This document shows, piece after piece, positions 1-64,000 of a stretch of DNA of 64,000 nucleotides. Both the position numbers and the translations under genes were made by a program. The notes beneath the pieces are model-generated. The model was given only the letters and a program-made list of their open reading frames with translations. It did not search any database and was not told the origin of the DNA. The stretch spans positions 372,001-436,000 of the forward strand of contig JAPDFW010000067.1 of assembly GCA_028826165.1 (NCBI GenBank). The letters are read 5' to 3'. This stretch comes from Anaeramoeba ignava BMAN (lineage: Eukaryota > Protista > Anaeramoebae). The first letter of the stretch is position 1; the number at the start of each line of letters is the position of its first letter.

Positions 1-562
1 ATGATATTAAAAGAAGAATATATCTTCAAATTAAAGCATGGAAAAAATAGCCAAAAAAAATTGTTTTTGTTGAAAAAAAAATTAAAAAAAAAAATTGCAC
101 ATTCCTATAAAATTTTAATAAATTTTTTCAGTTATTTCGTGCTAACTTTTTCTGAGAATGCTGTTAGAATAAATATAAATGTTTCTTCTGTGTATTTCTA
201 TTTATAATTTTTGAAAAAAAATGAATAAGAAAAAATGAATAAAAAAAAAAAAAATTTAAAATGAAATTGATGATAATCTTTTCTCAATTTTTTGATAAAA
301 ATAAATTCACAATAGAAAAATCAATAAAAATAAAAGAAAATGACTGGGAAAAAATTTTTTGCTTTGGGGGAAGGCTTTTAAGAAAAAAAAATTTTTTTTG
401 AAAGAAATAGAAAGATTTTTTTTTATTATTAATTTTAAATAAAGAAAAAGAAAAAGGAAAAGAAAAGGAAATTAAAATGAAAAATAAAACATTTTTTTTT
501 GCTTATTTTTATTTTTTTATTTTTTTTTTCATTTTTTTTTTCATTTTTATTTTTATTATAAA

Positions 563-3500
563 ATGGAATTTTCTATTAATTCAGAAAGACTTGAAGAAAT
601 TATTGAAGATGACGGTGGTTTAATTTTACCTCAAAAGAAAATAAAAATATAAATGAAAAATATAAATGGAAATATAAATAAAAATATAAATGAAAATATA
701 AATAAAAATATAAATAAAAATATAAATGAAAATATAAATGAAAATTCAGATGAAAAGCATTCACATAAACATAGAGATGAAAAACATTCATATAGACATA
801 GAGATGAAAAATATTCATATAAACATAGAGATGAAAAATATTCATATAAACATAGAAATGAAAATAATGATATTTCTACCAACTCAAGAAAACATAAGAA
901 TTTATATTCAAATTCAAATGAAAAAAATTATAAAAATTATCCAAATTATTCATATTCAGATTCAAAATATTCAGATTCAAATGAAATAAATGAAAAATTA
1001 TCCAAATTATTCATATATTCAGATTCAAATTCAAAAATTCAAAATATTCAAAATATTCAAAATATTCAAATTATAAAAATGAAAAATTATTCAAATTATT
1101 CAAATTATTCAAATTCAAATAAAAAATGAAAAAAAATTATTCAAATGATTCAAACGAAACAAATGAAAAATCAAACAAAATTTCGAACACAAAAATATCG
1201 ACAAATTCAACCACCAACACACCTTTTCACACAGGAGGAGTTAATGAAAAACACTCCAACAAATAGAAGAAAGAAAAAAAGGAATGCAAAAGGAATCCAC
1301 TATTCAGAAATAAAAGAAAATCCAAAAAGAAAAAGAAAGCGGATGGGATATAAAAGACCCAAAATTAAAAACGAAAGTATCAGGAGAAGAACTAATAGAA
1401 ACACTTAAAAAAACATCATGGGATGGAAGAACACCACAAAGAAATAAAAACTCAGAATGGGATCCAACACCCCAAAGAAAACCATCTCAAACATTTGAAG
1501 CATATCGAACACCATTAGCAACGCCATCATACAAATACAACAAATGGTTCAGTCAAAACAAAGGCAACGTGAAAAAAACCACGAAGCCAAAGTTTCTCGA
1601 GAAAAAAGACGATGAAACTGACGAGGAGTTCGAAGAAAGATTGAAGGAATTTGAGGAAGCTGAGATCGATGTGGAGCGGAATTGGTACGATGCTGAAGAA
1701 TCAGGAGCTGTTGAATCAACTTCAAATACATTTTATGGAAAATTGGAAAAATTCGAATCTGTTGAACAATCTTTAGCTGTCAGACAAACACAAAAATTGA
1801 CAGCAAGACAAAACCAAATCAATCGAGAAAATGACAATTGGGAGGAAAACAGATTAATCACTAGTGGTGTTGTTGAAAGAACACAAAAGGAGGAAAACAC
1901 GCAAATAGAGCAGGATGAATCACGCATTAGCGTTATGGTTCATGATTTGAAACCGCCTTTTTTAGATGGAAGAATCGCATTTACAAAGCAAAAAGAACCT
2001 GTATTAACTGTTAGGGATCCTGGATCGGATCTTGCCAAATTTGCCAAAAAAGGAAGTAATTTATTAAGAGAAATGCGAAAGGAAAGAGAGAAAATGAAGT
2101 TTCGTCAACGGTTTTGGGAGATTGCTGGCTCCAAAATGGGAGATTCAATAGGAATCAAAGAAAAACCAAAGCTTCTTCAAGGAGACGAAAAATTTTCTTT
2201 GGAAAACGAAAATACAAATCCTCAAGAAAATACACAACCAACTAATCAAACAACCAACACTCCAGACAGCGAAGTTGTTGATTACAAAAAATCAAGTCAA
2301 TATGCGCATCATTTAAAAGAAAAAACTCAAGCAGTCAGTGAATTTTCACGCACTAAAACGCTCAAACAACAGCGAGAGTATCTTCCTATTTTCCATTGCA
2401 GAGAAAATTTGATGAAGGTTATTCGCGATAATTCCATCGTAATTGTTGTTGGACAAACAGGTTCAGGAAAAAGTCTGCGCAACTCAGCAACTGTTTATAC
2501 TCCAAACGGTCCAAAGCACAATGGGGATCTCAAGATTGGCGACTATGTTTGCACTCCAAATGGCAAAATTTCTAAAATACTGAATGTTTATCCACAGGGA
2601 AAAATTGATGTTTATAGAGTACACTTTGATTTGGATGAATTTGTGGATTGTAGTTTGGATCATTTGTGGTTTGTGAATGATAAAAAATCACAATCTAAAA
2701 AAGTTCTTTCTTGCAGTTATTTGATGAAAAATCTTTTTATTGATTCCGACGCAAATTTAAATCATAATAATGCAAATAGAAAATATAGATTTTCAATCGA
2801 TACCCCAGAATTTGTTCATTTTGCTTCCAAAAATGTTGGAATTGATCCTTATTTACTTGGCTTTTTATTATCTCAAAAATCTTCTGTTTCTGATCCACAA
2901 ACTTTTTCCAAATTTTTCCCAAATTATTCGCTTGAAGAAATCAACGAAATCAAACTTAATCTTGGGAAATACAATCTTCAAAAATATAAACAACGATAAA
3001 AAGTACTTTTATTCCAAATGATTATATTTATAATTCGAAAGAAAATCCGTATTAATATTCTGAACGGATTCCTTGATTTTTCAGGCAAAAATAAACATAT
3101 TTGATGGGAAATGTAACATTTATTTTGAATCAAGTTCATTGAAATTAATCAATTCAATTAAACTAATCGTTTATTCTCTTGGAGGAATTTGCAAAATTGA
3201 TGGAATATCAAGAAACAAATGGAGAACGAGAATTTATCATCAAAATTTGGAGCAATTCTTTTCAGACAATTCAAAGAAAACAGAAATCGAAAAATTTGGA
3301 AGTTATAAATTGGAAAAAAGAATAGTTAAAATTGAAAAAATAGGAGAGGATTTATGCCAATGTATTTATATTGATGACGAATCTCATCTTTATTTGACAG
3401 ATAATTTCACAATCACTCATAATACAACACAATTAACTCAATACTTACATGAAGAAGGATATACAAAAGGTGGGATTATTGGATGCACACAACCACGAAG

Positions 3501-6500
3501 AGTTGCTGCAGTATCAGTTGCGAAAAGAGTTAGTGAAGAAATGGGTTGTGAATTAGGAGATTTGGTTGGATATTCAATTAGATTTGAGGATTGTTCTACT
3601 AAGGATAAAACAATTATTAAATACATGACTGATGGTGGTGTTTTATTAAGAGAATCATTGCATCAATCAAATTTGGAACAATATAGTTGTGTTGTAATGG
3701 ATGAAGGTTTGTTTTCATTTCATTTCATTTCATTTCATGTTTTTGGAAAATTTTTATTAATTTAATTTTATTATTATATTTCTATTTTAGCTCATGAAAG
3801 ATCTCTTCATACAGATGTTTTATTTGGTATTTTGAAAAAAATTGTTTCTGCTCGTAGAGATATGAAATTAATTGTAACTTCAGCAACAATGGATGCTGAT
3901 AAATTTGCTTCATTCTTTGGAAATGCACCAATTTTCGAAATTCCTGGAAGAACATTTCCTGTTCAAGTAAGAAATTTATTCAAAAACAAAAACAACAAAA
4001 AACAAAATTTATTAAAACAAAAAACAAACTTTTTTTTAGATTCGATATTCAAAATATCCATTAGAAGATTATGTTGAAGCAGCTGTTAAGCAAACCATTG
4101 AAATACATTTATCAAAACCACCAGGAGATATATTAGTTTTTATGACTGGACAAGAAGATATTGAAACAACTTGTTATTGTATTTCTGATCGACTTAAAAA
4201 ATTAGGAGATGATGTTCTTCCACTTGCAATTTTACCAATATATTCTCAATTACCATCAGATCTTCAAGCAAGAATATTTGATAAAGCACCAAATAATGCT
4301 CGGAAATGTATTGTTGCTACTAATATTGCTGAAACTTCTTTAACTGTTGATGGTATTTTATATGTTGTTGATTGTGGTTATTCCAAATTAAAGGTATATA
4401 ATCCAAAAATTGGGATGGATGCTTTAACTGTTACACCAATATCTAAAGCAGCAGCAAATCAAAGATCAGGAAGAGCTGGGCGAACAGGACCTGGGACTGT
4501 AAAATTTATTTAAAATTTAATTTAAAATTTAATTTAAAATTTAATTTAAAATATAATTGAAATATTCCAAAAACATGAAATATAAAAATATAATTTAAAA
4601 TTTATTTAAAATTTATTTAAAATATTCCAAAAACATGAAATATAAAAATATAATTTAAAATTAATTTAAAATATATTTAAAATATAATTTAAAATTAATT
4701 TAAAATATATTTAAAATATAATTTAAAATTAATTTAAAAAATATATTTAAAATATAATTTAAAATTAAATTGAAATTTATTTAAAATATTCCAAAAACAT
4801 GAAATATAAAAATATAATTTAAAATTAAATTGAAATATTCCAAAAACATGAAATATAAAAATATAATTTAAAATTTAATTAAAATTTAATTGAAATATTC
4901 CAAAAACATGAAATATAAAAATATAATTAAAATATAATTGAAATATTCCAAAAACATGAAATATAAAAAAATATAATTGAAATTATAATTGAAATTATAA
5001 TTAAAATTTAATTTAAAATTAATTTGAAATTTAATTGAAATATTCCAAAAACATGAAATATAAAAATATAATTGAAATTATAATTAAAATTTATTTAAAA
5101 TTTATTTAAAAATATAATTGAAATATTCAAAAACATGAAATATAAAAATATAATTTAAAAAATTTAAAATTTAATTGAAATATTCCAAAAACATGAAATA
5201 TAAAAATATAATTAAAATATAATTGAAATATTCCAAAAACATGAAATATAAAAATATAATTGAAATTTAATTGAAATTATAATTAAAATATAATTTAAAA
5301 TTAATTTAAAATTTAATTGAAATATTCCAAAAACATGAAATATAAAAATATAATTGAAATTTAATTAAAATTTATTTAAAATTTATTAAAATTTATTTAA
5401 AATTTATTTTAAAATATAAAAAGTGCTTCCGACTTTATACATACAGACAATATTCAGAAGAACTCCTCGAAAATACAATTCCAGAAATTCAAAGAACAAA
5501 TCTTGGAAATGTTGTACTTTTATTAAAATCCTTAGAAATTGACGATCTACTAGAATTTGAATTTATGGATCCACCACCACATGACAACATGTTGAACTCA
5601 ATGTATCAACTTTGGATATTAGGAGCACTGGACAACACAGGAGATCTAACAGAACTTGGAGCAAAAATGGTAGAATTCCCATTGGATCCACCACTTTCAA
5701 AAATGTTAATTAAATCAGTCGAACTGGGATGTTCAGCAGAAATATTAACAATAGTTTCAATGCTTTCTGTTCCTTCAATTTTCTTCCGACCAAAAGATCG
5801 TGAAGATGAAAGTGATTCCAAAAGAGAAAAATTCTTCGTTCCAGAATCAGATCATCTGACGTTGCTGAATGTATATCAACAATGGAAAGCAAATCATTAT
5901 AGTTCTGATTGGGCAGCTGAACATTTTATTCATATCAAAGCACTTCGAAGAGTAAGAGAAGTTCGTTCACAACTACTTGAGATAATGAAGCAGCAAGAAA
6001 TCAAGTACATCTCATGCGAATCAAACTGGGATCTTGTTCGCAAATCGATTTGTTCCGCATTTTTTCATCACGCGTCAAAAATCAAAGGATTAGTTGAATA
6101 TGTTAATTTACGAACAGGCCTAACTTGCCACTTGCATCCCACAAGTTCTCTATACGGATCAGGTTTCACGCCTGACTACGTTGTGTACCACGAACTAGTC
6201 ATGACTACAAAAGAGTTTATGCAGTGCGTTACTGCTGTAGAGCCCGAATGGCTCGCTCAACTTGGTCCTATGTTTTTTTCTTTAAGACTCAATTTTGCAG
6301 ATCAATCTCTTAGAAAAAAAAACGAAAAACAAAAGCAGGATTTGCTTAATATGGAAAAGGAACTCTTGGAAAAACAAATCCAAAAAGATCGAGAAAAATG
6401 GAAGAGCAAAAAGAAGAAAATTAATTAATAGTAAAAAGAATAGTTTGAAACAATCTTATATTGGAACTCCAAGAAGAAAACCAAGAAGAATCGGTCTTTA

Positions 6501-6501
6501 A
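563..6501 (+). CDS. PRP16: Pre-mRNA splicing DEAH-box RNA helicase Prp16/DHX38; intein-containing, 3 introns, several homopolymer frameshifts
   Basis: Motifs reconstructed by hand: [31 protein letters not shown]^[26 protein letters not shown]|AHER (intron 3707-3790), SAT, PGRTFPV|IRY (intron 3967-4039), [13 protein letters not shown]|CFRLYT (intron 4499-5423), MDPPP, C-terminal [14 protein letters not shown] 563 ([22 protein letters not shown]) is inferred across frameshifts. Confidence 0.93.
748..862 (+). repeat. About 4 copies of a 27-bp coding repeat (HRDEKYSYK-like) in the Prp16 N-terminal region
   Basis: catagagatgaaaaa(c/t)attcatata(a/g)a repeated in tandem; seen in ORF 653..1129. Confidence 0.8.
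2472..3423 (+). mobile_element. Class 1 intein with degenerate LAGLIDADG-type endonuclease region, inserted in Walker A of Prp16
   Basis: 952 nt between GSGK and TTQL. Block [14 protein letters not shown]...GDLKIGDYV, block B DCSLDHLW, block C-like DPYLLGFLL, blocks [25 protein letters not shown] followed by +1 Thr. Confidence 0.95.
4499..5423 (+). repeat. 925-nt intron of PRP16 filled with an AT-rich minisatellite (aatattccaaaaacatgaaatataaaaatataatt plus aaaattt spacers)
   Basis: GT at 4499 and AG at 5422-5423 join GPGT to CFRLYT; the core unit recurs about 10 times. Confidence 0.88.
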
Positions 6502-6626
6502 AAATAAAAATAAAAATTAAAAATAAAAATAAAATTAAAATTCGAAAATAAAAATAAAAAGAAATTAGAAAATAAATTGGAATGAATTTGAATTTAATTT
6601 TAAATTTTTTTTGTTATTTTTTTTAT

Positions 6627-7754
6627 TCAAAATATTTTTCTTATAAGTATAGTAGGTCCACTTTCATCATATTCTTCTTTTGTAATCCATACAGATTGGA
6701 AAGTAGAAAGTGATGCTAAAATTGAACCTCCAATCCATGATGAATATTTTCTATCTGGATCTGCAATAATTTTAATTTCCATTTTATCAGGAATAATTTG
6801 TTTAATTTCTTTTTCAAGTCTTTCTTTAAAATTTGGGAATAATGTTGTTCCTCCTGTTAATATAATATTATTGAAAAAATCTTTTCTTGATGAAATATCA
6901 CAATTCATAATTGAATTATAAATTAATTTATGAATTCCTTCTAAATCAATTCCAATTATTTTAGGTTCAAATAAACATTCACAACATTTGATTCTTTCAT
7001 TTGAAATACTGATAATATCTCCATTTTTTAATTCATAAGCTTCTTCTAATTCAGTTTCATTTTGATTTAATTCTTGTTGAAAATTAAGAGAACAATAACA
7101 TAATTTTTCTTTAATATCTCTTGCAATTTCAATATCACTTGATTTTTCAAATGAATAATCTTGTTTTTTAAGTAATTTAATCAAATAATTTGTTAAATCA
7201 TTTCCTCCAAATTGATATTGATCAATTATATTATAAATTTCATATCCTTCATAAATTGGTTCAGTAAAAGTAATTTCATGTCCAATTCCAAAAACAAATC
7301 CAGTTGTTCTTCCTGTTGAATATAATGTTAATATTCCTGAATTTCCAAGATAAAATGCTGGTGTATTAAATGTTTCAAACATGATTTGTTTTATTTTATC
7401 TTTAGAACTTTTTGGATTAAATGGAGAATCAGCTATTAAAACTGGATGTTCTTCAGGTGCAATTTTTAATTCATTATAAAAGATATGATGCCACATTTTT
7501 TCCATATTATCCCAATTTTCAATAATTCCTTTTTGAATTGGATAACTTAAATTTAATATTTCTTTATTTTCTTGTGCTTCATTTCCAATATATTGTGATT
7601 TAGATAAATTTATTAAATTCGATTCATTTATTAAATTCCCAATAATATTTCTTGTATTCTTTTTTGGTAAATCATCTCCAGCAAAACCTGATCTAATTTC
7701 AAATGAACCATTATCAATAACAATAGCTTGATAATCAATATCTTCTTCAATCAT
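6627..7754 (-). CDS. Divergent actin-like protein, copy 1 (intact, 375 aa, intronless)
   Basis: [68 protein letters not shown]. Confidence 0.92.
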   Translation of the reverse strand: MIEEDIDYQAIVIDNGSFEIRSGFAGDDLPKKNTRNIIGNLINESNLINLSKSQYIGNEAQENKEILNLSYPIQKGIIENWDNMEKMWHHIFYNELKIAPEEHPVLIADSPFNPKSSKDKIKQIMFETFNTPAFYLGNSGILTLYSTGRTTGFVFGIGHEITFTEPIYEGYEIYNIIDQYQFGGNDLTNYLIKLLKKQDYSFEKSSDIEIARDIKEKLCYCSLNFQQELNQNETELEEAYELKNGDIISISNERIKCCECLFEPKIIGIDLEGIHKLIYNSIMNCDISSRKDFFNNIILTGGTTLFPNFKERLEKEIKQIIPDKMEIKIIADPDRKYSSWIGGSILASLSTFQSVWITKEEYDESGPTILIRKIF

Positions 7755-7861
7755 TTTATTTAAAAAAAAAATGAAAAAAATGAAAAATTATTTTTCTGAT
7801 TTTTTAAAAATGAAAAATAAATTTCTTCTCTTATTTTTTGATTTTTAAAAAAAAAAGTAAT

Positions 7862-9020
7862 TTAAAATAATCGACCACGAGTAATACTAGGTCCACTTTC
7901 ATCATATTCTTCTTTTGTAATCCATACATTTTCGAAAGTAGAAAGTGATGCTAAAATTGAACCTCCAATCCATGATGAATATTTTCTATCTGGATCTGCA
8001 ATAATTTTAATTTCCATTTTATCAGGAATAATTTGTTTAATTTCTTTTTCAAGTCTTTCTTTAAAATTTGGAAATAATGTTGTTCCTCCTGTTAATATAA
8101 TATTATTGAAAAAATCTTTTCTTGATGAAATATCACATTTCATAATTGAATTATAAATTAATTTATGAATTCCTTCTAAATCAATTCCAATTATTTTAGG
8201 TTCAAATAAACATTCACAACATTTGATTCTTTCGTTTGAAATACTGATAATATCTCCATTTTTTAATTCATAAGCTTCTTCTAATTCAGTTTCATTTTGA
8301 TTTTGGTTTTCAGTTTCATTTTGATTTAATTCTTGTTGAAAATTAAGAGAACAATAACATAATTTTTCTTTAATATCTCTTGCAATTTCAGTATCATTTG
8401 ATTTATCAAATGAATAATCTTGTTCTTTAAGTAATTTAATCAAATAATTTGTTAAATCATTTCCTCCAAATTGATATTGATCAATTATATTGTAAATTTC
8501 ATATCCTTCATAAATTGGTTCAGTAAAAGTAATTTCATGTCCAATTCCAAAAACAAATCCAGTTGTTCTTCCTGTTGAATATAATGTTAATATTCCTGAA
8601 TTTCCAAGATAAAATGCTGGTGTATTAAATGTTTCAAAACATGATTTGTTTTATTTTATCTTTTAGAATTTCTTGGATTAAATGGAGAATCAGCCATTAA
8701 AAGTGGATGTTCTTCAGGTGCAATTTTTAATTCATTATAAAAGATATGATGCCATATTTTTTCCATATTATCCCAATTTTCAATAATTCCTTTTTGAATT
8801 GGATAACTTAAATTTAATATTTCTTTATTTTCTTGTGCTTCATTTCCAATATATTGTGATTTAGATAAATTTATTAAATTCAATTGATTCATTTATTAAA
8901 TTTCCAATAATATTTCTTGTATTCTTTTTGGTAAATCATCTCCAGCAAAAACCTGATCTAATTTTCAAATGAACCATTATCAATAACAATAGCTTGATAA
9001 CCAATATCTTCTTCAATCAT
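7862..9020 (-). CDS. Divergent actin-like protein, copy 2 (frameshifts in homopolymers)
   Basis: Near-identical to copy 1; ATG at 9020 ([17 protein letters not shown]); ORF fragments 7862..8443 and 8656..8892. Confidence 0.85.
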
Positions 9021-9153
9021 TTTATTTAAAAAAAAAATGAAAAAAATGAAAAAAATGAAAAAAATGAAAAATGAAAAATGAAAAAAATGAAAAAAATGAA
9101 AAAATATTTGAAAAGTCAATCATAATTCGAAAAAAAAAATAATTCAAAATAAT

Positions 9154-10414
9154 TCAAAATAATCCGCCATAACTCATCATATCCTCATCCTCACTTTCAC
9201 TATATAATTCTTTTGAAATCCACATATTTTGGAAAGTAGAAAGTGATGCTAAAATTGAACCTCCAATCCATGATGAATATTTTCTATTTGGATCTGCAAT
9301 AATTTTAACTTTCATTTTATCAGGAATAATTTGTTTGATTTCTTTTTCAAGTCTTTCTTTAAAATTTGGAAATAATGTTGTTCCTCCTGTTAATATAATA
9401 TTATTGAAAAAATCTTTTCTTGATGAAATATCACATTTCATAATTGAATTATAAATTAATTTATGAATTCCTTCTAAATCAATTCCAATTATTTTAGGTT
9501 CAAATAAACATTCACAACATTTAATTCTTTCGTTTGAAATATTGATAATATCTCCATTTTTTAATTCATAAATATCTTCTAATTCAGTTTCATTTTGATT
9601 TTGGTTTTCAGTTTCATTTTGATTTAATTCTTGTTGAAAATTAAGAGAACAATAACATAATTTTTCTTTAATATCTCTTGCAATTTCAGTATCATTTGAT
9701 TTATCAAATGAATAATCTTGTTCTTTAAGTAATTTAATCAAATAATTTGTTAAATCATTTCCTCCAAATTGATATTGATCAATTATATTTGAACTTTCAT
9801 ATCCTTCATAAATTGGTTCAGTAAAAGTAATTTCATGTCCAATTCCAAAAACAAATCCTGTTGTTCTTCCTGTTGAATATAATGTTAATATTCCTGAATT
9901 TGCAAGATAAAATCCTGAAACGTTAAATGTTTCAAACATGATTTCTTGTATTTTTTCTTTAGAACTTTTTGGATTAAATGGAGAATCAGCTATTAAAACT
10001 GGATGTTCTTCAGGTGCAATTTTCAGTTCATTATAAAAGATATGATGCCACATTTTTTCCATATTATCCCAATTTTCAATAATTCCTTTTTGAATTGGAT
10101 AACTTAAATTTAATATTTCTTTATTTTCTTGTGCTTCATTTCCAATATATTGTGATTTAGATAAATTTATTAAATTCGATTCATTTATTAAATTTCCAAT
10201 AATATTTCTTGTATTCTTTTTGGTAAATCATCTCCAGCAAAACCTGATCTTATTTCAAAATGAACCATTATCAATAACAATAGCTTTATAATTATTCTGA
10301 TTGGAAATGAATTGACTATTAGTCTCTGTCAATTTGTATGTAGAATCACCAAAAATACCATCAGAATCACTTGTAGAATTTTCAAAACCAAAACTGTCAA
10401 AAATCGTCAAACAT
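9154..10414 (-). CDS. Divergent actin-like protein, copy 3, with acidic N-terminal extension and distinct C-terminus
   Basis: ORF 9154..10062 plus upstream sequence reading (with frameshifts) MFDD..SFGFENSTSDSDGIFGDSTYKLTE...[11 protein letters not shown]. Confidence 0.82.
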
Positions 10415-10543
10415 TTATTTTTATTTAGAAGTAAATAAGAAAAATGAAAAAGAAAACGTCATTTAAAAATAAAAATATTTTTGCTTTTTAAAATTGAAAA
10501 AAGAAAAAAGAGAAAGAAAAATGGAAAAATTTTAAAAAGTAAT

Positions 10544-11671
10544 TCAAAAACTCCACGCTGTCTAATAATACTAGGTCCACTTTCATCATATTCTTTCTTT
10601 TGAAATCCATACAGATTGGAAAGTAGAAAGTGATGCTAAAATTAACCTCCAAATCCATGATGAATATTTTCTATCTGGATCTGCAATAATTTTAATTTCC
10701 ATTTTATCAGGAATAATTTGTTTAATTTCTTTTTCAAGTCTTTCTTTAAAATTTGGAAATAATGTTGTTCCTCCTGTTAATATAATATTATTGAAAAATC
10801 TTTTCTTGATGAAATATCACATTTCATTATTGAATTATAAATTAATTTTATGAATTCCTTCTAAATCAATTCCAATTATTTTAGGTTCAAATAAACATTC
10901 ACAACATTTAATTTTTCATTTGAAATACTGATAATATCTCCATTTTTAATTCATAAGCTTCTTCTAATTCAGTTTCATTTTTGATTTAATTCTTGTTGAA
11001 AATTAAGAGAACAATAACATAATTTTTCTTTAATATCTTCTTTGCAATTTCAATATCACTTGATTTATCAAATGAATAATCTTGTTCTTTAAGTAATTTA
11101 ATCAAATAATTTGTTAAATCATTTCCTCCAAATTGATATTGATCAATTATATTGTAAATTTCATATCCTTCATAAATTGGTTCAGTAAAAGTAATTTCAT
11201 GTCCAATTCCAAAAACAAATCCAGTTGTTCTTCCTGTTGAATATAATGTTAATATTCCTGAATTTCCAAGATAAAATGCTGGTGTATTAAATGTTTCAAA
11301 CATGATTTCTTGTATTTTTTTTTTTAAATTTCTTGGATTAAATGGAGAATCAGCTATTAAAACTGGATGTTCTTCAGGTGCAATTTTCAGTTCATTATAA
11401 AAAGATATGATGCCACATTTTCTCCATATTATCCCAATTTTCAATAATTCCTTTTTGAATTGGATAACTTAAATTTTATTTCTTTTATTTCTTTGTTTCA
11501 TTTCCAATATATTGTGATTTAGATAAATTTGTTAAATTCGATTCATTTATTAAATTCCCAATAATATTTTTGTATTCTTTTTGTAAATCATCTCCAGCAA
11601 AAACCTGATCTAATTTCAAATGAACCATTATCAATAACAATAGCTTGATAATCAATATCTTCTTCAATCAT
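10544..11671 (-). CDS. Divergent actin-like protein, copy 4 (many frameshifts: pseudogene or unpolished sequence)
   Basis: Colinear with copy 1 from ATG 11671 to TGA 10544 (...GPSIIRQRGVF). Confidence 0.75.
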
Positions 11672-11802
11672 TTTATTTAAAAAGAAAAATGAAAAATGAA
11701 AAATGAAAAATAGAATTAGGGATAAAAATGAAAATTGAGGAATTTTGTTTTATTTAACGATTTATTAAGAAGAGAAAAGAATTGAAAAGAAAAAGTAATT
11801 AA

Positions 11803-13597
11803 TTAGGAAGTAGAACAAAAACAAGTAAAATATTTCTGTAATTCATGATCAACTGGGAAATGACTATTAAAAATCTTGCACATTAATTACTAATAAAAAC
11901 AACAATAAAAATTAAAATTCATTTATAAAAATTAAAAAATTTATAAAATTAAAATTAATTTACCTTCTTGATAAGAATTTTTCAAAAAGATTCAATTTTT
12001 GGAAGAATTGAATCAAAAAGAATTAAATGAGAAGGAAGATGAACATTTTGAGGATCAGAAAGAAAATTTTTATGAAGAAAATCAAGTGGATTAGCAAAAA
12101 CGATCAGCTTCATCAACATAATGGGTTCACTACTTGGTGAACAATCAAGAAATCCATTGATATATTCTTATGAATATGACTGTAAAAAGGTGTTGAATGA
12201 CAAGGAGTGAGAAATAAAACTGAAATTTCTTTTGATTTTTCTGTTCAAATGATTAGTTTCTTTTTGAATAAAGAAAAACATCAATTCGTCCTTTTTGATG
12301 AACATAACCCAAATATACTCCCCTGTCCATTCAAGCTGGGTTATATAAGAACTGAGAGGAATCAAATTACCCCAAAATTTACTTCTTGTTTTCCGAGGTT
12401 TTGTTTGGGTTTTTCTTTCCTTCTTTTGAGAAAAAAAGTCCTTCTTTTTCAGTTTTGGATCATCTGAAAATGAAGAAGAAAATGATGAAATGATTCTTGA
12501 TAGAGAACTTGCAGAATAAAATCACCATCAAGGATGAATAGGAGGAGATGAAACGGAATTCTTTTAGACTGGAGATGCTATAAAAAGCCAATATCAAACA
12601 AAATAATCCAAAAAGGAAGAAGCACTTTTGTTGGAGTATTTTTTCTCATCTCAAAACAAAAACACCGTGAATGAAAATGGAAGCAATGAAGTGAGAATCA
12701 AAGGCGTTGCAAAAGAGAGAAACCAGAACCATCTGTGAGTTCATAAAAGGAGCCTCTGTCTTCGAGAAAATTAAACTTGAGAAAAATTGATTTGAACAAT
12801 TGTAAAAGAACCAAATAAAAACTATCTAATAAAACAGAAACAATAAAAACACTGAAACTAATTGGAAAAAGTCTCAATGCTAATTGTTCAATTTTTCTCC
12901 AAGTTTTGATGCGGGAGAATATCATAGAAATATCAGAAAAATGAAAAAATTGCGCTTTGTTGGACGAACTATAAACCAATTGAAAATAAAAATATTCCAA
13001 AAATTTTGTTGTGAAATTTTTGGTTTTTGATAATAATATAAACAACGATAATTAATGTAGTTTCAAAGAATTTGCAAGAGTTCTTGTACTTAAATAAAAT
13101 GCGAGCCAAGAAATCAAATTTAAGAGCAACTTTTTTAATTTAAATTTTTTAATTTAAATTTTTTAATTTGAATTTTTTGATTTAAATTTTTTAATTTGAA
13201 TTTTTTAATTTGAATTTTTTAATAAATTACTGAAAATTTTGCAACAGATTTATTAAACCAATCAATTGAAATTTTCCAAACAAATAAATCACATAATGAA
13301 GCAAATGCTGCTTGTAAAATTCTTGGTGAAAGAATTAAAATCCAATTTTTATCAAGTTGAAAAATTTGAAGTATTTTATAAAGAACAGCAAAAATTAACG
13401 GATGAAGAAAACCTCTTAATTTTTCTTTTCCATTCCCAAAGTTAAATATCCATATTTAAATACTATATTATGAGCTACTTCAAGACTTTGCCAATATTCA
13501 TCTGGACAAAAAAAAGCATAATTGATGATTGCATTAATTATTCTAAAAATGTCAAAATTAAATAAAGAATTAAATCTGATTTTTGAAAGAATTTCAT
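11803..13597 (-). CDS. PIGB: GPI mannosyltransferase 3 (PIG-B/Gpi10); frameshifted in this assembly, with introns; 3' end approximate
   Basis: Manual reverse-strand translation gives FRIINA...[25 protein letters not shown]...[15 protein letters not shown] and [14 protein letters not shown], all PIG-B signatures. Confidence 0.85.
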
Positions 13598-13661
13598 TTT
13601 AAAAATTAAGAAAAATGAAAAATGAAAAATGAAAAATGAAAAAAAAAAATAATATTTTATT

Positions 13662-16167
13662 TTAATCCCATTTTTGAAGATAATTTTTAATATTTTTGTA
13701 ACTTTTGATATAATTCAATATATTCTTCGTTACTCATTTTATTTATCAATTCTTCATCAATTTCATCTACATTTATTGTTCTATTTTTAATTGAATCAAA
13801 TTATACTTTTTGATTCTTTTGATTGATTTAAATAAATTTCTTTTTCATTTTTCTAAATTGGAATAATTTCCAAAAATTCTTTTTATTAATTTTTGTTGAT
13901 CAACATTTTTGAGGTAATTTTTAAAGCTTTTTAATTTCTTTGAGTGATTTTCAAGTCATTTTCCTTTTCAATATTTAATAAATCATTTTCCAATCCAATA
14001 TCATAAGCGAAGATTTTCTCAATGAATTTCCTCTCATGTTCTTTTAGAAAAATCTGTTCACTATTAACAAGCATAAGGCGGTAGTATTTTTCTTTTTATG
14101 ATTTTTGAATTTGAATTCATTTCATCTATTTGATTTGAATTATTTTCGTTTCAACTACAATTTTTAAATTTTCATGTCTTTTTGTGAATGATAATGTGAA
14201 TAAAAAGAAAAGGTATTATTTTTCCTTGTGCATTTTTCATTTCTCCATACATTATAAACAGCTCTTATTTAATTTAATTTAAATTTTGATTTTATATAAA
14301 TTTTAATTTTAATTTAATTTTTGATTTTTGATTTAAAATTTAATTTGATTTTGATTTTATTTAAATTTAATTTTAGATTTGGATTTTGATTTAAATTAAT
14401 TTAAATTTAATTTGATTTTGATTTGATTTTTGATTTTTGAAATTTTGATTTTGATTTAATTTTGATTTTTAATTTGATTTTGATTTTAATTTGATTTTGG
14501 ATTTATTTTGATTTTAATTTAGATTTTATTTTAATTTGATTTTATTTTTGATTTTTAAATTTTGATTTTGAAATTTTGATTTTGATTTTTGGATTTGATT
14601 TTGATTTTGATTTTGATTTTGATTTTGATTTTGATTTGATTTTGATTTTTTTGATTTTTGATTTAATTTTGATTTTGATTTTGATTTGATTTTGATTTTG
14701 ATTTTGGATTTAATTTTTGATTTTGATTTTTTTTGATTTTGATTTTTGATTTTTGATTTGAATTTTGATTTTGATTTTTGATTTTGATTTTGATTTTGAT
14801 TTGATTTTGATTTTGATTTTGATTTTGATTTTGATTTTGATTTTAATTTTGATTTTGATTTTGATTTTGATTTTGATTTTGATTTTGATTTTGATTTTGA
14901 TTTTGATTTTGATTTTGATTTTGATTTTGATTTTGATTTTGATTTAAAAGTTTACTTATCAATTGCTCGTGGACTTGTTTGTCTATTTTTGTTTTGAATT
15001 TTAATTTTAATTTTAATTTTAATTTTTATAAATAAATTTTAATTATAATTATAATGTACCTAATATACATCCTGATAATTTTGAAATTAAAATTTTCAAT
15101 TCTTTGAACTTGTTGATTAAATAATTTCAAAGTCATCTTTTCCGATTTTTCAACTTTTAACTTCATTAACAATATGACGACAAAATAAACAATTCATTTC
15201 AAAATTAAGAGAAGTTAGTATTTATAAGTTGCAAAAAGCTTCTTCAGCTGTATATTTTCTGCCACAACAATATGGATTAGAACAAAATATGATTCTGATT
15301 GAGTTTTAGAATCAGCTTCCAATTTTTTTCTAATTTTAGCAATTCTATAAATTGTTGTATCAATAAATGATTTGAAATCAATAAAATAAAGATTTTTTTT
15401 GATTTGAGTGTGACTTGTAATTATTTCTTCAGAACGTGAATCATATTTTTTTTCTAATTTCTCTTTAATTGTTTTAAAATTAATAAGTTTATGCTTTTCT
15501 AGTGTATTCAATGATTTTTGAACTTGTTTCATTGGAAGATGTAATCTTTGTGAAATTTGTTGTTCTGTGATACTTTGATAAAATTAATTATAAATATAAT
15601 TATAAATATAATTATAAATTTAATGATAAATATAATTATAAATATAAATATAAATTTAATTATAAATTTAATTATAAATTTAATTATAAATTTAATTATA
15701 AATTTAGTTATAAATTTAATTATAAATATAATTATAAATTTAATGATAAATATAATTATAAATATAATTATAAATTTAATTATAAATTTAATTATAAATT
15801 TTATTATAAATATAATTATAAATTTAATTATATAAATTTATTATAAATTTTATTATAAATTTAATTATAAAATATAATTATAAATTTAATTATAAATATA
15901 ATTATAAATATAATTATAAATATAATTATAAATATAATTATAAATTTAATTATAAATTTAATTATAAATTTAATTATAAATTTAATTATAAATTTAATTA
16001 TAAATATAATTATAAATTAATTATATAAATATAATTATAAATTTAATTATAAATTTTTACTCTTTTTTTCATGAAGAAGTGTATCAATAATAATAAATTT
16101 CTACTTGATTATAAAAACCACGAACAACTAATTTAACAAGTAATTCCATCTCACTACAATGATTCAT
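13662..16167 (-). CDS. GTF2E1: General transcription factor IIE alpha subunit; repeat-filled introns at about 15573-16060 and 14266-14955; 3' end approximate
   Basis: LVKLVVRGFY...IDTLL; YFIDFKSFIDTTIYRIAKIRKKLE; zinc ribbon ending NCLFCRHIV; C-terminal DEELINKMSNEEYIELY. Confidence 0.8.
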
Positions 16168-16233
16168 TTTAAATAAATAATGAAAAAATGAAAAAATGAA
16201 AAATAAAAAAATGAAATTTTTTTTTTGTTTTAT

Positions 16234-17131
16234 TCAAAAATTTTTTCTTGTTTTTTCCCAAAATCCATCTTTTTGTAAAACTTTAAATTTAATATTTGTA
16301 AACAATTTAATTTTTTGATTAATTTTTTGAAAGTAATTTTGATTATATTTTTTTAAATCATTTTTGTTCAATTTTAAATCTTGATTTTCAATAAAAATAT
16401 TATTTAAATCAATTGAATTATTAAATTCTTTAAAAGATTCTAATTCACTTTTAGATAAAATATGAGCAACTATGATATCTTCTTTTCAAAACTGGAGAGA
16501 TCTTGATTCAAGTCGTTGCTTTTTCTTTTTCCCATCACTTTTTCTCTTCCTATTTGATGAAGGAACCCTTTTTCAATTTTGGAGTTCTTTGTCTTTATTT
16601 TTTGATCTTTTCTTTTGTTCCACTTTTTGATCTTGATCAGTTTTATTTGTATTATTTTTGAACAACACCATCCAGTCATTTTTGGTCACTGAACAAGAAA
16701 CAAGATTTGATGAACGAACACAATTCGAAATGTGGAAGGTGCGTTCTTTCATTTCTAAATGTTCTAATGATTTTGCCACAAACTCGACAAAAATTAAGAT
16801 CATTGAAAATAAGATCTTGATTTTTCGAAATTTGAGCTTCAGTTTCAACAAGATTTTCGAAGTCTTTTTGGATTTTTTTCTTTCCTTCCCAAGAATCTAA
16901 GCATCGATTTAAATGTTCTCTTCTTCGTAATTCATGTAGATCTGTTAAATCTTTTTGACAAAATTGACAAATAATTTTTTCATTTTGAATTTCAATTAAA
17001 TTTTCATTTTGATTTTCAATTAAATTTTGATTTTCATTTTGGATTTGATTATCTAAACATTGATTAACATGTGATTCAATTTGATTTTGATTTAAATGAG
17101 AAAGATCTATTTGACAAACTGGACAATTCAT
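16234..17131 (-). CDS. Protein with three UBZ4-type (C2HC) zinc fingers, SLX4/SNM1A N-terminus-like; frameshifted, 3' end approximate
   Basis: CPVCQIDL...HVNQCLD, CQFCQKDL...RREHLNRCLD and CRVCGK...RTFHISNC (third joined across a frameshift). Confidence 0.7.
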
Positions 17132-17307
17132 AAAACAAAAAAAATGAAAAAATGAAAAAATGAAAAATGAATTTAATTGATTTTTTTATTTGAAAAAGAA
17201 AGAAAAAGAAAGAATTTTAATTTTAATTTTGATTTTGATTTTAATTTGATTTTGATTTTGATTTGATTTTGATTTTAATTTGATTTTGATTTTAATTTGA
17301 TTTTGAT

Positions 17308-18831
17308 TTAAATATCATTTGAAAAAACTTTTTGATATTCTTGAATTGCTTTTGTAATAACTTCTTTTGCTTCTTCAGGTCCTTTTGGTTCATCAACTTT
17401 AACAGTTTTATTTTCAAGAACTTTATAATCTTTGAAAAATTTTCTAATTTCAACTAATCTATGTTGTGGAAGTTCTTTAACGTCATGATAATCTTTGTAT
17501 TCAGGATCATCTAAATGAACTGCAATAATTTTATCATCATTTTCATCACAATCAATCATAGGAACTAATCCAATAGGACGAATTCTTAAAATAGTTAATG
17601 GATAAACCTTTATTTTAAATTTGATTTTAATTTTAATTTTAATTTTAAATTTAATTTTAATTTTAATTTATTTTTAATTTATTTTATAAATGAATTTTAA
17701 TATTTATTTTAATTTTAATTTTAAATTTTAATTTTAATTTTAATTTTAAATTTTAATTTTAATTTAAATTTTAATTTTTGATTTTAATTTTTAATTTTAA
17801 TTTTAATTTTAATTTTTAATTTTTAATTTTAATTTTAATTTTTATTATAATTTTAATTTTAATTTTTAATTTTAAATTTTTAATTTTAATTTTAATTTTA
17901 ATTTTAATTTTAAAATTTTAATTTTAATTTTAATTTTAATTTAAATTTTAATTTTAATTTTAATTTTAATTTTAATTTTAATTTTAATTTTAATTTTAAT
18001 TTTAATTTTAATTTTTAATTTAAATTTTAATTTTAATTTTAATTTTAATTTTTAATTTTAATTTTAATTATAATTTTATTTTTAAATTTAATTTCAATTT
18101 TAATTTTAATTTTAATTTATTTTTAATTTTAATTTTAATTTTAATTTTAATTTTAATTTTAATTTTTATTATAATTTTAATTTTAATTATACTTCGCTTT
18201 GCATTAAAACTAAAACATCAATAGGATCATGATCTTCTCCAAGTGTTTGAGGAATAAATCCATAATTTGTTGCTTTTTTTTTAATTAAATAAAATATTGA
18301 ATAAATTTTCAGAAAAAATATTGATTTAAATATTTTGTAAATAAAAAATTGATTTAATACGATAAACAACTGATGAATAAAGAACTCTATCAGCACGTAA
18401 CAAACCAGTTTCTTTATCTAATTCATATTTAACTTTTGAACCTTTTGGGATTTCAATAACTAAAACAACAAACAATTTTGATTTTATAAATGAATTTTAA
18501 TTTTAATTTTAATTTTAATTTTAATTATAATTTTAATTTTAATTTTAATTATAATTTTAATTATAATTTTATTTTAATTTTATAAATGAATTTTAATATT
18601 AATCTTAATTATAATTATAATTTTAATTATTTTAATTTTTGATTTTAATTTTAATTTTAATTGAGAATTTAAAATGAATTTACCTGCATTGCATTCATTT
18701 GGTGGATCTTCACCTGGTTCAATTCCATGCCAAGGATGAAGAACAGAACTTTGATGTACATTCTGTTTTTTCTTTTTTTCTGATTTAGATTTTGATTGTT
18801 GAAATTGTTGCCAAGCTTTATCAGAATTCAT
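17308..18831 (-). CDS. Soluble inorganic pyrophosphatase, family I; introns 18460-18683, 18273-18360, 17608-18192
   Basis: HPWH...NA|[16 protein letters not shown]...[10 protein letters not shown]|[22 protein letters not shown]...[14 protein letters not shown]...FFKDYK; all three junctions keep frame. Confidence 0.93.
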
Positions 18832-19054
18832 TTTTGAAAAAGAAAAATGAAAAAAAAAAAATAAAAAAAAATTATTAAAAATAACAAAATTACTAATTTT
18901 TGTTTTAAAAATAAAATTAAAAAGAATTTTGATTTTATTTGATTTGTTTTGTTTTAATTCCCTAAAAAAAAAAAAAAAAACTAAAAAGAAATTTAATAGC
19001 AATCATTTCAAAAGATCTCATTAAAAAGTTTTATGATTCTAAAGTTTAAAGATT

Positions 19055-19615
19055 TATTTTTAGAATCATAAATTTTTGAATATCTTGCATTTTTGTTCTG
19101 TTTTCTTTGATCAAATTAGTTAAATTATCCTATAGAAATGAATAAGTATTAAATTTATATTGAAACTATTTAGAATATTTGGGAAAAGATTCATTGAAAG
19201 GAAATTAATTTAAATACATTTCTTTTGTTAAAAATTCTAATCTTTTCGAAATGTTTGTTTGTGACTCTTCAAGTGATTGTTCAACAAGAACTGGTCCAAT
19301 TAATTTAAAAATTTTAGAGTCATCATCAAGTAGTTTTAATTCCTTAATAAATATTTAATTTTTTTATTTCGTTTTGTTTGTCAAAATTTTAATTGATAAT
19401 AAATTTAAATTCTAAATTAAAAATTGTTTGTTTTTTTTTTGATTTACATCTTGAACTAATTTTGTTTCATTTATTTTTGTTTCAAATTCAAACTGATTTT
19501 GTGCGTATTTATTAATTTCTTTTATTTTTATTTTTAATTTTTAATTTAATTTTTAATTCTATTTTGTTTTTAATTATAACTTTTTGTAAATCTCTAAATT
19601 CAAGTGATTGTTCAT
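19055..19615 (-). CDS. PFDN6: Prefoldin subunit 6 (small exons, absent from the ORF track; termini approximate)
   Basis: Manual translation: EQSLEFRDLQK|EINKYAQNQFEFETKINETKLVQD|ELKLLDDDSKIFKLIGPVLVEQSLEESQTNISKRLEFLTKE, matching the KLxGPVLVxQ...KRLxxI pattern. Confidence 0.82.
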
Positions 19616-19679
19616 TTAAAAATAAAATGAAAAATTGAAAAATGAAAAATGAAAATTCATTTTTTTTCTTTCCAAAAAA

Positions 19680-21410
19680 ATGAATGAAATTTTATTTTTG
19701 GTCAAATGAAGAACCAAAAATTATCAAAAATGAAACCAATTAAAATAATAAAACCAATTAAATTTAAATTTGAAAATGAAAACGAAAAACAAAATTAAAC
19801 AAATTTCATCAGGTTTTTCAATAATTTTCCTTTTCGAAAATGGAAAAGCAATAGAATATTCAAATAAAAATGATTCAAATCAAAATCCTTCAAAAATCAA
19901 ATTGAAGAAAAATATTCAAAAAGTAACTGTTGGTTCTCAAACAGCTATTTTAACAAAAGAAGGAAAATGTATTTGCCAAAGGAGATTATATTAAATTCAA
20001 AAATAAAAGAATTTATCAATATTTCATCATTAATTGAAGATACAAATGATAGAGTAATTCAAAATATTGTTTCTGGAAACGGATCAATTTACTTATTAAC
20101 TTCAAATCAAAATGCTTAAGGATTGGTTCAAATAGTTTTGGTCAACTTTTTGGTTTGATTCATCCAAATTTCTTACAAAAACCAATTTTAATGATGAAAA
20201 ATGTTTCTAAATATTTTCAGGAAATACTTCTCAATTTGTTTTCTTTTAAAAATTCAAAATTATTTGGATGCGGATATAATAGCCATCCTAGTCAGTTAGG
20301 AGAATCAAAAATTGAAGATGAAAAACTATCATATAAACCAACCAAAATCCAAAATATTCCAAAAGGCAAAATAATTGTATTCAATCTGGATATCTTCATT
20401 CAATAATATTGATTGAAAATAAATGAAAATGAAAATCAAAAAGAAAACTTTATTCATGTAGAGTGATTATATATAGGCATCAAAAATGCTTACATTCATC
20501 TATATTTACTGAAATCAAAATCCTTTTTATTTAAAACGATAATATTCTTGATTTTTCTTGTGGACATTCTCATACTTTGATTTTAACTTCCCAATTGTGC
20601 TTTTGAAACCTTTTTAGTCAGGAAATAAAAACAAAAATTAAATCAATTTCAATTCAAATTAAACTTCCTAAATTAGAATTTAATGGAAATATTTCAATTA
20701 TCCATATTTCTTGTGGATATCACAAATCATTTCTTTATTATTTCTTCTTATTTTTCATCTCTTCTTTTCCAATCTTGAAGAAGATTTGATAAAATTATTT
20801 GAAGAAAAGAAAAATTTTGTGATATTTTTATTTAAACGAAAAATGGAGAAAATAATTGAAGCTCATAAATTAATATTGAAATATAGATTAAATCAAAATC
20901 CAAAATCAAAATCAAATTGAAAAACTTCAAAAAGAAATTATTTTCAAATAAATCAATTTAAAAGAATCAAATCAAATATTTGAAATGATTTATTCCAAAC
21001 AAATCCATAAAATTATATTTAGAAATTAAAAGAAATTATAAATTCAAATGAAAAATTGAAGAAAGTAATGAAAATTTTTTTAAATGAAAATGAAAAGATA
21101 ATTGAAATTGAAAAATATAAATTTCAAAAATTAATATATGTAAGTAATAATTATATCAGGGAATGTTTTTATATCCTTTGGCGATAAATCTAATACAAGT
21201 TACAGACCCACTGTTGAATTAAATGGCAAATAAATCACAAATATTTGAATATTGGTTATACAAATCAAATTAAAAGATAAATTCAAATTACACGAAATAA
21301 TGAAATTGAAATTGGAATTGATTATTTTTCAATTAAATCAAACAAATCAAATTTGTTTGATTTATTAATTAACAAATTAATGAAATCAAAATTAACAAAA
21401 AGAAAAACAA
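19680..21410 (+). pseudogene. Degraded RCC1-repeat + BTB-domain gene
   Basis: Fragments GSNSFGQL, KLFGCGYN..SQLG, FSCGHSHTLIL, ISCGYHKSF, SNLEEDLIKLF..IEAHKLILKYR and a terminal DYFQLN-like motif; many frameshifts and an in-frame stop near 20117. Confidence 0.7.
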
Positions 21411-21795
21411 TTTAAAGAGAAATTATTGAAAAACCAAAAGATAAAAAGATAAAACAGATAAATATTCCAAAAATATTATTTTAAATTAAAAAGTACAAAT
21501 TAAAATAAATTAAAGAAAAATTTAAAAACAAAAAGATCATTTTTCTTTTTCTTTTTCTTTTCTCTTTTCCTTTTAAAAAACCAAAAAAGTAAGAAAAAAC
21601 ATAAAAATAACACAAAAACAAAACCTAAATATTTATTTTTATTTTTATATTTTTATTTATTTTTATTTTAACATTTAAAAAGCAAAAACAACAAAAATTC
21701 AAAAACACAAAGTGAGAAAAAAAAACATAAAAAAACAATCAAGTTATTTTTTTTTTTATTTTATTATTTTTATTTTTATTTAAAGAAAAACAAAA

Positions 21796-24558
21796 ATGAA
21801 ATTAAACCTTTTCTTTTTCCTTTCTCTTTTTCTTAATTATCAATATTTTCTTAATTCAATCAAACCAAAATCAAAATCAAAATCAAAATCAAAAATCAAA
21901 ATCAATTTCATCATTAATATCACCAATATTAACAGAAATAAAAACATTAACAAGAAACAAGATATTATTCTTCTTTCAATGAAGCTTGGATTTGGAATTT
22001 ATTAGATCAATTTTCAGGTCCAGCAAGTTTTTGGATTTTCTGTTTCAATTTATAAAGATGTTCTTGTTATTGGAACTCGTAATGCAGGCCAAGTATTTAT
22101 TTACAGATATAATGGAACAAATTTTGAACTTGAACAAAATTTGGATGAACCTTCATATTTCTATTTTGGATATTCTGTTTCAATTTATAAAGATGTTGTT
22201 ATTGGGACTGCTGAAAAACATGCATTTATTTACAGATATAATGGAACATTTTGGAATCAAGAACAACATTTGAGTGGATCAGCTACATATTTTGGAGATT
22301 TTGTTTCAATTTATGAGAATGTTACTGTTATTAGTAATTATGGTGCAAATCAAACATTTATTTACAGATATAATGGATCTATTTGGAATGAAGAACAAAT
22401 TTTGAGTGAATCAGTTACATATTTTGGATATTCTATTTCAATTTATAAAGATGTTATTGTTATTGGTGCTCGTGATGTAAATCAAGCATTTATTTACAGA
22501 TATAATGGATCATTTTGGAATCAAGAACAACATTTGAATGGAGCTTCAGCTTCATATTTTGGAAGTTCTGTTTCAATTTATGAAGATGTTATTGTTATTG
22601 GTGCTTGGGGTGCAAATGAAACATTTATTTACAGATATAATGAATCAACTTGGAATAAAGAACAAATTTTGAATGAATCTTCTGTTTCAAATTTTGGAGA
22701 TTCTGTTTCAATTTATGGAGATGTTATTGTTATTGGAGCTGCTTATGATGTAAATCAAGCATTTATTTACAGATATAATGGAACATTTTGGAATCAAGAA
22801 AAAATTTTGAATGGACCTCCAGCTTCATATTTTGGAAGTTCTGTTTTAATTTATGAGAATTTTACTGTTATTGGAGCTGAGAATTCATTTCAAGTATTTG
22901 TTTATGAAGTTAGTTTAATTCCACAAGTTAATATTGTTAATTGTTCATCTTTGTTTTCATTATTTGATTGTTATTGGGATAAAATTGAATTTCCTTCAAA
23001 TTTGAAATATCAAATTAATTATGGATATAATTGGATTGATATTGATTCTCCAATTCTTGAAGATGAGAATGTTTATTATCAACAATTCAATTCTTCATTT
23101 TATGATAATATTACTGGAAATGAATATTATTCAATTCAAATTCAAGCTTGTGATAATGAATCAATGATATGTGGTGAATCTTCTTCTTTCATTAATTTAA
23201 CAACAAAAATTGATTCTGTAAAAGATTTCCAATTATCAAATCCTTCAAACAATTCAATTAATGTTACTTGGAATTATCCAAATGTTCAGATCAATGAAGG
23301 AATTGCTCATCTTGATCATTATAATCTTTCTTATCTTAATCAATCTCAACCTGATTTAATATCTTTCATTTCAGTTGATAATTCTTCACTTGATTATTTT
23401 TGGAATAATTTAGAATGTGAAAATGATTATAATATTTCAATTTGTGGATGTAGAACACATGAATGTGAAGGAGATGATAAAGGAGAAATTGTTGAATCAT
23501 CAATTTCATTAATATTTGGAGAAGTTACAAATTTTTCATGTTCAATTTCAAATTCAATCGATATTAATTGTAATTGGAATCAACCAATTAATTGTTCAAT
23601 TCCATTTTATTATAATTTTACTTATCAATCAATTTATCAAAATGATTCAGGAAATTATCAACCAACTTCAACAAATCAACAATTCACAGTTCAATTACCA
23701 AATCAAGAATATCAAATCAATATATCATCATGTAATTCAAATGGAAAATGTGGATATATTTCATCAATTTCAATTACAACTGATAATTTAACAGCAGCTC
23801 CAACAATTTACGAAACAATTTCCAAAACTGAAGAAATTGAATTTAATTTCACAAAATTAACAAATGCAAATAATTATTCAATTTCACTTAATAATGGAAC
23901 AAATTGGGAAAAATTCACATCTCTTGATTTAAGTGGAAATGAAGTTATTGGAATAATAAGTGGAATACCTGGAAATATTGAATATAATATTTCAATTCGA
24001 GGATGTGTTGATTTAAATTGTGAAACACCATATTTAGGAGAACCAAGTTCAATTATTTCAACAAGAGCTAAATTAGGAAATATTACTTCATTAAATTGTT
24101 ATGCAATAATTAATGGATTTATTTGTAATTGGGGTTCATTAATTTTATCAAGTGGATTAAAATCATATTCATTTAGATTTAATTCAATATCAATTTGTTT
24201 AACAAATTTGCCGAATTATTATTCAATTCCTTCAGGATTACAAGGAGGAGAATATTATGAAATTTCAATTTATTCATCAGCTACATTAAATTGTTCAGAT
24301 AATCAATATTCAGGAATTAATTCAACAACATCAATTACAATATTATCTCCTTATCAACCAACTCAATCAACTGATTCAAACAATTCCAATGCAACAGCAA
24401 TAACTATTGGAATTCTTATTCCAATTATTATTATTTTAATAATTATTATTGGAATTCTTTTATATCAGAAAAAAACAAGAACAAAAAAACAAAAACAATC
24501 CAAAAATCTAAATCAAAAACAAGAAGAAAAAGAACTTCAAGATAATTTAGATATTTAA
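21796..24558 (+). CDS. Type I membrane protein: signal peptide, 7 FG-GAP-like propeller blades, FN3-like domains, TM, short tail (copy 1; 5' frameshifts)
   Basis: Repeats FGxSVSIYxDVxVIGA...FIYRYNGxxWNxEQxL; SINVTWNYP; TM ITIGILIPIIIILIIIIGILLY. Confidence 0.8.
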
Positions 24559-25324
24559 TTCCAATTCCAATTTCAATTTTCCAAATTCTTTTTTCTTTTC
24601 AATTTTAATTTCCAAATTCTTTTTTTCTTTTTCTCTTTTCAATTCAAAACAATCTATTTTCCAAATTCCAAAAAAAAACAAAAACAAAAACAAAAACAAA
24701 AACAAAAAAAACAAATTTATTATTTTTTGATTTTGATTTTGATTTTAATTATTTTAAAAAAGAAAAAGAAGAAATTATTAATTAAATTCAAAAACAAAAA
24801 TTTAAACAAGAAATAATTAATAAAATTAAATAGAAATTAATTATTTCCAATTAAATCAAAATAAAAATCAAAAAAAATTTAATTTAAATTAATTTAATTT
24901 AAATTAAAATTAACAAAAAGAAAAACAATTTAAAGAGAAATTATTGAAAAAGAAACCAAAAGAAAAAAAGATAAAACAGATAAATATTCCAAAAATATTT
25001 AAAATTAAAATAAAAACAAGAAAAAAAATTTTTTTTTAAAATTAAATTAATTAAAAAAAATTTAAAAAAAAAAACAAAAGATCATTTTTTCTTTTTTCTT
25101 TTTTCTTTTCTCTTTTCCTTTTAAAAAAAACCAAAAAAGTAAGAAAAAAACATAAAAATAACACAAAAAACAAAAACACAAAAATTTATTTTTATTTTTA
25201 TATTAAATTTATTTTTATTTAAAAAAAAGCACAAAACAAGTAAGAAAAACATAAAAAAAACACAAAAAACACAATTCAATTATTTTTGTTTATTTATTTA
25301 AAAAAAAGCAAAAAAAAAACAGAA

Positions 25325-28021
25325 ATGAAATCAATTCTTTTCTTTTCCTTTTTCTTTTTCTTAATTATCAATATTTTCTTAATTCAATCAAACCAAAATC
25401 AAAATCAAAAATCAATTCCATCATCATTATTAACAGAAACAACAAGATATTATTCTACTCCAGATGAAGCTTGGATTTGGAATTTATTAAGTAATTATAC
25501 AGGTCCAGGAGATTATTTTGGAAGAAGTGTTTCAATTTATAAAGATGTTCTTGTTATTGGAGCTTATGATGTAAATCAAGCATTTATTTACAGATATAAT
25601 GGAACAAATTTTGAACTTGAACAAACTTTGGATGGACCTTCAGTTTCAGCATTTGGAAGAAGTGTTTCAGTTTATGAGAATGTTACTGTTATTGGAGCTC
25701 TTGCTGAAAATCAAGCATTTATTTACAGATATAATGGAACATATTGGAACGAAGAACAAATTTTGAATGAATCAGCTTTATATTTTGGAAGTCCTGTTTC
25801 AATTCATAAAGATGTTATTGCTATTGGAGCTTCTTCTGTAAATCAAACATTTATTTACAGATATAATGGAACATTTTGGAATCAAGAACAAATTTTGAGT
25901 GAATCAGCTTTATATTTTGGATCTTCTATTTCAATTTATGAGAATGTTACTGTTATTGGAGTTTATGATGAAAATCAAACATTTATTTACAGATATAATG
26001 GATCATTTTGGAATCAAGAACAAATTTTGAGTGAACCTTCAGCTTTATATTTTGGATATTCTGTTTCAATTTATGAGAATGTTACTGCTATTGGAGCTCC
26101 TAATGCATTTGAAGCATTTATTTACAGATATAATGGAACATTTTGGAATGAAGAACAAATTTTGAATGAATCTTCTGTTTCAAGTTTTGGAGATTCTGTT
26201 TCAATTTATGGAGATGTTATTGCTATTGGAGCTCCTTTTTCAAATCAAACATTTATTTACAGATATAATGGAACATTTTGGAATCAAGAAAAAATTTTGA
26301 GTAAATCAGCTTTATATTTTGGATTTTCTGTTTCAATTTATGAGAATTTTACTGCTATTGGAGCTCATGGTGCAGATCAAGTATTTGTTTATGAAGTTAG
26401 TTTAATTCCACAAGTTAATATTGTTAATTGTTCATCTTCATTTTTATCATTTGATTGTTATTGGGATAAAATTGAATTTCCTACAACTTTGGAATATCAA
26501 ATTAATTATGGATATGACTGGATTGATATTGATTCTCCAATTCTTGAAGATGAGAATGTTTATTATCAACAATTCAATTCTTCAATTTATGATAATATTA
26601 CTGGAAATGAATATTATTCAATTCAAATCAAAGCTTGTGATAATGAATCAATGATATGTGGTGAATCTTCTTCTTTGATTAATTTAACAACAAAAATTGA
26701 TTCTGTAAAAGATTTCCAATTATCAAATCCTTCAAACAATTCAATTAATGTTACTTGGAATTATCCAAATGTTCAAATCAATGAAGGAATTGCTCATCTT
26801 GATCATTATAATCTTTCTTATCTCATTCAATCTCAACCTGATTTAATATCTTTCATTTCAGTTGATAATTCTTCACTTGATTATCTTTTGAATAATTTAG
26901 AATGTGAAAATGATTATAATATTTCAATTTGTGGATGTAGAACACAAGAATGTGAAGGAGATGATAAAGGAGAAATTGTTGAATCATTATTTCCATTAAT
27001 ATTTGGAGAAGTTACAAATTTTTCATGTTCAATTCAATATTCATTAGATATTAATTGTAATTGGAATCAACCAATTAATTGTTCAATTCCATTTTATTAT
27101 AATTTAACTTATCAATCAATTTCTCAAAATGATTCTGGAAATTATCAACCAACTTCAACAAATCAACAATTCACAGTTCAATTACCAAATCAAGAATATC
27201 AAATCAATATTTCAGCATGTAATTCAAATGGAAAATGTGGATATATTTCATCAATTTCAATTACAACTGATAATTTAACAATATCTCCAATAATTTATGA
27301 AACAATTTCCAAAATTGAAGAAATTGAATTTAATTTTACAAAATTAACAAATGCAAATAATTATTCAATTTCACTTAATAATGGAACAAATTGGGAAAAA
27401 TTCACATCTCTTAATTTAAGTGGAAATGAAGTTATTGGAATAATAAGTGAAATATCAGGAAATATTGAATATAATATTTCAATTCGAGGATGTGTTGATT
27501 TAAATTGTGAAACACCATATTTAGGAGAACCTAGTTCAATTATTTCAACAAGAGCTAAATTAGGAGATATTACTTCATTAATTTGTTATGCAATAATTAA
27601 TGGATTTATTTGTAGTTGGGATCCATTAATTTTATCAAGTGGATTAAAAGCTTATTCATTTAGATACAATTTAATATCAATTTGTTTACCAGATTTAAGA
27701 ACTTATTATTCAGTTCCAGGATTACAAGGAGGAGAATATTATGAAATTTCAGTTTATTCATCAGCTAATGAAACTTGTTATTATGATCCAAATTCAGGAA
27801 TTGAATCAATAATTTCAGTTACAACTTTATCCCAAACTAAAGAAACAAATGATAATTCCAAAGGCACAATAATCATTTTAGCAGTACTTCTTCCAGTTGT
27901 TGTTATTGCAGCACTTATTTTTTTCATAATTTTGATTAAGAAACAGAAAAATAGTATCAAAAAGAATTATCAAAAAGAGAAAAAGAACTTGAAAAATCAG
28001 GGAGGAATTGAAATGATTTGA
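25325..28021 (+). CDS. FG-GAP propeller/FN3/TM surface protein, copy 2
   Basis: ATG 25325, signal MKSILFFSFFFFLIINIFLIQS, seven ~40-aa blades, stalk near-identical to copy 1, TM IIILAVLLPVVVIAALIFFIILI. Confidence 0.85.
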   Translation: MKSILFFSFFFFLIINIFLIQSNQNQNQKSIPSSLLTETTRYYSTPDEAWIWNLLSNYTGPGDYFGRSVSIYKDVLVIGAYDVNQAFIYRYNGTNFELEQTLDGPSVSAFGRSVSVYENVTVIGALAENQAFIYRYNGTYWNEEQILNESALYFGSPVSIHKDVIAIGASSVNQTFIYRYNGTFWNQEQILSESALYFGSSISIYENVTVIGVYDENQTFIYRYNGSFWNQEQILSEPSALYFGYSVSIYENVTAIGAPNAFEAFIYRYNGTFWNEEQILNESSVSSFGDSVSIYGDVIAIGAPFSNQTFIYRYNGTFWNQEKILSKSALYFGFSVSIYENFTAIGAHGADQVFVYEVSLIPQVNIVNCSSSFLSFDCYWDKIEFPTTLEYQINYGYDWIDIDSPILEDENVYYQQFNSSIYDNITGNEYYSIQIKACDNESMICGESSSLINLTTKIDSVKDFQLSNPSNNSINVTWNYPNVQINEGIAHLDHYNLSYLIQSQPDLISFISVDNSSLDYLLNNLECENDYNISICGCRTQECEGDDKGEIVESLFPLIFGEVTNFSCSIQYSLDINCNWNQPINCSIPFYYNLTYQSISQNDSGNYQPTSTNQQFTVQLPNQEYQINISACNSNGKCGYISSISITTDNLTISPIIYETISKIEEIEFNFTKLTNANNYSISLNNGTNWEKFTSLNLSGNEVIGIISEISGNIEYNISIRGCVDLNCETPYLGEPSSIISTRAKLGDITSLICYAIINGFICSWDPLILSSGLKAYSFRYNLISICLPDLRTYYSVPGLQGGEYYEISVYSSANETCYYDPNSGIESIISVTTLSQTKETNDNSKGTIIILAVLLPVVVIAALIFFIILIKKQKNSIKKNYQKEKKNLKNQGGIEMI

Positions 28022-29660
28022 GTCGATTTCTTTTTTTTTTTTCATTTTCAATTCAAAAACAAGAATAATAAAAAATCAATTTCAATTCTCTTTCTTTCTT
28101 TATTTTTATCATTTTAATTTAATTTAATTAAAATCAAATTAAAATGGTTTTTATTTAATCTTCTTTTTCTTTTTCTCTTTTCCTGAAATAAATTGTTCTA
28201 ATTTAAATCTTTCTGGTGATAAATTTATCATTGGTTTTTCAATCAATAAAAATGTAATTATTGAAATAGGATAAACAACTAAAGTAGTTTTTAAAATCAA
28301 AAGAAAACTATTTCTAGTATCAATCCAATCAAATCCAAATTTTTTGATTATATCAACTTCCAAAAGAAAAATAGGAACCAATTCAGTCAAATATAAAGAA
28401 TAAGAAAGATTTGAGAAAGGAATCCAAATTTTTAAAGAAAGAAAATAATTGAAAAAATTTCCAAAAATTCCTGCTTTGTTGATAATAAGTAATATTAATA
28501 AAGAAGCACCTATTGAATTGATAATTCTGTTAAAAGAAAATAATCGAATGATAATTTGTTGAAGAACTGTAATATTTTCTATTTGAATATTTGAAGTATA
28601 ATGAGTTGTTCTGAGAATAAATAAAGATGAAAATAAAATCAATCCAATCAAAAGAATCATTAATCTAAATGGTTTGGATTTCTGACATTTTTCAGGAAAA
28701 GATGTTCTGTATTGAATAAAAGCAGCAAAACACCCAATAAGAATTAATGGGAATCTTGAATGAAATCCAAAATACAAAAACCACAACCCCAAATTTTTTT
28801 GATCAAGAGATTCTGGATGATTGAAAACAAAATTTCCTGTTTCTGGCTCGAAATGAAAAAGTGTGCAAAGTTGCTCATCCCAAGGTTCAGTGTATAAAGG
28901 GTATCTATGGAACTCTGGAACAAAAATCACATACAGCAAATAGAAAATCAAAGCAATCACAAATATCTTTATCAATAATTTTGTGGAATCTTTTCCTGTT
29001 TTCATCATTTGATTTTTAATGTAAAGAAGAATAAAATATGTTTTCATTTCAGTTGCAACAGACCAAGAATGAGCAACAGGTGTATATTCATTCCATAGTT
29101 GCATATCATTCAGAAAAAACATTGTCAACAAGATTTGAGGGATTCCTGCTTTAAGATCATTAAGAGCAACCAATTCAAGAATTTTCAATAAAATGAAAAA
29201 ATAGATCAAAGGATAAAGTCTTAGAAATCTTCTGATCAAAAAATTGGTGAGATATCTCAATCTTATTCTTAAATCCAAATTTTGAATTGTATTCCCCTTT
29301 AATTCAGAAAGAAATCTTGAATAAACCAAAAATCCAGAAAGAATAAAAAAGATATCAACTGAAGAATCTCCCATTAAAATTATTTTTAGAATTGGATTTG
29401 GGAGAACTCTACTTAAAATTCCATGTTCACTTAGCCAAAGATAGATAATTATATTATGGAATGTGAAAATCCAGTAAGAAGCAAGTGCTCTAATTCCATC
29501 AAATGCTTGAATATGATTCCTTGAAGGTCTTGAAAATATTGATTTAAAATTTCTAATTGGATTAAATGCTGAAAAAAATTTCATTAAAATAATCAGATTA
29601 AAACTTGAAAAAATTAAATGAAAAAAAATGAATTTAAACAATTCAAAAAAAATTTGTTTT
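26653..29660. repeat. Left arm of an inverted segmental duplication (partner 60808-64000)
   Basis: Reverse complement of 60808-64000 matches across the acyltransferase, its flanks and the FG-GAP gene stalk; the right arm runs off the window. Confidence 0.85.
28151..29584 (-). CDS. Acyltransferase-3 (OafA/NRF-6-like) multipass membrane O-acyltransferase, copy A
   Basis: FDGIRALA...H, VDIFFILSGFL, RRFLRLYP, HSWSVATE, LSYSLYL, LIEKP. Confidence 0.9.
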   Translation of the reverse strand: MKFFSAFNPIRNFKSIFSRPSRNHIQAFDGIRALASYWIFTFHNIIIYLWLSEHGILSRVLPNPILKIILMGDSSVDIFFILSGFLVYSRFLSELKGNTIQNLDLRIRLRYLTNFLIRRFLRLYPLIYFFILLKILELVALNDLKAGIPQILLTMFFLNDMQLWNEYTPVAHSWSVATEMKTYFILLYIKNQMMKTGKDSTKLLIKIFVIALIFYLLYVIFVPEFHRYPLYTEPWDEQLCTLFHFEPETGNFVFNHPESLDQKNLGLWFLYFGFHSRFPLILIGCFAAFIQYRTSFPEKCQKSKPFRLMILLIGLILFSSLFILRTTHYTSNIQIENITVLQQIIIRLFSFNRIINSIGASLLILLIINKAGIFGNFFNYFLSLKIWIPFSNLSYSLYLTELVPIFLLEVDIIKKFGFDWIDTRNSFLLILKTTLVVYPISIITFLLIEKPMINLSPERFKLEQFISGKEKKKKKIK

Positions 29661-29716
29661 CCTTTTTGTTTTGTTTATAATTTTCATTTCTTATTATAAT
29701 AATAATAATAATAATC

Positions 29717-32700
29717 TCAATTCGCAGAAAATAAAATTTCAGCAAGAAAAAAATCACCATTTCCAGAACCAGCAATCAAATATCTTTGGTCAAAAAGAAA
29801 AGAAAGCGACAAAATTTCTTGATCAGTATTGATTTTGGAAATCAATCGCAAAGTTTCAACCTCTCTAATATCAATAAACCCTTTTCCACCAAGAAACATA
29901 AACTGTGAATTATGCATAACAGAAAAAGAATAAACAGAATCAAGAGAAGATAACTGGCGAATAAGCCTTCCATTGATATTCAATAAAGAAATTTTGATTC
30001 CGTTCTGTGAAAGAAATACAATATCGCCATTTCTTGTTATTTTCAACAAAGAGATTTGCGAACTTTCCTTCTCATGGAAAGTGAAAAGATGCTTTCCTTT
30101 AAATAGAGTATGTGCAATAATATTGCCGCTATTGGATCCACTGATAACAATATCCAAATTAACATCCAAACCAACACTTGTGACTTCGTCTTCGTGCTCA
30201 AAAAAACTGTGAAGAGGAGTTTCGTTGAAATGCTGGATATCCTTGCATTCCCACACAGAAACAGATCCCTCTTGCGATCCTGTAACAAGATAGTTTTTCA
30301 TATAAGCAATGCAAGTGACAATCCCTTTATTTGCGGAAATACTTTGCGAGATTCGAGAATTTTCCAAGTTGATAACCACAAAGCTTGAGTCGGAAAGCCC
30401 GCAACAAAACGCAAACTTTCCCAAGTCATCCACCTGAAAGCATTGCGGGTATTTTTTGAGATCAATCCCAAAAGTTCGATCTAATATGAATTGTGATGAT
30501 ATTGAGAATTCCGTTTTGAGTACTGATTTTTCATATTTTAATTGTGTGGCCAAGTTGGTATAATATAGATCATGAACTCTTATTCTGCGTTCTGAGCTGA
30601 ACGTGAAAATCTTGCAGAATTTGGCAAGGAAAAACACATTCTCATGATATTCAACTCCTTTTAAAAATAAAATGGGATAATCCTCGATTTTTCCTTTGTG
30701 ACCGCGCAACGTGATTGGTTGGTATTTTAATTGGATACTTAAAAACGGATTTCCGATCTGAGAAAGTTGCAGTCTTTTTGGATGCGGTTTTTTGAAAAGT
30801 TTCTTGGGTATTTGACCAAGAGCTTTGATTTGCATCTCTGTGATCTGGATCTGCTGCTTATCTAGCTTTGAAAAATCAGCAGAATTCCCATATATTAAAG
30901 GATAAAAAACATTCATCGCCTTCTGCGCCTCGGCTCCTCTCTGTTTGTATCCGAATATCAGGTCAATCCATTCGTGGAGATGCGCGGAAACGTATTCCGA
31001 TTCAAGCGCTTGACGGTGAATCCTGATGAAGTCCTTCGGATTCTTTGCCCATCTCGGAAGTTGTGCATCCGGTATTTTCGGTCCTTTTTTATCCGGATAA
31101 GAAGAAGTTATGATGTTGATGTTTTCAAGGAATTCGGGAAAATAAAAAAATTCGGGAATCAGCTCTCGAACATCGTTCTGATTTGTAAGGCAACTTTCCC
31201 ACGCATCCGAAATGCTGTTCACAGCAATTGATTGCGATATTCTTCTTGTTTTCTTGAAAAAAAGTGATGTGAAAGGCTCCATTCGGAAGAGAAAAGAAAG
31301 CACAATCATTGGGTTGGAATAATGCTTTCCGTAGAAAAACGGCTTCATTTTCTTCTTCTTTTTGATTGTTTGGAAAGTTCTCTGGTATTTCTGGGATAAA
31401 TCTGGATTTAGCGCTCCAATCGGTTTTGACAGATCGCGATATATTTTTTCGTCTGATAAATCGATTGCTTCTGATTTGTAATCTGTCAATATCCACGGAA
31501 ACACAGGATATTGCGATAAATCATTGTAACTTCTTCCAGCAAGCGTATTCAACTCCATCAAATATTCAAAGTTACTGATATCTCGATGTCTCCATTTCCG
31601 GAAACTACTCAATTCCTTGATCTTGATTTTCTCAGAAATATTCTCGCTCAGTTTGAGCTGTTTGTGGTTAAGCAAAAAATTCACTACTTTTTCTCGTGAT
31701 TTTGTTGAACCAAATCGCAGAAAACAAGGATGCGATTTTGCAAAGAATACTTCAAGTGAATTGTTCTGATGCAGAAAAGTTCTTCTGTAAATTTTGGAAA
31801 TGTCCGATATTTCCCACAAATTAAGAAGAATCAAAGAATCATTTGAAACCGTTGATGGGAAAGAAATCTCATCTTCATCATTGTCTCCATCTCGGCTTCT
31901 ATTCGTTGTTTGATCACCGCTTTTTGTTGGTGTTATTTGGAAGAGAAGCAAGTATTTCTGTTGAATCGAAAGAAACCCTTGGATTTCGTTTTCCAAAAAA
32001 ATCCAAAAGCAATGAACGATCAAATCATCATCCGATTGCGTTTTTGCCAAGTTGAAAATTCGTTTTTTCTCTTCGTCTGTGTTTATTCTCCTCTTCCTGA
32101 TGATTTTATCGAGAAAAACGAATCTTTGGTTTTCTGAAATGGGATATTTAAATAAATTTTGTTTGATGTCTTCAGACCATTGGATATCTAGGATAAATCT
32201 GCGTCGCATTGAGTCTTCCTTGCTCGATAGTCTGAAGAAGAAAGAAGGGTGTTCTTCTCCAAATTCTTTGTGGTATTTTGTATGGGAATAATGGTATCTT
32301 TTTAGGCGAGTTAAAGGTTGATATTGTTCATAAAGTGACTTGGCAATAAACGGCTTAAAATCTTGGAAAGACGATATAACTTTCTGTTTTTGCTCGAAAT
32401 CCACCGAGAATAATCGTTGTCTCTCCTCCTTGAATATTGGCTCTTGGAATTGCTTGTTGATTTCGTTGATTTGTTGTTCTGTTTCCTTTTCTTCCATTTC
32501 GGAATTTTGAGATAATTCATTTGTCATCACACCAAATATCATTACTTGAGCCTCTAAAAATATTTTTGTGTCTTGGAAATTCTTAATTTCAACCTGCTCT
32601 TTGTACTGCCAAAACGTTTTTTTCATCGCATTCTCGAATCTGCTTTCACTAAGCATCTCACGAAATTCTTGGAGTTGCATTTTGAATATTTTGGATTTTT

Positions 32701-35700
32701 CCCGATTTTTTGGGAATATTTTATCTTTGCCTCTGAAATTCAAAACACGAAACAAAAAATCGTATTCCAGGGCCGTGATATCCCAAATACATTTTGATAG
32801 AATATCGATTTTGGTAGACAAGTTGTCTTTTATTGATTCCTTCAGATTATTTAGGTTGATTTTATAGTTTTCAATTAAGGTTGCATCAATTTCCTCAAAT
32901 TTCCCAAAAATATTATCATCATCATCATCATTATCAGAATCCTCGAATTTGATCTGGTTAACACTATCCATATATGTTTCGGCATTCATCTTTTTGCTCT
33001 TGGGAAATGCTTGATTTTTGTGTATCGGAATTTTATTTTTTTGCAGGAATTTGATTTTTTCTAGTCTTCTGTAATATTTGTACAAATAGCAAAAAGTAAT
33101 GTAATTGAATTCAGAGATGTTTGAAGACAATATCGAATTCTTGACAAATACTTTTGAATAAAGAGACACTACATAATCGCAAATGGTTTGCATTTGCTCA
33201 AGTTTCACTTTTTTCATGTAAGTTAAAAGTAAAATGAGAATGGTTTCATAAAAACTATATGTGATTGTTTTGCTTTGAATATTTGTCAAATTTGAATAAA
33301 TTCCCAAGCGATCCAATAATTCAAATAATTTTAAAACCATATCCAACTCTAAAATTTCCAAAATATCGTATTCTGAATCTTCCTCTTTATACTTATCTCG
33401 GATATTATCATATTCAGTCATAAACCTGTGATCTTTAAATTGCCTCTTTGTGTCAGGCTTGATTTTTTTCGCGCTGAATGAAGAGAATTTTAATAGTTTT
33501 GATTTTTTGGATTTGAGTTGTTTTTGAGTTGCAGTTTTTCTCAGAATATTTTTTTTCTTCGTCGATTTGGTTTCCTTGGCTTCATTTTTATCTTTTTGCG
33601 GATCAAAACTGAAATTTTGTTGGAAAACAAAGCAATAAATTAAATTTACCAGATACGCTAAATTTTTGGAAAAAGAATAATTCACATTTAAATCAACCGA
33701 TGACTTTTCAACCCAGGATATTAACTTCTCAAGAAGATTTGAAATTAGATTAAAAAGAATAAATAGCTGATCCGGCTGCTTTTTAAATAGGAAGCGGATA
33801 AAAAAGAGCATTCTTTCTAATTCGTTTTGGAAAGTGATCTTTGTGTTTTGCACAAAAGAATAAAAATGAACGCAGCAAAAAATATGGAAAACAATCTCCA
33901 TGATTTTCAAACGGATGTTGACAAAGGATTCCATTACCAGATTTTTATTTTCGTTTCGGTCTTCATTTTTCTTCATCACTGAGAACTTGAGCATGAATTC
34001 TGGATGGATTAATCTAAAGAACCAAATATGCCATTTTTTGTCATTAAGAAGCTTCTCTTTGATCATATTCGTTTTTTCGATATTCAATTCGTTTTGGTCA
34101 TCGCTCAATAAAATCAAAAAGGACGAGAATATTTCATACAAAATTTCGTTGTTTTGTGTCTCGCACATTTCGCAGAGACTTTTTAGATAATAAATGTTTT
34201 GAGTATCTTTAGGATTCTTGCAAAATGTATTTTGGAATATTTTGTACAGAAAATTTGATGTTTCGGTGTCAAAAATCTTGTTCGATAATATACTGTAGAT
34301 AACCAAAGAATAATTCATCGTAAATTTGTTTGATTCTTCTTTAATTACGGATTCCGTGCTTTGCAGTGGATAATGAGACTCAAGAATAAGTATCACTTGC
34401 AACAAGCTATTGATCGTGTTGATGCTGTTTGATTGATGGACTAAATATAAGATCACCTCTCTAATTTTCGGTATTTTGGAAAGAATATCTCTGAAAATGA
34501 TATTCTGCGAAATTAAATTGGAAAAACATTTTGTTGTGATTTCGCTAAAATAGATTGTTTTCACAAGATCAAGACTTGAGATGAATGATTTCAAATGCTG
34601 AATTTTCGCCGACTCATTCCTTTCAGTCACTATCACATTCTCGATCAATTTCACAATTTGATTCCCGATTTCGTGAACTTGCTTAGTCGTGAGTTGGATT
34701 TTGTCTGGTTCGTTTTTGTTGGAATCTTGAGTGTTTTTCTGCGAATTTATTGTATTCAGCAGAATGTCGTAGAAATAGAAAATATTCACCAAATCAAAGA
34801 ACACAATTGATAAAAACGATTTCTGTTTCTTTTTGATAAACTCATTTTCATCGATTATTTCTTTGATTTGTTTCTTGAAGTTTTTCTGGGATATTTTCCT
34901 CTCTTTTCTCGGTGTGTTCGGCTCTAAATCAACTTCCGATGTTTCTCCGCTAATAGACGGTCCTTGTGAAGATGAAATTCCAGATGTTTCAGATTTTTCG
35001 TTTGTCAGATTGATGGAAATGTAATCCGAAAGAATTTGAATAAAGGATTTGTGGAAATTGAAGCTGAAATGAGAAAAAATGTTCAAATCAAGAAGAAACT
35101 CGTTTTTCAGAATTCGCAGTGTTTTTTTTTCTGTAGTTAAAAGAAGCAAATTTTTCACAAGAGCAAAAATTTCATTCTCAAATTCTTTAAAAGAGGTGTT
35201 TCTGAATATGTTATTTAAGAACGAGAATCCATGCTTTTTTTTCATATCTTTGCGGAATTCTTTTTGCATGAAAATGGCAACAAATAATTGGCATAATTCA
35301 CCAAATATTTTTATATTCATTTTGTTATCGTTATTATTGTTATTATTGCTATTGTTATTATTATTATTTTCATTTTCATTAAAATCTACACCAATTCCAA
35401 TATCAATATCATTTGCAATTTTAAGAAATCTGTCTTGAATGATCTTGTTGGTATTATTCAGACTAAATTCCTGTTGTTTGTTTGTTTTTTTGATGTGGTA
35501 ACTCAATTCAATAAAAAAAGAAATAAAAGGATGAGAACCTCCAACAGCTACTAAATGTCTCGCTGCTGGAGATAAACAACAAGGAAAAACATCATTAGAT
35601 TTGGCTCCATTTTCTAATTGCACAAAATCATTTTGCTTGGCTAATAACTGACCCTGAATATCTTTTGGATGCAATGCAAAAACCAAACTGAGCATCACGT

Positions 35701-38700
35701 TTTTAAATAATGTCTTTGCAGATGGACCAATATGGTTTGTTTGGGTTTCGTCAAGAAAACAATATGGATAAAGAGCATAAATTGATGAAAGTTCTTTTTC
35801 TGATAAAGATTTTTTGAAAACAAAAACGGGACCAATACTCCCATAAAATGTTCTTTTTTTCTCATCAAACATTTCGGGATTTTTCGCTAAAAATGGATTT
35901 TGTGCACCAACAAAGTTATGAATGAATATTTTTTTGGGCATTTCTGGGCATTTCAATTTGATTGTTTCATTGAATTGATCATTAACAAATAAATTCACTC
36001 TTTCAGAATTTTGAGACGCACTTTTCTGTGTTAAAGCAATAAAATTCCATCCATTTTCGCTAATCATATTTTGTGGGATTATAAAAGTATTTTTTATTAC
36101 TGGTTTGCTTTTGGAATGAATTTTGAATGTAAATGTGATCGTATAATTCGGTTGTTGTTTCATTTCAATTTGATTCAAATCGTTTTCGTCTTGCCTAAAA
36201 TGGATATATAATTGAAAACCTTCTGATTGACTACTTGCAAACCCAAAAATCCTTGGTTTGTAATTTTGGTTGATATGAGAATAAGACGAGAATTTTTCGA
36301 ATTTGAACCAAGTGCAAAATGTAAACTCGAGATTTAATTCTTTCTTGATTTCTGGGAGTTGAATATACGAGTCTTTGGAATAGAAATCAAAAAAATCCAA
36401 ATTTTGGTTTGATTTTCGAGAAAGCAAAGAAGTTAAGCTTTTGGAATAAATAAAAGCAAGTTTTTGGTTAAATTTTTGGAGGTGTTTGGTTAGTAATTTC
36501 ATCTCCGTTTTGAGTTCGTAGGATGTGATCCAAATTGATCCCAAAAGAGAAATAAAAGACAAGATTTTTTCCAAAATTTTTAAATTAGTTATTTTTGGAG
36601 CAAGCTCAAGAACGAAAGTGATTATTCCTCCATAACAACATCGAAGGATATTTTGGATTGATTGTTTGCATATTTTTTGGAATGTCTCGATAATTTCAAG
36701 AAAAATGACTTCGTGTTCAGGAGATTTTGAGATTATAGAAAAAATCAGTTTTAAAAAATCAGGGTTTTCGATTATATATTTGTCTCTAATAGCAAAATCT
36801 TTTCTCATCACCATTTTTATTAGAATTTGGTAAACTGTTCTTGGATTCACATTTTCAGGAAATACACCAATTACATCTACAAAGGCATCAAATCCAATAA
36901 CTTTTTTGAATTTCTCGATATTTTCTGGGTTTTGGTAGATTAGATCAGAGAATAATGTTAGAATGTCAAGGAACAATTTTCCTCTTGATTCTTTCATAAC
37001 TAACAAAGTGACTAAATTTGTGAGTAATTCTATTTCGAAAAAGATTTTTTGAAGAGGTTTTCGATTTTGTTGTATTGCATTTGAGAATAATTTTAAAATC
37101 ATTTTTGTTGGTTTTTCATTTTCATTTAAATTTTGATTTTCATTTTCATTTTCATTTTCATTTTCATTTTCATTTGAATTATTTAAATTTTGATTTTCAT
37201 TTAAATTATTTAAATTTTGATTTTCATTTAAATTTTGATTTTGATTTTGATTTTGATTTAAATTATTTTCATTTTCATTTTCATTTAAAGATTTTCATTT
37301 TCATTTAAATTATTTTCATTTTCATTTAGATTTTCATTTAAATTTTCATTTAAATTATTGATTTTAATTGATGGGAGTGATTTTTCGCGAATAAATATTT
37401 CTGAAATGATTTGATTAAAAAAAGGTAGAATATTCATTTCATGATAATTGTTTGGAATCTTTTTCATCATTTCAGATAAATGATAATGTGCAAATGCTTT
37501 AGTTTTTGGGTAGAAAATCCAGGATAGAAGCATTTCATATGTTTCTGGGTGATTGAATAAACGCAAATGATTTTTCTTATAACATAAGAATACATGGAAA
37601 ATTCCCATAACTTTTGAGAAATATTTATCATTATTTGGAGATGAGGAGAGCAAATGAGAAAGAATAGTTGTGAAAGTTTCAAACCCATTCATTTTAGATA
37701 ATCTATTGATGGCTTTTTTCACGTTCTGGGTAAAAATATAAGACAATATTTTGATCCAAAATGATAATATGGAGAAATTGTCTATATTTTCTGTTGCAAA
37801 ATCGTTTAAATCATAAATGGAAATGGGGCTGTTTAAAATCAATTCTGAAGATATTTTAGTGAGCAATATTGATAAACATTTGCGAGATGAAACAAATTTT
37901 GGATCGTTTTTTGTGTTAAATTGGGGATCGAATAGAAAGTAATTCGAAAGAAAAACTTTCCAAAATAGTTTCGGATAAATAGTTTTCCAGTCATCAGGTT
38001 GGAAATTCTTTTCGAATTCAAACAAAATATAGAATTGAAGAGCAGGATATTCATTGTTCAGTATTTGGAGACTTTTTTTAACTAATGGAGGATCATTCTC
38101 GAATGAAGAGAATATATCAATGTAAATGTAAAAAAATCTCTGAAGAAATGAAGAGACTATTTCTTTTGCTGATAATTTTGGAGTAATTTGACTTTTTTCT
38201 TGATTAATTTCGAATCTTTTTAGTGATTGAGAAATGTAGTTGCCTAATAAAGTTGATTTTTGAGAGAATTCAGTGTTTATAAACAACCGGAACTTTTGGA
38301 ATAATTCATCAATATAAGGTTCAGATGGATATTTGTTTTGGGCTCGATTTTGTTGTTCTTTATTGATAAAATATGATGGTTTAATAAATCCAGATATTTC
38401 TTGTGATCTTGAGAAATCAAAGTTTTCAAGGGAAATTATTTTTTTTGGATGAAGATTTTCTTGAGGTTTTTGAACTAAGAAAATGAATAAATTTAAGAAT
38501 AACAATAAGAAGTTAAAAAAAAAATTAAGTTTTCTTGCAATAAATAAAAACAAAATATACTTTGATTATCATTATTATTGATTTGGTTTGGGTTTCCAGT
38601 CTTTTTTTGATTTTTTTTCTGAATTAAAAAGTTGCTTAATTTAATGAAAGCCCAATGTGCAAATTCTCTTAAATTATGAATCACATTACAATTTGCTGCA

Positions 38701-40723
38701 AATTCTTCAATTCCAAAATCTTTGAGTAAATTTAAAAGGAAATTCATGCTAGTATTAAATAATTGGAATTCCAAGTGATTTAAAGTAAATTTTTCTATAA
38801 GATGATTTTCTTGAATGGTTAAATTAGAATAAGATGATTCTAATTTAATTGTTTTTCTAGAAGCAATTTCGAAATGGAAAAATTTTGTTTTGTAATAATC
38901 CGAAAGTGAATTTTCATAAACAGAAAATGATTCCAATTCATTTTGTTTTAAATTTAAATTTAAATTTTGATTTTGATTTTGATTTCGAGTTATCCCAAGA
39001 TTTGGAAGAGATGAATTTGGTTGTTTGAAAAAATTAAATAATAGTTTCACAATATTTGCTTCATCTTCTTCAGAATAAATCTCTAAATTTGTTAATTTCT
39101 CCAAAATATCCAAATGAGTTAATAACAGATCATATTGTTTTCTTGTGAAAAGAAATGATTCTCTGAGTTTTAGCATTTCTTCAAAACACTCTAAATAGAG
39201 AAAAGGTAATTCCATGTAAATTTGTTTTATAAAAAAGCAAAATGAATATTACCTAATAATGATGATACTAATTTTTGATTTTTTGCTTCAGTTAACATCT
39301 CTCTTGGAGGAAGAACTTCATGAATTTTAAAAAATTTAGAAATTATATCCAAAACTTGTGTGTGAATAAATTGAACCATAAAAAGGTTATTAACTGCAAT
39401 TTCTGGTTTTGTTTTCTTTAAGAAAAATTGAATAGAATAAAATTATATTATTATATATTTTCTTTTCTTTTTCCAAGAAAATAAATGATACTCTTTGAAT
39501 TTGGATAATATTGATGATTTGAGTTATTAATTTAATATAAGAAATCAATATTTCTAAAACATTAAAACAACGAAGAATAGTTCTATTGTATTTTGATCTT
39601 GATAAAATTGAGATCATTTGAAGAGAGCGAAGTGAATTGAAATCGATTTCTTTTGAAATTTTAAATGATTTTCTAATTTCAAGGTGATCAAATTGTGAAT
39701 ATTTTTGTACATTATTATTTAATTCTTCTTTTTCCATTTCTGTTTCTCCAAATTCATTTGATTCTTGAGATAAATCTGAAGTTGTTTCTAGATTTTCTTC
39801 AAAGTCTAATAGATTTATATTTTGATTTATATTTATATTTTGATTTTGATTTTGATTTTGATTTTGATTTTGATTTTGATTTTGATTTTGATTTTCATTT
39901 TGATTTTCATTTTGATTTTGATTTTGATTTTCATTTTCATTTTGATTTTCATTTTGTTTTTGATTTTCATTTTGTTTTTGATTTTCATTTTGATTTTCAT
40001 TTAAATTTTGATTTTGATTTTCATTTTGATTTTCATTTAAATTTTGATTTTCATTTAAATTTTGATTTTGATTTTGATTTTGATTTTGATTTTGATTTTG
40101 ATTTTGATTTTGATTTTGATTTTGATTTTGATTTTGATTTTGATTTTGATTTTGATTTTGATTTTGATTTTGATTTAGATTTTGATTTTGATTTATAAAA
40201 TCTATTTTAAAAATTAAAGATAAATTATTTTAATTTTTAAATTTAATTTCCTAAATAAAAAAAAACACAGAAAATATTAAATTACTCGAAATTGAAGAAA
40301 ATGAAAAGCAATCATATGTAATAATAGAATTTATTAATTGTAAAGGATGAGCTGAATGATTTTCAATAGCAGAAATAATTTCTTCAGAAATTAATTCACG
40401 TTGATATTTTAAATCATCAGGTAATAATTCAAAATCAAAAATATCAGTTTTTTCTTGAGGAGGATACCAATTAAAATAATTTTCAATAAATAAAGGAACA
40501 AATTGCTTCATTTTCTCAACAATTTCAAACTATTTTTATTAATTTTAATTTTATAAATTAATTTTTATTTTAATTTTTATATTAATTTAAAACAAACTCC
40601 AGTATTTTTTGGATTAAATTCTTTCCAAATTTGATGAAGAGTTTCATTTTTTTCAAAATAATTTGTTTCTAAATCATTTCTTTTTTCAAGATTTTTTGAT
40701 ACTTCTAAAAAAAGTTGTAACAT
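29717..40723 (-). CDS. Large BEACH-domain protein (ConA-like, PH-BEACH, WD40), neurobeachin/Lvs class; several 5' introns
   Basis: [76 protein letters not shown] and terminal WD40s. Upstream ORFs are colinear; ATG 40723 is inferred. Confidence 0.88.
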
Positions 40724-41105
40724 TTTGAAAGAAAGAAAAAGTTAAAAAAAAATAAAAAATGAAAAAAAAAATAAAAAATGAAAAAAAAGGAAAATAGCAA
40801 AAAAAAAAAAAAATTTTTTAAAATAAAAAAAAAGAGGAATTTGTTTTGTTTTGTTTTTTTATTTGAAAGAAAGAAAGAAAAAAAGAAAGAAAGAAAGAGA
40901 ATTAAATTTGATTTTAGTTTTTGAATTTGATTTTAAATTTTGATTTTTGAATTTAATTTTGAATTTAATTTTAATTTTAAATTTAATTTTGAATTTAATT
41001 TTAAATTTTGATCTTAATTTAAATTTTGAATTTAAATTTTGTTTTTGTTTTTGTTTTTGTTTTAATTTTAATTTTGATTTAATTTTGATTTAATTTTAAT
41101 TTGAA

Positions 41106-44100
41106 TTATTTGCATTTCTCAAGGAAGATATTCCTAAATAACATATAGAAAAAGATAATAAGAGCATAAAAAGAAGAAAGAGCTCCAAGTGCATAAACAA
41201 AATAGGTAAGACCGTTATTAACGTCTTTCGTTGGTTGCTTAAGAAGAGACACACCTCCATAAGACCAACCAGCTTGTATAACTGTCAAAGAGGAGAAAAA
41301 AGTGAGCGCCATTAAAGAAACAGTTTGCAGAAAATTGTGGAAATTGGAAACGAAAGGTTTAGTTTGAAAATGGATCAACGCAATCAACAGACAAAAAGTG
41401 GAAACGATATATGCTTTCAAAACAGGCTCGTTGATCAAAATGAAGACGACAATCAAAGCAATTCGCCACCCAATCATAAGAGCACTATACCAATAGTATT
41501 TGTCCTTAAAAGGGAAATAAAGTGGGGATAAAATGGTGAAAACTCTACGAGATTTTTTGAATTTTTTCAAGATGAAGAAGAGAACCAACGGGAATGCGCA
41601 TACAATAATGGTGAATATGATTGCAATGATTTGACCTGTGGTATAGCATTTGATTTCTCCGTCACGGAACATGCGCAACTCCTCACCAGAAGCAAATTTG
41701 ATTTTAATGCAATAAGTCAATTCAAGAAGAGTTTTAAGGATAATAAAATGGCTCATGATTCCGAGCGTTAGAAGACCCACAAGTAGACGCTTGCCTAGTG
41801 AATATGATGGATATGGTGGCCCTTTCATGTCTCGTTGTTCTTTGAGTCTTTCAATGAGTTCTCCAAAACCACCTTCGTCTTCTGAAGAAAGATTCAATTT
41901 CTGCAATTCCGGATAAATTTTCATCAATTTATCAATATTGATATCCTTAATATCAACATCAGCCAAGTCGGAGAGATCCTCGTCATTAGCGAGAGTTGGA
42001 AGCGAGGATGTGTCGCTATCAGGGTTGTTGTCTATGTTTTTATTTTGTGAATCTGGAGGGATCACATTCTCAGAAATTTGTTGTTCTGCGCGTTGCCATT
42101 TCGCAATTTCTGAGTCTGAGATGAGCTTTTGATCAGGAATTGTATTGTTATCCTTATCCTTCTCTTGATCCTCAATAAGTTTATCTTTGTCACCAAAATC
42201 AAGCTGTTTATTTTCATTCTCATTTTCATTTTCATTCTCATTTTCATTTTCCAAATTTTTTGAGTTTTTTCCACGAAGTAATTGAATGAGTTTTATGAGT
42301 AAAAAAACAAAAATGATAGCAAGAATAAACACGATCGGCCCGATAAGTTGCATGAGTATTTTCTGGACTGCATTGAGAGATTTGGCGGGACATGCACCTG
42401 CATCTCCGAAGATTGCGAGGTTTGTTTGGAGATTAAAAAGTGCCGAGAAGGAATCCAAAATTTCACCGAGAGCCACAAAGGGATTTTCGACGATGGAGGG
42501 GAGAACGATCATCAAGACCTGGAAGAAATGCATGAAGATGTGGAAATGGGCGGTTTTCATCTGGGGAATATAGAGGAGGATAATAGCATAAAACAAGGCT
42601 TTTGGGAGAGCCAATGCAATATAAACACCTGAATCCGAACTACATTTTGTTTTCTCAACACATTCTCCACTTGGGTTAAGGGTTTCTGTATATCCGTCCT
42701 TGCATTTTCCACAAAGAATACCCTCACGGTTATTTCCACATTCGTTGTAAAGATGAAGATCCTCTTCCTTTTTCACTGTGCAATATCCGAACGGACAAAA
42801 ATAAAATTTTAATGATCCTTGATAATCAGTTTGAACTCCCCAATAGTCACTGTTAGCTCTTACATCAGAACCCCCAAGACAAATCCCTCCAAGTGGACAA
42901 TCGAAGCACGGCTCAGTCTCCAAAGATTCTAACCCCGTTGCGAAGTTGTATGTATCTATTGGGCATCTTTTGCATTCGAAAACAAGTTGCTTTTCAAATT
43001 GGAAATGTGTTTCCTCTTTGGCTTCCCAATTGTTTTCAATGGGACATTGCAGAAGTTTTAATGAAGTTGAAATCAAGGAAGAATCATCTGTTAGAATTTC
43101 CATGAAAATGGTATCATTTTGGTCTGTTTTAATGACAATATTGTTCATCTGGAAAATTTTTGTAATTCTGGAAAAAATAGTGGAAACAATTTCGCCCGAA
43201 TTTCCATCATAAACAGAACCATCATCGAAGAAGTTGCCATCACCAGTAAGGAAGATTGCACCGCCTTGGATCGCAGTATTGTTGCTAAATTGGTTTTTGC
43301 TAAATGTGATATTGCAATTTCTAATGTCGAAATAGAGAGAACCTCCAAGTTTCCCATTGTTATTCTCAAACACATTCTGTTGGAATACAAGAACATCCTC
43401 GTTGACTGAGGTAGAGTAACTCTGTTCAATAGTAGATATCATTTGGAATGATGCTGCTCCATAGAAACCTTCATTATAGGTGAAGTTATTGCTGTCAAAT
43501 TGATAAGTCACTTTTTGGAGTTTATTGAAAACAATCGACAATGCTGCTGTTCTTGTTGATCCTTTGTTCATGAAAAAAGTGTTATTTGTGAAGCTTGTCG
43601 AAAATATGGTACTTTGTGAGTGGCGGATACCCATTGCGCCATTGAATTCCGCTGAATTTTTGGAGAAATAATTGTCCACAAATTCAGTATTTAATTGCTT
43701 GTTTTTTAAATTATCTTCAATATAAAATGCTCCATAAGTTTTTCCGTTATTATTAATAAAGCTTGTGTTTTCGAGATATAAGCTCACTGCTGTTTGAACT
43801 TGATTGATTTGCAGATAAATTGCACCAATGTCTCCAATGTTAGAAATAAATTGGTTCCCATTTATTCTCATTTCTGAATTGCTTGTTGTGGTATCCTCCA
43901 CAATATAAACACTTCCTGCTCCATTAAAGCTATTATTATTGCTTTGAAACAAACTTGATATAATTTCAATTTCTTGTGCATTTTCTATATAAATTGCTCC
44001 TGAATATGTTGCACTTGAATTCTCATTTGTAATTTCAATTGAATTTCCATAAATTTCGCATGAATCAATGGTTATGTTTGTGTTTGTAGCATGGATAACT

Positions 44101-47100
44101 GGTGCTAATATTGTCGATATTGATGTGTTTGCTTTGCAATTTCTCAAAATAGTATTCTGGATCGTTAGTGATCCTGAAGATCCTGGAAATTCTGTTTTCA
44201 TCCACCAATTGTGATTACAATCAATTATAGGTTTAAATGCTGGATTTTTTGCTGTGAAAATTAATGATTTTGTTAATGTGAGTTGATTATCATTTGGTGA
44301 CGAATATGTCCCGTTATTTATCAAAATTGTGAAACCTTCTGATGCTTTTGTTATTCCTTCTTTTAGTGTTTTGCATGGAAAATCTATGCTCAGACAATCA
44401 TTTTGGTCATTCCCATTAGTGGAAACATATATTTGTGCTTTTGTTTCATATGTTAGTAGAAATAGGATTATCAAAATTTTGAAGAACCAACTAATTAAAA
44501 CAAATTTTATTATTTATAATTTAATTTATAATTTAATTTATAATTTTATTTATATTTTTATTTATAATTTTATTTATAATTTTATTTATAATTTAATTTA
44601 TAATTTTAATTTATAATTTAATTTATAATTTTATTTATAATTTAATTTATAATTTTATTTATATTTTTATTTATAATTTAATTTATAATTTTTATTTATA
44701 ATTTTATTTATAATTTTATTTATAATTTAATTTATAATTTTAATTTATAATTTTATTTATTTTATTTATAATTTTAATTTATAATTTTATTTATATTTTA
44801 ATTTATAATTTAATTTATAATTTTATTTATAATTTAATTTATAATTTTATAATTTAATTTATAATTTTATTTATAATTTTATTTATTTAATTTATAATTT
44901 TATTTATAATTTTATTAATATTTTTATTTATATAATTTTATTTATATTTTTATTTTATAATTTAATTTTTATTTTTAATTTAATTTATAATTTTTATTTT
45001 ATAATTTTTATTTATATTTTATTTTATAATTTTTATTTATAATTTATATTTTATAATTTTATTTATAATTTTATTTATAATTTTTATTTATAATTTTATT
45101 TATAATTTTATTTATAATTTTATTTATAATTTTATTTATAATTTTATTTATAATTTTATTTATAATTTTATTTATATTTTTATTTATAATTTTAATTTAT
45201 AATTTTATTTATAATTTTAATTTATATTTTAATTTATAATTTTAATTTATAATTTTATTTATAATTTAATTTATAATTTAATTTATAATTTTAATTTATA
45301 ATTCAATTTATAATTTTTTTATATTTTTATTTTTATTTATAATTTTAATTTATAATTTTATTTATAATTTAATTTATAATTTTTATTTATAATTTTATTT
45401 ATAATTTTATTTATAATTTTATTTATAATTTTATTTATAATTTTTATTTATAATTTTATTTATAATTTTATTTTATAATTTTATTTATAATTTTATTTAT
45501 AATTTTATTTATAATTTTATTTATAATTTTATTTTTATAATTTTATTTATAATTTTATTTTATTTTATTTATAATTTTAATTTATAATTTTTATTTATAA
45601 TTTTATTTTATAATTTAATTTTATTTTTATTTATAATTTTATTTATAATTTTAATTTATAATTTTATTTATAATTTTATTTATAATTTTTATTTATAATT
45701 TTAATTTATAATTTTATTTATATTTTAATTTATAATTTTATTTTATAATTTAATTTTATTTTAATTTATAATTTTAATTTATAATTTTATTTATAATTTT
45801 AATTTTTATAATTTTATTTATAATTTTAATTTATAATTTTTATTTATAATTTTATTTTATAATTTTATTTATAATTTTATTTATAATTTTATTTATAATT
45901 TAATTTTATTTTTATTTATAATTTTATTTATAATTTTATTTATAATTTTATTTATAATTTTAATTTATAATTTTATTTTAATTTTATTATAATTTAATTT
46001 ATAATTTAATTTATAAATTTATAATTTTATTTATAATTTTAATTTATAATTTTATTTATAATTTTATTTATAATTTTATTTATAATTTTATTTATAATTT
46101 TAATTTATAATTTTATTTATAATTTTATTTATAATTTTTATTTATAATTTTATTTTATAATTTTATTTTTAATTTTTATTTTATATTTTTTATTTATAAT
46201 TTAATTTTTTTATTTAATTTATAATTTAATTTATAATTTTATTTATAATTTTATTTATAATTTAATTTATAATTTTATTTATAATTTAATTTATATTTTT
46301 ATTTATATTTTTATTTTAATTTTATTTTTATATTTTATTTTAATTTTATTTTATAATTTTAATTTATAATTTTATTTATAATTTAATTTATAATTTTTTT
46401 TTTTTATTTTTATTTATAATTTTATTTATAATTTTAATTTATATTTTTTATTTATAATTTTATTTATAATTTTATTTTATAATTTTATTTTGTAATTTTA
46501 TTTATAATTTTTATTTATAATTTAATTTATAATTTAATTTATAATTTTATTTATAATTTTATTTTATATTTTATTTTATTATTTTATTTATAATTTTATT
46601 TATAATTTTATTTATAATTTTATTTATAATTTAATTTATAATTTTATTTATAATTTAATTTATAATTTTATTTATAATTTAATTTATAATTTTTTATATT
46701 TTTATTTATAATTTAATTTATAATTTTATTTATATTTTAATTTATAATTTTATTTATATTTTTATTTATAATTTAATTTATATTTTTATTTTATAATTTT
46801 TTATTTATAATTTATAATTTTATTTATAATTTTATTTATATTTTAATTTATAATTTTATTTATATTTAATTTTAATTTATATTTTTATTTATAATTTTAA
46901 TTTTATTTATATTTTAATTTATAATTTTATTTATAATTTTAATTTATATTTTAATTTATATTTTTAATTTATAATTTTATTTATAATTTTTATTTATAAT
47001 TTTATTTTATATTTTAATTTATATTTTAATTTATAATTTTATTTATAATTTTATTTATAATTTTATTTATAATTTTAATTTATAATTTTATTTATAATTT

Positions 47101-49452
47101 TATTTATAATTTAATTTATAATTTTAATTTATAATTTTATTTATAATTTTAATTTATAATTTTATTTTAATTTTTTTTATTTATATTTTAATTTATAATT
47201 TTATTTATAATTTTATTTTATAATTTTAATTTATATTTTAATTTATAATTTTATTTATAATTTTATTTATAATTTTAATTTATAATTTTTATTTATAATT
47301 TTTATTTATAATTTTTATTTATAATTTAATTTATAATTTTAATTTATAATTTTATTTATAATTTTATTTTATGAATTTATTTTTATTTTTTATTTTTAAT
47401 TTTATAATTTTATTTATAATTTAATTTATAATTTTAATTTATATTTTTTTTTTTTAATTTATATTTATATTTATAATTTATATTTATAATTTAATTTATA
47501 ATTTTAATTTATAATTTTAATTTATAATTTTATTTATAATTTTTATTTATAATTTAATTTATAATTTTATTTATAATTTTATTTATATTTTTATTTATAA
47601 TTTTATTTATAATTTTATTTATAATTTAATTTATAATTTTATTTATAATTTAATTTATAATTTTTATTTTATAATTTAATTTATAATTTTATTTTTATTT
47701 TTATTTTTTTTATTTATAATTTTTATTTATAATTTTAATTTATAATTTTATTTATAATTTTAATTTATAATTTTTAATTTATAATTTTATTTATAATTTT
47801 ATTTATAATTTTAATTTATAATTTTATTTATAATTTTATTTTAATTTTTAATTTATAATTTTATTTATAATTTTTATTTATAATTTTATTTATAAATTTA
47901 ATTTATAATTTAATTTATAATTTAATTTATAATTTTATTTATAATTTAATTTATAATTTAATTTATAATTTAATTTATATTTAATTTATAATTTTATTTA
48001 TAATTTAATTTATAATTTTAATTTATAATTTTTATTTATAATTTTTATTTATATATTTTATTTATAATTTTTTTATTTATAATTTTTTTTTATAATTTAA
48101 TTTATTATTTTAATTTATAATTTTAATTTATATTTTTATTTTATAATTTTATTTATAATTTTATTTATAATTTTTATTTATAATTTTAATTTATAATTTT
48201 ATTTATAATTTTAATTTATAATTTAATTTATAATTTTATTTATAATTTAATTTATAATTTAATTTATAATTTTTATTTATAATTTTATTTATAATTTTAT
48301 TTATAATTTTATTTATAATTTTATTTATAATTTAATTTATTTTTATTTTAATTTTTATTTATAATTTTTATTTTTATAATTTAATTTATAATTTTATTTA
48401 TAATTTTAATTTATAATTTTATTTATAATTTTTATTTTTATAATTTTATTTATATTTTTATTTATAATTTTAATTTATAATTTTATTTTATAATTTTATT
48501 TATAATTTTATTTTATAATTTTATTTATAATTTATTTTTTTTAATTTTATAATTTTATTTATAATTTTATTTATAATTTTATTTATAATTTTTATTTATA
48601 ATTTAATTTTATAATTTTATTTATAATTTTATTTATAATTTTATTTATAATTTTATTTATAATTTTTATTTATAATTTAATTTATAATTTTATTTATATA
48701 TTTTTTATTTATAATTTTATTTATAATTTTATTTATAATTTTATTTATAATTTTATTTATAATTTTTAATTTATAATTTTAATTTATAATTTATTTTTAT
48801 TTATTTATAATTTTATTTATATTTTTATTTATAATTTTATTTATAATTTTATTTATAATTTTATTTATAATTTTTATTTATAATTTAATTTATAATTTTA
48901 TTTATATTTAATTTATAATTTAATTTATATTTAATTTATAATTTTATTTATAATTTAATTTTATTTTTATTTTATAATTTTTAATTTATATTTTAATTTA
49001 TATTTTTATTTATAATTTAATTTATAATTTAATTTATAATTTTATTTATAATTTAATTTTTATATTTTTAATTTATATTTTTATTTATAATTTTATTTAT
49101 AATTTTATTTATAATTTTTATTTATAATTTTTATTTATAATTTAATTTATAATTTTATTTATAATTTTATTTATAATTTTATTTATAATTTTATTTATAA
49201 TTTTATTTATAATTTTATTTATAATTTAATTTATAATTTTATTTATAATTTTATTTATAATTTAATTTATAATTTAATTTATAATTTAATTTATAATTTT
49301 ATTTATAATTTTATATATAATTTATTTATAATTTAATTTATAATTTTATTTATTATTTGGATTAAGAACATTCTTTTCATCTATTTGTAATTTTTTTTTA
49401 TTAGAAAATAAATTTAAATTTTTTTTTACTTTTGATTCTTAAAGAATTGCAT
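41106..49452 (-). CDS. Beta-helix (polymorphic membrane protein-like) + Cys-rich + ~7-TM membrane protein; predicted 23-nt first exon 49452-49430
   Basis: IYVSTNGND..PCKTL start, FxxN/GGAI repeats, CGNNREGILCGKCKDGY and multiple TMs. Splicing 49429-44491 gives the in-frame signal MQFFKNQNWFFKILIILFLLTYETKA. Confidence 0.78.
44491..49429 (-). repeat. About 4.9-kb predicted intron made of a degenerate 11-13-bp A/T repeat (ataaaattataa)n
   Basis: Only a handful of G/C bases between about 44515 and 49350; GT and AG ends restore frame. Confidence 0.8.
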
Positions 49453-49628
49453 TATTAATTAATTAATTAATTGACTAATGAAACTATGAGAAATTAGAAA
49501 AAAAAAAGAAAAGAGAAATTAGAAAAAAATGAAAAAGAAAAAAATGAATAAAAAATTAAAAAAGGAGAAAATATTTTTTTTTTCATTTTTTCTCTTTTTT
49601 TTTCTTTCATTTTCTTTATAAAAATAAA

Positions 49629-52524
49629 ATGGGAAACACAAAAACCAAAATAGAAACTCATATTAATAAAATTTCTAATATTCATATTTGGAATCAAATA
49701 TCAAAACAACCAGAATCTTCTTTTTATTCACAAACACAAGTTGTTAAACTTATTATTGATTTAAAAGACAATGATTCAATTTATTTTCTTCAAACAAACA
49801 AATATTTTTATCATTTCTTTTTTTGTCAAGACTTTCTTTCTTTTCCAAAGAGGAATTTGGTTGTTCCTGATAATAGAATTTTTAATAGAAATAATTATAA
49901 TAACGGACCAGAAAGAAGATTTATTTTAGGAACTTTATGTTATTATTTAGATAAAAAACTATGGGTTTTTGAATTAATGGCTGGTAAAATAAATATTAAA
50001 ATTAAATATTAAATTAAATATTAAATTAAAATATTAAATTAAAATATTAAATTAAAATATTAAATTAAATATTAAATTAAATATTAAATTAAATATTAAA
50101 ATAAATAGTAAATTAAATATTAAATTAAATATTAAATTAAATATTAAATTAAATATTAAAATAAATATTAAATTAAATATTAAATTAAATATTAAATTAA
50201 ATATTAAAATAAATATTAAAATAAATATTAAAATAAATATTAAATTAAATATTAAAATAAATATTAAAATAAATATTAAAAATAAATATTAAATTAAATA
50301 TTAAAAATAAATATTAAAATAAATATTAAATTAAATATTAAAATTAAATATTAAATTAAATATTAAATTAAATTATTAAAAATAAATATTAAAAATAAAT
50401 ATTAAAAATAAATATTAAAATAAATATTAAAATAAATATTAAAATTAAATATTAAATTAAATATTAAAAATAAATATTAAAAATAAATATTTAAAATAAA
50501 TATTAAATTAAATATTAAAATAAATATTAAATTAAATATTAAAATAAATATTAAAATTAAATATTAAATTAAATATTAAATTAAATATTAAATTAAATAT
50601 TAAATTAAATATTAAATTAAATATTAAATTAAATATTAAAATAAATATTAAATAAATATTAAATTAAATATTAAAATAAATATTAAATTAAATATTAAAA
50701 TAAATATTAAATTAAATATTAAAATAAATATTAAATTAAATATTAAAATAAATATTAAATTAAATATTAAAATAAATATTAAAATAATAAAATAATAAAA
50801 TAAATATTTAAATAAATATTAAAATAAATATTAAAATAAATATTAAAATAAATATTAAAATAAATATTAAAATAAATATTAAAATAAATATTAAATTAAA
50901 ATTAGGTGATCCATTGGAAGGAGAATTATTCGTCAAATCCTTTAACATAATCAAAAAAAACGTATTTTTTGGATCTGAATTAAAATATCATCCAAAATCA
51001 TTTCTTCACCAAAATATCATAAAAACAGACGAAATAATCCAAAAATCAGATATCAAAATAATCACAAGCAATGAAATATACGGATCAATGGAATATCAAT
51101 CACTAACATTAGGAACAACATATGGAATATTAAAAATACTAGAAAAAGTAGAACAAAATGAAGAAATAGAACAATCAATCACACCAGAACACATTTTGGT
51201 CACAGGAGAAATACCAGTAGATATTCCTCCTGTTGCTGGTTTAATCACTTCAACTTTTCAAGCACCTTTATCTCATGTAGCTTTGTTGTCTGCAAATAGA
51301 AATACACCAAATATGGCACTTAAAAATGCGATTGATAAAGATTTTATCCAATCACTCAATGGAAAATTTGTTAAGTTAGTAGTTACAAGACAAGAATTCC
51401 AAGTTATTGAGTTTCCTGATGGGAAACAAAGCAAGGAATATTTGGATTGGGAACAAAAAATGGAGCGTAAAAAATCACGTATTCCCAAAATTGAAGTTCT
51501 TTTTTCAGATGAAAATATTGGATTGATTCAATTGCAAAATCTTCAAGAAATTCATCTTGCAATGGTTGGTCATAAAGCTTATACTTTGAATGGCTTAAAA
51601 GCTATAAATTTACCCAAAAAAATTGATGTTCCTGGATTTGTCATCCCATTTTATTTCTATCTCCAATTTTCTCAACAATTCGATATTGAAAATTCCATTT
51701 TAAAATCACAAGAATTTGAGCAATCTCCAGAAAATAGAAGGAAAATGCTTAAGGAATTACAGGAAAAAATCAAGAAATCGCATATTGATTCGCAACTCAT
51801 TGAATCAATAAAAGAAAAAATATCCGAAATTGAAAAGGAATTTGAGGAAACAATTAAAAATCATTTTGACGGATTTATATTTCGATCATCAACAAATGTG
51901 GAAGATTTACCCGGTTTTACAGGAAATGGATTGTTTGAATCACTTCCAATTAAATCGATTAGTGATGAGGAAATTGAAAAAACAATGTTGGAAATTTATT
52001 CAAGTCTTTGGTCTTTTAAAACAATTGAGGAATTAAAATTATTCCAAATCGATCTTTCCAAAATTTCAATGGCAATTATTGTTCAGCCTTTTTTAAGCAA
52101 AAATATGAAGGCAAATGGAGTTGCTTTAACAGGAAATCCATATAAACCAGCTTATCCAAGTTTTTTTGTCAATATTCAATCTTCAAAAGGAAGTGTGACT
52201 GATTCAAAATCAAATGTGAATCCTGAACAAATTTTTATTTTTGAGAATTCAAGAAAAAATGAAACTGAAAATAAGGATGAAAAAGTGATTTGCCAAGAAG
52301 TTGTTTCAACAAGTTCTCTTGTTGATTCTCCTATTCTTAACTCGAATGATATTTCAAATTTAAATTCTCTTTTGAAGGCAATTAATTGGAAATTTGGTGG
52401 TCTTTATTATAAACATGGTTGTAATTCTGCTGAAGTTGAATTTCTTGTTCCAAATGATGAAGATTTTATTTTTGTTGTTCAATCTCGACCTTTTCAAATT
52501 GAAATGAATGAAAATTTAAATTAA
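49629..52524 (+). CDS. PEP/pyruvate-binding (PPDK_N ATP-grasp) domain protein, bacterial type; intron 49984-50905
   Basis: QAPLSHVALLSANRNTPN, VGHKA, PGFVIPF, FRSSTNVEDLPGFTGNGLFES, MAIIVQP, EVEF, VVQSRP. Exon 1 joins in frame (ELMAG|DPL). Confidence 0.82.
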
Positions 52525-52599
52525 ATTTAAATCATTTTTTATTTTTTCATTTTTATTATTTTTTTTTTTCAAATAAAATATTTGATTTGATTTGATTTG

Positions 52600-54337
52600 A
52601 TGAAGAATATTTATAAAAATCAAGAATCAAATTTAAAGAAAAGAAATCAAAAATCAAAATCAAAATCAAAATCAAAATCAAAATCAAAATAAAAATCAAA
52701 ATCAAAATTTTACTTCTTTTGATTTATCTCTTGCTAACAAAAATCACCTAAAAATCCAAAAATTATCCAAAATCAAAGAATCAATAATCATTATAATAAT
52801 TACACTAATTTCTTTTTTCACAAGATTTTATAAACTCAAAAATCCAAATGAAGTTGTTTTTGATGAAGTTCATTTTGGAAAATTTATTAATTATTATTTA
52901 CTTGGAAATTATTTTCAAGATATTCATCCTCCATTAACAAAAATTATTATGAGTTATATTAGCAAATTATGCGGAAACACTCCAACTTTTTGGTTTGATT
53001 CAATTGGTTCAAAATTTCCTTCAAATTTCAATTATTTTTGTTTAAGAGCTCAACCTGCATTTATAGGAAGTCTAATTCCTTCTTTAATTTATCTGATCAT
53101 AAGAATCATGCATGGATCAATTATATCTGCATTAGTTGCCGCGGCAATGATGCTTTTTGAGACTTCAATAATTGTAGAATCAAGAATAATTGCAACTGAT
53201 GCTTTTTTATTCTTTTTTATTTCTTTATCGATTTTCTTTGGAAAAAGCCAGACTCTTCAAAAATATCCTTCTTTTTCATTCTATTTATTCATGTTTCTCA
53301 CAGCATTTTCATTAGGGTTCTCATTGGCAACAAAACTTACTTCAGTAGCCACTGTTTTTGCAATTGCAATTCTCCAATTACTTGATCTCTACAAAAGACA
53401 TTTTTCAAAAAAAACAAATTACAAGCTCTTAATCAAGGATATAACCATAAGGATATTAATTTTCATCATAACTATTCTTGTAATATATCTCACTGCATTC
53501 TTCTTTCATTTCAACCTGCTGCCCTTTGAATCCAGAGATGATGAGTACATTCCTTTTGAATACAAACCAAAAGATTTAATCCAAAAAAATACTTTTGAAA
53601 ATCAATTACAAAGTTCAAAAAAATTTCGCCCATTTTATTTCCTGTATAAAGTATGGAAAGTCAACAAAGATATGTATAAGGCAAACATGGCAATTAATGA
53701 GAAACATTCCTACTCATCGCCTTGGTATTCTTGGCCTCTCCATTTTGGAAAACCTGTTTTGTATTGGATCAAATACGATTCCACAAATATTTCGAAAATA
53801 GAATCAATTTATTGCATTGGGAATATTATTGTTTGGTGGCTAGTTTTTACTGGTGTTGTTGTTTATGTTTTTATGCTAATTATATTTCATTTTATTCTTC
53901 GAAGACACAAGAAAAAAATTGAGAAGAAGATTTTGGATCATTCTCAAAAAATCACTAAAATAAAAAATGAAGTATTTTATCACAAATTTGATTATTTACA
54001 AGATAATTTACTGTTACATTTCGATTCTCTTTGTTTCTTACTAGCAGGATATTTATTCAATTTATTCATTTTTTTTCCAATTTCAAGACCAACTTGGTTA
54101 TATCATTATATTCCTTCTTTGATTTTTGGAATTTTACTTTTTTCACTTCTTTTGGATATTTTAATCAGAGTTTATTTTCCCGATTTGATATGGAAATTTC
54201 TTATTGTTAGTATTTTAATATTTTGGACTTTTCTTTCCTTTGTTTTTTTTATTCCTTTTATTTATGCTTTTCCTTTAAATCCTTTTCAATTTAATGAAAG
54301 AATTTTTTTTTCTTTTTGGAAACCAAAAAAAATTTAA
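52600..54337 (+). CDS. Dolichyl-phosphate-mannose protein O-mannosyltransferase (GT39/PMT) without MIR domains
   Basis: Upstream of the annotated ORF, in frame: TRFYKL...VVFDEVHFGKF...DIHPPLTK. Also ESRIIATD, HSYSSPWYSWP, IGNIIVWW, RPTWLYHYIPSL. ATG 52600 inferred across a repeat frameshift. Confidence 0.85.
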
Positions 54338-54726
54338 ATCTAAATGAAAATAAAAAACAAAAAACAAAAAACAAAAAACAAAAAGAAGAAGATTAAAGAG
54401 AATTTTATAAAACGAATTATTTTGGATAAGAATTTAAAAAAGAATTAAAAGAATTAAAAGAATTAAAAGAATTAAAAGAATTAAAAGAATTAAAAGAAAA
54501 ATTTTGATTTTAAATTTTGATTTTAATTTTGATTTTGATTTTGATTTTGATTTTGATTTTGATTTTGATTTTGATTTTGATTTTGATTTTGATTTTAATT
54601 TTAAATTTTGATTTTGATTTTAATTTTGATTTTGATTTTGATTTTGATTTAAATTTGAATTTTAAATTTTAAATTTGATTTTGATTTAAATTTGAATTTT
54701 AAATTTTAAATTTTAAATTTTAAATT

Positions 54727-57135
54727 TTAATTTTGTGTATTATAAATAGGACGAAATTTGATATTAAGAATTAAACTAATTAACCATAAAATAACAGAAC
54801 TTGCTGCTGGAATGAAAAAGTTATCATTAACAAAAGCAAATAATTCAGCTAAAGTTCCTCCAATCGCTCCAAAAAAAGCTAAAATAAATTTATGAAAGAA
54901 AAAAAATTTTTTTTAACAGAAAAAAGTGGAACAAAAAAAAAATTTTTTTTTCTTCTATGAAAACAAACCTAAAAGAAATGATTTTGTAAATGAAATATCT
55001 CCTAATCTCCAGAAAGTGAAAATTCCAAGAAGAAAGCATACAACAAAACAACCTATAGATCCTTCTAAACTTTTTGGACCATAAATTTTAGTTCTAATTT
55101 ATAAAATTAAAATTAATATTAATATTAATTTTAATTTTAATTTTGATTTTAATATAAATATTAATTTTAATTTTAATTTTAATTTGGATTTTAATTTTAA
55201 TTTTAATTTTAATATTAATATTAATTTTAATTTTAATATTAATTTTAATTTTAATATTAATTTTAATTTTAATTTTAATTTTAATTTTAATATAAATATT
55301 AATTTTAATTTTAATATAAATATTGATTTTAATTTTAATATAAATATTAATTTTAATTTTAATATAAATTTTAATTTTAATATAAATATTAATTTTGATT
55401 TTAATTTTGATTTTGAATTTTAATTTTAATATAAATATTAATTTTGATTTTAATATAAATATTAATTTTGATTTTAATATAAATATTAATTTTAATTTTA
55501 ATATAAATATTAATTTTAATTTTAATATAAATATTGATTTTGATTTTAATATAAATATTAATTTTAATTTTATTGTAACAAACTTTCCATAAACTTTTCC
55601 AATTAAAGCAGCAAATAAATCACCAAAAATTAAAAATAATAAAGCAGTAATTCCAATTAAAGGAGGAAAAAATGTAACAGAAATAAAAGAACCAAGCATA
55701 TACCAACTTGCACCAGCTATTCCTTTCTTTTCATTTTCTCTCATAATTTTTCCCATAAATCCAATAATTTTTTTATTAATTTCTGGGAATTTGTATCGAA
55801 CAAGTTCAACAGTCCAAGCAAAAGTTAAAATACAACCAATAATAAAAGAATATTTTCTTTGAGTAACAAATCCAATTTTTAAAGTATGATAAAAAGTTGT
55901 TGGCATAAAAAGTCCTATTTTTAATATAGATTTTAATTTTTATTTATTTTTAAATTTTATTTTGATTTTTATTTTAATTTTGATTTTAATTTTAATTTTG
56001 ATTTTAATTTTAATTTTAATTTTAATTTTAATTTTAATTTTAATTTTAATTTTAATTTTATAAATGAATTTTAATTTTAATTTTAATTTTGGTTTTGATT
56101 TTAATTTTAATTTTAATTTTAATTTTAATTTTATAAATGAATTTTGATTTTTATTTTAATTTAGATTTTAATTTTAATTTTGATTTAGATTTTAATTTTA
56201 ATTTTAATTTTAATTTTGATTTTATAAATGAATTTTGATTTTAATTTTAATTTTAATTTTATAAATGAATTTTGATTTTAATTTTATAAATGAATTTTGA
56301 TTTTAATTTTAATTTTAATTTTAATTTTAATTTTAATTTTAATTTTGATTTTATAAATGAATTTTGATTTTGATTTTAATTTTAATTTTAATTTTAATTT
56401 TAATTTTAATTTTAATTTTAATTTTAATTTTAATTTTAATTTTAATTTTAATTTTAATTTTAATTTTAATTTTAATTTTAATTTTAATTTTAATTTTAAT
56501 TTTTATTTTAATTTTAATTTTAATTTTTATTTTAATTTTAATTTTTGATTTTAATTTTGATTTTAATATAGATTTTGATTTTAATTTAGATTTTAATTTT
56601 TATTTTATTTTAATTTTAATTTTGATTTTGATTTTAATTTTAATTTTATAAATTAATTTTGATTTTAATTTTAATTTTATAAATGAATTTTGATTTTAAT
56701 TTTAATTTTAATTTAAATTTTAATTTTAATTTTAATTTTAATTTTAATTTTAATTTTAATTTTAATTTTAATTTTAATTTTATAAATGAATTTTGATTTT
56801 AATTTTAATTTTATAAATGAATTTTGATTTTAATTTTAATTTTAATTTTAATTTTAATTTAAATTTTAATTTTGGTTCTGAATTTAAATGTTAAAATAAA
56901 AATTTTATTTTTGGTTTAAATTTTGTTTAAATATAAATAACGAACCAAAAAGATGAAATCCTTTTCTCCTTAATTCTTCAATTACTGTTTTTAATTTTTC
57001 ATGTCCAACTCCAAGAGAATTATGCAAAAAATTACCAAATTTTTTACTTTGAAACATTAAAAGAAAAATAATAATTGTTGCTACAATAAGAACTGAAACT
57101 AAAATAATTGTTCGAAAAATATGACTTTCTGACAT
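54727..57135 (-). CDS. CTP-dependent diacylglycerol/dolichol/phytol kinase family (Dgk1-like); introns 55915-56945, 55094-55583, 54879-54968
   Basis: ELRRKGFHLFG, MRENEK..GASWYMLG, GDLFAALIGKVYG, KSLEGS, AEL...NDNFFIP; junctions keep frame. Confidence 0.85.
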
Positions 57136-57303
57136 TATTATAATTAAAATTAAAAATAATAATAATAAAAAAATGAAAAAGAAAAAAATGAAAAAGAAAA
57201 AAAGAATTTGAAAAGAATTTGAAAAGAAAAATTTTTATTTAATTTGATTTTAAAAAATAAAAAATAAAAAAGAAAATTTTCCTCATTTTAAAAAATTCTA
57301 AAT

Positions 57304-59057
57304 TTAAATTTCTGTAATTTTTGCAAAATCATTACAAAAATTAATAAATTCAAGTGCTTGTCCTTTTTTGCAAATAACTCTAACTTCAATAGGATCTTTT
57401 TCTTTATAAATTTGACAGGAAATAATTTTGATTTTGATCTTCATTGAATTTTTTGATGCTTTAAGAGTGAAAATATTTGGATATGTCCAATGAAATCCAA
57501 GAGAAGCAAAAGAAGATTGAGATCCAGAAACAATTTCCATAAGATTCTTTTTTGTGATTATTGATACATAATGATTTTTCATTAATTTTTGTTTTTCATC
57601 CTCAATTACAAGTGTTTCATTTGTGATATATCGTTCATCATACTTGAATTGGATGTATTTCTTGTTGGATTGACTTTTTCTTCTTCTTCGAAATAAATTT
57701 CTAAATAATGTTTTAGTTTTATTCACTTTTTTGAGATCTGGATCACTATCAAATTTTTGTTTTGGATTTTTTTCAATCTTTAAATGAATTTCTGAGAGAT
57801 CTACTGGAACTATTTTTATTATTATTTTTTTTTTTGAAATGAATTTTCATTTTAAATTGATTTTGATTTTAAAATTAGGATTTACTGTTTGTTGGCTTTT
57901 TTTCAAATAGAAAATCTGGTGATGAATTTGTTTTTGGATCATCTTTTTCCAAGTTTGAATGTAAATTGTTCTCTGAATTTTCTTTTTTCGACCTTTTCTT
58001 CATTTTTCTGGAAACAAAAGTGTAAAGAATCTTTTCCAAATTAGAAGATTCTTCAGTTAAATGATCGAGAATACTCTCCTTTTCCCATCCAATCATTGTT
58101 AAATGATTGACAATCTCTTGATTAATTTTTGTTGATTCCATTTTTTGAGTAAATTTCTTTCTTAAACGAATTTTTGGAGGTTGGAATTTGTCAATGAAAT
58201 TTGAACAAAACCAAGGATGAGATTTAATTTCATCAATTGTGGCTCTTTTTTCAGTATCGACCACAAGCATTCTTTGAATCAAATCTCTAATATTTGGATC
58301 AATTCTTTTGGGAATTTTGTAATCTCCATCTTTAATTTTGATTAAGATATTTCTGATTGTTTTTCCTTTAAATGGAAGTTTTCCAACTGTAAGAACATAT
58401 AGAATAACTCCACAACTCCAAATATCTGATTTTCTTCCATCGTATTCATTTCCCTAAAATAAATTTTGAATTATGAATTATGAATTATGAATTAATTTTT
58501 TGTTTTGAAAAACAAAATACCAAAACAATTTCAGGAGCTGCATAATGAGGAGAACCACAAGAGGTTTCAAAAAGCATTTGTGGGTCATACAAACCAGCCA
58601 TTCCAAAATCTGCAATTTTTAGATTTTCATATTTATCAAGTAACAAATTTTCAGGTTTCAAGTCACGATGACAAATCAAATGATTATGACAATATTCAAC
58701 TGCATAAATCAGTTGTTGGAAAAAAGAAAGTGAATGAGACAAAGGAATCGATTTTTTTGTAACTAAGTAGTCAAAAAGCTCTCCTGTTTCCATGTATTCC
58801 ATAACAACAAAGAGATGATCAACTGATTCCAAAACATCAATTACTTTTATTACATTTGGATGGTTAAGAAGCCTCAAAACTGCAACTTCTCTTTCTGCTC
58901 TCAATTTCCTTTTTTCGTTGAATAAAGTTTTTGATTTTGAAATGATCTTAATTGCTACTTTTTGTTTTGTTTCTTGATTTATTGCCAATTTAACTTTTCC
59001 TGAACTTCCTTCTCCAAGTGTTTTAATAACTGTATATGATCCTATTTGTTGACTCAT
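57304..59057 (-). CDS. CAMK-group Ser/Thr kinase (BRSK/Nim1/AMPK-related); introns 58454-58520 and 57810-57885
   Basis: LGEGSSGKV, VAIK, HRDLKPEN, DFG, TSCGSPHYAAPE, SDIWSCGVILY; UBA-like and possibly KA1-like C-terminus. Confidence 0.9.
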
Positions 59058-59566
59058 TGAAAAAAAGTGAGGTTTTTTTTTTTAAATCTATTTGTGTTTT
59101 TTTTTAAATGAAAGAGAAAAGAAAAGATGTGTTTAATTCAAATTTATATTTATATTCTCTTTTTTATCTTTTATTTAAAAAAAGGGGTTATTTTTCTTAC
59201 TTTAAAAAAAAAAAATAAAATAATGTTAAAAAAAATAAATTGTAAAAAAAGAAAAATGAAAATTAAAAAAGATCACATTTTTTTTTTTATTTTTTTATTT
59301 ATTTTTTTTTTGCTTTTTAAGGGTTTCAAAAAAAAAAGAAGAAATAAAAAAAATAAAAGGAAAAATGAAAAAAGGGATCTGTAATGAAAAAGAAAAAAGA
59401 GATCAAAAAGAAATTAAAAAGAAATTAAAAGGAAATTAAAAAGGAAATTAAAAAAGAAAATTCAAAAAAGAAATTTAAAAGGGGGTTTAAAAAAAGAAAT
59501 TCAAAAGGGGGTTTAAAAAAAGAAATTTAAAAGGGGGTTTAATTGAACTCAAGTTTTTTTTAAATT

Positions 59567-60775
59567 TGGAAATATTAATAAAATTTAATTTTAAAATAAT
59601 TTCAAATTAATTTATTATTTAAAATAATTAAAAATAATGATAAAATATTAATAAAATAATTTAATAATAAAATTAATTAAAAATTAAATAGATTTGATTA
59701 ATAAATAAATTATGAAATATTAATAAAATTTAATTTTAAAATAATTTACAAATTAATTTATTATTAAAAATTATTAAAAATAATGATAAAATAATAATAA
59801 AATAATTTAATAATAAAATTAATTAAAAATTAAATAGATTTGATTAATAAATAAATTAATAAATATTAATAAAATTTAATTTTAAAATAATTTCAAATTA
59901 ATTTATTATTTAAAATAATTAAAAATAATGATAAAATATTAATAAAATAATTTAATAATAAAATTAATTAAAAATTAAATAGATTTGATTAATAAATAAA
60001 TTAATAAATATTAATAAAATTTAATTTTAAAATAATTTCAAATTAATTTATTATTAAAAATTATTAAAAAATAATGATAAAATATTAATAAAATAATTTA
60101 ATAATAAAATTAATTAAAAATTAAATAGATTTGATTAATAAATAAATTAATAAATGTTAATAAAATTTAATTTTAAAATAATTTACAAATTAATTTATTA
60201 TTTAAAATAATTAAAAATAATGATAAAATATTAATAAAATAATTTAATAATAAAATTAATTAAAAATTAAATAGATTTGAATAATAAATAAATTAGGAAA
60301 TGTTAATAAAATTTAATTTTAAAATAATTTACAAATTAATTTATTATTAAAAATTATTAAAAATAATGATAAAATATTAATAAAATAATTTAATAATAAA
60401 ATTAATTAAAAATTAAATAGATTTGAATAATAAATAAATTAGGAAATGTTAATAAAATTTAATTTTAAAATAATTTACAAATTAATTAATTATTTAAAAT
60501 TATTAAAAATAATGATAAAATATTAATAAAATAATTTAATAATAAAATTAATCAAAAATTAAATAGATTTGATTAATAAATAAATTAATAAATATTAATA
60601 AAATTTAATTTTAAAATAATTTACAAATTAATTTATTATTTAAAATTATTAAAAATAATGATAAAATATTAATAAAATAATTTAATAATAAAATTAATCA
60701 AAAATTAAATAGATTTGATTAATAAATAAATTAGGAAATGTTAATAAAATTTAATTTTAAAATAATTTTTATTAT
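59567..60775. repeat. Tandem satellite, about 8 copies of a 145-146-bp extremely AT-rich unit
   Basis: Marker gatttga at 59691, 59837, 59982, 60128, 60274, 60420, 60566 and 60712. Confidence 0.92.
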
Positions 60776-60894
60776 TAAGTCTTATTAAATTCATTTTTGT
60801 GTCATTTGGAAAAGAAAACAAAATTTTTTTTTTTGAATTGTTTAAATTCATTTTTTTTCATTTAATTTTTTCAAGTTTTAATCTGATTATTTTA

Positions 60895-62322
60895 ATGAAA
60901 TTTTTTTCAGCATTTAATCCAATTAGAAATTTTAAATCAATATTTTCAAGACCTTCAAGGAATCATATTCAAGCATTTGATGGAATTAGAGCACTTGCTT
61001 CTTACTGGATTTTTGCATATCACACAATAGTTTTCTTACTTTGGCTAAGTGAACATGGAATTTTAAGTAGAGTTCTCCCAAATCCAATTCTAAAAATAAT
61101 TTTAATGGGAGATTCTTCAGTTGATATCTTTTTTATTCTTTCTGGATTTTTGGTTTATTCAAGATTTCTTTCTGAATTAAAGGGGAATACAATTCAAAAT
61201 TTGGATTTAAGAATAAGATTGAGATATCTCACCAATTTTTTGATCAGAAGATTTCTAAGACTTTATCCTTTGATCTATTTTTTCATTTTATTGAAAATTC
61301 TTGAATTGGTTGCTCTTAATGATCTTAAAGCAGGAATCCCTCAAATCTTGTTGACAATGTTTTTTCTAAATGATGTAATAGCAGGAAATGAATATACACC
61401 TGTTGGCCATTCTTGGTCTGTTGCAACTGAAATGAAAACATATTTTATTCTTCTTTACATTAAAAATCAAATGATGAAAACAGGAAAAGATTCCACAAAA
61501 TTATTGATAAAGATATTTGTGATTGCTTTGATTGTTTATACAACTGGTGTGATTTTCGCACCAAAGTTTCATAAATACCCTTTATACACTGAGATTTGGA
61601 CGGAAGAACTTTGCACACTTTTTCATTTCCAGCCAGAAACAGGAAATTTTATTTTAGAGCATCCAGAAACTCTTGCTGAAGACAATTTCAGAAGGTTCCT
61701 TTTATATTTTGGATTTCATTCAAGACTCCCATTAATTATTATTGGATGTTTTGCTGCTTTTATTCAATACAGAACATCTTTTCCTGAAAAATGTCAGAAA
61801 TCCAAACCATTTAGATTAATGATTCTTTTGATTGGATTGATTTTATTTTCATCTTTATTTATTCTCAAAACAACTCATTATATGTCAAATATTCAAATAG
61901 AAAATATTACCATTATTCAACAAATTATCATTCGATTATTTTCTTTTAACAGAATTATCAATTCAATAGGTGCTTCTTTATTAATATTACTTATTATCAA
62001 CAAAGCAGGAATTTTTGGAAATTTCTTCAATTATTTTCTTTCTTTAAAAATTTGGATTCCTTTCTCAAATCTTTCTTATTCTTTATATTTGACTCAAGTG
62101 GTTCCTATTTTTCTTTTGGAAATGGATTTAATCAAAAAATTTGGATTTGATTGGATTGATACTAGAAATAGTTTTCTTTTGATTTTAAAAGCTACTTTAG
62201 TTGTTTATCCTATTTCAATAATTACATTTTTATTGATTGAAAAACCAATGATAAATTTATCACCAGAAAGATTTAAATTAGAACAATTTATTTCAGGAAA
62301 AGAGAAAAAGAAAGAAGATTAA
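60895..62322 (+). CDS. Acyltransferase-3, copy B
   Basis: Same motifs as copy A with long identical stretches; ATG 60895 (MKFFSAFNPIR). Confidence 0.9.
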   Translation: MKFFSAFNPIRNFKSIFSRPSRNHIQAFDGIRALASYWIFAYHTIVFLLWLSEHGILSRVLPNPILKIILMGDSSVDIFFILSGFLVYSRFLSELKGNTIQNLDLRIRLRYLTNFLIRRFLRLYPLIYFFILLKILELVALNDLKAGIPQILLTMFFLNDVIAGNEYTPVGHSWSVATEMKTYFILLYIKNQMMKTGKDSTKLLIKIFVIALIVYTTGVIFAPKFHKYPLYTEIWTEELCTLFHFQPETGNFILEHPETLAEDNFRRFLLYFGFHSRLPLIIIGCFAAFIQYRTSFPEKCQKSKPFRLMILLIGLILFSSLFILKTTHYMSNIQIENITIIQQIIIRLFSFNRIINSIGASLLILLIINKAGIFGNFFNYFLSLKIWIPFSNLSYSLYLTQVVPIFLLEMDLIKKFGFDWIDTRNSFLLILKATLVVYPISIITFLLIEKPMINLSPERFKLEQFISGKEKKKED

Positions 62323-62631
62323 ATAAAACCATTTTAATTTGATTTAAATTAAATTAAATTAAAATGATAAAAATAAAGAAAGAAAGAGAATTAAAATTGA
62401 TTTTTTATTATTCTTGTTTTGAATTGAAAATGAAAATGAAAAGAAAGGAAATTTGGAATTGGAATTAAATATCTAAATCAGCTTGAAGTTCTTTTTCTTC
62501 TTGTTCTTGTTTTTGATTTAGATTTTTGATTTGTTTTTGATTTTGTTTTTTTGGAATTTGGAAAATAGATTGTTTTGAATGTTTTGAAGAAAGAAAGAAA
62601 GAAAGAAAATTCAAAAATTAAAATAAGAAGC

Positions 62632-64000
62632 TTAAATCATTTCAATTCCTCCTGATTTTTCAAGTTCTTTTTCTCTTTTTTTGATAATTCTTTTGATACT
62701 ATTTTTTTGTTTCTTCATCAAAACAACAACAACAATAATTGCTGCAATAACAACAACTGGAATAACAATTCCCATAACAATTATTGGTGTTTTTGATGAA
62801 CTAGCACTTGTTTGAGTTGGAATAGAAGGTACGAGTGAAGTTGTTGAATTAATTCCTGAATATTCACTTCCAAGACAATTTTCATCAGCTGATGCAACAA
62901 CCCAAATAACGTATTCTTCTTCTCCATTTAATCCTGAGGCTGAATAAAAATTTGTAGATTTGGGTAAACAGATAGAAACTATTCCATAATGAAATAAATA
63001 TCTGGCCAATCCAGATGATAAAATCAATGCATCCCAAGTGCAAACAAATCCATAATTTATTGCATAACAATTTAATGAAGTAATATTTCCTAATTTAGCT
63101 CTTGTTGAAATAATTGAACTTGGTAATCCTAAATATGGTGTTTCACAATTTAAATCAATACATCCTCGAATTGAAATATTATATTCAATATTTCCTGATA
63201 TTCCACTTATTATTCCAATAACTTCATTTCCACTTAAATTAAGTGATGTGAAATTTTGCCAATTTGTTCCATTATTAAGTGAAATTGAATAATTATTTGC
63301 ATTTGTTAATTTTGTGAAATTAAATTCAATTTCTTCAGTTTTGGAAATTGTTTCATAAATTGTTGGAGCTATTGTGAAATTATCAGTTGTAATTGAAATT
63401 GATGAAGTATATCCACATTTTCCATTTGAATTACATGATGATATATTGATTTGATATTCTTGATTTGGTAATTGAACTGTAAATTGTTGATTTGATGAAG
63501 TTGGTTGATAATTTCCTGAATCATTTTGAGAAATTGATTGATAAGTAAAATTATAATAAAATGGAATTGAACAATTAATTGGTTGATTCCAATTACAATT
63601 AATATCGACTAACTTTGAAATTGAACATGAAAAATTTGTAACTTCTCCAAATAATAATGGGAATAATGATTCAACAATTTCTCCTTTATCATCTCCTTCA
63701 CATTCTTGTGTTCTACATCCACAAATTGAAATATTATAATCATTTTCACATTCAAAATTATTCCAAAGATAATCAAGTGAAGAATTATCAACTGAAATGA
63801 AAGATATTAAATCAGGTTGAGATTGATTGAAATAAGAAAGATTATAATGATCAAGATGAGCAATTCCTTCATTGATTTGAACATTTGGATAGTTCCAAGT
63901 AACATTAATTGAATTGTTTGAAGGATTTGATAATTGAAAATCTTTTACAGAATCAATTTTTGTTGTTAAATTAATCAAAGAAGAAGATTCACCACATTTC
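62632..64000 (-). CDS. FG-GAP/FN3/TM surface protein, copy 3 (5' part outside the window)
   Basis: Stalk near-identical to copies 1 and 2; TM PIIVMGIVIPVVVIAAIIVVVVLM; ends GGIEMI like copy 2. Confidence 0.85.
   Translation of the reverse strand, partial: KCGESSSLINLTTKIDSVKDFQLSNPSNNSINVTWNYPNVQINEGIAHLDHYNLSYFNQSQPDLISFISVDNSSLDYLWNNFECENDYNISICGCRTQECEGDDKGEIVESLFPLLFGEVTNFSCSISKLVDINCNWNQPINCSIPFYYNFTYQSISQNDSGNYQPTSSNQQFTVQLPNQEYQINISSCNSNGKCGYTSSISITTDNFTIAPTIYETISKTEEIEFNFTKLTNANNYSISLNNGTNWQNFTSLNLSGNEVIGIISGISGNIEYNISIRGCIDLNCETPYLGLPSSIISTRAKLGNITSLNCYAINYGFVCTWDALILSSGLARYLFHYGIVSICLPKSTNFYSASGLNGEEEYVIWVVASADENCLGSEYSGINSTTSLVPSIPTQTSASSSKTPIIVMGIVIPVVVIAAIIVVVVLMKKQKNSIKRIIKKREKELEKSGGIEMI

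Follow-up and report, generated by a model that had tools for sequence, protein, structure and literature searches.

The window, a 64,000-nucleotide stretch of an Anaeramoeba ignava contig, carries near its start a Prp16 gene interrupted between the Lys and Thr codons of its Walker A motif by an intein-coding insert (Table 1). Prp16 exons were searched singly, and the host was named from exons outside window positions 2200-3800; the exon 4 piece scored 390 bits against PRP16 (DHX38) and 241 against the next helicase, in agreement with the host proposed by the initial annotation. A protein search retrieved GenBank KAJ5075069.1 (Anaeramoeba ignava Prp16), which models the window copy. Reading of the sequence also bore out the proposed GK^T insertion site and both borders of the insert: GQTGSGK runs up to 2471, the Ser codon AGT follows at 2472, Thr-His-Asn extends to 3423, and TTQLTQ resumes at 3424. 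Just two Prp16 loci were found in the genome. The sister copy lies on the same contig, 27 kb past the window, and carries the same intein intact, as an in-frame insert whose removal restores the conserved Walker A motif. The approximately 316 extra codons originally counted hold for this sister copy (948 nt), but for the window copy only after four extra A's are discounted: its insert of 952 nt is no multiple of 3, the upstream frame is closed by TAA at 2997-2999, and both the His-Asn terminus and the C-terminal blocks are read in a different frame from the upstream part.

Table 1. Features of the Prp16 locus and its intein (window positions, unless the contig is named).
Feature	Position	Strand	Details
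Prp16 N-extein (exon 1, first part)	563-2471	+	Ends with Walker A GQTGSGK (2451-2471)
Intein-coding insert, window copy	2472-3423	+	952 nt
Block A	2472-2513	+	Ser1 (AGT 2472)
Block B	2643-2675	+	Cys60, Ser61, His64 (2661), Trp66 (2667, class 3 signature)
Degenerate LAGLIDADG endonuclease domain	2841-3190	+	Blocks C, E, H
'Intron' of GenBank model KAJ5075069.1	2886-3084	+	199 nt
Four +1 A differences	2980-3091	+	In A-runs of 4-5, at 2980, 2998, 3042, 3087; versus sister copy
Blocks F and G	3340-3423	+	Cys294, Cys296 (3361, F4 nucleophile position), Thr314 (3415), His315, Asn316
C-extein start, through exon 1 end	3424-3706	+	Thr+1 (3424) of TTQLTQ
Spliceosomal intron 1	3707-3790	+	84 nt, GT-AG, 14% GC; by homology, GenBank model concurs
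Intron 2	3967-4039	+	73 nt, GT-AG
Intron 3	4499-5423	+	925 nt, 7% GC, satellite
Prp16 exon 4	5424-6501	+
Sister insert	contig 463641-462694	-	948 nt = 316 aa, stop-free

About 19 kb around Prp16 is duplicated in inverted orientation on the contig (C68, ~451700-470360 versus window -4400 to 14900), and the second copy of this block extends to the contig end. Divergent actin-like genes, tandemly arrayed on the minus strand (6627-11734), also lie within the duplicated block. Elsewhere in the window, inspection by eye suggested repeated membrane proteins that show fibronectin-III-like domains and short repeats resembling beta-propellers (22141-28021 and 62632-63978), a pair of acyltransferase-like membrane proteins (28151-29641 and 60799-62322), a BEACH-WD40 protein (29717-37102), and a PEP/pyruvate-binding-like protein of possible bacterial origin (50914-52524). 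A satellite of ~4 kb in which G/C is nearly absent occupies 45001-49000.

Within the conserved exons, 8 indels and 6 substitutions separate the two Prp16 copies. All of the indels (7 single A's in A-runs and 1 repeated TGG) can be classed as homopolymer or stutter differences, and the six substitutions, each at a third codon position, are synonymous without exception; the SNPs of the window copy include 2516G, 2564C, and 3507T, with others at 5993 and 6374. Break sites differ between the loci, and the copies are complementary in that where one is broken the other is whole. Besides the four extra A's within the insert, the window copy has one additional TGG at 3633 and one A fewer at both 6394 and 6408, whereas at 5820 the extra A belongs to the sister copy and the window copy is intact. 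Many small indels relative to the sister copy also occur at 632-1326, and the sister exon 1 is open across 1049 codons. Polishing is poor where duplicates are near-identical. R9 Nanopore reads underlie the assembly, which was polished with Pilon (PMC11550330). Since the breaks fall at different homopolymers in each copy and all coding substitutions are synonymous, comparison of the two copies makes it very likely that the frame breaks of the window copy are long-read (Nanopore) assembly errors. A genuine pseudogenised duplicate, with the frameshifts present in the cell, would be in keeping with the concentration of most breaks in the window copy, with the distinctness of the copies (the six coding substitutions and a difference of ~590 nt in the satellite intron 3, the sister copy having the shorter one), and with the pseudogenised inteins reported in Anaeramoeba. 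This alternative is nonetheless improbable, as indels are more numerous than substitutions and fall in homopolymers, no substitution changes the protein, and the extra A of the sister copy would leave zero intact Prp16 if all breaks were real. The same pattern of four homopolymer insertions was found in one of the three copies of a dynein intein (L013; contig C113, ~182600-183600). The window probably holds the more error-laden of the two Prp16 copies. Another copy of a sister intein with frame breaks was noticed at C103:385-1282, and Prp22 and a dynein gene occur in three near-identical copies each, either as duplications or as separated haplotypes.

The HINT blocks A, B, F, and G that the initial annotation had seen can be aligned with those of hundreds of inteins, but that reading overlooked both the degenerate LAGLIDADG domain and a class 3 signature, which consists of Trp at B12 (W66), Cys at F4 (C296), and Thr at G5 (T314; together W-C-T). 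The block B His, the terminal His-Asn, and Thr+1 are all present. His64, Trp66, Cys296, Thr314, and His315 are invariant across 65 aligned inteins, and W, C, and T occur together in 181 of 189 extracted inteins, two of them from Anaeramoeba. The initial annotation had named the lack of a Hint-profile hit as grounds for rejecting an intein. Pfam and NCBIfam searches on window pieces indeed returned no Hint hit, and Pfam on the intact intein returned 0 families at E<=0.001, yet sequence, profile, and fold searches agree in supporting an intein, so that the absent Pfam hit is no refutation. In protein searches, which used the intact intein of the sister copy with only the intein portion scored, phmmer matched gp41-1 inteins (E 1e-7), and a family profile matched both PI-SceI and the DnaB inteins of class 3, with E values from 1e-15 to 1e-19. 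The proteins matching at E<=0.001 numbered 9,921; in the best hits, the matching segments are inteins of P-loop proteins, among them PhoH, RecA, DnaB, and terminases. An AlphaFold model (pLDDT 94.5) placed inteins on top in Foldseek, with target TM scores of 0.78-0.83 to mini-inteins and matches to PI-SceI-type inteins with endonuclease (E 9e-14) and class 3 DnaB mini-inteins. The element is thus a genuine intein with a HINT plus LAGLIDADG fold. Any single Hint model hits at most 8 of the 65 aligned members; Hint profiles are insensitive to this lineage, and a profile hit was not treated as defining.

The LAGLIDADG_3 profile, which matches 53 of the 65 aligned members, scores the Prp16 intein at E 0.17. 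Gln135 (2874) and Ser203 (3081) occupy positions at which Asp is found in 48 and 51, respectively, of 58 relatives, and both conserved aspartates of an active LAGLIDADG homing endonuclease are therefore replaced. With this loss, the Prp16 intein probably no longer homes. The LAGLIDADG domains of the other aligned Anaeramoeba members are similarly decayed.

Removal of the entire insert as an RNA intron was considered and rejected, as it starts with AGT and ends with AAT, leaving no GT-AG at its borders. The GenBank model instead excises 199 nt inside the insert, and, taken literally, this spliceosomal intron would remove the dead endonuclease core and yield a 251-aa intein. GT...AG ends are present and used by this public model, but the intron preserves the frame only thanks to the fourth extra A; the same stretch measures 196 nt in the intact sister copy, where its excision leaves 7 stops. 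Moreover, its GC content of 27% is that of the intein, against 7-15% in the three real introns of the gene, and it codes for a recognisable block E. We regard a real intron here as extremely unlikely; it is probably a gene-prediction artefact bridging the errors. There are 151 donor-acceptor pairs inside the insert that could restore the frame, and the pair chosen by GenBank fails in the sister copy. KAJ5075069.1 should therefore be used with the warning that a false intron is probable. GenBank labels the proteins of sister inteins 'intein-containing'; KAJ5075069.1 is without this label. As separate observations, an apparently transcript-derived dynein in EukProt (P0011) retains a full sister intein, so that a relative seems to be kept in mRNA, and a DEAH helicase (L028/L031; contig C82, ~880500) has an empty GETGCGK^TTQ site with an apparent intron ~10 nt past it, resembling the cases of introns near insertion sites in PMC10710043.

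Taken together, the element lodged between Lys and Thr of the Prp16 Walker A motif is likely to be an intein that splices in cis, belongs to the class 3 (W-C-T) lineage, and carries an inactive LAGLIDADG domain; that it splices is probable from its anatomy, signature residues, and fold. The gene would be translated into a single precursor, in which the split Walker A motif should preclude ATP binding before splicing. Going by the class 3 inteins that have been tested, Cys296 at block F4, aided by His64 and Trp66, probably attacks the Lys-Ser1 peptide bond; the N-extein would then be transferred to Thr+1, Asn316 would cyclise, and an O-to-N shift would yield GSGK-TTQ and an active helicase. Class 3 inteins such as MP-Be DnaB and Msm/Mch DnaB1 (PMC2807308, PMC5222942, PMC7664689) have Trp B12, Cys F4, Thr G5, His B10, Thr+1, and a P-loop site in common with the Prp16 intein and match it in profile and fold, whereas the latter starts with Ser and resides in a nuclear eukaryotic host. 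Fungal and algal Prp8 inteins likewise occupy a nuclear, essential spliceosomal protein, but they are class 1, have other F4 residues (Trp in Prp8) and other sites, and match in fold only.

Ser1 makes the class assignment less straightforward. Class 3 is defined with a requirement for Cys at F4 (PMC2807308, PMC5222942), and its original definition excludes Ser, Thr, or Cys at the N-terminus (PMC2807308); the Prp16 intein departs from it in Ser1 and conforms to the Ser/Thr rule for position +1 in Thr+1. Class 1 would accommodate Ser1 but not the W-C-T signature; at F4 that class usually has Asp, where Cys is found here, and in block B it usually has Thr-x-x-His, where Ser-x-x-His is found. On account of Ser1, we file the intein under class 3 by signature and lineage, without counting it as a member in the strict sense. 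By 2009, three W-C-T inteins beginning with Ser or Cys had been noted and left untested (PMC2807308), and no later test of Ser1 W-C-T inteins was found in the literature searched. The initial annotation was right about the identity of the first residue; since the class 3 signature is present, however, Ser1 is probably not the starting nucleophile, and analogy favours a class 3 route in which splicing begins at Cys296. The same intein using Ser1 as a working nucleophile, whether along the class 1 route alone or along both routes, is a less likely solution. Conservation of Ser1 in all nine members of the Anaeramoeba clade described below and in its two closest PhoH relatives speaks for such a role, as does Ser-x-x-His in block B, whereas F4 is Cys and not the Asp usual in class 1. 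In addition, residue 1 varies among 269 related inteins (~170 Ala, 20 Pro, 20 Ser, and 19 Glu, with intein starts placed automatically), while W, C, and T are fixed, which favours a passive Ser. Ser1 may accordingly be inherited and catalytically passive, and Cys296 remains our preferred initiator.

The Cys-x-Cys at block F raises the further idea that the intein was exapted as an oxygen or redox switch holding Prp16, dynein, kinesin, and DHX37 inactive when oxidised. The class 3 DnaBi1 intein of Mycobacterium smegmatis is redox-locked via its F4 Cys (PMC6195587), the host is anaerobic, and Cys-x-Cys occurs in nine of nine clade members. The partner residue in DnaBi1 is Cys48 (PMC6195587), however, and Val stands at its equivalent here, 17 residues ahead of the His of block B; Cys-x-Cys is likewise found in 93 of 269 outside relatives. 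We consider such a switch, proposed by analogy alone, highly unlikely.

Related Ser1 inteins occupy GK^T sites in two dynein P-loops, two kinesins, and DHX37 of A. ignava, in ASCC3-like and RecA-fold proteins of the same species (named via flanking motifs only), and in a kinesin of A. flamelloides; these Anaeramoeba inteins are 36-48% identical to the Prp16 intein. Nine Anaeramoeba Ser1 inteins formed one clade in a quick tree (SH-aLRT 99), and seven did so in a more careful tree (support 98/97) that left out the two longest branches and an SNF2 intein. The last of these, in an SNF2-type helicase (C71:847218-847409), has Ala1 with W-C-T and falls outside the clade on a long branch. The comparison with other inteins of this genome, proposed in the initial annotation, hence places the Prp16 intein within an Anaeramoeba P-loop clade. 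Distant relatives of the family were also seen at C46:651331-652311 and C106:82678-83127. As for the equivalent site in Prp2, Prp22, and Prp43, whose inspection had also been proposed, it is empty in Prp2, in the three copies of Prp22 (orthologues of both located elsewhere in the genome), and in three further DEAH helicases, and it holds a sister intein in DHX37; of the 12 helicase matches that were scored, none was Prp43.

Among outside sequences, those found to lie closest are two Ser1 PhoH inteins (P0213 and P0214), encoded on phage-like metagenomic contigs that carry phage-type genes. Both share with the Prp16 intein the first five residues SLRNS, W-C-T, Cys-x-Cys, and the GK^T site, but differ in having both endonuclease motifs intact, at 36-38% identity to the Prp16 intein. 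They adjoin the Anaeramoeba clade in the tree with moderate support (92/85); their divergence marks them as kin of the donor and not as the donor itself. The P0213 site, GPAGTGK^T, is identical to that of dynein AAA1 (L008:1501-2433), whose intein is also the best genome match of P0213 (45%); together these suggest entry into the genome via dynein. In the history we propose, a phage PhoH-type Ser1 intein would have entered the genome, spread among unrelated P-loops, and later lost its nuclease. The phage-like relatives and the single clade spanning several A. ignava P-loop hosts support the horizontal or intragenomic acquisition put forward initially. A bolder version, in which the Ser1 W-C-T clade is a mechanistic hybrid started by either Ser1 or Cys F4 and passed from phage PhoH to the dynein AAA1 site GPAGTGK^T and thence to Prp16 and other P-loops, appears doubtful at best. 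Phage-like contigs with PhoH inteins (L036:18105-20255 and L032:8519-9574) also encode the actin-like protein Volactin, and one Volactin gene has an intein of its own.

In kind and organism this intein is already known, and very probably in host as well. Gallot-Lavallee 2023 (PMC10710043) reports 103 inteins in A. ignava and names Prp16 a single time in its text, beside Prp8 in the RNA-processing category. It also describes 'cluster 1' inteins, which are class 3-like, have atypical, phage-shared N-terminal residues, all lie in P-loops, and branch together. The Prp16 intein, which sits in a P-loop and groups in the tree with the other P-loop inteins of Anaeramoeba, is very probably a cluster 1 member and presumably one of the published entries. 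It shares with that cluster the species, the P-loop, the class 3 look, the phage-shared N-terminal residue, and a clade across unrelated hosts, and nothing in this description sets it apart in kind. The added value is modest, given that five inteins are already present in A. ignava Prp8 and that Prp16 has been published as a host. A small addition, from sequence comparison, is the finding of Ser1 PhoH inteins with intact endonuclease motifs on phage-like contigs as the closest outside relatives. These relatives offer material for studying how homing between unrelated P-loops could occur, and the Ser1 W-C-T inteins form a natural series useful for asking which nucleophile initiates.

Prp16 is essential in yeast. 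No Prp16 lacking the intein was found in the genome search, nor did protein searches yield a transcript-derived Prp16 protein. Since no intein-free Prp16 was found, mature Prp16 would need protein splicing, in line with the dependence proposed at the outset: if the intein splices as proposed here, second-step RNA splicing in A. ignava depends on a protein-splicing event.
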